Part shown: piece after piece, positions 1 to 64,000 of the stretch
Position numbering within the stretch: the first letter of the stretch is position 1
Layout of the letters: every line of letters begins with the position of its first letter
Assembly (NCBI GenBank): GCA_964629545.1
Contig: CAZVRY010000008.1
Coordinates: forward strand, 37 to 64,036
From: an uncultured Verrucomicrobiota bacterium
GTDB lineage: Bacteria > Verrucomicrobiota > Verrucomicrobiia > Limisphaerales > CAZVRY01
DNA length: 64,000 nt
Direction: 5' to 3'
The notes under the pieces: model-generated
Database searches by the model: none
Seen by the model: the letters and a program-made list of their open reading frames with translations, nothing else
What the model was told of the DNA's origin: nothing
Position numbers and translations under genes: made by a program

Positions 1-201
1 TCCTTGGCCTCGCCATCCGGGGAGGCATACCGGTAATAACACCCGTGCCGGTGCATGAGCCCGGGGCATCCCGATGGACAAAGGGGGCGCTGTCCGTTGA
101 GTGAATCTTCGCGAACTTGGATGACCTCCTAAAACCAGACTCCTCCCGATGGATCAAGCCGCCTTCCCTCCGATCACCCGCCTCACCCTCCACACCTCAT
201 T

Positions 202-1830
202 TCAGAAACGCTCCAGTCCCGCTCCCTCAAGAGATTTCACAGCGGTACAATTGGAGAACTCCGGTGCGAGCAACGGAGTTGACGGCAACTCTAATCCGTA
301 GTGGATGAAGAAGGTCTTAGCGGCGTCGTATTCGTGCTCTGAGAACCCTTCGTGCGTCACCGTGGCAGCGCGTTTGCGCACATCCACCGGAATAATCAGT
401 TCCTCGTAAGACGAACGAACCGAGAGCACGACTCCGATCCAAGGAGAACGCTCAAGGCAAGCAACAAATGCCGCAAGGTTGCTCGGCCAAATGGCGCGGC
501 CGGAGCCTTCGTTCAAGGCATCGATCAGCAACAGCGCCCGCGAGTCCGCTGCCTGCGCGGCCGACTCGAGAGCGCCAACAAACTCCTCAGCGGACAAGCC
601 TGCCATGTCGAGTTGCTGAAGTGCCTGGAGCCACGGCGCATCATTGCTCACGAACCGTTGCCCCATGAGAAGCACCGTTGGCCGACCGGCAGCGATGCGT
701 TCCTGCGCCACGTCACAAAGGAGATGGGTCTTACCCGTGCCAGCGGCGCCTCGGAGGAGCATGAACGCGCCTCCTGCCACGCGTTCAGCGTGCTGTAATG
801 TTTCGCGTGTGGCTCGAAGTTCAGAGGAGAGACCGTGGAGCCGAATCCGGGAATCCCGGTACGGGTTGCTGCGGTAGGAGGGTGAGCCAGTCCCGGTTTC
901 TGGCTCAGATGACGGCTCGGATTCCTTTGCTCGTTCGCTTTCCTCGAATAGCCCTGCGAGTTTATCTGCTGCCGCCTCCCCGGCGCGAACGCGATCCGCG
1001 ATTTCGTTGAATGGAAGCGAACCGATCGGCTGAACTCGGACGTTGCCGAGCCCTGAAAGAATCGCTTGGACTTGTGATGCTAATGCCGCTGCTGCGTCTT
1101 GGAGTGGCGGTTCGGCGATACTTGAACCGGCAGAATCTGCGAGCCGCAGTTTCTCCCGGATCCTTCGACCGTGCGCCTTTACCCGCTCGAAGAGCAAGGC
1201 TGTCCGCCCAAAGGCCTCGAACTCCCGAGCGATTGGCAGGTCGACGTGGATTTCAGGTGTGTAACGTGGTCCAGCAGTCTTCACTGCCTCTTCCAGCCGC
1301 GCAGAAAACCAGGCGGCGTCGAACCCGCGGACGTCGAACCAAAACCTCACACGCCCAACGTGTTCCTGCCGAGACAACCGGTCGAGCAGTTCGTGGCTTC
1401 CCCAGTAAACGAATCGGACGGTCACTCCGGCATCCGAAGCCCACTTGGCCCACTTTGCAGCGTGATCGTCCCAGCGGTCCATTGCGGACTTTCTGTCTTG
1501 GATACGAGCGTCAGGGCGATCAAGGGGAACGCAGACGAAGTACTGAATCAGCCGAGGGTGCTTGGCAAGCGCTGTCCTGACAGAATCATCAAGCTGGGCC
1601 CATTGGGAATCCCCGAGTGAGTCGAAATATTTCGCCTGCCATCCCCATTCCGTGCCGTCAGCCAGGACGGTATGGCACTCTACACCGGCGTCAGGGGGCC
1701 CTTTCCTTGTGAAGCTGGAACCACTCGGGCTCTCAGCACGAGCAAGCTGTGAACAAAGCTCTTCAAAGCCCTCTGCTTGTGAGCCGTTTAGAGGACGTAT
1801 CGCGTGCCAATTGATGTTCCGTAGGCTCAT
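202..1830 (-). CDS. Nuclease-like N-terminal domain fused to a P-loop (STAND/AAA-type) NTPase, defence-like; possibly 3'-truncated
   Basis: 542-aa ORF with an ATG start. The N-terminus PDAGVECH...GTEWGWQAKYF fits a PD-(D/E)xK-type D...E-x-K pattern. Walker A is LLRGAAGTGKTHLL and a Walker B-like motif is ALLLIDALNEG. The ORF stops shortly after the NTPase module (..PEFSNCTAVKSLEGAGLERF*). Another open frame continues on the same strand to the window edge, so a frameshifted or truncated C-terminus is possible. Confidence 0.55.
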   Translation of the reverse strand: MSLRNINWHAIRPLNGSQAEGFEELCSQLARAESPSGSSFTRKGPPDAGVECHTVLADGTEWGWQAKYFDSLGDSQWAQLDDSVRTALAKHPRLIQYFVCVPLDRPDARIQDRKSAMDRWDDHAAKWAKWASDAGVTVRFVYWGSHELLDRLSRQEHVGRVRFWFDVRGFDAAWFSARLEEAVKTAGPRYTPEIHVDLPIAREFEAFGRTALLFERVKAHGRRIREKLRLADSAGSSIAEPPLQDAAAALASQVQAILSGLGNVRVQPIGSLPFNEIADRVRAGEAAADKLAGLFEESERAKESEPSSEPETGTGSPSYRSNPYRDSRIRLHGLSSELRATRETLQHAERVAGGAFMLLRGAAGTGKTHLLCDVAQERIAAGRPTVLLMGQRFVSNDAPWLQALQQLDMAGLSAEEFVGALESAAQAADSRALLLIDALNEGSGRAIWPSNLAAFVACLERSPWIGVVLSVRSSYEELIIPVDVRKRAATVTHEGFSEHEYDAAKTFFIHYGLELPSTPLLAPEFSNCTAVKSLEGAGLERF

Positions 1831-1987
1831 TCGGGTGGATCTTGGGCCAGAAGACTATTCAACCGCGCACCGTAGGCAAGCATTCGTGGAACTGGCGCGC
1901 GCCAGGTTTTTGGCGAAGGACTGGAGGACGGTGATCCGAACTTCCATAACTGTTTGCCGCGGCTAAAGGATGACCGTAACGTGAGCC

Positions 1988-2884
1988 ATGCTTTTCGAGC
2001 GCCAGAAGCGTCTGCTTGCCTTGGTGGATGCCTTCGGCGGAGACGTCGGCAGCCTGGATTTCCAGAAACTGCTCTTCCTCTATTGCCGGGAGGTCGAAAC
2101 GGCGCCCAGCTACGAGTTTGTTCCCTACCGCTTCGGTGCCTTTTCGTTCACGTCCTACGCCGACAAGCGGCGCTTGATCGCGCAGGGCTTGTTGGCTGAC
2201 GAGGAGCGGGGGTGGCGATTAACCGCTGAGGGCCGGAAGTTGGCCTGCATCAACCCAGCCGCCCGCCTGCGTTTGGACGGCTTCGTTCGGAACCACCAGG
2301 GACTGCGGGGCGATGCCTTGGTGGCCGAGAGTTACCGCCGCCATCCCTATTTCGCGACCCGGAGCGAGATAGCGGACCGAGTGCTCGGCGGCGACGCGCT
2401 GGCCATGCATGCAATCGGCGCCGCCCGCCCGGCGCGTGGCTGTCCGGGCGTCTGCACGATCGGCTACGAAGGCCGGACGTTGGAAGGCTACCTGAACCGA
2501 TTGCTCCAGGACGGCGTGACCTTGCTCTGTGATGTCCGGAGGAACGCCTACAGCCACAAATACGGGTTTTCAGGCGTTACGCTGGGAAAGGCCTGCGAAG
2601 GAGTCGGCCTCCGCTACGAGCATTTGCCAGAACTGGGCATCGCCTCCCAGGAGCGACGGGAACTTCGAACCCAGGCGGACTACGACGCCTTGTTTGCTGT
2701 GTATGAACGGGAGAGCCTCCCGCGGCAGGGCGCAGCCATGGCCAGGATTCACGTTTGGGTGGGAGAGGGGAACCGGGTGGCATTGACCTGTTTCGAGGCC
2801 CAGCCACACCAATGCCATCGGCATTGTGTGGCCGAGGCGCTGGCGGTCCGCTACGGCAAGGAGTTGCAGGCGGCCCATTTGTAG
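1988..2884 (+). CDS. DUF488-domain protein with an unassigned ~110-aa N-terminal domain
   Basis: 298-aa ORF with an ATG start, divergent from the NTPase gene (157-nt spacer). The C-terminal half (CTIGYEGRTLEGYLNRLLQDGVTLLCDVRRNAYS...RVALTCFEAQPHQCHRHCVAEAL) matches my memory of the DUF488 family signature. The N-terminal part (FQKLLFLYC...YEFVPYRFGAFSF) is unassigned. Confidence 0.55.
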   Translation: MLFERQKRLLALVDAFGGDVGSLDFQKLLFLYCREVETAPSYEFVPYRFGAFSFTSYADKRRLIAQGLLADEERGWRLTAEGRKLACINPAARLRLDGFVRNHQGLRGDALVAESYRRHPYFATRSEIADRVLGGDALAMHAIGAARPARGCPGVCTIGYEGRTLEGYLNRLLQDGVTLLCDVRRNAYSHKYGFSGVTLGKACEGVGLRYEHLPELGIASQERRELRTQADYDALFAVYERESLPRQGAAMARIHVWVGEGNRVALTCFEAQPHQCHRHCVAEALAVRYGKELQAAHL

Positions 2885-2937
2885 GAGGGTGCATGGAGCG
2901 AGAACGGATCCTCATCACGGTCAAGACCTACCCCACC

Positions 2938-4173
2938 TTATCCGGCGGCGACCATCCAACCCCAGGGCAACGCCAGTAGATCGGCGTCGAGCGGGCGGGC
3001 CTGTCCCGCGTGCAACACCACGCTGCGCACGAGGTTGGATTTCTTCTTGAACGAATCTCGGAAGGCCCGAATTCCCGCTGCGTCGGAACTGGTCACGGTG
3101 CTGCCTGCTTTGATTTCCAGGGCGACGAGTTGCCCGGCCTGCTCGAGGATGAAATCCACTTCGTGCCCCGGGCGGTCGCGCCAGAAATGGAGTTTCCGGT
3201 CGAGCGGATCGAGCGCCCGCCAGGTTTGCAGGGTTTGGAACAGGGTCTGTTCCAGCCAGAAGCCAGCGTCAGGACGGTTGGACAAGTCCGTCCGGGTCTT
3301 GATGCCCGCCAGCGAAGCTGCCAGGCCGCAGTCGGTCCAAAGCAGTTTGGGGGTCTTGACCAGCGGAATGGACGGGTTCGAGGCGTATGGACGGATCCTG
3401 GAGATCAGGCAGCCAGTCTCCAGCAGATTCAGGTAGCGGTGGGTGGTGGGATGGGGCAGGGCGGCGTCGCGGGCAATGTCGGCTTGATTGAGCAACCGGC
3501 CGGTGCGGTGGGCGGCCAGCGCCATCACTCGCTGGAAATCCGGCAGGCTGGACACCGCGCTCAACTGGCGGAGGTCGCGTTCGAGGTAGGTCTGGACGTA
3601 GGCGGAAAACCATAGGGCGCGGTCGGCGTCATCGGCGATGGCCAGGGCCGGCGGGAACCCACCGCGCAACAACCAGGCCGGCCAGTCGCCGGTTTCAACC
3701 GGCCACTCCCGGAAATCGAAGTCGGCGGCGAAAAGGCGGTCGAGCGGTTGGAGGGCGTCGTGGCGTTGCTGCCATTCCGCCGGGCAGAAGGGCGGGAGTT
3801 CGAGATAGATCGCGCGCCCCGCCAGCGTGTCGGCCACGCTGCCCATCAGAAGCAGGTTAGCGGACCCAGTGAGGAGAAAATCACCCGCGCGGCGATCCTC
3901 GTCCACGGCGCGCTTGACGGCCAGGAGCAGGGACGGGGTGCGTTGCACTTCATCCAGCGTGACTGGGCGGCTGCCGAGCAAGGCATCGGGACTGCGCTCG
4001 GCCTGGTCCAATACGCCGAGATCATCCAGCGTGAAGTAGGCGCGGTCGGGGTCCATGGACTTGACCAGGGTGGTTTTGCCCGTCTGCCGGGCGCCGGTGA
4101 CGACCGTCACCGGCAGGACGCGGAGGGCGGATTCGAGGTTCCGGACATACCAACGCGGACGAATACCGTTCAT
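2938..4173 (-). CDS. AAA-family ATPase with a DUF4143-like C-terminal domain
   Basis: 411-aa ORF with an ATG start. Walker A is VTVVTGARQTGKTTLV. The C-terminal HEVDFILE...ALEIKAG resembles the restriction-endonuclease-like DUF4143 module usually fused to AAA_14 ATPases. Confidence 0.7.
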   Translation of the reverse strand: MNGIRPRWYVRNLESALRVLPVTVVTGARQTGKTTLVKSMDPDRAYFTLDDLGVLDQAERSPDALLGSRPVTLDEVQRTPSLLLAVKRAVDEDRRAGDFLLTGSANLLLMGSVADTLAGRAIYLELPPFCPAEWQQRHDALQPLDRLFAADFDFREWPVETGDWPAWLLRGGFPPALAIADDADRALWFSAYVQTYLERDLRQLSAVSSLPDFQRVMALAAHRTGRLLNQADIARDAALPHPTTHRYLNLLETGCLISRIRPYASNPSIPLVKTPKLLWTDCGLAASLAGIKTRTDLSNRPDAGFWLEQTLFQTLQTWRALDPLDRKLHFWRDRPGHEVDFILEQAGQLVALEIKAGSTVTSSDAAGIRAFRDSFKKKSNLVRSVVLHAGQARPLDADLLALPWGWMVAAG

Positions 4174-4301
4174 GACGTGAAATAAATCATTTCACGGCCT
4201 GGAAGGCAATGGTTCCTTGCGGGAGCTTGGCGCGTTGAGGCAGGTGCCACACCTGCCCAGGGCGACTGGACTGCGATTGATGAGTGCATCAGATAACGGA
4301 C

Positions 4302-4378
4302 ACCCCTCACCCCATCCCTCTCCCCAACCCTTGGAAGCGATGCAGAGGGGTTGGTGAGAGGGAGACAGGGGAGGGGGC
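4302..4378. repeat. G/C-rich imperfect palindromic element (REP-like hairpin)
   Basis: The left arm is CCCCTCACCCCATCCCTCTCCCCAACCC and the loop is TTGGAAGCGATGCAGA. The right arm is GGGGTTGGTGAGAGGGAGACAGGGGAGGGGG. The inner arm segments CCCTCTCCCCAACCC / GGGGTTGGTGAGAGGG pair with one mismatch. The element is intergenic and related in motif content (CCCTCACCC, CCCTCTCCC) to the element at 9101-9160. Confidence 0.5.
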
Positions 4379-4503
4379 AATCCCATGTCGGCTTACTTCC
4401 GAACTCAGCAATAGAATCCAACCCTTGCTGGCCCCGCGCATTTGGTTCTTCCATTCGCTGGCGGAGCTTGCTAGCACTGCTAGCAGAACTGAGAAGACGT
4501 TAT

Positions 4504-4740
4504 ATGCCGCAACTTCTGGTTAGACAAATCGAAGAGAAGGTCGTGAAGAAGCTCAAAGAGCGGGCTGGCCTGCATGGGGTATCCATGGAGGAGGAACACC
4601 GTCGGATCCTGCGTGAGGTGTTGCTGGGGAGTTCCACCAAGCGGCAATCCTTCAAGGATTTTCTGCTCTCGATGCCGAACGTGGGCGAGGACAAGGACTT
4701 TGCACGGAGCCCGCAGATCCCACGCCCGATTGACCTATGA
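4504..4740 (+). CDS. vapB: VapB/FitA-type (Arc/RHH-like) antitoxin
   Basis: ATG at 4504 lies inside the longer track ORF 4351-4740. The 78-aa product MPQLLVRQIEEKVVKKLKERAGLHGVSMEEEHRRILREVL is typical of FitA/VapB plasmid-stability antitoxins. Its stop overlaps the vapC start (ATGA at 4737-4740). Confidence 0.7.
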   Translation: MPQLLVRQIEEKVVKKLKERAGLHGVSMEEEHRRILREVLLGSSTKRQSFKDFLLSMPNVGEDKDFARSPQIPRPIDL

Positions 4741-5171
4741 GCGGCTTCCTTCTGGATACGAACGTGCTCAGCGAACTGCGCAAAGAGGACCGTTGCAATC
4801 CCGGCGTCCGCGAGTGGATCGAAGGCCACGCCTCCGAGGCGGTATTCGTGAGTGTCCTCGTGCTCGGCGAAATCCGGCAGGGCATCGAACGAATCCGGTT
4901 GCGCGATGATCGCCAGGCTCGGGCGCTGGAAGCATGGCTGAAGCGCTTGAGGGTCGAGTTCGCCGATCGCATTCTGGCCGTCGACGAGCGCATCGCGGAT
5001 CAGTGGGGACGCCTGGGTCTGCGCCGACCGGTCCCACCGGTCGACGCCTTCATCGCAGCGACAGCACTCGTTCACGATCTCGCGGTGGTCAGCCGGGATG
5101 AGGAGGGCTTTCGCAACAGCGGCGTGCAGGTCGTCAATCCGTTCTCCAAACCGCACTCTGCCCACAACTGA
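4737..5171 (+). CDS. vapC: PIN-domain toxin VapC/FitB
   Basis: 144 aa. The N-terminus MSGFLLDTNVLSELRK, then LVLGEIRQG, DAFIAATALVHDLAVVSRDEEGF give a PIN acidic-residue pattern. It has a 4-nt overlap with the upstream antitoxin. Confidence 0.8.
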   Translation: MSGFLLDTNVLSELRKEDRCNPGVREWIEGHASEAVFVSVLVLGEIRQGIERIRLRDDRQARALEAWLKRLRVEFADRILAVDERIADQWGRLGLRRPVPPVDAFIAATALVHDLAVVSRDEEGFRNSGVQVVNPFSKPHSAHN

Positions 5172-8100
5172 ATGGCAACCGTGTTCATCAAGGATTTGCT
5201 GGACCTGCCCGAACAGGTCAGCCGGGGTGACTTCGTCCTGCGCCTGACAGAGGGCGTGACGCGTCCGGACGAAACCTTGCGCGATTACGTCGTGACCAAG
5301 CAACTGGTGGGCTGCTTCGATGCTGCGCTGGGCTTGATCAAGAGCGCGATTGAACAGCGATCGAGCAAAGCGGCCTACCTGCACGGCAGCTTCGGCAGCG
5401 GCAAGAGCCATTTCATGGCGGTGCTGCACCTGCTCTTGGCGGGCCACGTGAAGGCGCGGGGCATTCCCGAACTCAGCGAAGTGGTGGCCAAACACACGGC
5501 TTGGACAGAGGGAAAACGCATTCTCTTGGTGCCCTATCACCTGATCGGCGCACGCAACCTGGAGTCGGCCATCCTCGGCAATTACGCGGCTTACATGCGC
5601 CGGACCCATCCCGGAGCGCCCACCCCGGCGGTGTATCGCTCGGAGAAGTTGCTGGAGAATGCGGATTCGCACCGGCAAGCCCTGGGCGACGCGAAGTTCT
5701 TCACCCAACTCAACCAGCGTCCGGGGCAGACCGTAGCGAGCGACGGTTGGGGCAGCGTTAGGGCCGGGTGGGATGCCGCATCCTACGCGAGTGCCCGTCA
5801 TGCGGCCCCGGAAACGGATGAACGCCGGCGACTGGTCGGGGACCTGGTGGACTCGCTGTTCCCGGCGATGCGTGAAACGAATGAGTTCGTGGACTTGGAC
5901 GATGGGTTGGCCGTTCTCAGTGCCCACGCCAAGTCCCTCGGTTACGACGCCCTGATTCTATTTCTGGACGAGTTAATCCTGTGGCTAGCCAGCCATGCGG
6001 CGAATGTGGATTTCGTCAGCCAGGAGGCCCAGAAGGTCCCCAAGCTGGTCGAGTCGGAACGGGCGGATCGTCCGGTGCCGATCGTGAGTTTCGTGGCGCG
6101 ACAGCGCGATCTGCGAGAATTGGTAGGGCAGCACATCACCGGGGCCGAGCGGATGAGCTTTTCGGACGTGCTGTCCTGGTGGGAAGGGCGATTTAGCACC
6201 ATCAGCCTGGAGGACCGGAACCTCCCGGCCATCGCCGAGAAGCGCATCTTGAAGCCAAAGAGCGTGGACGCACGGCGCCTGATGGACGAGGAATTTGCGC
6301 GGACGGCAGCTCTTCGCGAGGAAGTAAAGAAGGTGCTGCTGACGACCCACTCGAACCCGGAGGATTTCCGCAAATTGTATCCGTTCAGCCCGGCGTTGGT
6401 GGAGACTTTGGTGGCGGTGTCGTCCCTCCTGCAACGGGAGCGCACGGCGCTCAAGATCATGGTGCAGCTTCTGGTGACGCAACGCGACACGCTGCAATTG
6501 GGGCAGATTGTGCCCGTGGGCGATCTCTACGACCAAATCGCACAAGGCGACGAGGCCTTCAGCACCGATATGAAGGCGCATTTCGATAATGCGCACCGGA
6601 TGTACCAGCAACACCTGCGTCCGCTCATGGAGCAGGAGCACAACCTGACCTTCGAGCAGGCGGCCGAACTACCCCTGGGCGATCCGCGTCGGCGGGCGTT
6701 GCGCAACGATGATCGGCTGGTGAAAACCCTGCTGCTCGCGGCCCTGGCGCCAGAAGTGGAATCGCTGAAGCAGATGACCCCTGGTCGGCTGGCGGCGCTC
6801 AACCACGGCACGATCACCACGCCCATTCCAGGGCAGGAAGCGGCGACGGTGCTGAACAAGTGCAAGAAGTGGGCAGCGGCGGTGGGGCAGATCAAGATCC
6901 AGGAGAGCGCCAGTGGCCAACCTACCATCACGCTCCAACTCAGCGGCGTGGATACGCACCGCATCCTCGATCAGGCCGAGTCCGTGGACAACCACGGCAA
7001 CCGCGTGCGTAAGCTTAAGGACATCCTACTGAGCCAAATGGGGATCGCCGTCGAACAGGAGCTTTATGCGCGACACCAGTTTCGCTGGCGGGGTACCAAC
7101 CGTGAGTGTGAGGTCATTTTCAACAACGTTCGCGATTTGCCGGATGAGACCTTGCACACCACGGGTGATGGATGGCGATTGATCATTGATTACCCCTTCG
7201 ACACCGCCAACCACACGGCCCACCAGGACCTTGAACGGCTGGAGCGGTTTCGCGCGGAGGGGAAGGAAGCCCGAGTGATCTGCTGGATCCCGTCGTTTTT
7301 CAACCGCAAGGTCCAGCAGGATCTTGGCTTGTTGGTGCGGCTCGACTACATCCTGACAGAGAATCGCTATCCGACATTTGTCGCCCACCTCTCGGAGGTG
7401 GACCGAGCGGCAGCCCGCGCCCAGCTTCAAAACCAACGGGACATTTTGTGCGGCCAACTGGTCTCGCAGTTGGAGATGGCGTACGGCCTGCGTGGGGGAG
7501 GGGCAGAGTATCTGGATCCCGGTAACGCGTTGGAGGCCGCCGAGCAGTTTCAGGCGTTGGTGCCCTCGCTGGTGTTGCAGCCGCCGGTGGCGAGCAACTT
7601 CAGGGAAGGCCTCGTCGGGCTGCTGGATCAGGCGCTGACGTCGCAGTTTCCGGCGCATCCGGTCTTCGAGGAGGACGCGTTGCTCACCAAAGGACCACTC
7701 TCCAAGGTGCTGGAGGTGATCCGGGTGGCGGCTCGCGATCCCAACGGCGTCGCCAAAGTGGAGCCGACCGACCGCAAACACATGCTGCGCGTCGCCGTGC
7801 CCATGAAACTTGGCGACATGGGGGAAAACCGGTTCCAGGTCGGTCATTACTGGAAACAGCATTTCAACAAGCGGATCGCCCAACATGGTCCGGCGGTCAA
7901 GCCCTTGACCGTCCGCCGGCTTCGCGATTGGACGGACGAACCCACGCCGATGGGGCTGCCGCAGATGGTTCAGGATTTGGTGGTCCTCACCTTTGCCGAG
8001 CAGACCGACCGGTTCTTCACCTTGCACGGAACTCCGGTCGAAGGGGAGATCGGCGGGCTAAACGACGAAGCTGTGCTTCACGAGACGGATCTGCCGATCC

Positions 8101-9020
8101 AGGCTGATTGGGACGTCGCGCGCGACCGGGCCAAGCACATCTTCGGGGTAGATAGTTCTCCGCTTCTGAATGCCGGCAATCTGGCGGGTTTGGCAGCCAA
8201 CATCCACGGTGTCATCGGGCAACACCGTGCGGGAATCCTGGCGCTGCCGAACCGGCTCGATGCTGTGAGGCAGCAGGTGTGGTCCGGGCTTTCTACCTGC
8301 CAGCGCCTGGACACGGCCACCGAGGTGGCTGGGTTGGTCAAGCAACTGGACGATGCGCGGTCCGAAGTGGACGCCATCAAACGGCTCGTCGGAGCCCAAC
8401 TCAAAGCCAAGCCTGCGGTCCTGGGCGCGAGCCTGAAGTCCGCGGGAACGGTCGAGCAGGCGTTGCTGCACTCCGACTGGAAGGTCTTCAACAGCATTCG
8501 CGGGTCGAGTGACAGCCGGAAGTCCGAAGCCGAACGGATCTGGCAGGATTTGGAGATTTGTTTCGTCAGCGATGAACTGGCTGTGGCATTGGTGGCCAGG
8601 TTCGGCTCGCTGCGGGATGAGGCGATTGACCTCCTGGCGCGGAACCTGGCCCCTCCGCCGGCTCCCGCTCAGCCACCTCCCCAGGCTGCGCCGCCTCAAA
8701 CATCGCCACCAACCCTTCCTCCACCGACGCCGCCTGCCATCGCGCTCAAACGCCTCTACAAGCGGAGCCAGGTGGAAGGCGATGCGCTCCCAAACTGGGT
8801 GTCGGAGGCCGCGGCCATGGATTTGCTGCGGGTGCTTTACATTCAACCGCCAGCGCAAGGCGGTGACCAACGCTCGAACATGGTGGTGGTGACGCCCACC
8901 CTCCAGGCGTTGATTCAGTCAGATCCCGGAGCTGTCATCGATCTGACGAAGGGAGAGCTTCTCCTGCCGAGGTATGGCAAGCGGTTGAGGATCGAGGTAT
9001 CACCGCAGCACAACGGTTGA
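5172..9020 (+). CDS. BREX BrxC/PglY-class large P-loop ATPase (DUF6079-like)
   Basis: 1282 aa. The ATG lies directly after the vapC TGA (0-nt spacer). The N-terminal FVLRLTEGV...DYVVTKQLVGCFDAALGLIKSAI...AYLHGSFGSGKSHFMAVLHLLL carries a Walker A at about nt 5385-5411. A Pro-rich linker (APPPAPAQPPPQAAPPQTSPPTLPPPTPP) sits near the C-terminus. The gene is followed by pglZ, brxD and brxHI-like genes. Confidence 0.65.
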   Translation: MATVFIKDLLDLPEQVSRGDFVLRLTEGVTRPDETLRDYVVTKQLVGCFDAALGLIKSAIEQRSSKAAYLHGSFGSGKSHFMAVLHLLLAGHVKARGIPELSEVVAKHTAWTEGKRILLVPYHLIGARNLESAILGNYAAYMRRTHPGAPTPAVYRSEKLLENADSHRQALGDAKFFTQLNQRPGQTVASDGWGSVRAGWDAASYASARHAAPETDERRRLVGDLVDSLFPAMRETNEFVDLDDGLAVLSAHAKSLGYDALILFLDELILWLASHAANVDFVSQEAQKVPKLVESERADRPVPIVSFVARQRDLRELVGQHITGAERMSFSDVLSWWEGRFSTISLEDRNLPAIAEKRILKPKSVDARRLMDEEFARTAALREEVKKVLLTTHSNPEDFRKLYPFSPALVETLVAVSSLLQRERTALKIMVQLLVTQRDTLQLGQIVPVGDLYDQIAQGDEAFSTDMKAHFDNAHRMYQQHLRPLMEQEHNLTFEQAAELPLGDPRRRALRNDDRLVKTLLLAALAPEVESLKQMTPGRLAALNHGTITTPIPGQEAATVLNKCKKWAAAVGQIKIQESASGQPTITLQLSGVDTHRILDQAESVDNHGNRVRKLKDILLSQMGIAVEQELYARHQFRWRGTNRECEVIFNNVRDLPDETLHTTGDGWRLIIDYPFDTANHTAHQDLERLERFRAEGKEARVICWIPSFFNRKVQQDLGLLVRLDYILTENRYPTFVAHLSEVDRAAARAQLQNQRDILCGQLVSQLEMAYGLRGGGAEYLDPGNALEAAEQFQALVPSLVLQPPVASNFREGLVGLLDQALTSQFPAHPVFEEDALLTKGPLSKVLEVIRVAARDPNGVAKVEPTDRKHMLRVAVPMKLGDMGENRFQVGHYWKQHFNKRIAQHGPAVKPLTVRRLRDWTDEPTPMGLPQMVQDLVVLTFAEQTDRFFTLHGTPVEGEIGGLNDEAVLHETDLPIQADWDVARDRAKHIFGVDSSPLLNAGNLAGLAANIHGVIGQHRAGILALPNRLDAVRQQVWSGLSTCQRLDTATEVAGLVKQLDDARSEVDAIKRLVGAQLKAKPAVLGASLKSAGTVEQALLHSDWKVFNSIRGSSDSRKSEAERIWQDLEICFVSDELAVALVARFGSLRDEAIDLLARNLAPPPAPAQPPPQAAPPQTSPPTLPPPTPPAIALKRLYKRSQVEGDALPNWVSEAAAMDLLRVLYIQPPAQGGDQRSNMVVVTPTLQALIQSDPGAVIDLTKGELLLPRYGKRLRIEVSPQHNG

Positions 9021-9100
9021 ACTCACAAATTGCACATGCGATGGCTACGAACGCCCGGCAACGGCACTATTGAGGAGTAACCCGGATGGACTACGAGATT

Positions 9101-9160
9101 ACCCTCACCCTCCCTTCGGGCACCCTCTCCCATCGGATGGGAGAGGGCCGGGGTGAGGGT
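9101..9160. repeat. Nested palindromic element between the ATPase and pglZ genes
   Basis: The outer arms ACCCTCACCC / GGGTGAGGGT are perfect reverse complements. The inner hairpin is CCCTCTCCCA-TCGGA-TGGGAGAGGG. The element is intergenic; the track's GTG start at 9153 lies inside it. Confidence 0.6.
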
Positions 9161-9206
9161 CACTTGTTGCATGCGCCGATTGCTGCACAGTAAGGCCAGT
9201 TCCAAG

Positions 9207-11894
9207 ATGTTGACACCCGCCCAGGTCCGAGCCCAAGTCACCGCCATCCGGAAGCGGACGGCCAATGGCGCGCGCGCTTTTGCGATCCATGCCCACGCGG
9301 CTTGGATGGGGCCGGATCATCTGGAAGTGGCCGGCGAAGAACACAAGGTCGTGTCGTGCCAGTCCGATTTGCACGTCCGCGAAGCCTTGTTGCAGTCGGA
9401 CGCTGCACAACAACCCTGCATCCTGCTTTGTCATTTCGACCCGGCGCAGCTTGCCGATGACGTTTTGGCTCGCCTGGCCAAACGCCGCGTTTTCCATCCG
9501 CAGGCCAGCGAAGTGCTGGCCGAGCTTTTCGGAGCCCGTGTCATCGATCCCCGCGTTCTGGCCTGCAAGCCGCTCGTGGAAGCGCTGACGACAAAGACTC
9601 CTCAAGCCGGCTACAAGCCCGTCAGCGGCGGCAGCCTGGATTTCCAAACCGCCTGGCTCGCCCTGATCGAAACCGTCTTTGAGCAGAGGTGGGAAGGGCC
9701 AAGCCTTACGGGCATTTTGGGTTGGTCGCTCGACGAATCGAAGCTCCGCGCCTTCCGCGATCTGAACCCAGCTTTGCGCAAAGCCATGGCCGAGTGGTTC
9801 GTTCGTTCCAGGGGTGAGGCAGCCCGTTTCATGCTCTCGGCTTTGGAGGCCAACGCCGGGCCGGAGTTGCTGCCGCTCGGCTTGCTGGCCGGTCTTCTCT
9901 TTCAGTCCCAGTGCCGCGGGACCCCGGAAGCCCAAGTTGCCCTGGGCAGGTTGGAACGCTATTTCGACCACCGGGAGATCGACGAGCCCAGCGCGGTGGC
10001 TTGGGCTTCGGCGGCGGACGAATGGCTGCAAGAACACGCCGTGGCGGATCGGGGTTCCGTGCATCCACTCCTGGTCGGGTTGGACCGGTTGGTTGATCAG
10101 ACACGCGTTGCCGCACTGGCCCGCTTCAGCAAGTTCTCGCCGACCGGGTTGGAAATGCGTTTCGATGCAGTCGGCACAACCTTGGCCAGCGCGCTCAAAG
10201 TTGGGGGAGCCGACGCTCTGAAGCGTGCCGTGGCCGCCTTGCGTGAAGTCGAGACCCATTTCCTGGCCAGCGAGCACACCGCGCGCATCGGGCGCATCGG
10301 CATGGCCCTGCGCCTCCTGTCCTGGCTCCAAACGCCAGAGAATCCTGCTTCGCAGGCCAGCCTGTCACAGTTGTCTGCTTTCTACCTGAAGGAGGGTGGG
10401 TTCCTGGACTGGGCCAGAGACAACCTCCGGGAGTCGGACCCGGTGGGATCGTTGCGGGAGGCGTATCAAGAGATCCTGCGCCAGGTCGATTCGCGCTTTG
10501 GCAGAATGGAGCAGTCGTTTGTCCTGAGCTTTCAGCGATGGCTCGCCGATGGCAGTCCAGCCGGCGTCATGCTGCCGGTTGAAGATGTGCTGGGCGAGGT
10601 TGTCTGTCCGGCCGCTCGCGAGCATCCGGTCCTGTTGCTGGTGCTCGATGGGATGAGTGTGGCGGCATTCCGCCAGTTGCTAGACGACTTGCTGCGCCGG
10701 GACTGGGTGGAGCTGTCACACCCCAGAATTGGATTGCCCAAGCCCGTCGCGGCCGCCTTGCCTTCGATTACTGAGGTGTCGCGGTGGGCGTTGCTGGCTG
10801 GACGACTCGAGGAAGATCGGCGCAGCACGGAGAAGGCTGAGTTCAGCCGCAACCCCAGAGTGTTGGAATTGCTGGGAAACCAGTCCAAGCCGCAGTTGTT
10901 CACAAAGGGTGACCTGACCGCCACGAGTCAATTGGGGCTGGCCCCGGAGGTCCAGACGGCCATCCTCAATCGCAAGAACCGCCTCGTGGCCGTCGTGGTC
11001 AACGCGGTGGACGACCTGCTTGCGGCGGGCGACCAGGTGGCTGTCGCCTGGGAAATCGACACCATCAAGCCGCTTCGTGAATTGCTGCATGCGGCCCGGG
11101 ATGCTGGGCGCGTGGTGGTCCTCACCAGCGACCACGGGCATGTTCTGGACCAGAATTCACGCCAACTGCGGGCCGACGTCCCGGAGGCGGGTGACCGCTA
11201 CCGTGTGAGCGGTGGCGCGCTTGCGGAGGCGGAGATGGAGTTTACCGGGCGTCGCGTCGATCACGCGATGGGCTCGGCTGGCCTTGTCTGCCTCACGCAA
11301 CGCGAGTTTCGCTACCAGGCCAAGAAGCGGGGTTACCACGGCGGCGCCTGTGTGCAGGAAGTGGTCATCCCTTTGGCGGCTTTGCGGCATGTCGGCACCC
11401 CGGTACCAGAAGGTTGGGAGGACCTGCCCCCATTTCAACCAACCTGGTGGAATATCAGGCAGCCCACCAGTGAGGCCCCGGTGTTTCCTCCCCGCCCGAT
11501 CGCTCAACCGCCACGCGTAGCGCCGAAACCGCCTGGCGAATTGGATCTTTTTCCAGTCGTTGCGAAAGTGCCGGCCTCAGTGGCAGGCGACTGGCTGGGG
11601 GCGCTGCTGGTTTCACCGCTCTACCGCGAGCAAATGCGGCGAGCCACAAGAATGCCCAAGCTGCAGGACGAGATTCCCCGACTTCTGCGCGCCCTCGAAG
11701 CACGGGGCGGATCCATGCTTCGCGCTGCCCTGGCTCAAGAACTGGGCTTGCCCCTCTTCCGGATCGATGGGCTTGTTCAAAACGCGGGACGAATCCTCAA
11801 CCTGGACGGCTACGACGTGATTGGCTATGACCGCGCCGCGGAAACGGTCACCCTGAACCTGGAGTTGCTGAAGAGCCAATTCGGGCTCGAATGA
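9207..11894 (+). CDS. pglZ: PglZ-domain (alkaline-phosphatase superfamily) protein
   Basis: Motifs HPVLLLVLDGMSVAAFRQLL and RVVVLTSDHGHVLD are typical of PglZ. The start is ambiguous: GTG 9153 (inside the hairpin), ATG 9171 or ATG 9207. I chose 9207. Confidence 0.75.
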   Translation: MLTPAQVRAQVTAIRKRTANGARAFAIHAHAAWMGPDHLEVAGEEHKVVSCQSDLHVREALLQSDAAQQPCILLCHFDPAQLADDVLARLAKRRVFHPQASEVLAELFGARVIDPRVLACKPLVEALTTKTPQAGYKPVSGGSLDFQTAWLALIETVFEQRWEGPSLTGILGWSLDESKLRAFRDLNPALRKAMAEWFVRSRGEAARFMLSALEANAGPELLPLGLLAGLLFQSQCRGTPEAQVALGRLERYFDHREIDEPSAVAWASAADEWLQEHAVADRGSVHPLLVGLDRLVDQTRVAALARFSKFSPTGLEMRFDAVGTTLASALKVGGADALKRAVAALREVETHFLASEHTARIGRIGMALRLLSWLQTPENPASQASLSQLSAFYLKEGGFLDWARDNLRESDPVGSLREAYQEILRQVDSRFGRMEQSFVLSFQRWLADGSPAGVMLPVEDVLGEVVCPAAREHPVLLLVLDGMSVAAFRQLLDDLLRRDWVELSHPRIGLPKPVAAALPSITEVSRWALLAGRLEEDRRSTEKAEFSRNPRVLELLGNQSKPQLFTKGDLTATSQLGLAPEVQTAILNRKNRLVAVVVNAVDDLLAAGDQVAVAWEIDTIKPLRELLHAARDAGRVVVLTSDHGHVLDQNSRQLRADVPEAGDRYRVSGGALAEAEMEFTGRRVDHAMGSAGLVCLTQREFRYQAKKRGYHGGACVQEVVIPLAALRHVGTPVPEGWEDLPPFQPTWWNIRQPTSEAPVFPPRPIAQPPRVAPKPPGELDLFPVVAKVPASVAGDWLGALLVSPLYREQMRRATRMPKLQDEIPRLLRALEARGGSMLRAALAQELGLPLFRIDGLVQNAGRILNLDGYDVIGYDRAAETVTLNLELLKSQFGLE

Positions 11895-11903
11895 TCGAAA
11901 GCC

Positions 11904-13220
11904 ATGGTTAGCCCCAAACGACGAGAAGAGATCCTGGATGCCCTGCGGCGCGGCACGGTCCCGCAGGATGGCCTCGACGTGTTTGCGGTGGGCTTGGAAC
12001 GGTTCGAAGGCACGGTCGAGGCGGAGCTTCGCCGGGTCAAAGAGGGAGGCAACGCGTTCAAGGCGATCCGTGGCGACTACGGATGCGGCAAGACGTTCTT
12101 CTCCCGTTGGCTTCAGGAACGGGCTCGTCGCCAGGGTTTCGCCACGGCGGAAGTGCAGATCTCCGAGACTGAAACCCCGTTGCACCGGCTGGAGACGGTT
12201 TACCGGCGGATGCTGGAAAGGCTCGCGACGTCATCGGTGAGGACGGCGGCGTTTCGAAGTATCGTTGACGCCTGGTTCTACACCTTGGAGGAGGACGTCT
12301 TGAGCACAAGCGCGGTCACGGGGGCTGACGACCATCGACTGCTGGCCGAGACGAATCGCCTGATGGAGAAGCGTCTGGAGAATCTGTCGCAATCGGCGCC
12401 CAGTTTCTCGGCGGCCCTGCGCGGTTACCGCGAGGCGTTGGCCAAGGGCGACACCGCCACCGCTGAAGGCCTGATGGCCTGGGTGTCGGGGCAGCCGAAC
12501 GTTGGCGCCAGCCTTAAGCGGGCGGCCAATCTGAAGGGCGAGGTGGATCACTTTGCCGCGCTCAGCTTCCTCCGAGGATTGCTGGTGGTGTTGCGTGACT
12601 CAGGCCACGGCGGCCTGGTCATCGTCCTGGATGAAGTCGAAACGCTCCAGCGTGTCCGGACCGACGCGCGCGAAAAGGCGCTCAATGCGCTTCGCCAGTT
12701 GATCGACGAAATCGACGCGGGACGCTTTCCCGGGCTTTACCTGTTGATCACGGGAACGCCGACCTTCTTTGATGGGCCGCAGGGCATCAACAAACTCGCG
12801 CCCCTGGCCCAGCGATTGCAGACGGATTTCAGCACCGACTCACGCTTCGACAATCCGCGGGCCCCTCAGATCCGGCTGCAACCGTTTGATCTCGGCCTGC
12901 TCATGGCGGTCGGCCGCAAGGTCAGGGACTTGCATGCCGAGGGTTCCGCGGCGCGCCAGAAACTGCTCTTCGTGGCCGATGATTCTCTGATCGAGGCGCT
13001 CGCCCAAGGTGTGGCCGGGCGGTTGGGTGGGAAGATCGGCATTGCCCCACGCCTCTTCCTGAAGAAACTGGTGGCCGATGTCCTGGATCGTATCGAACTG
13101 CACCCGGATTTTGATCCGCGTCGCGACTACCGTTTGACGGTCCGGGAAGAGGAACTCACTGAGGAGGAACGCAACCTCGCCCCCGCCGGCTCGGTGGATG
13201 ACATCGCCTTGAAGCTGTGA
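11904..13220 (+). CDS. brxD: BrxD-like P-loop ATPase (DUF2791-type)
   Basis: 438 aa. REEILDALRRGTVPQDGLDVFAVGLERFE...FKAIRGDYGCGKTFFSRWL...AEVQISETETPLHRLETVYRRMLERL matches the remembered BrxD N-terminal pattern. Walker B-like motif is LVIVLDEVETL. The gene starts 9 nt after the pglZ stop. Confidence 0.75.
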   Translation: MVSPKRREEILDALRRGTVPQDGLDVFAVGLERFEGTVEAELRRVKEGGNAFKAIRGDYGCGKTFFSRWLQERARRQGFATAEVQISETETPLHRLETVYRRMLERLATSSVRTAAFRSIVDAWFYTLEEDVLSTSAVTGADDHRLLAETNRLMEKRLENLSQSAPSFSAALRGYREALAKGDTATAEGLMAWVSGQPNVGASLKRAANLKGEVDHFAALSFLRGLLVVLRDSGHGGLVIVLDEVETLQRVRTDAREKALNALRQLIDEIDAGRFPGLYLLITGTPTFFDGPQGINKLAPLAQRLQTDFSTDSRFDNPRAPQIRLQPFDLGLLMAVGRKVRDLHAEGSAARQKLLFVADDSLIEALAQGVAGRLGGKIGIAPRLFLKKLVADVLDRIELHPDFDPRRDYRLTVREEELTEEERNLAPAGSVDDIALKL

Positions 13221-15325
13221 GCTCCGTCGAGAAGCTCGATCCGCTGGTCCAGCACCACATCGTCAACACGCTGGGCTGGCGCGAGCTCCGTCAGCTCCAG
13301 GAGTTGAGCATTGAGCCTATTCTGAGAGGAGACCACAGCCTCCTGATTGCCCCGACGGCCGGGGGCAAGACCGAGGCGGCCTTCCTACCCGTTCTCTCCC
13401 GCATCTGCTCGGAAAGCTGGCCCCCGTTGAGCGTCCTTTACATCTGCCCGCTGAAGGCGCTCTTGAACAACCTGGCGGTAAGGTTGGACCGCTACACCAC
13501 CATGGTCGGCCGCAGCAGCGCGGTTTGGCACGGGGATATCCCCAGTGGCGATCGGGCGAGGATCCGTCGCCAGGCTCCTGACGTCCTCTTGACGACCCCA
13601 GAATCGCTGGAGTCGATGCTTGTCTCTACCAAGCCGGAGGGGCGGGAGATGCTCAAGTCCGTGCGCGTGGTGATCGTGGACGAAATTCACGCGTTTGCCT
13701 CCGACGACCGCGGCTGGCATTTGCTCGCCATTCTGGAACGGCTCTGCCGCATGTCGGGGCGCGAGATTCAACGGATCGGGCTGTCCGCCACCGTGGGGAA
13801 CCCCGAGCAGTTGCTCGACTGGTTGGCTGGCCATTGTGAAGGCCAACGGACGGTGACCATGCCTCCACCGGAGAGCGCATTAGCAGCCGAGGTCACGATG
13901 GATTACGTCGGCAATCTGGAGAATGCGGCGATTGTCATCTCCCGCTTGCATCGCGGGGAAAAGCGGTTGGTGTTCTGTGATAGCCGCAGTCAAGTCGAGG
14001 AACTCGCTGGACGGCTTCGAAGCCTGTCCGTTCGGACCTTCGTTTCGCACAGCTCCCTGGGTGTAGAAGAACGGCGTGAGGCTGAAGCGGCGTTCAGCGA
14101 AGGCGCGGATTGCGTTATCGTGGCCACGAGCACTCTGGAGTTAGGGATCGATGTTGGAGATTTGGATCGTGTCATCCAGATCGATGCCCCCAACACGGTG
14201 GCCTCGTTTCTGCAACGGGTCGGACGGACCGGCCGGCGTCCGGGTCAGCCGCGCAACTGCCTTTTCCTGGCCACATCGCCCAACAGCCTGCTCCGGGCCT
14301 GCGCGATCGTGCAGTTGTGGCGCGACGGCTTCGTCGAGCCGGTCGAACCGCCGCCGGTTCCGCTGCACGTTTTTGTCCAGCAACTGATGACGCTCGCGCT
14401 GCAATTGAACGGCCTTGGCGTGCGTGATTGGCGCCGTTGGCTGGGGCGACTGCCTCCTTTTCGTGATCTCACCGACTCTGACGTTGGCGAAATCCTGGAC
14501 CACATGCTCAGGGAGAACATCCTCTTTTCGGATGGCATCCGTTTGAGCCTCGGAGACCAGGCGCATGCAGAATTTGGGCGCCGTCACTTCATGGAGCTTC
14601 TGTCCGTCTTCACAACTCCTCCCATGATGACGGTGTGGCATGGGAATCGGGAACTCGGCCACGTGGATCAGATCTCAGTCGTGCGCGCCAAGCCGGATGA
14701 ACCGGTGATCCTCTCCTTGGGTGGGCGGGGGTGGCGCGTCCAGACCATCGACTGGACAGCCCGCAAAGCGTTCGTCGAGCCAGCGGAGACGAAAGGCCGA
14801 TCTTCATGGCTCGGGGTGCGGCGGGGCGTGTCCTATTGGATCGCCCGAGCGGTTCACCGGCTGCTGACTTCGGATGCCGGGGATCCCAGTTGGAGTCGCC
14901 GGACCGAGGAACAGATGGCGGCCCTGCGGATCGACTACGCTTTCCTCAAGCCGGACGCGGACGTCCTCGTTTCCGACCCATCCACAGGACGGTGGGAATG
15001 GCACACCCTGGCAGGGAGTGGCCTGAATCAAGTGCTCGCCCAATCCCTTGACCGCTCCGGACTCAACACCGCCGGCAGTGACGATTTCTTGATCGCCATG
15101 ATCGGTCCGGTCGATCCTGCGGTTTTCGAAAGTGTGGTCAGGGATCTCAACGCCGTTTCAGCTCGGGACCTTTTTGATCCTCCCGCCCAACTGGGGCAAT
15201 CGTTGAAGTTCAGCTCCTGCCTGCCACCCAGGATGGTCGCAGATCTCCTACGCCGGCGGTGGGTCGCCACAGCGCACCTACAGCAAGTCGTCGATCGTTC
15301 ACGGAAGGTCATCGTTGGTAAGTAA
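13217..15325 (+). CDS. brxHI: Lhr-like DEAD/DEAH helicase (BrxHI-like)
   Basis: 702 aa. The GTG start overlaps the brxD stop (GTGA). Helicase motifs are LIAPTAGGKTEAAF (I), VVIVDEIHAF (II), GLSATVGN (III) and QRVGRTGRR (VI). Confidence 0.75.
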   Translation: MSSVEKLDPLVQHHIVNTLGWRELRQLQELSIEPILRGDHSLLIAPTAGGKTEAAFLPVLSRICSESWPPLSVLYICPLKALLNNLAVRLDRYTTMVGRSSAVWHGDIPSGDRARIRRQAPDVLLTTPESLESMLVSTKPEGREMLKSVRVVIVDEIHAFASDDRGWHLLAILERLCRMSGREIQRIGLSATVGNPEQLLDWLAGHCEGQRTVTMPPPESALAAEVTMDYVGNLENAAIVISRLHRGEKRLVFCDSRSQVEELAGRLRSLSVRTFVSHSSLGVEERREAEAAFSEGADCVIVATSTLELGIDVGDLDRVIQIDAPNTVASFLQRVGRTGRRPGQPRNCLFLATSPNSLLRACAIVQLWRDGFVEPVEPPPVPLHVFVQQLMTLALQLNGLGVRDWRRWLGRLPPFRDLTDSDVGEILDHMLRENILFSDGIRLSLGDQAHAEFGRRHFMELLSVFTTPPMMTVWHGNRELGHVDQISVVRAKPDEPVILSLGGRGWRVQTIDWTARKAFVEPAETKGRSSWLGVRRGVSYWIARAVHRLLTSDAGDPSWSRRTEEQMAALRIDYAFLKPDADVLVSDPSTGRWEWHTLAGSGLNQVLAQSLDRSGLNTAGSDDFLIAMIGPVDPAVFESVVRDLNAVSARDLFDPPAQLGQSLKFSSCLPPRMVADLLRRRWVATAHLQQVVDRSRKVIVGK

Positions 15326-15437
15326 TGATCTCGGAGCGCGCCGGTTGTTGGTTGCTCATGGTCTGGGCATGGCAGGTGGCCCGTAGAGTTCTCGCTAAGC
15401 AGGCCAGGCTGAAGAAGATTAACCGGGAAACATCGTC

Positions 15438-16016
15438 CTATTTCGAGAGAACCAGCACTGCGTTTCGCCCCGCCTTGGTTGCGGTGTAGAGCCGCTTGGG
15501 GGACCTCCCTTTGCCAAGCTCGCTTGCTGCGAAGCCGAGATCAGCCAGTTCCTTCAATGCCCGGAGGGTGGGATTTAGACCAATTGAATGCTTGCCGCGC
15601 AAGCTCTTGCGCAGGGCCGTGGCGGTAACAGGGCCTCGAGGTTCCAGCATGACCAATTCGAGCAGAACTGACCTGCGCGTCTTTGCGCGCGCAACCAGGG
15701 CATATTTCCGCCAATTGAGGGGTGAGGAGATTGCAGGAATCTCGACGGCATAGGCTTCCATGACCGCCTGGCGTCCAGTCTCGGTGAGATCATACAGTTT
15801 TCCCGTGACGTGGCCGGGGTTGAGGCAGACCACTAACCTGCGCTGCCTCATCTCCTGCATCACGTGCCAAATGTCGCGAAGTTGGATCCGAGGGTTCAGC
15901 GCGCGCGCAGCCTGACAGATCTCGGTCGTCGTCATGGGCTTGCTCAGCACCCTGGCGATGGCTGAGCGCTGGCGTCCCCTCCCTATCCAGCGAATGAGTG
16001 ATTGTCGTCGTTCCAT
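15438..16016 (-). CDS. Tandem winged-helix (ArsR/MarR-like) DNA-binding protein
   Basis: 192 aa made of two similar ~80-aa halves. Each ends in a wing-like G(K/R)..LY..T..G(R)(Q/N)AV segment (TGKLYDLTETGRQAV and SPKRLYTATKAGRNAV). The gene is divergent from the M48 protease genes. Confidence 0.5.
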   Translation of the reverse strand: MERRQSLIRWIGRGRQRSAIARVLSKPMTTTEICQAARALNPRIQLRDIWHVMQEMRQRRLVVCLNPGHVTGKLYDLTETGRQAVMEAYAVEIPAISSPLNWRKYALVARAKTRRSVLLELVMLEPRGPVTATALRKSLRGKHSIGLNPTLRALKELADLGFAASELGKGRSPKRLYTATKAGRNAVLVLSK

Positions 16017-16543
16017 CAGATTGTCGTCCCTCCAGAGTTAATAAACCTTTCGTACAATCGGTTCGGAAAACGCCACTGGCCAGGGACGTCTTCCGATCCG
16101 GTCGCGCGCCTCGCGCATCGATCGACAATCCGGACAACGCGGACAACCCGGACGAATAGGTCATCGAGATCTACCTCGGGTTCCAGCATGGGGAGGCATC
16201 CTCAACTCCCCGCACGGCTTGCGCCGGGAGCACGGCGACAAGCCTCTCCTGGGCCGGCCTGCCCGTGGGGCTGAGGGATCGTGACGTCAAAGGACGGAAA
16301 AGGCGTGGCGTCAGGTTTCCGGCGAGCGCAGCCCCGGTCGGGTGCCCGGCTAGGCGGCGGTCCTCTACGATCGGTTGCCGCCGGCACGAAACGACTTGTC
16401 GCGCCCCTTCGGATCTTCTGCGGGAGGTCCGGGGAACCCATCCCCAGCCCGGACTGACCCAGGGAGGATGGCTGGGGGGCGCCTTCATTGATGTCCATCT
16501 CTTGTCTATTGCGCTGCAAGAAGATGGATCGCTTCCGCCCTTT

Positions 16544-16581
16544 GATGTCATGGTGCCATGGCGGACATGACATGTGACATC
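16544..16581. promoter_or_regulatory. Cluster of CATG-rich inverted repeats in the 700-nt leader upstream of the first M48 gene (candidate operator)
   Basis: GATGTCA (16544-16550) and TGACATC (16575-16581) are reverse complements. Between them lie CCATGG and ACATG-A-CATGT. The stretch is locally AT-richer than its surroundings. No -10/-35 assignment was attempted. Confidence 0.25.
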
Positions 16582-16722
16582 CATGCACTCGCCCCAGGGC
16601 AAATAAACGAAACTGGGCCGGCGGAGAATTCGCGGAATGCCGGGTTGCTCTCGCGAGGCTTTGTCTTTAGAAATCCCGTGAACCCCATCCAGCGGGAGAG
16701 TGCTTGAGCCACCTACGGAACC

Positions 16723-18855
16723 ATGAGCTCTTCGTCGATGCAGGGGGCATCCCAGCCCCGGAAGAATACCCCCGCTGTGCCCATAATTCGTAACTTGGCG
16801 ATGCGACTCGCCGGCCTTCGCTTCCATCCCCTGTTTGTGGATGAGATCGTTGTCCATGCCCCCGCGGAGGACACCTCCGCCCTTTGGCGTGAATTCCTTG
16901 AGCAGCGGAATCTCCACCCCGGGCCTGGAGACCCGGGCCACCTACTGGACCAGGTTGCCGTTGATTCGCGTCCAGCGTGGAGTCTCTTTTGGAAACGCCT
17001 GCCCAAGTTGGTTTGCTACGCCGTCGAACCTGCCAGTGAGACGAGCGCGCGGCTAAGGCTACAACCTGGCCCCGGGGACCTAGTCGGCCGGACGGCGCTG
17101 CTCTTGTGCGCCTTGCTGGCCGCCGGGCTGAACGCCGCGTTCGCCTTGTTGCTCGCCAACCGTGATCGTCTCGGCCCTTCTGGTGATCTTGCGTCCACCG
17201 GGCTCCTGCTTCCGCTGCTGGTCATTCTCGGCGGCTACTGGGTCGTCGGATTCTGGTTATCCACTCGGCTGACGGCTGGACGCCGGTTCGCTGCCGAGTT
17301 TGGCCAATTCCTGACCGAGCGGACGGGCATCCACCACACGTCGGCTCAGTTCCCAAACCCGGCATGGAGAGAATCGATCGCTTTCCTTATCGCGGTTCTC
17401 GCCCTCGCGGCGGTCATTGGACAGTTGAGTTTTTCCGCGTTGGCCTCGCCGAGAGATGCCGTTTTCCTGGTGGCCACGAGCGGGGCATTGTTTCTGATAA
17501 TCGGTGTCTATTTTGTGTCCGGCCCCTCGCTGGTCCGTTGGCTCACGGGGCACGCGGCTTTCATCGCCTCTGTGGCCCTTGCCCTGCAGAACATCTTTCC
17601 CCTCCTCCTCGCGGCAATTGCGTTTGACCAACTCCGGTCTTCCAACGCCGACCTGCCCATCAGCCACCCCAGCATCCCCCAGTTCGCCTCCCTCGGCTTG
17701 GCGGCCATCGCGATCTTTTTGGGTGAAGTGGTCCTGCTCGCATTTGCGGCGCGCGCCGGTTTCGTGCTGGCGCGCAGCCTGGATTACTGGCACGCGCGAA
17801 CCGAAACCTACCGCGGCCAAACCACGCCGCGCCGCCTGCTCCTCATCCTGGCGGCAGCGCCTTGCGCCCTCCTCGCTGGCTTCTTTCTTCTGCTCGCCTT
17901 CTTGGAAAGCGCGGTCTTCGTTCAGGATTGGTTGCTCGGCCGGCACCGGCTGATTCGAAGTGCGTTGCTTTTCGAGTATGCGGCGGCCTTCGTCACGTGG
18001 ATGGCGGGACAATGCGCAAGGCCGCTCGGGCTCGCAGCCGATCCTCGCTTCGTTTCGGAGTGTTTTTGGGTCTGCCATTGCGCTCCCGTGCTGCTTTGGG
18101 GAGGCAGCCAACTCCTCCTCGCGGCTGATGAAGTCCGGCTCCATATCAAATGTTGGCGTCGAGGACAGCCGGCGCCTGCTCCTGAACAGGCGAAGCGGAC
18201 CTGCGATCTCGCAGCCTCCATCGCCGCCTCCGCTCGGATCCGCCCGCCCGTGATCCGGTTCGAGGATTCGTTGGGCATTCATGCGCGCGCGGTCATTTCG
18301 CCAATTCCCGGCTTGCCGAGGATTATCGTCCTTTCCACCGGAGCCGTGGCGATCTTGCCATGGGCGAACCTTCGCGCCTTGCTCGCCCATGAGATCGGCC
18401 ACATCAAGCTCGGCCACACCCGGCTCTACAGTTTCCTCGGCCTGGTTTCCCGAGTCCTCCTCCTTGGTCCGGCGTTCCTCACCGGAATGATCCGCACACC
18501 TGACCGGCTTGAAGCCGAGGCGGACCGTTTCGCGGTGACCTGGCTCGAAGCCCACGGCGGATCGCGCGAGGATCTCATTGCCGCCCTCAGCCTGGCTGAA
18601 CAGCAGCGTTTTCTAGGGCTCCTGCATCCTCAGGGTCCGGAGGGCGTTATGATGCATCACGGTGCGCCCGCTGACTGGCTGCCGCCGAAGTTGCGCGAAG
18701 TCCTGGCCGGGGCCGAGGCGCTTCCATGGCATCGGAGGGTTGCCGGCGGCTGGCGGTTGCTTTATCACCTGACCATGCATGCCGGCCTAGCCAGCTACGT
18801 GCACCTCCCGCTTCCGGAGCGGGTAGTCATCATTCGTCAGCTACCCCGCAACTGA
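16723..18855 (+). CDS. Polytopic membrane protein with a C-terminal M48/M56-type Zn-metalloprotease domain (paralog 1)
   Basis: 710 aa with about 10 hydrophobic segments. HEIGH lies at nt 18388-18402, followed by EAEADRFA as the third-ligand motif. Alternative ATG starts at 16738 and 16801; alignment with paralog 2 favours about 16801. Confidence 0.7.
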   Translation: MSSSSMQGASQPRKNTPAVPIIRNLAMRLAGLRFHPLFVDEIVVHAPAEDTSALWREFLEQRNLHPGPGDPGHLLDQVAVDSRPAWSLFWKRLPKLVCYAVEPASETSARLRLQPGPGDLVGRTALLLCALLAAGLNAAFALLLANRDRLGPSGDLASTGLLLPLLVILGGYWVVGFWLSTRLTAGRRFAAEFGQFLTERTGIHHTSAQFPNPAWRESIAFLIAVLALAAVIGQLSFSALASPRDAVFLVATSGALFLIIGVYFVSGPSLVRWLTGHAAFIASVALALQNIFPLLLAAIAFDQLRSSNADLPISHPSIPQFASLGLAAIAIFLGEVVLLAFAARAGFVLARSLDYWHARTETYRGQTTPRRLLLILAAAPCALLAGFFLLLAFLESAVFVQDWLLGRHRLIRSALLFEYAAAFVTWMAGQCARPLGLAADPRFVSECFWVCHCAPVLLWGGSQLLLAADEVRLHIKCWRRGQPAPAPEQAKRTCDLAASIAASARIRPPVIRFEDSLGIHARAVISPIPGLPRIIVLSTGAVAILPWANLRALLAHEIGHIKLGHTRLYSFLGLVSRVLLLGPAFLTGMIRTPDRLEAEADRFAVTWLEAHGGSREDLIAALSLAEQQRFLGLLHPQGPEGVMMHHGAPADWLPPKLREVLAGAEALPWHRRVAGGWRLLYHLTMHAGLASYVHLPLPERVVIIRQLPRN

Positions 18856-18900
18856 ACCCACTCGTGAACGCTTCCCTCGCATTGGCTGGTGATGCCAGTT
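18500..18900 (+). repeat. High-identity direct repeat, copy 1 (3' end of M48 paralog 1 plus about 45 nt downstream)
   Basis: About 90% nucleotide identity to 20741-21141 at a constant offset of 2241 nt. Identity falls to roughly 65-70% immediately upstream and to about 30-35% at the amino-acid level in the TM region. Confidence 0.75.
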
Positions 18901-19023
18901 CGATAATCTCAGTGCGCTGCGCTTGTCGGCAGGTTCGCTGGGCTGGCCTACGCCTCAGGCCGAAAAGCACTGGGCCTCGTCAGCTTGTCCGCGACGTCCT
19001 GCATTGAGTTCGCTGCCAGTCGC

Positions 19024-21096
19024 ATGATGTTTCCGATCTCTAGTTTTCGCGCCAGTCTCTCCGGCCTCGTCAGACGTGCCAACCGCCTCTATGCCCATCC
19101 GGTCTTTCTGGACGAAGCCATCATTGACGGCTCGCTTGAAGAAACCACCGCCCTTTGGCTTGAGTTCCTTTCTCTCAAACGCCTGGTGCAGATTGATAGC
19201 CAGCCGGAAGGCGCTCTGACTCAATTCGTGGCGGATCCAAGGTCGGAGTGTGAGCTGCTACTGAAGCGCGCGCCAAAGCTCGTTGGTTTCTCCTTGGACG
19301 CGCTCGGGCCTCGCACAACGCGCCTCCGCGTGCAGGCTCGTCCGGGTGCATTCGCGGGGCGGATTGCCCTGCTGTGCTGTGCCCTCCTCCCGGCGACGCT
19401 CAATGCAATTCTGGCCACCTGTCTTTTGGAGAGGTGCCTGGTGGCTCAGCCTAACTTCGCCTCCATGGCCGGTCTTGTGGCGGTGTTCGCAGCGTGTTTC
19501 GTATCGGCGTTTTGGCTTATTGAAGGGCTTGGAGCAGGAGGTTCGGTCTTGCCTGGCTTCAACCGCTTTCTTGCCTCTTCGACTCCCTTGCGCCTCTTCG
19601 TGGTAAGGGCGGTGTGGTATTCATCGTCGAAGCTCTGCGCGTTCCTTTTGCAGGTCCTTGGCTTTGCATTCGTAATCGGCCAAATCTCCGCCACGGTCGC
19701 GGTTATTGAGCCAAGCCCAGGCACGAATATTCCCCTCCTATGGGGCATGCTGTCGCTATTCGCGGTCGTCTTCATTTCCACGCCATTGACCCCCCGATGG
19801 ATTGTTGGCATGGACGCTTTCCTGGCTTCCACGACCTTGGCTATGCACAATCTGTTACCGTTCATCACTGCGGTCGCTCTCGCTGTCCTCATCAGGAGGA
19901 GTGGTACCGTGTCGGGTTCCGGAGTCGTTGCCATCGCTTTCATCGCGGCATTCGGTTGTGCCACAGCTCTGGCTTTCTTGGTGCTGGGAGGGATTGGTGG
20001 CTTCGTTTCCGCCAAGGAGATCGATTTTTGGCGGGCGCGGACGGAGGCATACCGCAATCATACGGCCTTTCGGCGGGCAATGCTCCTCCCTGTGCTGGTG
20101 ACTTGCTGCCTATCCGCAGGCTTGCTCTTCATCTTCACCTTCATTGGTGGTGTGCTTTTTCTTCAGGCCAGGTTTTTGGGCGAATACAGGCTGGTCGATG
20201 TTCCGCTGGGCTACTTCGTCGCGACAGCGGTGGTTGAGAAGTTCATCGCTCGCATGTCCGACTTCGTCGGTCTCCCAATCAACGCCCGATTTGCCGCGAA
20301 CTGTCTATGGGTCTGCCATTTTGCCCCAGTTCTTTTCTGGGGTGGCAGCCACATCCTCTTCTCGGTCAGCGAGGTGTGGCATCACATCGGGTTGTGTTCG
20401 CAGCGCCAGCCAACCCTGGTCCCGGGGAAAGCCAGGAAGGCGATCGAACTCCTGGGCCAAATAGCCTCCGATGTGGGCATGCGAGCGCCAACCCTCCGGT
20501 GGGAGGAAAACACCGCGATTAGCGCGCGCGCCGTCATCTCCCCGCTGCCCTGGTTGCCAAGGATCGTTATCGTTTCTACCGGGGCCTTGGAGTGCCAATC
20601 GAGGGAGAACCTGCGCGCGATGCTTGCCCACGAGGTTGGCCACTTGAAACTTGGCCACACCAAGGCATACACCCTGCTTCGGCTCCTCTCCCGAATTCTC
20701 ATGTTGGGCCCTGGATCGCTCACCGGCTTGATTCGCACTCCTGACTGGTTTGAAGCCGAGGCGGACCGCTTCGCGGTGGAGTGGCTTGAGGCCCACGGCG
20801 GATCGCGCGAGGATCTCATTGCCGCCCTCACTCTGACTGAGCAGCAGCGATTCCTGGGGCTCCTGCATCCTCAGGGTCCGGATGGCGTCGGGATGCATCA
20901 TGGTGCGCTTGCTGACTGGCTGCCGCCGAAGCTGCGCGAAGTCCTGGCCGGGGCCGGGGCACTTCCATGGCATCGAAGGGTTGCCGGCGGCTGGCGGTTG
21001 CTTTATCATCTGACCATGCATGCAGGTTTGGCCAGCTACGTGCACCTCCCGCTTCCGGAGCGGGTGGTCATCATTCGGCAGCTACCCCGCAATTGA
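19024..21096 (+). CDS. Polytopic membrane protein with a C-terminal M48/M56-type Zn-metalloprotease domain (paralog 2)
   Basis: The track ORF starts at TTG 18985 and the first ATG is at 19024. HEVGH lies at nt 20629-20643, followed by EAEADRFA. The architecture matches paralog 1. The last ~115 aa are nearly identical to paralog 1. Confidence 0.7.
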   Translation: MMFPISSFRASLSGLVRRANRLYAHPVFLDEAIIDGSLEETTALWLEFLSLKRLVQIDSQPEGALTQFVADPRSECELLLKRAPKLVGFSLDALGPRTTRLRVQARPGAFAGRIALLCCALLPATLNAILATCLLERCLVAQPNFASMAGLVAVFAACFVSAFWLIEGLGAGGSVLPGFNRFLASSTPLRLFVVRAVWYSSSKLCAFLLQVLGFAFVIGQISATVAVIEPSPGTNIPLLWGMLSLFAVVFISTPLTPRWIVGMDAFLASTTLAMHNLLPFITAVALAVLIRRSGTVSGSGVVAIAFIAAFGCATALAFLVLGGIGGFVSAKEIDFWRARTEAYRNHTAFRRAMLLPVLVTCCLSAGLLFIFTFIGGVLFLQARFLGEYRLVDVPLGYFVATAVVEKFIARMSDFVGLPINARFAANCLWVCHFAPVLFWGGSHILFSVSEVWHHIGLCSQRQPTLVPGKARKAIELLGQIASDVGMRAPTLRWEENTAISARAVISPLPWLPRIVIVSTGALECQSRENLRAMLAHEVGHLKLGHTKAYTLLRLLSRILMLGPGSLTGLIRTPDWFEAEADRFAVEWLEAHGGSREDLIAALTLTEQQRFLGLLHPQGPDGVGMHHGALADWLPPKLREVLAGAGALPWHRRVAGGWRLLYHLTMHAGLASYVHLPLPERVVIIRQLPRN

Positions 21097-21141
21097 TTCC
21101 GCTCATGACCACTTCCCTCGTATCGCCTGATGTTGCCCGAT
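20741..21141 (+). repeat. High-identity direct repeat, copy 2
   Basis: Partner of 18500-18900. The repeat runs past the stop codon into the first ~10 codons of the downstream gene. Compare CTCATGACCACTTCCCTCGTATCGCCTGATG with CTCGTGAACGCTTCCCTCGCATTGGCTGGTG after copy 1. Confidence 0.75.
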
Positions 21142-21998
21142 GGGTGGCGAAGCAACTCTTCCTGGAGAATTATCCGGACCACGGGGGCTGGTTTGACCTC
21201 GCCTGGGAAGCCACCCTCAAGGGCCCTCGACCCTCGCTTGAGTCGGGCCCCCTGTCTCCCTTGCCGGGGCTTGGGGCTGGGGCAACCACCGATCCTTTCA
21301 CGCAGCAGATGGCCCGAAACTTCGCTGTTTACGCCGCTGGGCTCATCATCGACTCGCCCATGGCGGCGGATGCGCTGGCTCGGCGGCTTATCAAGGCGGC
21401 CGAACAAAGTCGTGGTGCGAAGGCTTTCGTGGCTCGATTAGCAGGCCGTGCCACGCGTTTGATTCAAGAATCTGGTGCCGCTTGGACAGTGTGGAAGTGC
21501 GGGGCGGACGAGGTCGTTCCGATGTCTCCGGAGTATGTTAGCGCCGCAGAACTCGAAGAGCGCTTCTGGGCTCATCGGCGCGAGTACGACATCTTCATCC
21601 GAGATCATTCGGTCTTCTTCCCTTCCAAGGATGGCGATACCCCTATCGACTTGGAGAAAGAGGAGCGCTTCATTCTCTTGGTCGTCTTCCTTCGTTACCG
21701 CGGTAGTCCACTTGCCACAGATGAACTTTACCTCCGGGCCTATCAGCAAAAGAGCGTCACGTGCGGGAGATCCGAGTTGGAGCTAGTCGATCACTATCTT
21801 AAATCGCCCATCTCCGCCTTGCGCGATCGCATTGGCTCTAAGATCAGCTCATTCGTCATCCCGCGAAAGTCGCCCAACAGCGGGTATTATTGCACAGGCC
21901 GCTTTGGTTTCTGCCTCGCGCTCCCCTCCGCAGCCGAAGAGAGGTTCCGGGTCCGGAGCGCCCTCGAGAAACCGGACTCGGCCCAGCCGTCCGGATAA
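21105..21998 (+). CDS. Hypothetical protein with a C-terminal OmpR/PhoB-type winged-helix DNA-binding domain
   Basis: The ATG at 21105 is the first start after the upstream stop; the track ORF 20967 overlaps the M48 gene. The C-terminus IDLEKEERFILLVVFLRYRGSPLATDELYLRAY...DHYLKSPISALRDRIG...SGYYCTG resembles Trans_reg_C. Confidence 0.5.
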   Translation: MTTSLVSPDVARWVAKQLFLENYPDHGGWFDLAWEATLKGPRPSLESGPLSPLPGLGAGATTDPFTQQMARNFAVYAAGLIIDSPMAADALARRLIKAAEQSRGAKAFVARLAGRATRLIQESGAAWTVWKCGADEVVPMSPEYVSAAELEERFWAHRREYDIFIRDHSVFFPSKDGDTPIDLEKEERFILLVVFLRYRGSPLATDELYLRAYQQKSVTCGRSELELVDHYLKSPISALRDRIGSKISSFVIPRKSPNSGYYCTGRFGFCLALPSAAEERFRVRSALEKPDSAQPSG

Positions 21999-22157
21999 AC
22001 GCCTTAGGTCAGTTCGCGCTGCGTGCCTGGGCCGTCGCTCTCGGTGCGCTCGTGGCTCTCACGCCTTGCCGCCGCTGGCTGAGGTACACCTTCCATCCAC
22101 CTCCTGCTCCCCCTCATTACCACCACTCGCTGATTCAGATTCTCTACGGTCTGCCCC

Positions 22158-22685
22158 ATGCAGATCGATTTGTATTCAGCGGGTGGCAGCCAAGCCGAGC
22201 GGGAGGTCCGCGACACCTTGGTCGCCTTCCGGCGTGAACCTCGCCGCCTAATCCGGGCCCTAGCTGAGCATCTCAGCGCGGTCATCATCCCCGCCCACGC
22301 GGCAGGTTTCACATTCTGCCCCAGGACTTGGCGCCTCCTCCCAAACGGGCAAGAAGCGAGCCCTGAGCTCTATGCCGTTTCCATTCGCGGGCATGGGCTG
22401 CCATTCGATGGCATTCCCGCAGAGCGTGAGATCTGGCGGTGGCTGCGGCAGGCCATGGGGCTCCTCGCTCGGCCAGGCCATTTCATCGGTGGCTGGAAGC
22501 AGGGAAGCCTCTTCTACCTCGATGTGACCTGCGTTGTCTTGGGCGAAGAGGCTGCCCTCGCCTTCGCCCGGGCCAACTACCAGCAGACGATCTACCACTT
22601 CGCCACCGGGAAAGAGATCCTCGTGAACGATCCCATCCTCCGACCTGCGACCGGTTCCTGTGCTTTAGCCCGCCATTCCACCTAA
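22158..22685 (+). CDS. Hypothetical protein (175 aa)
   Basis: ATG start, protein-like composition and position in the co-directional gene string. No motif recognised. Confidence 0.4.
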   Translation: MQIDLYSAGGSQAEREVRDTLVAFRREPRRLIRALAEHLSAVIIPAHAAGFTFCPRTWRLLPNGQEASPELYAVSIRGHGLPFDGIPAEREIWRWLRQAMGLLARPGHFIGGWKQGSLFYLDVTCVVLGEEAALAFARANYQQTIYHFATGKEILVNDPILRPATGSCALARHST

Positions 22686-22724
22686 CCCCAACTCCATCGC
22701 CAACCCTCAACAACCATCTACACC

Positions 22725-22901
22725 ATGTCCTGGCGAACCACCATCACCACTCACTGGGCCGACATCCTTCGCTTCGTCGCCCGCGGTCTCCTCCTCCTCA
22801 ACGGCATCTTCGCAGCGCTCGCTGCCACCTATGTCGGAGCGAAGTTCCTTTGGTTCTTCGTCCGTTACCTCGACCGCACCCTCTTTTCCGCCCCCTGGTA
22901 A
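22725..22901 (+). CDS. Small membrane protein (58 aa; below the track's size cut-off)
   Basis: My own translation from ATG 22725 gives MSWRTTITTHWADILRFVARGLLLLNGIFAALAATYVGAKFLWFFVRYLDRTLFSAPW*. It has one or two hydrophobic helices. Its stop lies 1 nt before the next ATG (22903). Confidence 0.4.
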   Translation: MSWRTTITTHWADILRFVARGLLLLNGIFAALAATYVGAKFLWFFVRYLDRTLFSAPW

Positions 22902-22902
22902 C

Positions 22903-23355
22903 ATGCCACCCGATCCCTTCAACCCGTTCGAAACCCCGGAATCCACGCCCCTGCGGCGCGACTGGGTCCGGCGCCGTCGTCTCGATGCCAACGGTCAGAT
23001 CATCGACGAGCTTGTTGTCGAGAAGATCATCCGCGTGTCGCCTGAGGGGTCGATCGATCAGGAGCAAGTCATGGTCGATCGCTATTACGACTGCGGGCAC
23101 ACCGCCGACATGCCACCCGGTGGCCGCTGCGCCGAACCCGGCTGTTTCCGAACCACCTGCCAACAGTGTTTCACACGCTGCGCGGCCTGCAATGTGCCTC
23201 TTTGCCAACGCCACGCGATGCGGTGTGATCAGGAAGGACGAGCCTTCGTGCTCTGCCGTGAATGCCGTGACACGGGCCGTCGGCGCGAATTCTGGCGCGG
23301 GCTTCGGCGTGCCCTCCTGAGCCCATTCGTCACCTTCCCGGAACAGAAAGACTGA
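22903..23355 (+). CDS. Cys-rich zinc-ribbon-like protein
   Basis: Internal ATG of track ORF 22831-23355, placed directly after the small membrane gene. The Cys/His cluster is CGH..GGRCAEPGCFRTTCQQCFTRCAACNVPLCQRH..RCD..FVLCRECR. Confidence 0.5.
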   Translation: MPPDPFNPFETPESTPLRRDWVRRRRLDANGQIIDELVVEKIIRVSPEGSIDQEQVMVDRYYDCGHTADMPPGGRCAEPGCFRTTCQQCFTRCAACNVPLCQRHAMRCDQEGRAFVLCRECRDTGRRREFWRGLRRALLSPFVTFPEQKD

Positions 23356-23361
23356 GCTGCC

Positions 23362-25065
23362 ATGCGCCACCCTTCTCCATTCTTTGAACGCATTCGCTGG
23401 GCCCAGGAACGGGGCGCCTTCGCGGACCGCGTTGGCCGGAGCATCCTGGCCGTCCTGCACGTGCAGCCCGACGATCCGGTCACGCGCCAACTCGCGGAGT
23501 CGCGCATTCATTCCCTCGAGCGACGGGCCGCGAGCGGCAGCCTGCCGCCCTTCAAAGCCTCCCAACTCCACGCCGGCGAACTCGCCCTCGGCAAGGACCC
23601 CTACGGCCGTGATGTGAAGGTGCTCCTCCGTTGGTTGTGCTCCGGGCTCCTCCTGGTCGCCAACACAGGGGGAGGCAAGTCAAACCTCGTCTCTTGGATC
23701 GTCCTCCAACTCGCCCACCTCAACTGCCCCACCTGGCTCTTTGAGCCCTACAAGATTCAGCTCCGCCGGCTCCGGCCCCTCTGCCAGCGCTATCAGCGCC
23801 CCCTCGCTGTTCTCCCGTGGCGCCAATGGCGGTGGAACTTGCTGCAAAGCCCCCTCGAAGATCCGCGGCTTCACATGGCGACCGCCGTGGACCTTCTGAC
23901 ACGCGTCCTCAACATCCCCGGGCGCGCCGGCACCATCCTCCGGCAGGGGATCCACGAGCTCTTCACCCGGTTCGGCGTCTGGAAGGACAACGCCACCAGA
24001 TTCCCCACTCTCTTCCATCTCTATGAATGGGTTCGCACCCAGGCTGGCCTCAACGTGCCCGCCCGCGACGCCATCATGGATCGTCTCGGATCCTTCCTCA
24101 CCGTCCTCACGCCCCAGGTCGGGGCCTGGAATCTCGCCTGGTCCCCCGCCGATCTGGCCCGGCACAGCGTCGTGTTCGAAATGCGTGGGGCCGCCGAGTC
24201 CGTCCGCAGCCTCCTCCCCCAGTCGCTCCTCTTCTCCACCTTCCAGTCCCGCGTCGAAGCCGGCCTCTGCAACGGCCCCCTGGAACTCTTCATTTTCTTC
24301 GAGGACAGCCAACGCCTCTTCGATGACGCCAGTGCCGCCAACGCCGGCCAAGTCACCCCTCTTGACGAACTCGCCGGCATCATCCGTGGCTCCGGCCTGG
24401 GGTTCGGCCCGGTGCTTCAGAGCACCATCGGGTTCTCCCGCAGGCTCCGGCCGAATCTCGCGCTGAAGCTCTTCGGCCGGCTCGGCTGCCATGATGACCT
24501 GGTCACCCTCGCCGCCGACTGCGCCTTGGATCCCGAACAGATCGCCTTCGCGCAACACCGCCTTGTTCCGGGCACGTTCATCGGCCGAGCCAGTGAAGGC
24601 AACTGGACCGAACCCTTCCTCTTCCATGTTCCGCACATTCAACTGCCAGGGAGCCCCACGGAGGATGAAGTCCAGTCCAGCCTCGCGCCGCTCAATGCGC
24701 TTCCCGCCCGGTTCGCCGACGAATTCGCCCACTGGGAGGCCCACCCCGTCGTCGTGGTTCAGGGGACTGCCGCAGCCGGGGTGCCGGCCACGCCGGAGAC
24801 CCCAGCGGCGCCCGTCCTTTCGGAAGCCGAGTTGCGGTTCCTCCGCGCCATCGTCGCCAATCCCGGCCAGCCCGCGAGTTTCTACTGCCGTGCCACCCGG
24901 CTGAACGGGACCCGTCTGGCCGAGCTTCGGCGGAACCTCGCCAGCCGCGGGTTCATCCGCGAGCACACCATCGCCGCCAACGCGCGCGGCCGCACTTCGA
25001 TCGTCATCGAACCCCTGCCGTCGGCCCACCAAGCGGTCGCGAGCCAGCCCGATCCCGAAGCATGA
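23362..25065 (+). CDS. HerA/FtsK/TraG-like P-loop ATPase with a C-terminal winged-helix domain
   Basis: 567 aa. Walker A is LLLVANTGGGKSNLV (nt 23662-23685) and a Walker B-like motif is LELFIFFEDSQ. The C-terminal LSEAELRFLRAIVANPGQPASFYCRATRLNGTRLAELRRNLASRGFIREH is wHTH-like. Confidence 0.6.
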   Translation: MRHPSPFFERIRWAQERGAFADRVGRSILAVLHVQPDDPVTRQLAESRIHSLERRAASGSLPPFKASQLHAGELALGKDPYGRDVKVLLRWLCSGLLLVANTGGGKSNLVSWIVLQLAHLNCPTWLFEPYKIQLRRLRPLCQRYQRPLAVLPWRQWRWNLLQSPLEDPRLHMATAVDLLTRVLNIPGRAGTILRQGIHELFTRFGVWKDNATRFPTLFHLYEWVRTQAGLNVPARDAIMDRLGSFLTVLTPQVGAWNLAWSPADLARHSVVFEMRGAAESVRSLLPQSLLFSTFQSRVEAGLCNGPLELFIFFEDSQRLFDDASAANAGQVTPLDELAGIIRGSGLGFGPVLQSTIGFSRRLRPNLALKLFGRLGCHDDLVTLAADCALDPEQIAFAQHRLVPGTFIGRASEGNWTEPFLFHVPHIQLPGSPTEDEVQSSLAPLNALPARFADEFAHWEAHPVVVVQGTAAAGVPATPETPAAPVLSEAELRFLRAIVANPGQPASFYCRATRLNGTRLAELRRNLASRGFIREHTIAANARGRTSIVIEPLPSAHQAVASQPDPEA

Positions 25066-25502
25066 AAGGCGACTTCCTCCATAACCACGTCCTCGCCAAC
25101 TGCCTCGTGCAGGACCTCCAGGCGGGCGGTTGCACCGTGTCCATCGAGCACCGGGTCGACCCGACGCCTCACCCGCGTCACGCCGACCTGGTCACATTGA
25201 TCGGAGATCGGGTGATTGTCATCGAGTTGGAACGGTCCGCCGCCCGGGTGCGCTCTGACATGGCCAAGGCCGACGCGCTCGGTGCCGACACTCTCCTGAT
25301 CGTGGTCCCCCATTCGCGCCTTGTCCGTTCGGTCCGGAACGCCGTTCGCAAGAGCCGGGCTGCTTCACGCCGGAAAACCCCGCGAGTGCTCATCCTCACG
25401 CTCGGTGCGGCTCGCCGCTGGATCGCTCAGCAACTTGGCCGTCTGCAGACTTCCATCTCCCCAACGACTTCACTCCCCACCCCCCATCCTCACCCACTAT
25501 GA
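25062..25502 (+). CDS. Small PD-(D/E)xK-like (restriction-endonuclease-fold) protein, tentative
   Basis: 146 aa with an ATGA overlap with the ATPase gene. The pattern SIEH...HADLVTLIGDRVIVIELERS is compatible with an E...D...E-x-(K/R) nuclease core. This is a weak, motif-only assignment. Confidence 0.4.
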   Translation: MKGDFLHNHVLANCLVQDLQAGGCTVSIEHRVDPTPHPRHADLVTLIGDRVIVIELERSAARVRSDMAKADALGADTLLIVVPHSRLVRSVRNAVRKSRAASRRKTPRVLILTLGAARRWIAQQLGRLQTSISPTTSLPTPHPHPL

Positions 25503-25735
25503 ACACCACGCCGCAACCTCGCTGGAACAACATTGTCGCCGCCATCCTGGCCCTGGGTGCCGTGATCTTCCTGCTCACGCATCACCGCCAGGCGGCTGGG
25601 TTCCTCGAAACCGCCACCCGCATCGGCCCGGGCCATTCCTCAGAGGACAAGACCCTGGGTCTGATCGCGATCGGCATCTGTGGAGTCACCGTGGTGGCCA
25701 TCGTCCGGCTCCTCACCAGCAACCGCCGTGATTAA
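25499..25735 (+). CDS. Small two-TM membrane protein (78 aa)
   Basis: ATGA overlap with the upstream gene. The hydrophobic segments are IVAAILALGAVIFLL and LGLIAIGICGVTVVAIVRLL. Confidence 0.5.
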   Translation: MNTTPQPRWNNIVAAILALGAVIFLLTHHRQAAGFLETATRIGPGHSSEDKTLGLIAIGICGVTVVAIVRLLTSNRRD

Positions 25736-25741
25736 TCCCTC

Positions 25742-26062
25742 ATGAACACCCCGCTCATCTCCAATGCCACCCAGGCCGTGGGCCGGATCGACTCTGAGCG
25801 GACGGCTCGCCTGCTCGGGTTCGCCCTGTCCGACATCCCGATTCTGACCCGGGCCCGCTTGCTGAAACCGCTCGGCAATCCGGTGCCCAACGCGCCGAAG
25901 TATTTCGCCGCTGCCGAGGTCCTTCAACTCGCTGTGAGCCGCGAGTGGCTCGACAAGGCCACCCGCGCCACGTCGCTCCACTGGCGCGAGCGGAACGAGC
26001 GCGTTCGGCGTCGGGCCAAAATGTCCAGTCCACCCTCATCCACCACCACCAACCCCCAATAG
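25742..26062 (+). CDS. Small HTH (excisionase/MerR-like) protein, tentative
   Basis: 106 aa. SERTARLLGFALSDIPILTRARLLKPLGNPVPNAPKYFAAAEVLQL resembles HTH_17/excisionase-type DNA-binding proteins. Confidence 0.4.
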   Translation: MNTPLISNATQAVGRIDSERTARLLGFALSDIPILTRARLLKPLGNPVPNAPKYFAAAEVLQLAVSREWLDKATRATSLHWRERNERVRRRAKMSSPPSSTTTNPQ

Positions 26063-26075
26063 AAAGAACCTCATT

Positions 26076-27833
26076 ATGCTTAACCTCCATTCCTCGGTCC
26101 GTGCCGTGCGGCATCCCATCTTCGCTGCCACGCTCTTCGCTCATGTCATGCTGACCTATCCCATCGCCTTGCTCATCGTGCTTGCGGGTCACGCCGCGTC
26201 GCCCCGTGAGCCGGCGGTGCTCTACCTCATCGCCGCCATGTGGGTCTTTATCACCCCCCTCCTGATCGCGTCCTGGATGCTCTTCCTTTGGTTGATCCTC
26301 GGCCCACGACGGACCGGAGGCCCACTGGTTGATCCGTCGCTCCCGGCCGCACCCGGCGACCTTCCGCCCGTGGCACCTCCGAGGTCTCCACGCGACCCGG
26401 ATGCTGACGACTCCATGCCCATTCAGCGGGAGGACGCCAAGGCCACCCCGCCGGCTGCTGAAGACACGCCTTCCGTGCCGGAGCCTGAGTGCCCTGTCCC
26501 GGCGCCGGTCGTGCCGAAGGCGCAAGGCGCGCGCGACCTGCGGCTCCCGGAAGTGATCGTCAGCCGTGAATTGATCCATTCCATGCACGATTACATCGAG
26601 AAGTTCGGCGCCGAGCGCGGCTCCGATCTTGAGATCGGAGGAATGTTGACCGGTCAGTTCGAGCAGGCCACGGCCGACCGGCCTGCGACCATCCGGCTTA
26701 ATGGATTTATCGACGCTGGCCCCGGAGCCGATTGCCAGCCCGGCAGCTTCCTCATGGATGGCGACTACCAGGAGAATAGACACACCGCCCTCCAAATCCA
26801 GCATCCCGACTGCGGCAACCTCGGCATGTTCCATAAACATCCCGGCACCTTCGACCAGTGCAGCACCGGTGACCAACAGGCTGACCGCGAAGCTGTGAAA
26901 TCATCCAGCTTCGGAATCCTCGTCTTCATCATCGTCACCCGCGACAATTCGCGCGCCCATCCGCAGAGCGTCCGTCACGGCCGGTTGAAGTTCGACTTCT
27001 ACCTCATGGGCCGTGATCTCGGGCCCGATTACCACGCCATCACGCCCGCAGTCATTGATGTGCCGATGGTTAAACCGGATCCAAACCTCGTCCAGTGGGT
27101 CGAGCAGCGCGGGCCCGAAACGCGCCTGGATTGGCTCCTCCTTCGCACTGCCCTTCCGAACGCCAAGTTCACGTTGGCGTCCACCGGGGCCGGTCATGAC
27201 CTCTTGCTCAAGGCCGAACTCGACCAGGGGCGTTGCCATGTCTGGCTCCGGACCGATGGTACGATGCGGGTGTTCCTCGCCAAGGGTTCCGAGCTGCTCG
27301 GAGAATGCCCCGGACCCTGGAATCAACCTGAAGCCGGGCCTTTCATCTTCGTGACGCACTTGATCCTGCACGCCTCCCGTTCGCTCCGCGCGGCCGAGGT
27401 GAGCCGCCGCCGCCACCACTACCTGCGCCATTTCCAGCCTCACCCGCTCCTCAGCGACAAGAATCGCCTCGTCGCCGAGGTCAGGGCTGTGCGCGAGCGG
27501 GTGCCGGAAGCCGAGCTCAAGTCGGCCGAAGGCAGCCTCCACTGGCTTTGCACCATCCACCAGCATGGGCAATCGGTTGGGTTGAAAGTCGAGTATCCCG
27601 TCACCTACCCGCATACCCCACCCACGGTCTGCACGCTCACTGACCTCAAGTCGGGAGCACCGCACTACTTGAGCGGTCGCCGGCTCTGCTGGATCGATTT
27701 CTACGGGAGCCATAGCGAGTGGAACCCCGGGCGCGACACCGCAGCCACCGCAGTCATCGCGGTGCAGCGCTGGTTCGCGTGCTACCTCGTCTGGCTCACT
27801 CTCAAACACTGGCCCGAATCGGCCGACCACTAG
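26076..27833 (+). CDS. Membrane-anchored JAB/MPN metalloisopeptidase fused to an E2-like (UBC-fold) domain
   Basis: 585 aa with N-terminal TM segments (IFAATLFAHVMLTYPIALLIVLAG; VLYLIAAMWVFITPLLIASWMLFLWLILG) and a Pro-rich linker. The JAMM motif is E (LEIGGML) plus HKHPGTFDQCSTGD (H-x-H-x7-S-x2-D, nt 26832-26873). The C-terminus LKVEYPVTYPHTPPTVCTL...APHYLSGRRLCWIDFYGSHSEWNP..AVIAVQRWF resembles an E2 core, with a candidate catalytic Cys at nt 27687-27689. Confidence 0.65.
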   Translation: MLNLHSSVRAVRHPIFAATLFAHVMLTYPIALLIVLAGHAASPREPAVLYLIAAMWVFITPLLIASWMLFLWLILGPRRTGGPLVDPSLPAAPGDLPPVAPPRSPRDPDADDSMPIQREDAKATPPAAEDTPSVPEPECPVPAPVVPKAQGARDLRLPEVIVSRELIHSMHDYIEKFGAERGSDLEIGGMLTGQFEQATADRPATIRLNGFIDAGPGADCQPGSFLMDGDYQENRHTALQIQHPDCGNLGMFHKHPGTFDQCSTGDQQADREAVKSSSFGILVFIIVTRDNSRAHPQSVRHGRLKFDFYLMGRDLGPDYHAITPAVIDVPMVKPDPNLVQWVEQRGPETRLDWLLLRTALPNAKFTLASTGAGHDLLLKAELDQGRCHVWLRTDGTMRVFLAKGSELLGECPGPWNQPEAGPFIFVTHLILHASRSLRAAEVSRRRHHYLRHFQPHPLLSDKNRLVAEVRAVRERVPEAELKSAEGSLHWLCTIHQHGQSVGLKVEYPVTYPHTPPTVCTLTDLKSGAPHYLSGRRLCWIDFYGSHSEWNPGRDTAATAVIAVQRWFACYLVWLTLKHWPESADH

Positions 27834-27901
27834 ATCCACTTTCCGGGCTGCCGCCCGGCAAACACAGCAGAACCACCATCCACAGAACCTCTCGAACCCC
27901 G

Positions 27902-28105
27902 ATGAAACCCACCACTGAGATCCAAGCGCTCGAATGGAAGGAAGCCGAGGCGCTGGAGGCGCTGATCAACAAAGCCACCGAAAGCAAGCAGGCCCTGGTC
28001 ATTGATCCCCGCAAGGGCGTGACCGGTAGCATGCCTGGCTCGTTGATCTCCCCCAATCAGAACCTCAATGGCACCACCCGTTTCGGGCGCCATTACGCCG
28101 CCTAA
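27902..28105 (+). CDS. Small 67-aa protein of unknown function between the JAB-E2 and E1 genes
   Basis: ATG at 27902 is the first start after the upstream stop. The product is MKPTTEIQALEWKEAEALEALINKATESKQALVIDPRKGVTGSMPGSLISPNQNLNGTTRFGRHYAA. It has a helical-looking N-terminus and a low-complexity tail. There is no C-terminal Gly-Gly. Confidence 0.35.
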   Translation: MKPTTEIQALEWKEAEALEALINKATESKQALVIDPRKGVTGSMPGSLISPNQNLNGTTRFGRHYAA

Positions 28106-28202
28106 CCGCAGCGGCAGCCGCCACGCACGGTGCCAGTCCGATCCTGACACCGCCCCCAAAAACCAGATTTCAACTCCTCAATCCCTAACCAATCCACTCA
28201 CC

Positions 28203-29072
28203 ATGAATCGCAGGAATTACTACAAACGCGTTCGGGGCCTTTTTCGTCCACACGCCCTTCGCGGCAAGTGGGCTTTGGTCCATGGCTTGGGCTCGGGCGG
28301 ATCCCGCGAAGCCGCTGAGTTCGGCCGACTCGGGCTGAATCTCCTCCTCGCCGACCTCCCCGGCGAGAAACTCGAAGAGCACAACATCCTCAGGCACGAG
28401 CTCGGCTACCGTTCACTCGGCAAACCTAAGACCACCGAACTCGCGGCTCACATCCACAACCTGAATCCGGACATCGAGATCGTCACCACGGAGTGCGACG
28501 TCGTCACCCAGCCTGATTCGTTTGAGGCGGTTCTGGACCGTCGGCCGGTTGACATCGTCCTTTCGTGCACGGACAGCGCGCCCAGTCGTCAAGCCATCAA
28601 CGCTCTCTGTGTCGCCCGCAGCCTCCCCATGGTCGGCGCGGCCGTTTATGACGGCGGGGTGGGCGGCGAAGTCTATCGGATGAGCCCGGGTAAAGCATGC
28701 TACGCCTGCATCAGCGCGGTGATTGGCGATGGCCAAGCCCGCACCGCTCGTCGGCGCCGTATCAACTACGAGAACCCTAACCAGCGGGAGTTGCGATCGA
28801 CAAGCGCCCTCAACCTGGACATCACCCAGATCGCGATCCTCCAGGCCCGGGTGGCCCTCCAAGTCCTTCTCGGCCCCGAGGCACCCATCACTGGCCTTCC
28901 TCCGGAGGTCAACGTCATCCGTTTCGCCAATCGTGGCCATCCCGATGTGCTCCCGCGGCCCTACCATGCAGAGTTCTTCGTGGTCGAACGCAGGCCGGAT
29001 TGCCTGGTCTGCGGCGCCAAGCCTGACAACTTGTCGCCCGAGGATCATGACATCCTGGCGGGCCTGGTCTGA
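28203..29072 (+). CDS. E1-like ThiF/MoeB-family adenylyltransferase
   Basis: Rossmann/ATP motif VHGLGSGGS (nt 28281-28304). VDIVLSCTDSAPSRQAINALC is the typical ThiF core. Two CxxC pairs are present (GKACYACIS and PDCLVCGA). An alternative ATG at 28068 would add a low-complexity extension overlapping the 67-aa gene. Confidence 0.8.
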   Translation: MNRRNYYKRVRGLFRPHALRGKWALVHGLGSGGSREAAEFGRLGLNLLLADLPGEKLEEHNILRHELGYRSLGKPKTTELAAHIHNLNPDIEIVTTECDVVTQPDSFEAVLDRRPVDIVLSCTDSAPSRQAINALCVARSLPMVGAAVYDGGVGGEVYRMSPGKACYACISAVIGDGQARTARRRRINYENPNQRELRSTSALNLDITQIAILQARVALQVLLGPEAPITGLPPEVNVIRFANRGHPDVLPRPYHAEFFVVERRPDCLVCGAKPDNLSPEDHDILAGLV

Positions 29073-29083
29073 TTCCTCTTTCC

Positions 29084-31561
29084 GTGCCCCGCTTCCTCCA
29101 TTCGGTGCTGTCGCACGCGGCGTTCGTCCTGCGGGCACTCGTCCTGGGATTGCTCGACCGGACGCCCGGGCGTTGGCGCTGCCACAGCCTGGTGGCCGGC
29201 CAGCGTGTCACCTTGCAGCAGCGTTTCCTGGCTTCGGCTGACACCGTCGAGATCGAGATGATCACCCCCTGGGCTCCAGGGTGGGCCTGGCTCCAGCCCG
29301 TCCTGCGGGTCCAGGTCCTCGACGACCAGCGACGCCCGCTGCCTGGATCCGCGAGGACCAGCCAGGATTGCGAGAAAGGGAATCTCCGCTTCAAGGCCGA
29401 GCTGCCCGCGGCCGCGGGCGCCTTAGGGCCCCAGTTCACCGCTCAACTCATCAACGCCGAGAGCGCGGGAGTGCTCGCCGAGATCATCTTCACCCGGCTG
29501 GATCGTCAGCAGGTGCTCGACGCCATCCAGGTTCGGTCTTTTCAAGTGCTGGTTCCGGTGGCGGGGCGGACTGTCTCGACCAACCAGCTTCACGACCAAG
29601 TTCAAAGCGCATTCGTCCATACCGAAATCGAACTCCCCGACCAAGAACTGCGCCCCGTCTTGGACCAGGCTCCGCCGCAGCTCCGGCTGCTCTTTCTCGC
29701 CCCCTCCGGCCAGGTTCTCGAGGCGAAGGAAACCACGCTCCGATTCGAGGGAACCGCCACCACGTGGGAGCACGATCTGTCCGCAACTCTTCCCCGCCTT
29801 CGCGGACACGCCGGGGCCTATGAACTTCGCCTGCTTGTCCAGGAAAGGGCGTTGCATTCCGTCCGGCTGGATGTCAGGTCATGGGACGAGGTGCTCGCCG
29901 AGACCACGCGGTTGGTCGAATCCGAATCCCGGGTGACCCTCAGCCGCGCGATTGCGGTCAATCACCGGTCCCAGGCAGAACCCCTCGATGTCGTGACGGA
30001 GGACTATCAGTCCCTGGCCGCCGAAGTCGCCTTGGAAGTTCCCTCAGGTCATCCCCTCATGCCGGAGACTGCGCTCCCCTTGAAACTTGAGGCCCGGGAT
30101 CAGCAAGGACACGTCCTGGCCTCCGTGACCGAGACCCGCTGCGTCCTCCGTCCGGGACCCAACCAGCTCAGTATGCGGCTGCGCGTCCGACCTGAGATAT
30201 TCACAAACGCCACACGCCAGGGGGTCCTCGGGGTCTTTCTCGGGAGCAGGCTCTTGGCTTCCTTCCCGTTCACCCGCCGGACTCGGGCGGAGATTCGAGC
30301 CGCCACCGAGGCGCGGATCCGTGCCAGCCTGGTCATCAATGACTTCCAGGTGGCCGTGCAGCGCGAGGGTGAGGTTGTCGTGACCGAGCCTGCCTTCGCG
30401 ACCGATGAAGGCCTCGTTCCCCAGTTCACCATTACCGGAAACGGCTTCGATGAAGATGTGCCGGAGTTGGTCAGCCCTGTTGATTTCCATTTGCTGAATC
30501 CTCAAACAGGCTTCTCCCTTCGCACCGCCATCCGCCTCCGCTTGCACCCAGGGCTGAATCGCTGCGTCCGCGTGCGCCTGCCGCTGACGAATCAGGGTGC
30601 CCCGATCCCAGGGGGCCACTACCGATTGGGCGTGTTCGTTCAGGAACGCGAGTTGGCGCACGCGAAGATTCGGCTCCTCGCGAGCGAGGAACTAATCGCT
30701 TTCGCGCAGCACCGGGTTCTCGACAGCCTGCGCGCCACTGAAGTTGGTCTTCGCTATGAATGCGGCGGCGAAGTGGTGCGTGGATCCCGAATTCCATTCT
30801 GCGCGAATCGGCTTCTTTGGAGCATGAAATTGGAGGCGGAGGGTTTCAATGGACTTCTGCAGGACTGGAATCTGCCCATCGAAGTGCAGGTTTCCGGTGT
30901 GGCCCGGCGAGCTGTTCCGGTGGCGCAAGGCCAAGTTACCCTCTCCGCCGTAGGGGCGATGGTTGAATTGCCCGTGCTGGTTGGTGGAACCCCTCTGGAA
31001 TCACATTCCGGGGAACTCGAACTCCACCTTTTCGTGTTGGGGCGGCAGATCGCCACCAAGAAGGTTCAAATCCTCTCGGCGGCAGACCTGGCTCAGACCC
31101 TCGAAGTTCCCGAAATCCAAATTAACGCAACGGACGCCGAGGACCGCACCAACCGAAACGTGTCCACCATCTGCGCGAGTCACCACCGACAGCTTCAGAT
31201 TCGCGTGACAATCCGGCCGACGGTGGTCGTGCCAGGCTCGGCCATACCAGTCCGGATCGAACTCAACGCCGCCAGGGCCACCATTCTGAGCGCTGAACAT
31301 CACCTCGCGCTTGGACCAAGCGTTGCATCTTGGTCCTTGAGCCCTGTGAGCGTGCAGGCCATCTGGATCCGGCTGCAGCGGAGCCCACAGACCCTGACCC
31401 TTCGCGTCGTAATCGCAGGAATCGTCCGCGCCAGCCGGGAAATCCAGGTTGAGGCCGAAGCCAAGCTCACCGCCTTTGACGGCTCGCTCCGCCAAGCTCC
31501 AGATGCCCTCGGCGACGTGGAGCAGGAATACGACACCATCCTGGCAGAGATCGGTCGGTAA
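29084..31561 (+). CDS. 825-aa protein built from about 7 degenerate ~110-120-aa beta-sandwich-like repeats; no signal peptide seen
   Basis: GTG start 11 nt after the E1 stop. Each module ends in a similar strand pattern (AYELRLLVQERALHSVRLDVRS; VLGVFLGSRLLASFPF; HYRLGVFVQERELAHAKIRLL; ELELHLFVLGRQIATKKVQIL; TLTLRVVIAGIVRASREIQVE). Confidence 0.5.
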   Translation: MPRFLHSVLSHAAFVLRALVLGLLDRTPGRWRCHSLVAGQRVTLQQRFLASADTVEIEMITPWAPGWAWLQPVLRVQVLDDQRRPLPGSARTSQDCEKGNLRFKAELPAAAGALGPQFTAQLINAESAGVLAEIIFTRLDRQQVLDAIQVRSFQVLVPVAGRTVSTNQLHDQVQSAFVHTEIELPDQELRPVLDQAPPQLRLLFLAPSGQVLEAKETTLRFEGTATTWEHDLSATLPRLRGHAGAYELRLLVQERALHSVRLDVRSWDEVLAETTRLVESESRVTLSRAIAVNHRSQAEPLDVVTEDYQSLAAEVALEVPSGHPLMPETALPLKLEARDQQGHVLASVTETRCVLRPGPNQLSMRLRVRPEIFTNATRQGVLGVFLGSRLLASFPFTRRTRAEIRAATEARIRASLVINDFQVAVQREGEVVVTEPAFATDEGLVPQFTITGNGFDEDVPELVSPVDFHLLNPQTGFSLRTAIRLRLHPGLNRCVRVRLPLTNQGAPIPGGHYRLGVFVQERELAHAKIRLLASEELIAFAQHRVLDSLRATEVGLRYECGGEVVRGSRIPFCANRLLWSMKLEAEGFNGLLQDWNLPIEVQVSGVARRAVPVAQGQVTLSAVGAMVELPVLVGGTPLESHSGELELHLFVLGRQIATKKVQILSAADLAQTLEVPEIQINATDAEDRTNRNVSTICASHHRQLQIRVTIRPTVVVPGSAIPVRIELNAARATILSAEHHLALGPSVASWSLSPVSVQAIWIRLQRSPQTLTLRVVIAGIVRASREIQVEAEAKLTAFDGSLRQAPDALGDVEQEYDTILAEIGR

Positions 31562-31785
31562 GATGAGCAGCTCAGTGATGTTCCTCCTGTCAACCCTTTG
31601 CTGCGCAGCTGCGCAGCCGGGTCTGGACAGCCGCGTTGCTCTGCGTCAGCAATTCCTCATCCCCGTAACTGCAAAAGGTGAGCCCGAAATCGGTGTCTAT
31701 GACCTACTGTCCTCGGATCCGGTAGAACTCGATTCCGTTGGTAAAGGTCAGGCCAAAGCGGGGCACCACGAGATTCGTGGCCGGC

Positions 31786-32262
31786 TCATGCCCGAACCCC
31801 GACGGAATCCGGACGATTCTCCTCTGGTCGGGGCGACCACTGCGGGTTTGGAAGCCGGGCGGCGGATCGGGTTCTCGCAACCAGTGCCTCCGCTAAGCAC
31901 ATCCCAGCAAAGGGAAGCATGTACCCCGGCTCAGGAACGACTGTCTACCGAAATCCCACGCCGTCGAGATAGAGGTTCTGGTTGTGGAGCACGGCGCCGC
32001 CGTCAAGCTGGACTGCGACGGCCGGCTTGTCGATCGCGGTGTCCGCAGTCGGGGAATACGGACGGTTGACGGTGAAGGTGGTGGAGTCGCTGACAAAATA
32101 CTGGTAGTGGACCAGTCCTCCTTGGATGTTACCCACCGGAGTCAATGTATGCCAAGCGTCCGCGGCCAGATCCTGATAATAATCGAAGGGTAGCCATGAC
32201 TTCGTCGCTCCATCCCAGATGCGCCAATTGGGTGGACGCTCTTGGCCGGAGCCATCACACAC
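31786..32262 (-). pseudogene. PEP-CTERM protein remnant with an in-frame TAG between the body and the anchor
   Basis: Track ORF 31945-32262 ends ..NLYLDGVGFR*. Reading through the TAG at 31945-31947 gives TVVPEPGYMLPFAGMCLAEALVARTRS.., which is PEP plus a hydrophobic helix plus an Arg cluster. No signal peptide is present and there is another in-frame TAG just upstream of the ORF. Confidence 0.4.
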
Positions 32263-32688
32263 GTTCTACCATTGCATGGCCCGCTCGTGGCGCTGCGTCC
32301 CTCCCGCCGTCTATTTGTTCATGCTGAACTCCAGGGCCTGAATTCGGTTTTCAGCCGAACCCGATAGAAGCGGGGACCGGGTGCGGATGCGACAGGGACA
32401 ACGCACTTCTCCGTGCCGGCAACCAGGACGAATTCTCCAACTTCGGTCCAGTGCGATCTTACGCCCCGGCTCTCGGAGGCCTCGATGGCGACCATCACCC
32501 ATCACCTGGGGAACGGATGGAGGCAGTCAGGGTGGCAGAACGGCGCGATAGAACACTGCCCTGGCTGTCGGGCTCACTGGAATCGTCAGTTTCTCGGTCC
32601 CAATCACCGGTTTGATCTGGCCGGCCGGCGTCCACACCGCCCCCGCGCCGAGGCTGTCTGACTTCTGGATCTCCACTGTGGGCCCGGG

Positions 32689-33621
32689 GTGCGGCCATTG
32701 CACGGTCTGACCTCCCAGCCCTCCAAATGGGCGTTTTCACGCGATGGCCGACGATTGGCGGTCCTGGTCGACGATTGGCAACTGGGGGTTTGGGACATCG
32801 AGCACGGCCGATTAGAGTGGATGATCGAAGTGCCCGCCGCGATCTCCGCCGACAACGCGGCCTTGGCGTTCAGCGCCGATGGACAACAGCTTGCCGTCGC
32901 CGTATCCCAGGCGGCTCAGCTCTGGGACTTGCAGGCCGGGCGGCTCCTCCGCTCGTGGCCCCTGCCCAAAGGTTTGCAGCAATGGCTCGCCTTCGATCGG
33001 GAGGGGCGACTGCTGCTCTCGCAGTGGGACCTGGCAGGAGACAGGACGACCGCCGTCTGCCGCGTCCGAGACCTTGTTCGTGGCACCAACGTCCTGACCG
33101 AAATCCCGCCATGGGCAGGAACGATGGATGACGGGGCGATGTCTCCGGAAGGGCGTATTGTTGTGATCGCCTACAAACGACCCGGGGCTTCTGGGAGGGA
33201 GGTTTACGCGCTGAAAGCGTACGATTCGATCACGTCCAAACCCGTTCCACTTCCCCCCATCCATGGCAGGACAGGGCATCTCCGATTCGACCCGACCGGA
33301 TCCATTATGGCAAATCGGTTCGATGGCGCCCGTGGAACAGTGCTCTACAGACTGCCGGCGGGTGAGGAGTTGATGCGTATGGACGAGCTCATGTTGTCCA
33401 TCGGCCCGAAGGGAGAGCTCTTTGTTGTCAACGATCAAGTCCTTCGCAAAGTTGGGCAGGCGGGCTGGAGTCTCGACCTCAAACCAACGCCGGAAGGCCT
33501 AGGCAGTGCGTTTAGCTACGACGGCCAACGATTGGCGGTCGGCCTCCCCGACGGCAGCATCCTCGTCTACGACATCCAGGAGACGATCCAGCATTTGGAG
33601 CAACTTCGGATGGGTTGGTGA
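32689..33621 (+). CDS. WD40/beta-propeller repeat protein, orphan and possibly 5'-truncated
   Basis: 310 aa. Repeats include WAFSRDGRRLAVLVDDWQLGVWDIEHG, LAFSADGQQLAVAVSQAAQLWDLQAG and FSYDGQRLAVGLPDGSILVYDI. It has only a GTG start 27 nt after an in-frame stop. Similar repeats occur in the kinase gene 48020-52024. Confidence 0.55.
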   Translation: MRPLHGLTSQPSKWAFSRDGRRLAVLVDDWQLGVWDIEHGRLEWMIEVPAAISADNAALAFSADGQQLAVAVSQAAQLWDLQAGRLLRSWPLPKGLQQWLAFDREGRLLLSQWDLAGDRTTAVCRVRDLVRGTNVLTEIPPWAGTMDDGAMSPEGRIVVIAYKRPGASGREVYALKAYDSITSKPVPLPPIHGRTGHLRFDPTGSIMANRFDGARGTVLYRLPAGEELMRMDELMLSIGPKGELFVVNDQVLRKVGQAGWSLDLKPTPEGLGSAFSYDGQRLAVGLPDGSILVYDIQETIQHLEQLRMGW

Positions 33622-34509
33622 GGGCGCCTTGCCTTTTGGCTGCAAGAAACGCTCCTGCGCCGGCGATTAAGGGGTGTGCCTCCAGTAATTCTCGGGGAGC
33701 CGAATGGGCCGATCTGCCAAGGCCGCGGTGCCTGGCTCGGCGTGGCCTACGGTCATCCGGTGCCTCCAGCCTGGTCAGCGACGATGCCTCTGCCCGAGAG
33801 GAGGCAACGCGTGCTGGTCGATCGCCGCCATAATCCGTTTGCGCGCCTTGACAGGGCACATGGCTATTGAGCTAATGGCACCGTTCGCCATCAGGATCCG
33901 GCCTTAACCACTTCCATCAGCTAATCGGGAACGATCCTCCACCCAAACCTGCTATGAGTATTACCCTCCATGGCCAGCCCACCCCACTAGGAAACGTGGG
34001 TGCAGCAGGAGCAACCGGGAACAACGGTCAAGCACCGGCCGGTGGCTGTGGGGGGCCGCCTTGAGCTGGCCGAGCGGCCGGTGCAAAAGCCCAAGGTCAA
34101 CGACGGTCGACGGTCAGGATGCGATGGCCAAACCAGGAGCCCTGGTGCAGCGGCTAGCGCCTGTCTGCGGTTGGCAACAGGGCGCGGGCTAGGCCGGAGA
34201 GGTGAAAGTTCAGAGCTTCTCGGCCCAAGGTGCCGCGACGGAAATGGCGGGCCGGGGGTCAAGGAGTCTTCTTCTTTGGGCAGGGGTCAGGCCGCAGGGG
34301 CCTTGTCATCGCTGAAACCACACGAAACCGGGTAGAAAATTCGATGTCGCATGAAAGCGAACCCCGCCCAGACCACAGCAAAACCGCCGGAACCGCCCTC
34401 AGTTGACCCGTCACCGTGCGACGTTTCGACGTGGGCTTGCACCGCTTCCGTTCGATCCCGTCCAAGACCGGAATGAAGGCGGCGCTGCTTCCCTTCGTGA
34501 ACATGTAAG

Positions 34510-34537
34510 ACGGGTTCGATTCCCGTACGCGCTACCA
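34510..34537 (+). other. tRNA 3'-end-like fragment (T-arm, acceptor 3' strand and ACCA) with no matching 5' half
   Basis: ACGGG-TTCGATT-CCCGT (T stem-loop) is followed by ACGCGCT, then A, then CCA. The complementary 5' acceptor strand (A/G)GCGCGT is not found within 400 nt upstream, and no D or anticodon arm could be folded. Confidence 0.35.
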
Positions 34538-34663
34538 TTCATATTCAACGAGATGCAAATTTGTGCAGTAGGAGTGCAGTAAAGTAGAGCCTGCTTTCCG
34601 CCTGCATCACCCCCTGACGCTTCATCCTCGGGGGAGCAATATCGAGCCTGCATCCCCCGCCGG

Positions 34664-36643
34664 TCAGCCGTGGTAGTGGTGAAACATGCCGGCCACAAGG
34701 AGCAACTCGGGATGGGCGGCCGACAATTGGGGCAGGACCACCCGAATGCGGGAACGGTAGTCCGCCAACTTGTCGCACAGCGGCTTGAGGTCCGTGCTCC
34801 CATCGCAATGCAACCGCTTGAGATCCAGCACGAGGCGGTTGCGGCTCTGGGCCAGCGATTCGCTGAGCCGATGCGCCAGTCCCTCCGCATCGGCTTTCGA
34901 CAGAACTCCCGCCACTCGCATCCAAACCTGCTGCTTGGCGTGCTGGAGCTCAACCTCCACGGAGAGCCCGCGCAGGGCGAATCGGTGCTGGAGTCCCTCC
35001 CACGCCTCAAACGCATTCCAGCGGTGATCTGGGAGCCGGTAGGTGGTTCGGATTAGTTTAGGGTGCTGAAAAAGGCCGAGTTTCAAAGTCAGGCCAGTCC
35101 AAAGCGCGGCGCCCACGGCCAGGGCAGACTGGCCTCGCTCGCTCAGGCTGGGGCGGCCCAACTCGGCATGGATGCGCCGCTCGAGATCGCCAATCCAACG
35201 TCGCACGGCGGCGTTGGGTCCAAGCAACCGGCCCGCCAGGAACACGGGGTAGGCATGCCTCAGTTCATGGGCGAAGTACGCGGCCTTGGCGCGCAAGTGC
35301 GGGTTCGACGAGTGCCTCAACTTCTGGTACCCGAGCAACCGCCCTTCCAGAACCCGGTAGATGCTGGGGCCGAGTCGTTGAAAATCCTGCTCGAAGCACC
35401 AGCGCTGGATGTCCTCAATCTGCTCCGGGGTGAGCGTGGGATGCTTGATCATCGTGCGAAAGCCATCCGCACGACGGTAGAACAAGTCCATGTCCTTGGT
35501 GTAGACGTCCTGCAGCAGGTTTTCCTTGATGATGCGCTCGTAGAAGGGCGTGCCCGGCACCGGGCCGTAGATCAGGAATTGAGCCAACGCGGGCTTGAGT
35601 TGCATGAGGCCAGCCAGTTCCTCCGCCACGACCTCCTGATTCTGGTAGTCGAAGCCCACGATCATGGAGGCCAACACCGTGATGCCGTGCTCGCGGAACT
35701 CGGTCAGGATGTCCGCGATGGGCCGGCCTTGTTGCTTGGCGTAATGGGATCGTGTCCCCTCGTAGCCAATCCAAAAGCCGTCAATGCCCATCTCAAGGAT
35801 CTCCTCCACCGTGTACTGGCTGATGGCTTTGATGCTCGAAAAGGCGAAGATAGAAAGCTTCTTTCCCCCGTTGATCACGCACTCGCGGAACTCCATCGCC
35901 CGCTTCTTGTTCAGCAGGAAATCTTCATCCAAAATCAGAAACACCAGGTTGGGATCCTGGTCCAGATACCGTTCCGCCACCGCATAGATGTCCCGGCCAT
36001 GGGGCAGCAACTTGATGTGCTTGCGCGAGAAGAAGTGCGAGGTGCAGCAGAAGTCGCATCCATTGGGGCACCCGAGCCCGGCGAAGATCTTGCCGGTGCC
36101 CGACACTTTCCATCCAAAGATCTTCAGCCAGCTCACGATGAGCGGGTGCTTGTAGGGCATGGGGATTTCGGGCTCGCCCAGCAGGCGGCGGAAATAGGCC
36201 ACCCCTTCCTCGCGGCAAATGTAATCGGCGTACGGCTTGAGCACCTCGTCCTTCAGCACCGTGCCGTAGCCGCCCAGCACAATCTTGCTCTGCGGGGCGT
36301 GTTCTCGAATCAGGGCGACCGCTTCCTTCATCTTGTGCATGACCGCCATGAGGAAGGAGACGCCCACGTAGTCGTAACCCTTCTTGAGTTCACGGATCAA
36401 TTCGCTCTTCGAAGGGTACTGCAACACGACGGCAGGCGCGTCGAGGTTTTCGGCGATGTACTCAAGCCCGAAGTGAATGTTGACCGTGCGCGGGCTGAAG
36501 ATGCCCTGGGCACGCAGCACCTGCCGGTAGAGCAATTCGTAGCCAACCGAGGGGGCATCGCCGTATTCCGGCCCCATGGGGCGGCACACGCTGGTGAGCA
36601 GGACAGTGGGCTTGATCGTGACAGCGGCGACTTTGGCAGACAT
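34664..36643 (-). CDS. B12-binding-domain radical SAM protein with a C-terminal STAS-like domain
   Basis: The N-terminal B12-binding-like region is KPTVLLTSVCRP...DYVGVSFLMAVMHKMKEAVALIREHAPQSKIVLGGYG. The radical SAM cluster is GLGCPNGCDFCC. The C-terminal ~100 aa (VWMRVAGVLSKADAEGLAHRLSESLAQSRNRLVLDLKRLHCDGSTDLKPL) look SpoIIAA/STAS-like. The track start 36712 is TTG; I prefer ATG 36643 (MSAKVAAV..). Confidence 0.75.
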   Translation of the reverse strand: MSAKVAAVTIKPTVLLTSVCRPMGPEYGDAPSVGYELLYRQVLRAQGIFSPRTVNIHFGLEYIAENLDAPAVVLQYPSKSELIRELKKGYDYVGVSFLMAVMHKMKEAVALIREHAPQSKIVLGGYGTVLKDEVLKPYADYICREEGVAYFRRLLGEPEIPMPYKHPLIVSWLKIFGWKVSGTGKIFAGLGCPNGCDFCCTSHFFSRKHIKLLPHGRDIYAVAERYLDQDPNLVFLILDEDFLLNKKRAMEFRECVINGGKKLSIFAFSSIKAISQYTVEEILEMGIDGFWIGYEGTRSHYAKQQGRPIADILTEFREHGITVLASMIVGFDYQNQEVVAEELAGLMQLKPALAQFLIYGPVPGTPFYERIIKENLLQDVYTKDMDLFYRRADGFRTMIKHPTLTPEQIEDIQRWCFEQDFQRLGPSIYRVLEGRLLGYQKLRHSSNPHLRAKAAYFAHELRHAYPVFLAGRLLGPNAAVRRWIGDLERRIHAELGRPSLSERGQSALAVGAALWTGLTLKLGLFQHPKLIRTTYRLPDHRWNAFEAWEGLQHRFALRGLSVEVELQHAKQQVWMRVAGVLSKADAEGLAHRLSESLAQSRNRLVLDLKRLHCDGSTDLKPLCDKLADYRSRIRVVLPQLSAAHPELLLVAGMFHHYHG

Positions 36644-36776
36644 AGGACGGCATCTTGCCTCAGCAATAGAACGGTGAATACATGCATGAGGGAATGCTTT
36701 GACCTGGGTCAAAGTGCACCCGGTCGCGAGGCGGGGTGCGGTGCCACGGCGCGAAAGCCGACTCGCCCGTCCGATC

Positions 36777-39700
36777 CTAGGGCGTCGGCCGAAGTCGGAA
36801 GAAACGCTGGGGTTCAGAGCCGGCTCCAGGTTGGAAGAACGACTCCACCGGGGCCTGGAGCGTCAGGTTGGTGAGCACGCCCCACGCGGTCAAGTTCGTG
36901 CTGGTTTCCACGGCGAACGACTGGCCCGGGGTGCCGGTGATCGCGAACTCGAAAGCGCCGCCCGCGATCCCGAGAGCGCCCAGGGAAAGAGGCGTCGCCC
37001 ATTCAGCCAAGAGCCGGAGTTGCGCAGGTTCGTAGAGAGCCTTGAACAGGCTGCCAGGCATTCCCGCCGGGTCGCCGACGCCACTCAGGGTTCCGATGGA
37101 AGAACCGAAAATGATCGGAGTGAACACATTCCCCTTCGCGGGAACGAAGCCGTTGCGGAGTTCGACTTCCAGCTTTCCAGCCAGGCTGACCGCGCCAGAA
37201 AACTGCAGTTGAGCGTAACCGGCCCCCGGCGCCAGGCCGCCGAAGCCGAACCGAAGGACGGCCGTCGGAGCGAGGCTGTAGCCGGCTTGCAGCGCGGCAA
37301 TCCCTTGTTGGAGGTCCAGCGTTCCGTTTTGGGCGAACTGGCTTAACGCGACGGTGTGGGTTCCGCTGCCGCCGCTGCGCAAGTAGCGGCCGTTGTTGAG
37401 AAAGGCGCAGTCGTTTTGCTGCACGAGGGCGACATCGGCCTGCACCTCCCAAAGGCCCCGATTTTCGACGGTCGATGAGTTCAGGGTCAGGGTGCCGCCC
37501 TGCCACTCGACGGTGCCTTGGTTGTGGAGGGCGGTTCGCACCAACCGGCGGTCAGCGTCGCCCGCGAGTTGGAGGGTTTGGCCTGCGGGCACGGTGAGGT
37601 CGAGGTCGATCAGTTCGCCTCCGGTCCACCGCAGAGGGCCGTTCAGAGTTGCATTCCCGGTCAGAACGCCGCCGGCGAGGGTGGCGTTACGGAGGCCCAT
37701 CGTTCCCACCCACCTGAAGCTGCCGCTATTGAATACCGTAAGGCCAGGCCCCTCGAAGTGCGTGGCTTCAAAAAAGTTGTTTCCGGCGAAGTCCAGGCGG
37801 GTGTCGGTGGCCATTGTGAAACGGTTGGTCTCGCCACGGCTGACGACGTTGCCTGACGGGAAGAGCAGGTTCCCCGTGCGGTTCTCCACCGCGGTGCTGT
37901 TGTTGAACGTGGTCAGGGCGATGGTGTGGGAGCCGCTGCCGCCGCTGCGCAGGTAGCGCCCCGTATTGAGGAAGGCGCAGTCGTTTTGTTGGACGAGGGC
38001 GACATCCGCCTGCACCTCCCAAAGGCCCAGGTTCTCGATCGTGGAAGAGTTGAGCGTGAGCGTGCCGCCGTGCCACTCGACGGCGCCTTGGTTGTGGAGG
38101 GCGGTCCGGACCAGCCGGCGGTCGGCACCGCCAGCCAACCGCAACGTCTCGCCCACCGGAACGGTCAGGTCCAGGTCGATGAACTCGCCACCGGTCCAAT
38201 GCAGGGGGCCATCGAGGACGGCTTGCCCGGTGAGGACGCCGCCGGCGAAGGTTACATTCTCCAGGCTCATGGTTCCGAGCCACGAAAACGAGCCGGCGCT
38301 CAGCACCTTGAGTCCCGGGCCTTCGAAGCTGGTTCCTTCGAAGTAATTGTTGCCGGCAAAGTCAACGCGGGCGCCCTCGGCGATGACAAACCGATTGCCT
38401 TCAAGTCGGCTGAGCACGTTGCCGGCGGGGAAGGCGAGGGTGCCGGTGAGCACGACAACCTGCGTCCCGGTGTGGAAGGCGGTCAGGGCGATGGTGTGAG
38501 TGCCCGGGCCGCGGCTGCGAACGTAATGGCCGAGATTGACGAATGAGCAGTCGTTCTGCTGAGCGAGGTGGAGGTCACCCTGGACGTCCCACAGGCCGTA
38601 GTTCTCCACGTGACTGGAGTTGAACGTGAGGGTACCTCCTTCCCAGATGATAGCGCCGTGGTTGCGCAGTGCGGTGCGGACGAGGCGCCGGTCGGCGCCG
38701 CCCGCCAAATGCAATTCGAGCCCCGGCGGCACGGTGAGGTCGAGGTCGATCAGTTCGCCGCCGGTCCAACGGAGTGGGCCGCCGAGCGTGACCGTGCCGG
38801 TCAGGACGCCACCGGCGAAGGTCACGTTCTCCAGGGTGCGGGTGTTGATCCAGGCGAAGGAGCCGGCGTTGAAAACCTTGGGTCCGGAGCCTTCGAAGGC
38901 GGTCGCTTCGAACCGGTTGTTCCCGGCGAAATCCAGGCGTGCGCCGTCGTCCACCAGGAAACGGTTGGATTCGCCGCGGCTCAAGACGTTGCCGACCGGG
39001 AACGAGAGTCCACCCGTGCGACATTCCACCGTGGTCGAATTGCTGAAGGTGGTCAGCGCGATGGTGTGCGAGCCGGTGCCGGCGCTGCGGAGGTAGCGCC
39101 CTGTGTTGAGGAACGCGCAGTCGTTCTGCTGGACAAGGGCCAGGTCGCCGCGCACTTCCCAGAGGTTGGCGTTTTCGACCGTGCTGGAATTGAGGGTGAG
39201 CGTGCCGCCGTCCCACGCAACCGCGCCGCGGTTGCGCAGGATGCTGCGGACCAACCGCCGATCGGCTCCGCCCGCAAGGTGCAGCGTATGACCGGCGAGG
39301 ATGGTCAGATCGAGATCGATCAGTTCCCCGCCGGTCCAGGGCAAGGACCCCTCGATCACAGCCGTGCCGGTGAGGACGCCGCCCGCGAAGGTGACATTTT
39401 CGAGCCTCATCGTTCCCGCCCACGAGAAGCTTCCCGCGTTGAGGACCTTCGGGCCAGGGCCATCGAAGACCGTGGCCTCGAACCGGTTGTCCCCCGCGAA
39501 GTTGACCTGGGCCTCGAGAGCGGCGCTGACGTGGTTGTTGGCGCCCCGGCTGACGACATTGCCGACGGGGAAAGCGAGTGTCCCGGCGCGCGCTTCGATT
39601 TGCCCGGTCGAAATAAAACTGGTCAGGGCCACGGTGTGGGTGCCGGAGCCGGCGTTGCGCAGGTAAAGCCCGGAGTTGGCGAACGAGCAGTCGTTCTGCT

Positions 39701-42700
39701 GGACCAGGGCGACGTCGCCGCGGACGTCCCAGCGCCCGGCGTTCTCGATGGAACTCGAGTTAAGCGTGAGCGTACCGCCTTCCCATTCGACCGTGCCCTG
39801 GTTGCGCAGGACGGTGCGGATCATGACGCGGTCGGCGCCGCCGGCCAGGCGCAGAACCGAGCCGGCCGCGAGGGTGAGGTTGGCATCGATCATGGCGCCC
39901 CCCGTCCACAAGAGGTTGCCGGAAAAGGTGGCGGAGCCGATGAGGGTGGCGTTTTGGAGGGAGAGTTCGAGGAGGCGGATGTCGCCGGGGAGGGTGACGG
40001 TGGTTCCGTTGGCCAGGGTCGCGGTGTCATGGGCGCCTGGCACGCCGCGGGGCGACCAGTTGGCTGGATTCGACCAGTTGGAATCCGCCGCGCCGGTCCA
40101 GGTGTAGGCGAGGCCGGTGAATCCCTGGACGCGCAGTGTGACCAGGGCCGTGGCGGTGCGACCGGCGGGATCGGTGGCGCGCACCGAAAAGGTGTGGGTG
40201 CTGACCCCGTTGGTGTCGGCAAGAACCGGGCGTCCGCGGAGAAATCCGTCCCGAGATAACAAGAGTCCGGCGGGCAAGGCGCCTTCGCTCACGCCGAAGG
40301 AGCAAGCTCCGTTCAGGGAGGTGGCCGTGAGTTGGAAGGAGTAATCGAGCCCAGCGACTCCGCCCGGTGGGCTGACACCCGGGGCGAATTCCGGCCGGGG
40401 CCCTTCGCCCGACTCGATGTGACAATGGGTTTCGTTGTTCGAAGGGGTGGAGTCGCGCTCGGCGCTGCCGGCTGCCGCCGCGACATCAAAGCTCCCGGGT
40501 TGGGTGGCTTGCACGTTCACTCGGATCGTCGCCTGGCACGAGGCCAAGGCGCCGACCTCGTAGTGGAGTGTTTGGCCAGCGATGCTCGTTGGCGGCGGGG
40601 TGCTCGAGACAAAGGTCAGGTATTCGGGCAGGGTGACGGTGACCGAGACCTGGGTCGCGACGCGGGGGGCGGTGTTGACGACGGTGATGACAGTTTGCGC
40701 GGTTTCGTCGGCGGTGACATCCAGCGAAGCGGGCGTAGTGCTGATGGCGAGGTCTACTGGCATGTTTGGGTCGCCGAGAGGACGGGCCACGCGCACGGCC
40801 CTGGCGCAGCGGTCGTAGAAGCCAATGGCCGGCATGCCCTGGGGATCAAAGGCAAGTTCCAGGTTCTCCCCCGGCCTCCAGTCGATGGGCCGGACCAAGT
40901 CGTTATGCCATTGCCCGTTCAAGAGCATGGCGAAGCGAATCTGGCTCCGATCTCGAATGTAGGCGACGGCGGGCCGCCCGCTGGGATCGACGGCAATGGC
41001 TGCCACCTGGATGGACTCAGATGCGTCAAGCGACGTTTCGGTCCAAGTCGCCCCGTCCATGCAGGTCAGGTAGTGCAAGTGCCCGGGTCCCCAGGCCATC
41101 GGAGAACCGGGAACGGTGGAGCCTCGGACGACCGCATGCAGTTGGTCGCCCACGCCCACGGTCAAGTCGACACGATTCGGGTATTGAAGGTATTCCGAGC
41201 CCCACCTCTGAACGACGGCTAGAGCGCGGCCCGGGCCGGAACCCGGCTGCCCTTGGCGGTAGAAAAGCGTATGATCCGCTTCGCCTTGACGCGCCAGGAG
41301 ATGGAGGACGTGGGGACCGCGCCGGTCCGTATCGAAACCCACGCCGGCGAAGTCATCCTGTGTGTCCTTCTCGAAAAGGCTGGCGCCATTCACGGTAAGC
41401 CATTCTGTCCTGCGGTCACCCGCATGCTGGAACCTCCAGGTGAGCCATTCTCCAAGGCGGCCAGGCAAGTATTCCCGGACCCCTTGACTGCCCGTGTGAT
41501 CGCCTGCCCACTCCAACGGTTCCGGGTTCGCGAAAGAAGTGGGCCCGGACATCCCCACGCGCCACGTCCATTCATGCGAGTAGTCCTCGGGCCCGCTGAA
41601 CTGCCACACCGCCATGAGCAGGAATTGCGGCCAGATTCCCGGGATGAGTCGCTCCACGTCCTGGCTGAGAAGACCGCCCGGCCAGCGAAAGCCGGCGTCC
41701 AAATCCTGGACGCGCCAGGCGGTCCCATCCTTCCAAGCCCAATGCGTCATGGCCCCTTCGGACGAATTTCGCCCGGAGTCATCGTCGCCAAGCTGATAGT
41801 CCCAACCGAGGTTCGCTCGCTCGAGGTCGCTATACCCAAATCCAGTGATGCGGACGGTCGGATTCAGCAGACCGTCTGCGGTTCGGGAAACGTCCTCGGT
41901 CAGCCACACCCGGTCGACGATCGGAACGAGATGGACGCGGATGGTGCCGCTCAACGTCGTGTGCCCGTCCGAGGCCGAGTAGGTGAATTGATCGTCGCCC
42001 AAGAAGTCAGGCGCGGGCACGTAGACGAGCCTGTTTCCCTCGACCGACGCGGTGTTTCCGGCCCGGGGAGCTGAGGTCACCTGGTAGCTCAGCGATTCCT
42101 CGTCCACGTCGCGCGCCGGCAGGTCGATCGGGATGATCGTGCCCTGGGCGCGGGTGAACAGTGGGAAATCGGGCAGAACCGGAGGGTCGTCACGCCTGTC
42201 GATATGAATCGTCACGCTCCCGGACGCCCTCCCGCCGTCAACATCGCGCACTGAATAGAACAAGGAGTCGCTACCAAAAGCATCACGGTTCGGGGTATAG
42301 ACGATGTCGCGGAGACCATTGACGGACACGACCTCGGCGGTGCCTTTTTGGGTAGTGAACCGGGATTGAGTGAACTCGAGGGGGCCGTTGGCGTCCGGGC
42401 CGTTCGCAGCGTGATTCCCGCTGAAGATGCCCAAGGGATTGGCTGCACTGTCTTCGGCCACCGTGACCTCAAACGGTCGCACCACAGGATTATCATGAAT
42501 CGAATAGACTTCGATCGTGGTGCTGACGGGCTCGCTTTCGTCCTGTCGATCGAAGGCGACAAAGGTGAAGTGGTCGAAACCGTGGAAGTTGGCTTCGGGC
42601 TTGTAGACGACGGGATTGGGGAGGGGCGAACCGACCACCACGGCAGGTTCAAAGTGCCCATGGACCGGAGCTGACTTGAGGATGAAGGAAATAGGATCTC

Positions 42701-45458
42701 TCTCGCGATCGGAGGCGTCGAACTGAATGGGTCCGCCGGAGCTGTCCTCGCCGATCCAAAGCCGGGACGCCGACACGCCGTAAGGGGCGTCGTTGACCGG
42801 CCGGACGGTTACGACGAGCGTGCCCGTGCCCGCGAGGTTCTCGCGATCGTCATGCACGGCGAAGTCGAACCGGTCTTCTCCGATGAAGTTGGCGGCGGGG
42901 CAGTAGTACCAACCATAGCCTGCCGTCCCGCGCATTCGGTCGACCCTGCCATGCATCGTGTCGAAGGCACTCCAACCGTCCCCGTACCGGAAACTCAGGG
43001 GATCTCCGTCCTGGGCGTCGACCCCGGTGACGGGAAGAGACAGGCACTCGTCTTCCGCAGTGGAGAGTTGCAGCATCACGTGACCAGGGGCATCTGGAAC
43101 CGAGGTGACCTCGATCCGAATGATGGCTTCTTCGCTCGTTCTGGAGCCATCCGTGACTTTGAAGCGGATTTCATCTGGGCCGTGGTAGTTTGGGTTTGGC
43201 ACGTAGGAGAGGTCCCCGGAGCGAAGGCCGCACGGATCGGAGAGCGGTTGGTCGCCCTGCAGCAGTTGGCCCTGCTGTGGGAGCGTGGTGACGCAATAGG
43301 TCAGGGGTTGCCGGTCGGGGTTGTTGGCCTGGAGGTTGAAATCCACTCGGGCATCCTCCGCCACGGTCAGGGAATCCGGTTCGGCGGCCAACGGATCGGG
43401 AACAGCCCGAATATGGAAGGTAACCGAGACCTCGACCCGCGCACCCTGCGCGCAACCTCTGGACCTGAACACGTGGGTGACGTCCCCATTCGCGTCGTTT
43501 GGCGGGTGAAACACGTAGGTGGGCCCACTCCCCGTGAACACGTCAGGAGAGTCCGGGACAAGCGGTTGGTCACCAGGGAGCGTGACATCCAGGCGAAACG
43601 AGCGTGCCGTGTCCTCCTCCATGTCCACCTCTGAGAGGAGAGCGATCGGCGCCGGCGGATCGCACTTGCCGGCCGCACCCGCGTGGAAGATCGATGCGAT
43701 TTGATCGGGGGAAAGCGCCAGCCCGTAGACGGCCAGTTCGTCGATCAGACCTCCGAATCCTCCCAGGAGTAGTTCGCGCCGCCAGGCGTCACCGGGATTC
43801 AGGACGCCACCCAAGACAATTGGGGTTAGGATGTTGCTCGCCAACGCCCAATCTATCGGATGGAGGATCGTTCCTGGCGCCGGACGGCTGGGAACTTCGA
43901 CGCCGTCGATGAAGATGCGTTGCGCTTGGTCCGCCTCGTCGAAAGTCGCCGCCACATGGATCCATCGATCCGGCACCAGGACCGGATCGGTCCAGACGAC
44001 ATGCGACTCAGAGTCGCTGTCATAAAGATGGTGGCCCCTCACTTCAAAACGCAGCTTGAGATTGGGCTGAACGCCCGCGATTTCCGTCCCCAAGTAGACG
44101 ATCCGGGCGCTATTGTTGCCTTGGCTCAAGACACAACCGCTGGCCCGCAGCGGTTTGATCCAGCCTTCCACGGTCACGGCGGTCGGCCGGGCGTCTTCCG
44201 GATCGAGTTCCAGTCGAGGAACCACGGCCGCTTGCACCGGTGTGGCAAAGGGATCGAACCGGAATGCCTTCCCGACCTTGCCAGCATCGTCGAACGAAAG
44301 CCCATTGCGCAGTTCGGCCGTGCTGCCAGGCACTCGGCTCCGCCCGTCCCCTTCCGCGGACCACCAAGCCAACAATCCGCACGGGCTCGGGGCGCACCCC
44401 GGCGCGGCGGGCTCGGCCACGTGCAGTTGGTAGCTCCGTTGCGAACGGCCGCCTCCGGAGGCACCCACCACTTCGACCGTGAATTCGTAATCGCCCCATT
44501 CCGTGGGCAAGCCGGAGAGGTAGGTGTCATGGGGACTGGTGCCTGAGAGAGAGAGTCCGCTGGGCAAAGTGCCGCGGATCTTGCGGACGGTGAGGAACGG
44601 TTGCCACCCCTCGCCGATCACGACCAGAGGCTGGGCATAGGGCGAGAAAGCCGTGCCATCCTGCAGACGGTCCGGTGCGGCGATGACCGGCACAGGAGGA
44701 TAGGGCAATCCGATGCGGTCGAGAGCCGTGCCTAGGCCCACTCGGATGAACACGGTGTTCCAGAAACGAGGGCGGGCCGAGGAGGGCATGGCCAGAAGAC
44801 CGAGATCGAAGCCATCGGGGAAGTCGGGAAATTCAATCGGCACGAACGCGGTCATGCCTCGGCTGAGGTTCTTCCAGGCGAATGCGGTTGCGCCGTTGCC
44901 TCCGTTGGCGGGCAGGTTCACGGTCAGCTTGGCCTCGATCCAATCACCCGGTTGCGCCGGCAATCCGCCTTGATCGCCGTACGCATAGCCGCCGAAGCCC
45001 GCCCTGCCGATCAAGGGCTGAGTGCCTTGGAAGCCGAATTCGCAACCGTATTCCGAATGCGGTGCAGTCTCGTCGAGGCCAGTCCCCACCCCCACCATGA
45101 GGGCGCCCTGGCCCAACCGGCCTCGGAAATCGAACACCACCTCCGTTTCGGAGCCGGCCAGGGCGAAACTGAAGCGGGCGTCGTTGGCCCGGGAGTAGAT
45201 GGAGTCCCGGGGCCCGCCCTCCAGGCCGCGCGAGGAGTTCCAGCCGAGGCCGGTGACGACCGAGGCGCCCCAACCGCCGAAGCGGGCCTGCCAGTTGTCC
45301 TGATCGAACAACTCTCCGGTCCCAAGGCGCGAGTTTTGGAATTCGTAGGTGGTTTGGGCAGCGTGCAGGCGGACGGCGAGGGCTCCGGCCAAGAGCCCGC
45401 CTAGGAGGATGGCCTGGGGGACGGAGGCCCAGGGCTGGGGAGTTTCTTGCTTGAACAT
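36777..45458 (-). CDS. Giant secreted multi-domain repeat protein (2893 aa)
   Basis: The signal-like N-terminus is MFKQETPQPWASVPQAILLGGLLAGALAVRLHAAQ. A LamG-like segment (GGLIDELAVYGLALSPDQIASIF) is present. Cadherin/Ig-like modules are separated by VNDAP / HDNPV / RRDDPP junctions, and there is a CARDB/DUF11-like module. Five ~190-aa tandem repeats follow. The C-terminal tail is ..EPQRFFRLRPTP. Confidence 0.85.
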   Translation of the reverse strand: MFKQETPQPWASVPQAILLGGLLAGALAVRLHAAQTTYEFQNSRLGTGELFDQDNWQARFGGWGASVVTGLGWNSSRGLEGGPRDSIYSRANDARFSFALAGSETEVVFDFRGRLGQGALMVGVGTGLDETAPHSEYGCEFGFQGTQPLIGRAGFGGYAYGDQGGLPAQPGDWIEAKLTVNLPANGGNGATAFAWKNLSRGMTAFVPIEFPDFPDGFDLGLLAMPSSARPRFWNTVFIRVGLGTALDRIGLPYPPVPVIAAPDRLQDGTAFSPYAQPLVVIGEGWQPFLTVRKIRGTLPSGLSLSGTSPHDTYLSGLPTEWGDYEFTVEVVGASGGGRSQRSYQLHVAEPAAPGCAPSPCGLLAWWSAEGDGRSRVPGSTAELRNGLSFDDAGKVGKAFRFDPFATPVQAAVVPRLELDPEDARPTAVTVEGWIKPLRASGCVLSQGNNSARIVYLGTEIAGVQPNLKLRFEVRGHHLYDSDSESHVVWTDPVLVPDRWIHVAATFDEADQAQRIFIDGVEVPSRPAPGTILHPIDWALASNILTPIVLGGVLNPGDAWRRELLLGGFGGLIDELAVYGLALSPDQIASIFHAGAAGKCDPPAPIALLSEVDMEEDTARSFRLDVTLPGDQPLVPDSPDVFTGSGPTYVFHPPNDANGDVTHVFRSRGCAQGARVEVSVTFHIRAVPDPLAAEPDSLTVAEDARVDFNLQANNPDRQPLTYCVTTLPQQGQLLQGDQPLSDPCGLRSGDLSYVPNPNYHGPDEIRFKVTDGSRTSEEAIIRIEVTSVPDAPGHVMLQLSTAEDECLSLPVTGVDAQDGDPLSFRYGDGWSAFDTMHGRVDRMRGTAGYGWYYCPAANFIGEDRFDFAVHDDRENLAGTGTLVVTVRPVNDAPYGVSASRLWIGEDSSGGPIQFDASDRERDPISFILKSAPVHGHFEPAVVVGSPLPNPVVYKPEANFHGFDHFTFVAFDRQDESEPVSTTIEVYSIHDNPVVRPFEVTVAEDSAANPLGIFSGNHAANGPDANGPLEFTQSRFTTQKGTAEVVSVNGLRDIVYTPNRDAFGSDSLFYSVRDVDGGRASGSVTIHIDRRDDPPVLPDFPLFTRAQGTIIPIDLPARDVDEESLSYQVTSAPRAGNTASVEGNRLVYVPAPDFLGDDQFTYSASDGHTTLSGTIRVHLVPIVDRVWLTEDVSRTADGLLNPTVRITGFGYSDLERANLGWDYQLGDDDSGRNSSEGAMTHWAWKDGTAWRVQDLDAGFRWPGGLLSQDVERLIPGIWPQFLLMAVWQFSGPEDYSHEWTWRVGMSGPTSFANPEPLEWAGDHTGSQGVREYLPGRLGEWLTWRFQHAGDRRTEWLTVNGASLFEKDTQDDFAGVGFDTDRRGPHVLHLLARQGEADHTLFYRQGQPGSGPGRALAVVQRWGSEYLQYPNRVDLTVGVGDQLHAVVRGSTVPGSPMAWGPGHLHYLTCMDGATWTETSLDASESIQVAAIAVDPSGRPAVAYIRDRSQIRFAMLLNGQWHNDLVRPIDWRPGENLELAFDPQGMPAIGFYDRCARAVRVARPLGDPNMPVDLAISTTPASLDVTADETAQTVITVVNTAPRVATQVSVTVTLPEYLTFVSSTPPPTSIAGQTLHYEVGALASCQATIRVNVQATQPGSFDVAAAAGSAERDSTPSNNETHCHIESGEGPRPEFAPGVSPPGGVAGLDYSFQLTATSLNGACSFGVSEGALPAGLLLSRDGFLRGRPVLADTNGVSTHTFSVRATDPAGRTATALVTLRVQGFTGLAYTWTGAADSNWSNPANWSPRGVPGAHDTATLANGTTVTLPGDIRLLELSLQNATLIGSATFSGNLLWTGGAMIDANLTLAAGSVLRLAGGADRVMIRTVLRNQGTVEWEGGTLTLNSSSIENAGRWDVRGDVALVQQNDCSFANSGLYLRNAGSGTHTVALTSFISTGQIEARAGTLAFPVGNVVSRGANNHVSAALEAQVNFAGDNRFEATVFDGPGPKVLNAGSFSWAGTMRLENVTFAGGVLTGTAVIEGSLPWTGGELIDLDLTILAGHTLHLAGGADRRLVRSILRNRGAVAWDGGTLTLNSSTVENANLWEVRGDLALVQQNDCAFLNTGRYLRSAGTGSHTIALTTFSNSTTVECRTGGLSFPVGNVLSRGESNRFLVDDGARLDFAGNNRFEATAFEGSGPKVFNAGSFAWINTRTLENVTFAGGVLTGTVTLGGPLRWTGGELIDLDLTVPPGLELHLAGGADRRLVRTALRNHGAIIWEGGTLTFNSSHVENYGLWDVQGDLHLAQQNDCSFVNLGHYVRSRGPGTHTIALTAFHTGTQVVVLTGTLAFPAGNVLSRLEGNRFVIAEGARVDFAGNNYFEGTSFEGPGLKVLSAGSFSWLGTMSLENVTFAGGVLTGQAVLDGPLHWTGGEFIDLDLTVPVGETLRLAGGADRRLVRTALHNQGAVEWHGGTLTLNSSTIENLGLWEVQADVALVQQNDCAFLNTGRYLRSGGSGSHTIALTTFNNSTAVENRTGNLLFPSGNVVSRGETNRFTMATDTRLDFAGNNFFEATHFEGPGLTVFNSGSFRWVGTMGLRNATLAGGVLTGNATLNGPLRWTGGELIDLDLTVPAGQTLQLAGDADRRLVRTALHNQGTVEWQGGTLTLNSSTVENRGLWEVQADVALVQQNDCAFLNNGRYLRSGGSGTHTVALSQFAQNGTLDLQQGIAALQAGYSLAPTAVLRFGFGGLAPGAGYAQLQFSGAVSLAGKLEVELRNGFVPAKGNVFTPIIFGSSIGTLSGVGDPAGMPGSLFKALYEPAQLRLLAEWATPLSLGALGIAGGAFEFAITGTPGQSFAVETSTNLTAWGVLTNLTLQAPVESFFQPGAGSEPQRFFRLRPTP
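37330..40010 (-). repeat. Coding tandem repeat, about 4.7 copies of roughly 570 nt (190-191 aa)
   Basis: Recurring blocks are LENVTFAGGVLTG...WTGGELIDLDLT...LAGGADRRLVR...GGTLTLNSS..EN..LWEV..D(V/L)ALVQQNDC(A/S)F...FAGNN(R/Y/F)FE. The antisense track ORFs also recur at 573-nt spacing (37393/37966 and 39103/39676). Confidence 0.8.
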
Positions 45459-45544
45459 GTCATGGCAGCGGGCGCCGACCCGGCATGGGCCAGCGCCTTC
45501 TACTTCTGCATTAGGAAACTCCGGCGGACTATTACACGAAATCG

Positions 45545-47731
45545 ATGCGGCGAGGATCCCGCGACTGTGAACCTGTCACCGCAGTCTGGCCTGGGGCGAA
45601 CCTGGCACCCGATCAGGTCGTGGCCCAACTCGAGCATCCCAACATTGTGCCGCTTCATGCGCTCGGCCTCGACGAACAGGGGCGACCTTTCTACACCATG
45701 AAACTGGTCCGGGGCGTGACCCTGCGTGAGGTGCTCGAGGCCTTGCTCATCTCCCAACCGGAAACCGTCCGCCAATATCCGCTGGCCAGCCTGCTGACCG
45801 TCTTCCAGAAAGTGTGCGACGCCGTGGCCTTTGCCCATTCGCGCCGGGTTATTCATCGCGATCTCAAGCCCGCCAACATCATGCTGGGCGAATACGGCGA
45901 GGTCTTGGTGATGGACTGGGGCCTGGCCAAGGTTCTGGCCAATGACCGCGATCCAGTGAAGGTGGGGCGTCCGGTGGATGGGGACGGGACGGCGGCCGGC
46001 AGCGACCCGGCGCAGACCCTGGAAGGGCACGTGCTGGGCACACCCAACTACATGTCCCCCGAGCAGGCGTCCGGCCAGAATGAACACCTGGACGAACGGT
46101 CGGATATTTTCGCCCTGGGCGCCGTCCTCTACCATCTGCTCGTCCTGCGGCCACCTTTCATGGGAAAGACGGCGGGCGAGGTTCTGGCCAGGATTCTCGA
46201 GGGTGAAGTTACCCCGCCGGACCAGGTCAGAACCGGGGAACCGCGAGCGAGCGACCGTTCTGCGGCAGGCTGGCCGCATTGTCCGGGAGGCCTGGTTCCT
46301 CCCGCCTTGTCGGCCGTGGTCATGAAGGCGTTGGCGACACGTCCCGAGGATCGGTATCCGACCGTGCGCGCGCTGCAACAGGACATTTCGGCCTACCAAC
46401 ACGGATTCGCCACCACGGCGGAACGGGCCACCCCCTGGAAATTGCTGCGTCTGGCGGCCAAACGCCGGAAGGCGGAGTTGAGCGTGGCGGCGGCTGCCCT
46501 GCTTGTGCTGGCCGTGGTCATCGCAGCATTCGTCTTCAAGGTGACCTGGACGCTGGCGGAATTGCGCAAGGTCGCGCCGTCGTTCATGGCCGAGGCGGGA
46601 GTGCTGGCGGGCGAGCGCCGCTTCGCCGCGGCCTTGGAAAAAGTCGATTGTGCCTTGCGCCTGTTGCCGAACGAGGCGGCCTATCACGTCGTGCGGGGGC
46701 ATCTCTGCCAGGCCCGGTGGTTGTGGACGGAGGCCGCCGACGCTTACCTGCGCGCCCAGGCGCTGGGCGATCGAAGTCCGGAGACGGCCCGCGCGCTTTA
46801 CCTGACGCAGAAGATCCGGACCGAGATTGAACGGGATCGTCAGCCGGCGGCGGCGACCCTGCGCGAGCTTCGGCAAAGCCTGCTCGAACAGGAGCGTTAC
46901 GCGGAGGCCTACGCGCTAAGCGAACGCATCGGACACGAGGATGCCACTGAGCTCGAACAGTGGCGGGCTCAGTTGGCGCAGGCTCAACTGCGCGGTGTCC
47001 TCGAATACGACCGGACGCATCCGGAGGGTCTGCTCAGTCTCACCCTGACCGAAGGGCCGACGCCGGATATCTCGGCCTTGCGCGGGTTACCCCTGACCCG
47101 GTTGGTGCTGGGGCATGAGGATACCGTGCCCCATGTGGCCTGCCTGGTGCGGGACCTGAGTCCGCTGCGTGGGATGCCCTTGCGCGCCTTGAGGATCTAC
47201 GGCTCGCCGGTGGCGGATCTGACGCCGCTGCGCGGCCTCCCGCTGGAGGAGTTGCACCTCAAGGACATGAAGGAAGTGACTGACCTCGGTCCGCTGCGGG
47301 GCATGCGCCTGAAGGGGCTGGTTCTATCCGTTCTTCCCCGCCTGCGGGATCTCGGTCCCTTGCGGGGCATGCCCTTGGAGGTGCTGGCCCTGAATGGCAG
47401 TCCGTTGGTGACGGATCTGTCTCCTGTGCGCGGGGCGCCTTTCATTTACGTGTCGTTGATTGACTCGGGGGTGAGCGACCTGTCGCCCTTGGCGAACTCT
47501 CCGTTGGGCAACTTGATCCTCATGGGCTGCCAGAACGTCGCGGACCTATCGCCGCTGACCAACCTCGTGCGGCTCGATCATCTGGTGATTCCGAGGCAAT
47601 GCGAGAACCTCGAGCCCCTGCGCGGGCTGCCGATGCTCAAACGACTGGGGTACGATCTCCCAGGATTTGCCCTTTCGAATATCACGTCGGCGGAGCAGTT
47701 CTGGCGCGAGTGGGACGCCCGGGAGAAGTGA
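45545..47731 (+). CDS. Ser/Thr-kinase-like protein lacking the N-lobe, with TM, TPR-like and leucine-rich-repeat regions (pseudokinase or 5'-truncated gene)
   Basis: 728 aa. Homology begins at ..AQLEHPNIVPLHALG. HRDLKPANIML, VMDWGLAK and YMSPEQ are present, but there is no Gly-loop and no VAIK lysine. An in-frame TAG lies at 45512-45514. A TM segment (AAAALLVLAVVIAAFVF) is followed by LRRs (LSPLRGMPLRALRIYGSPVADLTPLRGLPLEELHL...). Confidence 0.65.
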   Translation: MRRGSRDCEPVTAVWPGANLAPDQVVAQLEHPNIVPLHALGLDEQGRPFYTMKLVRGVTLREVLEALLISQPETVRQYPLASLLTVFQKVCDAVAFAHSRRVIHRDLKPANIMLGEYGEVLVMDWGLAKVLANDRDPVKVGRPVDGDGTAAGSDPAQTLEGHVLGTPNYMSPEQASGQNEHLDERSDIFALGAVLYHLLVLRPPFMGKTAGEVLARILEGEVTPPDQVRTGEPRASDRSAAGWPHCPGGLVPPALSAVVMKALATRPEDRYPTVRALQQDISAYQHGFATTAERATPWKLLRLAAKRRKAELSVAAAALLVLAVVIAAFVFKVTWTLAELRKVAPSFMAEAGVLAGERRFAAALEKVDCALRLLPNEAAYHVVRGHLCQARWLWTEAADAYLRAQALGDRSPETARALYLTQKIRTEIERDRQPAAATLRELRQSLLEQERYAEAYALSERIGHEDATELEQWRAQLAQAQLRGVLEYDRTHPEGLLSLTLTEGPTPDISALRGLPLTRLVLGHEDTVPHVACLVRDLSPLRGMPLRALRIYGSPVADLTPLRGLPLEELHLKDMKEVTDLGPLRGMRLKGLVLSVLPRLRDLGPLRGMPLEVLALNGSPLVTDLSPVRGAPFIYVSLIDSGVSDLSPLANSPLGNLILMGCQNVADLSPLTNLVRLDHLVIPRQCENLEPLRGLPMLKRLGYDLPGFALSNITSAEQFWREWDAREK

Positions 47732-47774
47732 ATGCTTTCTTAACCATTAACCAGGCCTGCCCGAACCTCCATCC

Positions 47775-48146
47775 ATGAAGACACCCTCTCTGCTCCCTTT
47801 CGCCGCTTGGCTCGGCTTTTTCCTTGGCCTCGCGGCCCCTTCCACTCGGGCCCAGAGCCCGCCCACCATCACCCGACAGCCCACCAACCTGTCGCTGAGC
47901 ATCGGTGCGACCGCCCGGTTTGTCGTGGCCGCGTCCGGGCTGTCGCCGCTCTCGTATCAATGGTCGATCCAAGGCTCGGCGCTGCCGGACAAGACCAACG
48001 CCGTCCTGGCCTTGACCAACTACTTGGCCGTGGGCGCCGCCCCAATAAGTGCCTCGGCTTCGCGCAGGAACCCGAGTGACTCCTCGTCCGGGCTTCCGTC
48101 CAGCGCAACGCGGACTTCCTTGAGGAGAGCCAACGCTTCCGCGTGA
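47775..48146 (+). pseudogene. Truncated secreted Ig-like (I-set-type) domain gene fragment
   Basis: A signal peptide MKTPSLLPFAAWLGFFLGLAAPSTRAQS is followed by [54 protein letters not shown]. Domain-like sequence is then lost where the ORF runs into the 3' end of the convergent kinase gene (overlap 48020-48146). Confidence 0.4.
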
Positions 48147-51100
48147 CGTCCCAGCTTCTCGTGGCACATAGCGATGAACGCCAGGTCCAAGGCGCGGCTG
48201 TAGTACTTGCCCTGGTTCTGCCTATCCGTTTCGAGGAGGGTGTGGAGGGCTTCCTCGCAGGCTCCCGCGCGGTAATGCGCGATACCAAGGGTGTTCAGCA
48301 CATGCAGACTCTTGTCTAAACGCACCGCCGCCCGCGCCCAACGAAGAGCCCGCTCGTAGGCCTCTTGGGATTGGCCAGACTTCGAGACGACCTCCCAACT
48401 GTCACGGTTGAGTCGGTCCGGATTGTCCCCCCGGATGCGGACCAGACGCGAAGCGATCTCTTTTTCCGCCGCGCTCAGGCTTGGATCGAGCGCCAGTTGT
48501 TCGATCACATTGGTCATGAGCAAGTGTTCCGCGAATAATCGATCCACCCGCGGTTCGACCTTGCGTCGGAGGAGCACGCTGGCCCGCCTCGATGCACGGT
48601 GCACGGCCGGCAGTTCGGTTTCGTGAACGGAAATAGAATGGCCGGAAACCACCGCCAACCGCAGGCCGTCGGGGCTGAATGTAGGCGATCTTCCCCCGCC
48701 CTCCCGCAGGGTCAGCACGAGCGCTCCTGAGGTCGTGTCGTAGAGCCGAATCGGGCTTTCGAAGCGACCGGCCACGGCCAACCGTGTGCCGTCCGGGCTG
48801 AAAGCAAGGCCGGCGGCCCCGCTGGAAGCGGGGAATTCGATCCTCTGGCTGGTCTGTAGGTCCCAAAGCGCCACCCCAAGTTCAGAGGCGCTCGCCAGGG
48901 CGTGACCGCCAGGATGAAAGGCCAGGGCGTGAGAATGGACTCCCTTGCCAAGTTCCAGAGTCCGCTGGACTTGGCCGGACCTGGCGTCTCGGAGCTGGAT
49001 CCTGCCGTCTTCTCCTCCCGAAGTCGCGAGGAGGGTGCCGTCCGGGCTGAAAGCGAACGCGGGGCGCTCGCCAGCCATGATTTCGAGGCAGTTCGTCCAA
49101 CCAAGGGCCGTCCGATGCCAGAGTTGGATCAGATCTATGGGAGCTCTGGCGGCGCAAGCCAACCGGCGGCCATCAGGGCTGAATTCCAGGCCATACGCTT
49201 TGTAGGGGTCTGTGTTGATTCTCCATCGGGCGAGGACTTTGGAGGCCGGCCAATCCCACAGGACGGCGAAGTTATCGTGCGCCGTTGCCAAGTGGACCCC
49301 GTCCGGGCTCACGGCGATTACCCTGATGCCGCCCTCGCGGGTATCCAGGCCCGCGAAAGGCTCGATCGACTCGGAGTTCCACGCTTTCACATTCCCCTTG
49401 TTGTCACCCGTGATGATGCTCCTTCCGTCTTTCGTGAACTTAACCGCGTAGAAATTGAGCAGGCTATCTCTGCGAATGGTCCAGAGATGGCCCCCGCGGG
49501 TGAGGTCCCACTCCGTCAAGTGAGACGGCTGATCCGAGGCAGTGTAGTCTCGACCGTCTAGCACGAAGGCGCTCAGCCCGTCGGCGGCCATCGCGAGGGA
49601 CTTGACCGAATTCGGCAGCGCATATCTCATCACCGGGGTGTCGATCGAGGCTCCCAGGTCCTTCCCAAGCAAATCCCAAAGTTCGAGGTTCTTTCCAGCG
49701 TCGACGATCATGGCAAGATCGTGAGGGCTGATGGCCCACCGGCTTCCGTCCACGGTGTCGGCGACTTTCTGAAGAGCTTCTCCCGTGATCATGTCCCGAA
49801 TTTCGGTACCGCTTTGGCCAGGGACGAGTCCGAGAATCCGCCCCGACACCGGGTGCACCGTTGGCACCCGGCCCGTGTCATCGCCAAACACGCGATTCGT
49901 CTTGGCCACCAAATCCCACACCATGGTGTCAAGTGGCGATCTGGACACCACGAATCGCCCGTCGGGTGACACGGCAACGAAATCGGTCGAGTATCTTTGC
50001 TTCCCCACGATTTCACTCGCATGAGGCGGGGCAAGGTCAAAGCGTCTGACTAATCCTTCACTGTGGACGAAATCGCTGAATGCCGATCCGACGATGGTCC
50101 GCGACTCACGAGTCGTCTTTGCAATCCCCCCGACGATCGCCTTGCTTGCTGGCGCAAACGCGAGAGATTTGACATGTTCTCCGGCCGGGAGAACAAAGGC
50201 GGCCACCTCTCGCAACGAATCGAACTCCAAGACCCTTACTTTGATCGACTCAGCCATGTATTGCCCGCCGCCCAAGGCCAACCAGGCCCCGTCCGGGCTG
50301 AAGACGATGCTATCAAGTTGATTCGTTTCGCGGATCAGCCGTTTCAATTCGCCAGACTCCCGATGCCGAATCTCCAAACCGTCCCGCACCCCTGCTGCGA
50401 TCCAGTTCGAATCCGGGCTCAGCGCAAAACAAGAAACTCCGTTGGTTCCGCATAGGGTGCGCAGCGACGCGTCCGCTTTGAGACGGAGGTAGCGCCACTC
50501 CCAGTTGCGATGTTCCTGCGGACAGGCTTCGAGCCTTTCTCTGGCGCGGCGGACGTCGCGGGCATTCAGTTCCGCGTCGGCCGCCTGGAGGTTGGCCAGG
50601 TAGTTGGCGAATCTCGTCTGGGTCAGGGCCTCCTCCACCCTTTTGCGCTGGCCTCGTTCCTTGTCCAACGATCGCATCGCCGCTTCCCGCAACCGACCCT
50701 GTTCCCGCTCCGCCTGGCGCGCTCGCACCGCCTGCCACGCACTGATGACAATCCCCAACACCAACACCACCGCCACCATCACGGCCGCCGCCACCATCGC
50801 CCGATTCCGCCTCACGAACTTCTCGACCCGGTAAGCCACACTGGGCGGCCGCGCCACCACCGGCAGGTTGTCCAAGTGCCGACGCACGTCCGCGGCCAGC
50901 CCGTTGGCCGTCTCGTACCGGCGCGTCCGATCCTTCTCCAAGCACTTCATGGCCACCCAGTCCAGATCCCCGCGCAGCATGTGAATCAACTTCGGCGGCT
51001 CGCACTGACGCAAATGCGCCACCGCCGTCAAATCGCCTCCCAACATCGTGCTCAGCCGTGTCGACGGCCTCGCGGGCTCTCGCTCTCGAATCGTCCGCCG

Positions 51101-52024
51101 CATCTCGTCCAACCCGACCGCCATCAATTCCTTGGCGTCAAACGGCGTCCGGCCGGTCAGCAACTCGTAGAGCAACACTCCCAACGCGTAGATGTCGCAC
51201 CGCGTGTCGATGTCCAAACCGCTCATCTCGGCCTGCTCAGGACTCATGTAGGCGGGTGTGCCGATGAACTGTTGGAAGGCGGTGAACAGGGTCTTGTCGG
51301 TCAACCGCTGCTGCGTGGCCTTGGCGATGCCAAAGTCGATCACCTTGGGCACCGGCACCCCGTCGTGGAGCGTCACCATCACGTTGGACGGCTTGATGTC
51401 CCGATGGATGATCCCCTTCTGATGCGCGTGTTGAATGGCCTGGCAGACCTGGATGAACAGTTCCAATCGATCGGGCGTGGCCAGGCGGTTCCGATCGCAG
51501 TAATCGGTGATGCGGATGCCGTTGACCAACTCCATGACGAAGTAGGGCCGGCCGGTGGCGGTGGCGCCGGCGTCCAGGACCTTGGCGATATTGGGGTGAT
51601 CCATCAGGGCCAGGGCCTGGCGCTCGGCCTCGAACCTCGCGATCACCTCGCGAGTGTCCATACCCAGCTTGACAATCTTGAGGGCAACCCGGCGGCGGAC
51701 CGGCTGTTCTTGTTCGGCCATGTAAACCACGCCGCAACCGCCTTCGCCGATCTTCTGGAGGAGTTTGTAATAGCCGATGCCGGCGCCGAGGGATTCCTCT
51801 TTCGGAAGAACCGATTCGAGCGTTCCCGGCCCAACCGTGACGGTGTTGCGGTCGGCGCAATCCGCTTCCGCCTTGGCCGCAGTCCGGAGCAATCCTTCCA
51901 CCTTCGCGCGAAGGGCGGCATCGCCATGGCAGGCCTCGCGCAGATCATTCTCCCGCTGGTCCGGCTCGGAAAGTTCCCGGGCCGCGTGGAAAATCGCGTC
52001 CAGTTTCCGTTCTTGATCGCTCAT
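48020..52024 (-). CDS. Ser/Thr protein kinase with TM segment, WD40 beta-propeller repeats and C-terminal TPR
   Basis: All kinase motifs are present: [41 protein letters not shown]. The TM segment is [22 protein letters not shown]. Many WD40-like repeats follow, with a TPR-like tail. I prefer ATG 52024 ([15 protein letters not shown]..) over the track start 52096. Confidence 0.85.
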
Positions 52025-52073
52025 GTGCAAGATGCGGGTTTTCCAGTTCCACCCACGACGCGCCTTCTCCGGT

Positions 52074-52247
52074 TCACATTCGGAGGTAGACCTCATGCGC
52101 CAGCGCCGTCGACGGCAACGCGGGTCCGGCTCGTTCTCCGGGCCTTTTGTGGGCTGCCGGCCGTCGCACTTCCTTATAGACCCACGGCCACAACGGATGG
52201 GCGGCCTTCGGATCAGCAGGATCCATGGCGCTGAGCCATTGGGTCAT
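52074..52247 (-). pseudogene. N-terminal remnant of an ECF-type sigma-70 factor (about 57 codons)
   Basis: [57 protein letters not shown] resembles the N-terminus of the ECF sigma family that commonly precedes such kinases (..TALVHEAYLRL..). It terminates before regions 2.4 to 4 would appear. Confidence 0.45.
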
Positions 52248-52537
52248 CTCGCTGGGCACGGAGGCGAAGCTATCAAGGTGCCGTTGGGATGGCGAGCCTG
52301 TTGTGAACGGGTCCCTCTCCCCACGCCAATGCCGTTTTCTGCCGCAATAGGCGCGAGGAGGGGCTGGCCAGAGGCCGGGTGAGGGACCGTCCACTTTTCG
52401 ACCAGAAACTTGCTGCCTCGCCAACTGCGCCGACTCCGAACCTGTCACCCTATCCCATGGGCCTGTCCCGCGGACTTCGAGGCTTGACTCTGCGCAAGGA
52501 TTAGTCATTCTACCGGAAATCAGCCATCTTTCTTCTT

Positions 52538-53194
52538 ATGAGACGTTTCCTTTGCAGTTTCCGGGGATGGGTCTTGACGGCGGCAGGGTTGTTTTGGGGG
52601 CTTACGTTGCAGGCGGCGTTGACGGTGTCAAACCTGTCCGAAACAACCGACGGCTATCCCTACGCGGTGAATTCCTCACTGTTTTGGGCGAGTTCCTTCA
52701 CGACCGACAGCCAGGCCTACAACTTGGATAGCATCCAGTTGTCGATTCGATCGGCCGAGAGCCCTTCCGGAGGCCTGCAATTGAGCGTCTGGAGCGGGGC
52801 CACCGAGCCCGGCTCGTCCCTGGGTTTGTTGAGCGGGACGGACAATCCGAGCCCAGGCCTGAACTCCTATACGGCGAGCGGGATCAGCCTGGCGGCCAAT
52901 ACGCGTTACTGGATGGTCGTCAAGGTCACGTCCGGATCCGGCACCTACGGGTTCAACACCACCACCAGTCTCGCCCAATCCGGGAGCTGGACGATCGGGA
53001 ACCAGCCGCTTCAGTACCTGGACATCGATGGGTATCGGACCTGGGTTGCCGTCGACGATCCCCATCAGTTTGCCGTCTACGCCACGCCGGTTCCCGAGCC
53101 GGCAGCCGTCATGGGCGTTACCAGCCTGGTCTTGGTGGGATACTCTCTGGCGCGACGGAAGTGGGGGGTGGCTCGGCGGCAGGTTTCGCGCTGA
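52538..53194 (+). CDS. PEP-CTERM-anchored secreted protein
   Basis: 218 aa with a signal-like N-terminus. The C-terminus ATPVPEPAAVMGVTSLVLVGYSLARRKW gives PEP, a TM helix and a basic cluster. Confidence 0.8.
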   Translation: MRRFLCSFRGWVLTAAGLFWGLTLQAALTVSNLSETTDGYPYAVNSSLFWASSFTTDSQAYNLDSIQLSIRSAESPSGGLQLSVWSGATEPGSSLGLLSGTDNPSPGLNSYTASGISLAANTRYWMVVKVTSGSGTYGFNTTTSLAQSGSWTIGNQPLQYLDIDGYRTWVAVDDPHQFAVYATPVPEPAAVMGVTSLVLVGYSLARRKWGVARRQVSR

Positions 53195-53515
53195 GCGGGT
53201 CCGCGCCGACCGGCGCCAGCCCCCAGGTTCCGGCGATCAGGGCGCCCTTCGCGCACGGCGGATTCGACCGGCGTGAGGGCCGGTGACGGCAGCCGATGCC
53301 CCCTCCGGTGGGCGGAATCGTCCGGCTCATCGCCGGTTCATCGTTAATTATCACCTCAGCAATTCTGCCCATGAATCGGTCCCACAGGCAGGAGGGTGGA
53401 GCGTCCTCGCGAGCCGTTCCGTGAGTAACGCAGCCCAGTTGCACCTGATCGCGCCCGCACAGGCGGCTCGTCGGGAGCATCGCCCCACCGCCCATGCAGG
53501 TTCAGCCCTAGACTC

Positions 53516-56500
53516 ATGAACTTCGAATCCGCCCGAGCCGTGCTCGCCATCGGCCTTTCCATCGCCGCCCTCTGGCCGAGTCGGGAGGCCGTCCTTTCGG
53601 CCGCCGAACCGCCCTTGGGCGACCAGCATGCCATCCTGGCCGCGTTCAATGTCCTCAATCCAGCCGGCCTCTACGGCTCCACCGGCCTCGACGCCGCCGG
53701 CCTCCACTACGTCTACCCTCACTACGGCCTCAATAGCGTCTTCGTTGCCTCGCCTCCGGTGGCCGCCCCCAGGCATCCACGAACGGTCTTTGCCCGATTC
53801 GAAACGACGGTTACCGGACGCCGCCTGGTTATCCGCAACCTGAGCGACGGCCAGACCAACCGGGTGGAGGCAATCGACGGCTACAATCCCCAGTGGTTCC
53901 CGGACGGGCGACGTTTGTTCTACGAGACGCCGCCCGCCAACGGGTCGCCCGCGATGTGGTCGATCGAGGTCGAAACGGGCGTACGGCAACGCCTGTTCGG
54001 CCTGGGCCTGCAATACCACCCGCCGGGGGAACCCTCGGGCGCCGCCGTCCTGTCGTCGACCGGGGCCGAAGCGATCTACCTCAAGTTCGTGGCGGCCCGT
54101 CAGGTCCTGACCCCGTTTGTGGTGTCGCTGGAGGCCGCGAAGGAGCAGCCGGTCTTGATCGACTCGCCGTGCACGGTGGATGGGATACCCGTCTCGAGCG
54201 GCACCTTGGTCAGCAGTCCGGCCCCTCCCGCTACAGTCCGTCATATGCACTGGTCGCCGTGCGGCCGGCAGGTGGCGATGTTTGCCACGCTGCAGGCGCC
54301 CGGCACGGTCGGCCGCCAGGGCTTGATCATCGTCGATCTCGACGCCGAACCGGTGGGCATCACGTTCATCCAGGAAACCGCCAACCAGGCGCTGGATCAT
54401 CTCGAGAACTTCTTCATCTCCCCGGACGGCGGCCGGGTCGTTTTCAACCAGACGGTGGACAACCGGGCGAGCGTCTTCGTGTCGCTCACCTACGAGTCGA
54501 AGTTGACTCCGCTGGGGCCAGGGCTGGTGGTGGCTGGTCAGGTCTCGAGGGAAGCCTGGCCGCTCAGCCCCTGGTCTCACGACGGCGCCCGTCTTCTTTA
54601 TCAAGACCTCGACGACGGTTCCCTCTGGGCGATGCAACGAAGCGGGGGTGGAAGAACGCGTCTGACTCCCGAGGGGTTGACGAGTTCGCTGCAGATTCGG
54701 AGCGCCCAGTGGGTGGACTTAACGGCCCGCGCACCGTCCGACCTCGTCGTGACCGACGTGCGGCCGCAACAGGTGATCGAGGGGGCCTCTTTGGTGGTGG
54801 ACAAGCCCATGATGGTCCGCGGGATGGTCCGGTTGGTCGGCCCCACCAACCGCATCGACCGCGTTCCGATGCGCCTGGAGACGGCGGGGGCGTCCTTCCT
54901 GGTCGAGGCCACGGTGATCAGACACCGCAGCGCCACCTATGTCCTGTCCCCCGACCAAGTGGCCGAGTTCGAACGGGTGAAGGACCGGCCGCTCCAACGC
55001 CGCCTGTTCTACGACCTGAAGGGCTTCACCAGCTTCAATTTCGTGCCCAAGGGTCTGAAGCCACGCTCGGCCGGCTCGATGACCTGGACGGTGACGCTCG
55101 ATCCTCTGGCCCGGCTTTCGCTGGAGGAAGACGCCGACAAGACCAACAACGAGTTGACGGCGAGCCTTGCGGTGAAGGCGGCCCGGCAGCGGCGGTTTCT
55201 GATTCAGTTCCAGCCGGCGGTGACGTTCTTCGGGCCCAAGACCCACCAGTTCACGGATGCGCAGTTGCGGGCCAAGGCGAAAGCGTGGGCCGACTTCGTC
55301 CAGGCGACCTACCCGATCCCGGAGGTGCGGATGAGTTACATTCCGAGCACGATCACCATCGCGGGAGCGGCGGTGAGTCTTCGCACCGGCCTGGGCAGCC
55401 TGTCGGCCTTGCTGTGGAACCTGGATCGAACGGTCTACATCCTACCCACCGGCGCACTGGGCGAGATCGATGGGCTCTCTCGTCCCGGAGGGCACGGCGT
55501 GATTCTGGCCGAAAACGCCCCCGACTATGTCCTGGCCCATGAGGTGTTTCATACGCTGTCCGATGGGGTTGCCCACGACTCCGACGCGGCGCACCCTTCG
55601 GGGCCGGTGGCCGCCAACGGCTGGGATGTGGAGCAACGGGTGGAAGACCCGGACAACATCCGACGCGGACCGAAACTAAGCCTGTTTCCCCACGATCCGC
55701 TGGCCGACCTCAACCATTACTCCCTGATGCGCGAGACGACGGGCCTGGTGCGAACCTGGCTGACCCCCGGCCAATACCGGCACCTGCTGGATCGTTGGGT
55801 GACGGGAGGACAAGATCCTTGGCTGCTCGTGGCGCGGGGGGCGGTGCAGAGCGACGGACGTGCCGTCCTCTTGCCCGCCTACGCCACGGAAGGGTATCCG
55901 GAAGCCACCCAAACCGGACCGTTCACCCTCGAGACGGTGGACGCCGAGGGCGTTAGGCTGGATTCCGTGGACTTTACTCTCGACCTCGCCTCCGCCGAGC
56001 CCGGGGCGGAAACGAACTTCACCAAGGCCCTTCCGCTCGATCCACGCCTCGCCGCCCTCCGCCTGCTCCGCGATGGCGCCCTGCTCGCCCGGACGGACCG
56101 AACCCCGAATGCTCCCGTGGTCGAGGTGGCCCCGGTGGAAGACCTGGGGAATAGACGGATGCGCATTCGGTGGACGGCCACGGATGCGGACGGCGGCGAC
56201 TTGTTCCATTGCCTTGGCTACTCGCACGACGGCGAATGCTGGTTGCCGCTGGCTTTCGACCTGCGCGAGTCGTCGCTGGAGGTTAACCTCGCCGATGCCC
56301 CCGGCGGGGCGGCGGCGCGGATTCGGGTGATGACCACCGACGGCCTGAACGCGACCATGGCCGAGTCACCTTCGTTCAGCGTGCCCCCCAAACCGCCGTC
56401 GGCCTTGATCGTGCAGGCCAGGCAGCTCGCCGACGCGGCGGGGCCACCTCGCTTCACCTTGAACGGATTTGCCTACGACCCGGAGGAAGGCATGCTGGCG

Positions 56501-56890
56501 GAATCGGCGTTAACCTGGACCTCGGACCGTGATGGCCTCCTGGGCACCGGGGAGCGCCTCGAATCGCCGCTCTCCCCGGGGAACCACACCCTCACCTTGA
56601 GGGCGGTGGACGCTGACGCAAACGTCGCGGAGATAAGCGTGCTCGTCGAGGCGCTGGTCCCCACCGGCGAGTCTCCCCAATTGGTCCATGCCCGGGTGTC
56701 GGCTGGGGGTCACCTCGAATTCGACCTCGTAGGCGGCCAACCCGGCTTGCGCTACCGCATCCAACGGGGCGACATCCTCGGCGACTGGACGGATTGGACG
56801 ACCCTGGTGCGAACGCAATCCGTGATGCGTTTGTCCGACGAGGCCCCGCCGAATGCGCCGCGGCGCTTTTATCGGGCGCGGTGGCCTTGA
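53516..56890 (+). CDS. Secreted protein with PD40/TolB-like repeats and an HExxH metallopeptidase-like motif
   Basis: 1124 aa. The signal-like N-terminus is MNFESARAVLAIGLSIAALWPS. PD40-like motifs are WFPDGRRLFYE and WSPCGRQVAMF. The metallopeptidase-like motif is YVLAHEVFHTLSDGVAHD. The C-terminal tail is ..PRRFYRARWP. Confidence 0.7.
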   Translation: MNFESARAVLAIGLSIAALWPSREAVLSAAEPPLGDQHAILAAFNVLNPAGLYGSTGLDAAGLHYVYPHYGLNSVFVASPPVAAPRHPRTVFARFETTVTGRRLVIRNLSDGQTNRVEAIDGYNPQWFPDGRRLFYETPPANGSPAMWSIEVETGVRQRLFGLGLQYHPPGEPSGAAVLSSTGAEAIYLKFVAARQVLTPFVVSLEAAKEQPVLIDSPCTVDGIPVSSGTLVSSPAPPATVRHMHWSPCGRQVAMFATLQAPGTVGRQGLIIVDLDAEPVGITFIQETANQALDHLENFFISPDGGRVVFNQTVDNRASVFVSLTYESKLTPLGPGLVVAGQVSREAWPLSPWSHDGARLLYQDLDDGSLWAMQRSGGGRTRLTPEGLTSSLQIRSAQWVDLTARAPSDLVVTDVRPQQVIEGASLVVDKPMMVRGMVRLVGPTNRIDRVPMRLETAGASFLVEATVIRHRSATYVLSPDQVAEFERVKDRPLQRRLFYDLKGFTSFNFVPKGLKPRSAGSMTWTVTLDPLARLSLEEDADKTNNELTASLAVKAARQRRFLIQFQPAVTFFGPKTHQFTDAQLRAKAKAWADFVQATYPIPEVRMSYIPSTITIAGAAVSLRTGLGSLSALLWNLDRTVYILPTGALGEIDGLSRPGGHGVILAENAPDYVLAHEVFHTLSDGVAHDSDAAHPSGPVAANGWDVEQRVEDPDNIRRGPKLSLFPHDPLADLNHYSLMRETTGLVRTWLTPGQYRHLLDRWVTGGQDPWLLVARGAVQSDGRAVLLPAYATEGYPEATQTGPFTLETVDAEGVRLDSVDFTLDLASAEPGAETNFTKALPLDPRLAALRLLRDGALLARTDRTPNAPVVEVAPVEDLGNRRMRIRWTATDADGGDLFHCLGYSHDGECWLPLAFDLRESSLEVNLADAPGGAAARIRVMTTDGLNATMAESPSFSVPPKPPSALIVQARQLADAAGPPRFTLNGFAYDPEEGMLAESALTWTSDRDGLLGTGERLESPLSPGNHTLTLRAVDADANVAEISVLVEALVPTGESPQLVHARVSAGGHLEFDLVGGQPGLRYRIQRGDILGDWTDWTTLVRTQSVMRLSDEAPPNAPRRFYRARWP

Positions 56891-56912
56891 ACGGCTGGGG
56901 TTATGTAAACCC

Positions 56913-57392
56913 TTAGCCCCACGGATCGACGGGCGCGTGGCAAGGCCTGGCCTCGAGCCGGTTGCCCACGAAGTACCCGAATCCGCTCCGACGCCTGTTG
57001 GCGAAGTCGACCGGGGTTCCAGCAAGGCTTGGATCGACACCGTTCCAGATCGTGGGGAACGCGTCACCCACGTCGATGAGATCAATCTGGTAGACGAAGC
57101 CGTTGCCGTAGGTCTCGCGCACCAACACCCCGTCCGCGTAAACGGGCGTCAAGAAGCCCAAGGTAAGGTATTCCAATGTCCCATTCTGCGGGAGCGGAGC
57201 CCAAGCCGTCGCGATATCCCCGTACCCAAACGTATCGGGCACCTCCAGGGCTTGCGTCGCCGCCCAGGTTCCCGGCGACCATTGGCTCGCGAGCCGCCCA
57301 GGGCGTACGACTGGTCGGCTCGTCAGGAGCCTCGCCCCACCGACGCTGTCTGGAAACAGGTCCATGAGGTCAGGGGTGAGGGGTACGGTCAT
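56913..57392 (-). CDS. Hypothetical protein (159 aa), co-transcribed with the P-domain protein
   Basis: The ATG lies 1 nt after the upstream stop. Composition is protein-like (LEYLTLGFLTPVYADGVLVRETYGNGFVYQIDLIDVGD). No motif recognised. Confidence 0.45.
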   Translation of the reverse strand: MTVPLTPDLMDLFPDSVGGARLLTSRPVVRPGRLASQWSPGTWAATQALEVPDTFGYGDIATAWAPLPQNGTLEYLTLGFLTPVYADGVLVRETYGNGFVYQIDLIDVGDAFPTIWNGVDPSLAGTPVDFANRRRSGFGYFVGNRLEARPCHAPVDPWG

Positions 57393-57393
57393 T

Positions 57394-58119
57394 TCAGGAG
57401 ACAGAGCGAGAAGCCCTCGTCCAGCCGCAGCCCACCCAACAGAGCAGGGTCAGCAGAAGTACCGACCCGCCCTCCGGCACCGCTGGAATGCCGTTCGTGG
57501 TCGTGATCTCCAAGCCCCACCCCCGCACCCACCCCTCCTCGCCATTGGAAAGGTCGGCCACAAACAAGGTCCAGGCGCCGTTCGGGTCGAGGCCCTGAAA
57601 CGAACTCAGCCAGGCCGTGCGGGGCGTCGTGTCCAGGACCGTCACGGGATCGGCCGCCCGCCCGTCCGGTTGCCAGCGGTGCTCGCCTTGGATCAGCGTG
57701 GCATAGCCGGGAATGGCCCGGTAGCCATGGAGATCGCCCAGGGCAGCGCTGTCGTCGAGTACGACGCTCATCCCGGCATCGGCATAGCCGAAGCCGTCAC
57801 TGGCCGTGCGCCCAACGCGATTCAAGAGGACCGAGAACCCGGTGTCATGAGTCAGATAGGCGTAAAGATCTCCGTTCCAACCGCCGCCGAGGTCGAGCCA
57901 GACGTTCACATCGAGGATCGTGTTCTCCGCGATCCCGGTGAGAATGCGCGTGTCGGACCAGCCGGTGACGTTGCCGTCGGGGATCGCGCCGCCCTGGGCG
58001 AATCCGGTGGTCCATCGGGGACTGTATAGGTTGGCGTGCAGGGAGGCAGCGAGGCCGAGCAGGCAGGCCGGGACGAGGATCTTCTTCATGGCGGGCGGGA
58101 GGAGCGGGGTCTGGTTCAT
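57394..58119 (-). CDS. Proprotein-convertase P-domain-like protein with a PEP-CTERM-like anchor
   Basis: IPDGNVTGWSDTRILTG...ILDVNVWLDLGGGWNGDLYAYLTHDTGFSVLLNRVG matches the P-domain pattern. The C-terminus is PAVPEGGSVLLLTLLCWVGCGWTR. The likely true start is the internal MKKILVPACLLGLAA at about nt 58089. Confidence 0.65.
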   Translation of the reverse strand: MNQTPLLPPAMKKILVPACLLGLAASLHANLYSPRWTTGFAQGGAIPDGNVTGWSDTRILTGIAENTILDVNVWLDLGGGWNGDLYAYLTHDTGFSVLLNRVGRTASDGFGYADAGMSVVLDDSAALGDLHGYRAIPGYATLIQGEHRWQPDGRAADPVTVLDTTPRTAWLSSFQGLDPNGAWTLFVADLSNGEEGWVRGWGLEITTTNGIPAVPEGGSVLLLTLLCWVGCGWTRASRSVS

Positions 58120-58202
58120 GGCGGTTGCGGCTGGGTCATTGAAGGATCGATGCGGTTGACGGGACGGCGCGGCCGGTCAGGAGCGCCGCCCCAACCGGCC
58201 TC

Positions 58203-61200
58203 TCAGTTCTGGATCAGGCGATAGGCGGCGAAGGGTTGCGGCGGGGCCGGGTCGGTGAAGGAGAACAACCCACGGGCCGGGATGACATGGGTGTCGAGGT
58301 CTTGCCAGACGGCGAAGTCCACGGTGCGCTGAACGCGGTAGGTGTAGCCCGGAATGCCGGCGAATTGGAGGGTGACGCCGCCGCCGCTGGTGTCGATGTT
58401 CTGGACCGATCCGCCCGGGTTCACAACGGTGACCGTGATGTGACCAGTGGCCGTCGTGCCCAGGGCGTTGGCGATGGTGTAGGAGAAGGTGTCCGGATTG
58501 TCATTGGCCGGCGTATAGAGCACATGGGTCGCACCGAGAACGACGGTCCCCCCCTGGCCGCTCGGCCCCACGCTGTGGAGGGCAAGCGGGTTCCCGCCAG
58601 GATCGCTGCACGAGGCAAGGAGGTCCGCGATTCCGATCTTCAGGGTCAGGCCCGGACCGCGGACGAAGGCCTGCGGCGGGGCGACCGGAGGCGGCGGCCC
58701 GACGGGTTCGACGAGGGCAAACGGAGACAGTGACGAGACCCGTCCGCAGATGCGGTTGTTGTCCGTATCCAACCCACCGGGAATGGTGACATCCACCCAT
58801 TGGCCGCCCTCGTAATGCCAGAGCTGCAACAGGGCTTCATCTCCCACCGCCGACTCGTCGTAGTCGAAACAGACGTCGATCTCGCCCTCGAAGAAAGCCG
58901 TGGTGCTGAGGTCCCAGACCACGGGCGGGGTGCCGAACTGGAAGCCGGACGGCAACGCGGGCGGAGGGGAAACTGCCGTGGCGGTCGTGGTGCCGGCCGT
59001 GGTCACCTTGTCGAATGTCACGTGCACCGAGGGGGATGGATCGACGATGCTCGGCTCTCCGACGAGCGTGTTAATCGGGGGCAGAACGGTCAACTGAAAC
59101 GTCGTGATCGCTCCGAGCGATTGCAGCGTATCGGAAGCCACAAGGTAGAGGACGTACCATCCAGGTGGCGTTGCCGCGCTTGCCGCAAGGGTTCCCGTAA
59201 ACGCCTGAGTGCCATCTCCCTGGTGTTGAAAACCGGAACACGACCACTCGAGTCCGAACGGGAGGGGGTCGAGATTCGCGGTCCACAGCAACACCTCCCC
59301 TGAGTGCTGCTGCTGGTCCGTGGCGAAGACCGAAAAAGCGACTTCCTGGACAGGGCCACCCGCATACACCGTATAGGAGTGCTCGGTCCAGATTGAAAGT
59401 GCGCTTTGCCCAATTTGAATCAGCTTGGTGGCGGCGTTGTTGCCGGCAGCGTCGGCGAACGGGAGCGAGTCGCCGTCGGGATTGATTTCCACCTGGACGA
59501 TGTGAGGTCCGGCTGGCAGTCCGATGGGGTTCTGATCCTGATCCTGGCTCACGCAGACGACTTGGGCGCCGCCGGCATCGAAATCCACTTGCGGGACGGC
59601 CAGCGTGGTCACGTGCCATCCGCTGGCGGTGGGCGTCAGCACGCGGACAGCAACGTCCAACGGGTCGAGATTCAGGTTGTCGCTGGCATCCCAGAAGTGG
59701 ACATTGGCGGCGATGGAGAAGGAGTCGCTTGGCCCCGGGAAAATGCGCAGGGAACTGGAGCAATCGTTGCCCAGGAAAGCGATGTCTTCGGCAAAGAGAT
59801 AGAGATCGCCCTGGGCCGCAGGGGAAGTGTCGGGCGCAGGGGTGTTATAGCCCCCCGAGCATTCAATGGTGATGGGGTCCGACGTCCCCGACAAGGTGCC
59901 GTCGAAGACCGTCACCGTGACCGTGTTGGCTCCGGGCGGCAGCGTCAGGCGTGGATTGAAATAGAAGGCGCCGGAGCGGTCGGTGCGAAACCCGCCGGCG
60001 GTTCCCAGCAGCGTGCCAGAGTTGTCCCGGGCCTCCACGGTCACTTCGCCGCAGATGACCGGCACGAAAGGCGCGCCACTGCCCCCGGTCCCGTAATAGG
60101 TGGCGCGACCGGAAACCCACTGAGTGGGGCCGCCACAGCCTCCCGCCTCGGCGGTGACGGCCAGCGTGGACGGATCGGGCGTTTCCACCGTCAACGCCCG
60201 CGTGGCCTGGTCGTTGGCCGTCGGCTGGCTCACCGTAGGTTCCAGCGACACCAATAGCGAGTAGGTGCCGGGGTATAACGACGGTACATGAGTAGACACC
60301 TCGGCCGAGCCGCCGCCGGAGAAGTTCGCGTATTCGGTAGTCTCAAGATAGGTCTCGAACTCGCCCGTGGTGCTGTTCTGTTTCCGGAGCGCAAGGTGCA
60401 CCGGGACATCGCTCATTGCGCTTCCCGCGGATGTGTAATAGTGGATCGTAGTGTGGATAAAAAGCGTGCTGTGCTGTGGGGCCGGCAACGAGAGTGGCGT
60501 GACTGCATCACTTCCCCGGAACGTGATGTCCCCCGAGCAGACGTAGAGGTCCAGGCTCTCCGACGGGTAGCTGGGCGATGCACTTCCTGAGCTGCCTGAC
60601 GATCCGCCATAATTGCAGTTAGGGATTTGCAGCGGGAGATTCTCGATCCCCAGCACGCTAAAATCCGTGGCCGTCACGGTGACCTCGGTGCCAGAAAAAC
60701 CCTGGGGCAACGCGACATGCGTGCGGAACCGGCCCTCGTTGTCCGTGTGTCCTCCGGAAACAAGGAGTGCCCCGTCGAGGACGGCGGTCAGGGAGGCGCC
60801 CTGCATGGGGTAGTAGAGGAGCGTGGCGCCCGCCGAAAACACATAGCGGGCGCGCAGGTCGAGGACGGCGGCGGTGGAGTCGCAATTCGGCGTGACCGCG
60901 CCGGTGATCTCGACGAGCGCCGCGCTCCCGAACGGCATGCCCACCTGGAGCAGCGTCGAGGCGACGTTATTCTCAGATTTAAGTTCTGGATCCAGACTCG
61001 CCACCCGGGCGATTTGTGCTTTGATAAGATACCAACCCCTCGCCAAGCCCGCGGAAATGGGCAGTTCGGCCGTCGTGGTAGCGCCCGGCGCCAAACCGCC
61101 AATGGCCACGTCGCCCAGAGAAGCACTCTCTGCAAAGAATGACACAGTGGCGCCCGTGGTGGCCTGATTGCCAACATTCTTGATTCGGGCCGTGACAGTG

Positions 61201-63920
61201 AATCCCTCGCCGGCCCCCGGGAACACCGGACTGGAATCAGGCGTCACCGAGAGGCCACCATTCGAGAAGTGGAAGGTCAGATCCGGTCCCGCGCTACCAC
61301 CCACCGGCGCGCCCACCGGCAACACGCGGGCGCTTCCGTCGGGGGCTTGAAGGGTGAGATTGCCGCTGAAATCCCCAGCCAGCGCGCCGGTCGTGTCGGC
61401 GTGCAGCGTCAACACCAACTCGTCGCTGGGGCAGATCGTGGCGGGCAACGCCGGCGAGACCACGGTGAGAGCCGGAGCGTTCGGGTCCATCGCGACGGGC
61501 GCGGACTGGATCACCGAGGGGCAGGCGCCGTCGTTGCGCAGAGTGACGGTGGTGGTGTGCACGCCGGTGTTGGGAGTGAGCGCGAACTGCAACTCACTGG
61601 GCTCGATCGCCACCCCCGTGAGCGCCGTGTCGGGCGTGATGGTGAGGGTGGCCGTGGCGGTGGCGGCGAGGCCGTGCGTGTCGGTGGCCGTCCAAATGAC
61701 GGTCGCCGTGCCGGTGTTGCAGGGGCCGTTGAACGGGCCGATGGCCGGCTGGAGCGAGGGTGAGCCACAGTCATCGGTGGCGGCGGCGCTGGCCAGCCAG
61801 GCCGCGATGTCCGTTTGGCTGGCTGGGCCGCAGGCTAGCGTGAGGCTGCCGGGCACCGCGGTAAAGACCGGCGGCGTGGTGTCTTGCACGGTCACCGTGC
61901 GAGTGAGGGTCGTCGTCTGACCGCTCGAGTCGGTGGCGGAATAGGCGACGTGGTAAGTGCCGACGGTGCTGGGATCGACCGTGTCACCTCCGATGAGGAC
62001 CGAAAGCACGCCGTCGCAGTCATCCGACGCGGTGGCGCCCGGTTCGGTGTAGGTGCCCGTGCAGGCTTCCACGACAACTGACGCGGAACCGTTCAGGAGG
62101 ACCGTCGGTGGGGCGTCGGCGATCGAGAGTTGCGCCCCGAGGCTTTCCACGTCGCCGCAGGCATTGCTGACGCGCACCGAATACAGTCCGGCATGCGACG
62201 GCGACACGGAGGGGATGGTGAGGGTGTCGGCGGTTTCGCCGGAGAGATCGTTGCCGTCCTTGCGCCATTGGTAAGTCAGCGGCTCGGTCCCCGAGGCCTG
62301 GACGGTGAAGGATGCGGGTGAGGTGGGACAGACGGCCTGCGGTTGGGGGCTGGCGAGCACGCCCGGAGCGATGCACGGGGGCGTATTGCAGCCCAGACCA
62401 TAGACCTCCAGCTCGTTTAGTCCCCCGCTTGCGCCGTAGAACGTCAGGACGTTGAACCGGACAAATCGGGCCGGTTGCGCCGGGAAGGAGAAGGATTCGA
62501 AGGGGATCGGGTCAAGGCCCCAAACGGAGGCCAGGGTCCCCGTGACCACCGGCGTGTAGCTCACCCCGTCCGTCGAGGTCTCGATGCTGAAACTCTGCGT
62601 GCCGCGGTCATTGTAGCCTCGGTTGCGGGTATTCTGCACCCGGATGGCGTCCACCTGATACACCGCGCCCAGATCCACCTGCGCCCAACCGCCCTGCCAA
62701 TTAGGCGTCAGCCAGAAGGACCAATCGAAGCCGGTGCCGGTGTCGTTATAGCGGCCGTCGGTCAGGTTGTCGTAGGGGAAGACGTCACTACCGCCGTCGT
62801 AGTAACCCGACCCGGTCACCGGCTTGGCCTGGGACAGCAGGATGGAGGCGTCGACCGTGAGTTGGGCGGCGGCGCTGGTTTGCTGGCCGCAATCATTGCT
62901 GACGCGCACCGAGTATTGCCCGGCAGCCGACGGGGACACGGAGGCGATGGTGAGCGTGGAGGCGGTTTCACCGGGGATGTCGTTGCCGTCCTTGAGCCAT
63001 TGGTAGGCCAGCGGAGCGGTGCCCGCGGCCTGGACGGTGAAGGTAACCGGCGATCCGGTGCAAGCCGCCTGCGGGCTGGGCGGTTGGGTCACGGTGGGAG
63101 GCTGGCAGACGCTCGCGCATTTGCCGGCGCTGCCGGCGTCGTAAATGGCCTGGATCTCGGCAGCGGTGAGCGCGCGGTCGAATACGGCCACCTCGTCGAT
63201 CAGGCCGGCGAACCAATAGTCGCCGCTTGCCGCGTCGGAGTTGCCAATGGTGACGGGTGACGTGGAGGCGGATAATGCTGGCGATCCGGAACCCGTCTGA
63301 GTCCGAAGAGCCCCGTTCACGTAGATCTCGAATCCGCTCCCCGCGGTGATCACTGCGGCCACATGAGTCCACACGCCCGGTGCTACCAAGCCTGTCGCGG
63401 TGACGGCGTAGGAACTGCCGACGCCCGTTCCCTCGACGTGGACTTTGCCCCCGGAGGTAATCCACAGGCCGTAGCTTCGCCCGCCCGCGCCGCTCTTCGC
63501 CACGACGGCATTGTAGGCCCGGTCAAGAGATTGCGGGTTCACCCAGGCTTCCAGCGTCACCGCCGTGGTGGGGTTCAAGCCGGGGACATCCGCGATTTCG
63601 ACCTGTTCATCCACGCCGTCGAAGCTGAAGGCCGTTCCCACCTTGCCCGGGGCGAACGCGGCGCCGTTTTGCAGCGTGCCGTGGTGGGATCCCACTGGGT
63701 CGCTGGCGTCGTTTTCGGCCCGCCACCAGGCGACGGCGTTCGGGGGGACCGGCGCACAGGATTGCGCGCAGACGTCCAGCGGTCCCAGGGTGGCGGCGGC
63801 CAGGGGTAAGAAGATGGATAAGAACAGCGAGGACACACGGCGCACGAGGGGGAGGCGGGGTTCAGCACAGGCGGCATCCCTGGGCGCGGCGTGGGCGAGA
63901 GGAATCATGGCGTTTGGCAC
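58203..63920 (-). CDS. Giant secreted multi-domain protein (1905 aa)
   Basis: The N-terminus is signal-like. A LamG-like segment (GLIDEVAVFDRALTAAEIQAIY) is present. There are two Ig I-set-like modules (..YQWLKDGNDIPGE..YSVRVSNDCG.. and ..YQWRKDGNDLSGE..YSVRVSNACG..). A discoidin/F5-8-type-C-like module (WAQVDLGAVYQVDAIRVQN), HYR/Ig-like modules and CARDB-like modules follow. The C-terminal tail is ..FAAYRLIQN. Confidence 0.85.
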   Translation of the reverse strand: MPNAMIPLAHAAPRDAACAEPRLPLVRRVSSLFLSIFLPLAAATLGPLDVCAQSCAPVPPNAVAWWRAENDASDPVGSHHGTLQNGAAFAPGKVGTAFSFDGVDEQVEIADVPGLNPTTAVTLEAWVNPQSLDRAYNAVVAKSGAGGRSYGLWITSGGKVHVEGTGVGSSYAVTATGLVAPGVWTHVAAVITAGSGFEIYVNGALRTQTGSGSPALSASTSPVTIGNSDAASGDYWFAGLIDEVAVFDRALTAAEIQAIYDAGSAGKCASVCQPPTVTQPPSPQAACTGSPVTFTVQAAGTAPLAYQWLKDGNDIPGETASTLTIASVSPSAAGQYSVRVSNDCGQQTSAAAQLTVDASILLSQAKPVTGSGYYDGGSDVFPYDNLTDGRYNDTGTGFDWSFWLTPNWQGGWAQVDLGAVYQVDAIRVQNTRNRGYNDRGTQSFSIETSTDGVSYTPVVTGTLASVWGLDPIPFESFSFPAQPARFVRFNVLTFYGASGGLNELEVYGLGCNTPPCIAPGVLASPQPQAVCPTSPASFTVQASGTEPLTYQWRKDGNDLSGETADTLTIPSVSPSHAGLYSVRVSNACGDVESLGAQLSIADAPPTVLLNGSASVVVEACTGTYTEPGATASDDCDGVLSVLIGGDTVDPSTVGTYHVAYSATDSSGQTTTLTRTVTVQDTTPPVFTAVPGSLTLACGPASQTDIAAWLASAAATDDCGSPSLQPAIGPFNGPCNTGTATVIWTATDTHGLAATATATLTITPDTALTGVAIEPSELQFALTPNTGVHTTTVTLRNDGACPSVIQSAPVAMDPNAPALTVVSPALPATICPSDELVLTLHADTTGALAGDFSGNLTLQAPDGSARVLPVGAPVGGSAGPDLTFHFSNGGLSVTPDSSPVFPGAGEGFTVTARIKNVGNQATTGATVSFFAESASLGDVAIGGLAPGATTTAELPISAGLARGWYLIKAQIARVASLDPELKSENNVASTLLQVGMPFGSAALVEITGAVTPNCDSTAAVLDLRARYVFSAGATLLYYPMQGASLTAVLDGALLVSGGHTDNEGRFRTHVALPQGFSGTEVTVTATDFSVLGIENLPLQIPNCNYGGSSGSSGSASPSYPSESLDLYVCSGDITFRGSDAVTPLSLPAPQHSTLFIHTTIHYYTSAGSAMSDVPVHLALRKQNSTTGEFETYLETTEYANFSGGGSAEVSTHVPSLYPGTYSLLVSLEPTVSQPTANDQATRALTVETPDPSTLAVTAEAGGCGGPTQWVSGRATYYGTGGSGAPFVPVICGEVTVEARDNSGTLLGTAGGFRTDRSGAFYFNPRLTLPPGANTVTVTVFDGTLSGTSDPITIECSGGYNTPAPDTSPAAQGDLYLFAEDIAFLGNDCSSSLRIFPGPSDSFSIAANVHFWDASDNLNLDPLDVAVRVLTPTASGWHVTTLAVPQVDFDAGGAQVVCVSQDQDQNPIGLPAGPHIVQVEINPDGDSLPFADAAGNNAATKLIQIGQSALSIWTEHSYTVYAGGPVQEVAFSVFATDQQQHSGEVLLWTANLDPLPFGLEWSCSGFQHQGDGTQAFTGTLAASAATPPGWYVLYLVASDTLQSLGAITTFQLTVLPPINTLVGEPSIVDPSPSVHVTFDKVTTAGTTTATAVSPPPALPSGFQFGTPPVVWDLSTTAFFEGEIDVCFDYDESAVGDEALLQLWHYEGGQWVDVTIPGGLDTDNNRICGRVSSLSPFALVEPVGPPPPVAPPQAFVRGPGLTLKIGIADLLASCSDPGGNPLALHSVGPSGQGGTVVLGATHVLYTPANDNPDTFSYTIANALGTTATGHITVTVVNPGGSVQNIDTSGGGVTLQFAGIPGYTYRVQRTVDFAVWQDLDTHVIPARGLFSFTDPAPPQPFAAYRLIQN

Positions 63921-64000
63921 TTATTGGGTCGTGGTTACGGAGGCCAGCGACGGGACGGCAGCCGTCTCACCACGCTAACCCGCATAAGATGCCAACGCTC

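What the first reader, a model, noticed from the sequence alone, without database searches (positions are those of the whole stretch)
4504..15325. BREX-type-2-like core (BrxC/PglY-class ATPase, PglZ, BrxD, BrxHI) with no methyltransferase or PglW in cis, directly abutted by a VapBC module
Six same-strand genes form the unit. vapB and vapC share an ATGA overlap. The vapC TGA (5169-5171) is immediately followed by the ATG (5172) of a 1282-aa P-loop ATPase (GSFGSGKSHFMAVL). Next come PglZ (LVLDGMS, TSDHGH), a BrxD-like ATPase (GDYGCGKTFF) and an Lhr-like helicase joined to brxD by a GTGA overlap.

In the described BREX types, the PglZ plus BrxC/PglY core is accompanied by a PglX methyltransferase. 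In type 4 a BrxP PAPS-reductase-like protein takes that place. Type 2 also carries the kinase PglW. No methyltransferase-like ORF is visible within 5 kb upstream or about 49 kb downstream. Either this is one half of a split type 2 system, or it is a modification-independent PglZ system transcriptionally or translationally tied to a PIN toxin-antitoxin pair.
Basis: partly seen in the sequence, partly recalled or inferred. Interest (0 to 1): 0.7.

Follow-up and report, generated by a model that had tools for sequence, protein, structure and literature searches.

The report
Distal half of type-2 BREX locus
The six genes are the downstream half (pglY/brxC, pglZ, brxD, brxHI) of an ordinary type-2 BREX phage-defence locus with a mobile VapBC toxin-antitoxin pair in front; the "missing" methyltransferase and kinase most likely lie just beyond the window's left edge, as they do in the three relatives where this could be checked.

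Summary
vapB, vapC, brxC/pglY, pglZ, brxD and brxHI sit where stated, the profile matches are overwhelming, and the junctions are as described. One correction: pglZ starts at 9207. No PglX, PglW or other DNA methyltransferase is encoded in the 64 kb.

The inference of a methyltransferase-less system does not hold. In 45 of 47 relatives with about 10 kb of upstream sequence, pglW-pglX lie upstream of brxC on the same strand. The spacer between them holds variable defence cargo and measures 0 to 7.5 kb, reaching 12.2 kb in a relative with 87% BrxC identity.

The three nearest lineages that could be checked all carry pglW and pglX. One of them holds the two halves at facing contig ends, inside one split Ppl-like gene.

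The window shows only 5.2 kb upstream of brxC. All of it is cargo: a truncated Avs2, a DUF488 protein (PDC-M19A), a DUF4143 ATPase (PDC-S01) and vapBC.

This vapBC family is mostly found away from BREX, so it is cargo and not a dedicated partner. A conserved operator-like palindrome suggests it supplies an autoregulated promoter for the distal operon.

Residual doubt is about 25%. The window's own upstream is unseen, and the truncated avs2 marks a rearrangement. Interest is low.

The parts
202..1830 (-). Truncated avs2-like STAND NTPase gene (542 aa, the N-terminal third of a protein of about 1500 aa). Defence cargo and a probable rearrangement scar.
   Evidence: PADLOC Avs2 PDLC02164, 594 bits, protein residues 5-527 matching profile positions 3-517 of 1504. 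No continuing frame in bases 1-201.
1988..2884 (+). DUF488 protein (PADLOC candidate defence family PDC-M19A). Cargo.
   Evidence: Pfam DUF488 E=8e-23. PDLC04505, 322 bits, full length.
2938..4173 (-). AAA_14-DUF4143 ATPase (PADLOC PDC-S01). Independent cargo gene, divergent from vapB.
   Evidence: Pfam hits. PDLC04790, 374 bits. An orthologous pseudogene sits at the same place in L008. A 92.7% identical copy lies in a context without BREX, L097.
4302..4377 (+). GC-rich imperfect palindrome (REP/MITE-like hairpin) in the divergent intergenic region.
   Evidence: Inverted repeats. RNA fold -51.8 kcal/mol, z=-4.2.
4469..4485 (+). Two tandem 8-bp palindromes, TGCTAGCA-C-TGCTAGCA, 18-35 nt upstream of the vapB ATG. 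Putative VapB (RHH) operator overlapping the operon promoter.
   Evidence: The GCTAGC(A/G)-NT-G(C/A)TAGCA motif is conserved upstream of vapB in L008 and L010 while the flanks diverge. Its second half is also at the start of L106. Function is inferred.
4504..4740 (+). vapB: FitA-like ribbon-helix-helix antitoxin (78 aa).
   Evidence: Pfam PF22513 E=4e-14. Orthologues in L008, L010, L105 and L106.
4737..5171 (+). vapC: PIN-domain toxin (144 aa). ATGA overlap with vapB; its TGA abuts the brxC ATG.
   Evidence: Pfam PIN E=1e-18. Sequence. Conserved D7, E45 and D103 in alignment A5.
5172..9020 (+). brxC/pglY: type-2 BREX ATPase (1282 aa).
   Evidence: PADLOC PDLC02488, 1435 bits. Walker A G72-S79 and D266/E267 are invariant in A1. 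5917 homologues.
9021..9206 (+). Intergenic spacer carrying a window-specific insertion of about 173 nt with a strong hairpin (9101-9160).
   Evidence: Relatives have a 13-nt spacer (alignment). Fold -45.8 kcal/mol, z=-5.4.
9207..11894 (+). pglZ: alkaline-phosphatase-fold protein (895 aa).
   Evidence: PADLOC PDLC02565, 783 bits; Pfam PglZ. Start fixed by alignment A4.
11904..13220 (+). brxD: ORC/Cdc6-type AAA+ ATPase (438 aa).
   Evidence: PF10923, 468 bits; PADLOC BrxD, 654 bits.
13217..15325 (+). brxHI: Lhr/Ski2-like SF2 helicase (702 aa). GTGA overlap with brxD.
   Evidence: PADLOC BrxHI PDLC02503, 923 bits; DEAD, Helicase_C and WH_Lhr. Junction.

Best explanation
This is the distal operon (pglY/brxC-pglZ-brxD-brxHI) of a canonical type-2 BREX (Pgl) system in a Verrucomicrobiota bacterium, probably Pedosphaerales. 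In this family the order is pglW-pglX-[variable cargo]-pglY-pglZ-brxD-brxHI. The pglX|pglY junction is a hot spot where other defence and toxin-antitoxin genes accumulate.

Everything visible upstream of brxC in the window is such cargo: a truncated avs2, a DUF488/PDC-M19A gene, a DUF4143 ATPase/PDC-S01 gene and vapBC. pglW and pglX most likely lie further upstream on the same strand, beyond the window's left edge. The source contig is 12 kb longer than the window.

Mechanism. Taken from the literature: PglX is the DNA methyltransferase, and PglZ suppresses PglX toxicity. The PglY ATPase and the PglW kinase are required for resistance (S. coelicolor, Hoskisson 2015). Proposed roles in Rakesh and Krishnan 2026 are BrxD as loader of the BrxHI helicase and PglW as sensor.

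Inferred here: vapBC is a free-standing type II toxin-antitoxin module that landed immediately 5' of pglY. Its VapB-controlled promoter, marked by a conserved tandem TGCTAGCA palindrome, probably drives the distal operon. The stop-start abutment makes vapC and brxC co-transcribed and probably translationally coupled. The PIN toxin may add locus stabilisation or a back-up abortive-infection layer.
For: Family and order:
- All four core proteins match the type-2-specific PADLOC profiles nearly end to end.
- Synoicihabitans lomoniglobus (58% BrxC identity) has contiguous pglW-pglX-pglY-pglZ-brxD-brxHI.
- Of 80 species-representative loci, 47 have at least 9.5 kb upstream of brxC, and 45 of these carry PglX upstream on the same strand.
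- The pglX-to-brxC gap has median 1.7 kb and maximum 7.6 kb. It exceeds the window's visible 5.17 kb in 6 of 62 loci.

Cargo in that gap includes OLD-type ABC ATPases, Fic, MNT/HEPN, MqsA, GmrSD, HNH, Schlafen, PIN and AAA_14-DUF4143 proteins.

Nearest relatives:
- L004/L100 (BrxC 87%) looked pglWX-less within 10 kb. Walking upstream shows pglW, MNT/HEPN, pglX, an LmuB-like gene, GajA, GajB, DUF4365 and nSTAND before brxC, a 12.2 kb gap.
- Pedosphaerales DSVZ01 (76%) has contig_2969 ending in pglW-387aa-pglX followed by the N-part of a Ppl-like gene. Its contig_33 starts with the C-part of a Ppl-like gene, then a DUF4143 pseudogene, vapBC and brxC.
- L105 reads pglW-pglX-PDC-M56A/B-vapB-vapC. 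Among the four VapC proteins aligned in A5 it is the closest to the window's (73% identity).
- L010 (61%) reads pglX-DUF4143 ATPase-vapBC-brxC.

The window's upstream genes all hit PADLOC defence or candidate families.

The four core genes are under purifying selection within the clade, with dN/dS 0.04-0.2 although dS is saturated.

vapBC as cargo: about 28 metagenomic loci have 63-74% VapC identity. Only L106 (BrxC 88.7%, identical TGAATG abutment) and L155 have brxC beside it.

The operator-like motif is conserved.

Precedents: S. coelicolor pglWX and pglYZ are two operons 6 kb apart (PMC4365076). Auxiliary nucleases including PIN embedded in BREX loci are already described (PMC12839542).
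Against: - pglW and pglX were not found for this genome. The 64-kb window has none.
- A search with the closest PglX listed no hit on a 76,230-nt NCBI contig among the best 120. A partial or divergent gene would have been missed.
- The source contig is not indexed in the look-up tools. The window's left end has no exact match in the JGI metagenomes.
- avs2 is truncated with no continuation. A deletion or rearrangement therefore happened on exactly the side where pglX is expected, and it could have removed pglWX.
- Two of 47 relatives (L067, L071) lack pglX upstream within 10 kb. L011 shows none within 6 kb.
- No sigma-70-like promoter was detected by the simple scan. The promoter and operator role is inferred only.
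Confidence: 0.66

Rival explanations
1. Recently orphaned half. A deletion or rearrangement at the cargo hot spot, marked by the truncated avs2, removed pglW-pglX in this strain. That left vapBC-pglY-pglZ-brxD-brxHI as an intact but no longer functional BREX remnant, or one with only residual function. Losing the methyltransferase while keeping pglZ is the tolerated direction, because PglX is toxic without PglZ.
For: - avs2 stops after 542 of about 1500 residues, and bases 1-201 show no continuation.
- There is no PglX or PglW anywhere in the 64 kb.
- No PglX hit on a 76,230-nt contig was listed.
- PglX is toxic in the absence of PglZ, but not the reverse (PMC4365076).
- L135 shows that decay does occur here: vapBC followed by only the first ~115 codons of brxC.
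- L067 and L011 are candidate pglX-less loci.
Against: - All four core ORFs are full length with intact motifs.
- Every close relative that could be checked retains pglWX.
- The truncation may be local and need not reach pglX.
- The source contig has 12 kb outside the window where pglX could sit.
Confidence: 0.18
2. Truly split system. pglW-pglX are intact but on a distant locus, tens of kilobases away or on another replicon, and act in trans on the distal operon.
For: In S. coelicolor the two operons are transcribed separately and work together (PMC4365076). The Pgl proteins were complemented from an ectopic site in that study. L071 shows that the relative position of the halves can change, with pglWX downstream of pglZ.
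Against: Where pglX was found in relatives it lies on the same strand upstream of brxC, within 12.2 kb in every locus seen on a single contig. L071 has it downstream of pglZ instead, and in DSVZ01 the two halves sit on separate contigs whose ends face each other. No confirmed case of distant separation was seen.
Confidence: 0.08
3. The cassette is a modification-independent PglZ system (PglY-PglZ plus the BrxD-BrxHI dyad) that defends without any methyltransferase or kinase and is functionally coupled to the VapC PIN toxin.
For: - BrxD and BrxHI are homologous to SngB and SngC of Shango, a methyltransferase-free defence system (PADLOC hits of 121 and 392 bits).
- The vapC-brxC abutment and the operator-like motif are conserved in the 89% relative L106.
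- The core genes are under purifying selection.
Against: - The clade that shares the cassette and vapBC has pglW and pglX. Purifying selection is therefore explained by the canonical system.
- vapBC of this family is overwhelmingly found without BREX.
- pglX and pglW are genetically required in the only type-2 system studied (PMC4365076).
Confidence: 0.06

Closest known systems
Type-2 BREX / Pgl system of Streptomyces coelicolor A3(2) (pglW, pglX, pglY, pglZ)
   Same: It has the same PglY and PglZ families. The genes lie in two units, with pglWX and pglYZ reported as two operons 6 kb apart (PMC4365076). This matches the cargo-interrupted layout inferred here.
   Different: The phylum differs: Verrucomicrobiota here, whereas 1039 of the 1309 type-2 taxa counted in PMC12839542 are actinomycetes. 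pglWX was not seen for this genome. The spacer here is at least 5.2 kb of identifiable defence cargo including a VapBC pair.
Contiguous BREX-2 locus of Synoicihabitans lomoniglobus (Verrucomicrobiota), L003
   Same: BrxC is 58% identical. The order pglY-pglZ-brxD-brxHI is identical, with the same overlapping junctions. NCBI names its partner 'BREX-2 system adenine-specific DNA-methyltransferase PglX'.
   Different: There, pglX ends 33 nt before pglY and there is no cargo. Here vapBC and three other cargo genes occupy that position.
BREX loci with embedded auxiliary or back-up effectors (Rakesh and Krishnan, NAR 2026, PMC12839542)
   Same: That paper describes nucleases and toxin-antitoxin-like modules (HEPN, Schlafen, PIN, OLD/TOPRIM, HNH) encoded inside BREX operons between core genes. 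The cargo seen here and in relatives fits that description.
   Different: The paper reports PIN endoRNases as the less common class. Here the PIN toxin belongs to a classical RHH-PIN VapBC pair that is mostly free-standing elsewhere.
Shango (SngA TerB-domain protein, SngB ATPase, SngC helicase)
   Same: BrxD hits the SngB profile (121 bits) and BrxHI hits the SngC profile (392 bits) in PADLOC. They form the same ATPase-helicase dyad.
   Different: No SngA/TerB protein is present. The BrxD and BrxHI profiles score far higher (654 and 923 bits). PglY and PglZ are present.
FitAB/VapBC type II toxin-antitoxin modules
   Same: The module has an RHH antitoxin (PF22513) and a PIN toxin, a 4-nt gene overlap, and a palindromic operator-like site upstream.
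   Different: Its stop codon abuts the start of a 10-kb defence operon, so its promoter probably also serves that operon. This is inferred.

Membership tests
Type-2 BREX (Pgl) | PglY/BrxC-class ATPase of the type-2 subfamily | tested here: met
   PADLOC PDLC02488, 1435 bits, residues 4-1178 matching profile positions 3-1190 of 1240. Walker A and B are invariant.
Type-2 BREX (Pgl) | PglZ alkaline-phosphatase-fold protein | tested here: met
   PADLOC PDLC02565, 783 bits, nearly full length. Pfam PglZ 33.9 bits against a cut-off of 25.
Type-2 BREX (Pgl) | BrxD ATPase and BrxHI Lhr-like helicase as an adjacent dyad | tested here: met
   PF10923, 468 bits. PADLOC BrxD 654 bits and BrxHI 923 bits. 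GTGA overlap between the genes.
Type-2 BREX (Pgl) | PglX N6-adenine DNA methyltransferase in the system | tested here: inconclusive
   Absent from the 64-kb window. Present upstream in L100, L103 (same MAG as L008), L105, L010 and 45 of 47 other relatives. The window's own upstream beyond 5.2 kb could not be read.
Type-2 BREX (Pgl) | PglW (NERD nuclease, tandem kinases, wHTH, iSTAND) | tested here: inconclusive
   No PglW in the window. The two Ser/Thr kinases at 45.5-52.1 kb match only through the kinase domain. PglW is present in L100, L103 and L105. PMC12839542 detects PglW in about 80% of type-2 taxa.
Type-2 BREX (Pgl) | Gene order pglW-pglX-(spacer)-pglY-pglZ-brxD-brxHI on one strand | tested here: inconclusive
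   The distal four genes are in the canonical order and orientation. The proximal two are not visible.
VapBC type II toxin-antitoxin | Small DNA-binding antitoxin gene overlapping a downstream PIN toxin gene with conserved acidic residues | tested here: met
   PF22513 and PF01850. ATGA overlap. D7, E45 and D103 are invariant in A5.
VapBC type II toxin-antitoxin | Autoregulation through an operator upstream of the antitoxin gene | not testable with these tools
   A tandem TGCTAGCA palindrome is conserved in four loci. Binding and repression need experiments.
Shango | SngA TerB-domain protein together with SngB and SngC | tested here: not met
   No TerB/SngA hit among the six cassette proteins or the three genes upstream of vapB, all scanned with PADLOC. 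The BrxD and BrxHI profiles outscore SngB and SngC.
Type-4 BREX | BrxP PAPS-reductase-like protein in place of the methyltransferase | tested here: not met
   No such hit in any scanned ORF. The core proteins match type-2 profiles best.

The most novel reading that the evidence does not exclude
In this particular genome pglW and pglX are really gone, with the truncated avs2 marking the deletion. The VapB-controlled vapBC-pglY-pglZ-brxD-brxHI operon is nevertheless retained and active as a methyltransferase-independent defence. In this reading the Shango-like BrxD-BrxHI dyad and PglZ act as effectors and VapC as a back-up toxin.
Probability: 0.07. Interest if true: 0.6.

Novelty: new member of a known kind. 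Interest (0 to 1): 0.2.

Why it matters
It matters mainly as a caution. A BREX core that appears to lack its methyltransferase within 5-10 kb is usually an effect of limited flank or a contig break. The pglX|pglY junction of type-2 BREX is a cargo hot spot that can hold more than 12 kb of other defence genes.

The locus extends type-2 BREX, a mostly actinobacterial system, to Pedosphaerales-like Verrucomicrobiota. It also gives a clean example of a free-standing VapBC module captured at that junction. Its conserved operator-like site and stop-start abutment suggest that a toxin-antitoxin promoter can take over expression of the distal BREX operon. That is a modest, testable regulatory idea and not a new kind of system.

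Tried and rejected
1. Looking up the exact BrxC (P0001) to read the rest of the 76,230-nt source contig: not on record. BrxD and the DUF4143 ATPase returned only 1-4 kb Logan contigs.
2. Cluster look-ups to get NCBI accessions and match a PglX from the same assembly: no accessions were held.
3. Searching with the closest PglX for a hit on a 76,230-nt NCBI contig: none among the best 120 listed. This is not conclusive for partial genes.
4. Exact 40-mer from the window's left end against JGI metagenomes: 0 matches.
5. DUF4143 ATPase as a conserved partner of the cassette: rejected. A 92.7% identical copy sits in an unrelated context (L097). The L093 and L010 copies are not detectably related at the sequence level.
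6. The two Ser/Thr kinases downstream as PglW: rejected. Similarity is confined to the kinase domain; one carries WD40/TPR repeats and neither has a NERD hit.
7. The L004 N6_N4 methyltransferase downstream of brxHI as a replacement methyltransferase: no homologue in the window. It became unnecessary once pglX was found upstream.
8. The L004 clade as genuinely pglWX-less: this was my working idea. One search overturned it.
9. DNA overlap between the DSVZ01 contig ends: none by blastn. The link rests on orientation and on the N- and C-terminal Ppl-profile matches.
10. Sigma-70 promoter scan of 3900-16200: 0 sites, uninformative for this phylum.
11. dN/dS: dS is saturated (above 1), so the ratios are only rough.

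Full report
**Observation**

The ORF map, junction sequences and profile scans confirm six co-directional genes.

- vapB, 4504-4740, is a FitA-like RHH antitoxin.
- vapC, 4737-5171, is a PIN toxin and overlaps vapB by ATGA.
- brxC/pglY, 5172-9020, has its ATG directly after the vapC TGA.
- pglZ follows.
- brxD is at 11904-13220.
- brxHI is at 13217-15325 and overlaps brxD by GTGA.

The four core proteins match the type-2 BREX PADLOC profiles almost end to end, at 1435, 783, 654 and 923 bits.

One correction is needed. An alignment with three relatives puts the pglZ start at ATG 9207. It also shows that the 186-nt brxC-pglZ spacer holds a window-specific insertion of about 173 nt. That insertion carries a very stable hairpin (-45.8 kcal/mol, z=-5.4). 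Relatives have a 13-nt spacer.

**No methyltransferase or PglW in the window**

I scanned all plausible ORFs of the 64 kb with Pfam and/or PADLOC. I also ran tblastn with four PglX and two PglW proteins taken from relatives. Nothing was found.

The two Ser/Thr kinases at 45.5-52.1 kb share only the kinase domain with PglW. However, only 5.17 kb lie upstream of brxC.

**What relatives show**

The exact BrxC is on an NCBI contig of 76,230 nt, 12 kb longer than the window. Its closest relatives are Verrucomicrobiota, including Pedosphaerales and Opitutales.

Synoicihabitans lomoniglobus (58% BrxC identity) has the textbook contiguous order pglW-pglX-pglY-pglZ-brxD-brxHI.

I fetched 80 species-representative loci with 10-kb flanks and classified their ORFs with phmmer.

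- Of the 47 loci with at least 9.5 kb upstream, 45 have PglX upstream of brxC on the same strand.
- One locus (L071) has pglWX downstream, and one (L067) has none.
- The pglX-to-brxC gap is highly variable: median 1.7 kb, at least 500 nt in 48 of 62 loci, maximum 7.6 kb.
- The gap exceeds the 5.17 kb visible in the window in 6 of 62 loci.

The ORFs inside these gaps are defence and toxin-antitoxin cargo. They include OLD-type ABC ATPases, Fic, MNT/HEPN, MqsA, GmrSD, HNH, Schlafen, PIN and AAA_14-DUF4143 proteins. This matches the embedded auxiliary and back-up effectors described by Rakesh and Krishnan (PMC12839542).

**The nearest clade**

Loci with 76-89% BrxC identity at first looked pglWX-less in four different contexts. 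I briefly entertained a methyltransferase-less clade whose four genes are under purifying selection (dN/dS 0.04-0.2, dS saturated). Walking outwards overturned this.

1. L004/L100 (87% identity). I looked up the GajA-like gene at the locus edge and read 10 kb further. The order is pglW, MNT/HEPN, pglX (1532 aa), an LmuB-like gene, GajA, GajB, DUF4365, nSTAND (1626 aa), then brxC. That is 12.2 kb of cargo between pglX and pglY.
2. Pedosphaerales DSVZ01 MAG (76% identity). It shares with the window the arrangement of a DUF4143 ATPase on the minus strand followed by vapB-vapC-brxC-pglZ-brxD-brxHI.
   - That cassette sits at the very start of contig_33.
   - Contig_2969 of the same assembly ends with pglW (PDLC02512, 1377 bits), a 387-aa gene and pglX (PDLC02529, 1602 bits).
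   - The gene cut by the end of contig_2969 matches positions 216-337 of the 894-position PADLOC Ppl profile.
   - The gene cut by the start of contig_33 matches positions 763-890 of the same profile, in the same orientation.
   - The two halves are almost certainly contiguous across an assembly break inside one Ppl-like cargo gene. The same pair of broken contigs is seen in an independent Logan assembly (L104, L009).
3. L105. It carries the C-terminal part of pglW, two small genes, pglX, an OLD-like PDC-M56A/B pair, then vapB-vapC at the contig end. Its VapB and VapC are about 80% and 73% identical to the window's.
4. L010 (61% identity). The order is pglX, DUF4143 ATPase, vapBC, brxC.

**The window's upstream region is cargo**

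- Bases 202-1830 on the minus strand encode the N-terminal third of an Avs2 STAND NTPase (594 bits, profile positions 3-517 of 1504).
- Bases 1988-2884 encode a DUF488/PDC-M19A protein.
- Bases 2938-4173 on the minus strand encode an AAA_14-DUF4143/PDC-S01 ATPase.

The DUF4143 gene is orthologous to the pseudogene at the same position in DSVZ01. It also occurs at 92.7% identity in a locus with no BREX genes, so it is an independent gene.

The avs2 gene is truncated, and bases 1-201 show no continuation. This is a rearrangement scar on the side where pglX is expected. It is the main reason I keep about 18% on the rival that pglWX were deleted in this strain.

**VapBC**

A metagenome scan with a VapC alignment returned about 28 loci with 63-74% identity to the window's VapC. 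Only L106 and the fragment L155 have brxC next to it. L106 has 88.7% BrxC identity and the identical AACTGAATGGC stop-start junction.

This VapBC family is therefore a free-standing, mobile type II toxin-antitoxin module that was captured at the pglX|pglY hot spot in one verrucomicrobial lineage. It is not a dedicated BREX component.

Two tandem 8-bp palindromes (TGCTAGCA-C-TGCTAGCA, 4469-4485) lie 18-35 nt upstream of the vapB ATG. The motif is conserved in L008, L010 and L106 while the flanking sequence diverges.

With the divergent upstream gene and the zero-nt vapC-brxC spacing, the most economical inference is as follows. A VapB/VapBC-autoregulated promoter now drives vapBC together with the distal BREX operon. 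This parallels S. coelicolor, where pglYZ is a separate operon from pglWX, 6 kb away (PMC4365076). The inference is not shown, and the simple sigma-70 scan found nothing.

**What I could not do**

The source contig is not indexed. No accessions were available. No PglX on a 76,230-nt contig appeared among the 120 best hits. The window's left end has no exact match in the JGI metagenomes. The presence of pglWX in this genome is therefore inferred from relatives and not observed.

**Verdict**

This is the distal half of a canonical, cargo-interrupted type-2 BREX (Pgl) locus in a Verrucomicrobiota MAG. It is preceded by a captured VapBC module.

- The methyltransferase-less, TA-tied PglZ system interpretation is not supported.
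- The split type-2 alternative is supported in the sense of a split in cis by cargo.
- Novelty is low: a new member of a known kind. Both the split layout and embedded PIN or toxin-antitoxin effectors are already in the literature.

Noticed in passing
window 26076-29072 (flanked by 23362-25065 and 29084-31561): A possible ubiquitin-like conjugation defence module. A 585-aa protein has a weak JAB hit (residues 173-288) and E2 hits (465-580). It is followed by a ThiF/E1 protein (Pfam ThiF E=9e-21; PADLOC E1-E2 profiles up to 81 bits). The neighbouring 567-aa and 825-aa proteins have no hits, although the 567-aa one contains a GGGKSN P-loop-like motif.
   Followed up: partly
window 16723-18855 and 18985-21096: Two tandem proteins of about 700 aa, each with only a weak Peptidase_M48 (HExxH region) hit near the C-terminus. 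They lie in a stretch with unusually strong negative AT skew (about -0.27 at 17-21 kb). No PADLOC hit.
   Followed up: no
window 9021-9206 and 4302-4377: GC-rich REP/MITE-like hairpins built on CCCTCTCCC/GGGAGAGGG and CCCTCACCC/GGGTGAGGG arms (-45.8 and -51.8 kcal/mol). The first is a ~173-nt insertion between brxC and pglZ that is absent from three relatives. It could attenuate or stabilise the operon transcript.
   Followed up: partly
window 202-1830 (-): An Avs2-type antiviral STAND gene truncated after its N-terminal third. No reading frame continues in bases 1-201, which points to a rearrangement breakpoint near the window's left end.
   Followed up: partly
window 45545-47731 (+) and 48020-52096 (-): Two Hanks-type Ser/Thr kinases, the second with WD40 and TPR repeats. 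They hit the PADLOC PD-T4-6, mad6 and MkoA kinase profiles through the kinase domain only. They are not PglW.
   Followed up: partly
window 36777-45458 (-) and 58203-63920 (-): Giant surface-type proteins (2893 and 1905 aa) with Big_9, cadherin-like, Laminin_G_3, Ig and F5/8-type-C domains. A 1124-aa ORF at 53516-56890 has no Pfam or PADLOC hit.
   Followed up: no
L100 2519-3293 and 7922-19985: In the relative with 87% BrxC identity, an MNT/HEPN pair sits between pglW and pglX. An LmuB-like gene, a Gabija-like GajA/GajB pair, a DUF4365 gene and a 1626-aa nSTAND NTPase fill 12.2 kb between pglX and pglY. This is several defence systems nested inside one BREX locus.
   Followed up: partly
L103 13762-15051 and L008 2-1762: In the Pedosphaerales DSVZ01 MAG the assembly breaks inside a Ppl-like gene, in two independent assemblies. 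This separates pglWX from pglYZ-brxD-brxHI onto different contigs. Such breaks would make automated tools call two incomplete BREX systems.
   Followed up: yes
L135 7722-8847: vapBC (51% VapC identity) is followed by only the first ~115 codons of brxC on a contig that continues for 1.9 kb. This is an apparent decayed remnant of the vapBC-brxC junction.
   Followed up: partly
L071; L054 16393-20140: Atypical type-2 layouts. The Spirochaetia locus L071 has pglW-pglX downstream of pglZ and no brxD or brxHI within 10 kb. L054 has a second PglX-like ORF between pglZ and brxD.
   Followed up: no
L008, L010 and window vapBC: VapC of L008 and L010 are 77% identical to each other, although their BrxC proteins are only 63% identical. 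The window's VapC is 55% and 48% identical to them. This suggests the TA cargo was exchanged or evolves at a different rate from the BREX core.
   Followed up: no
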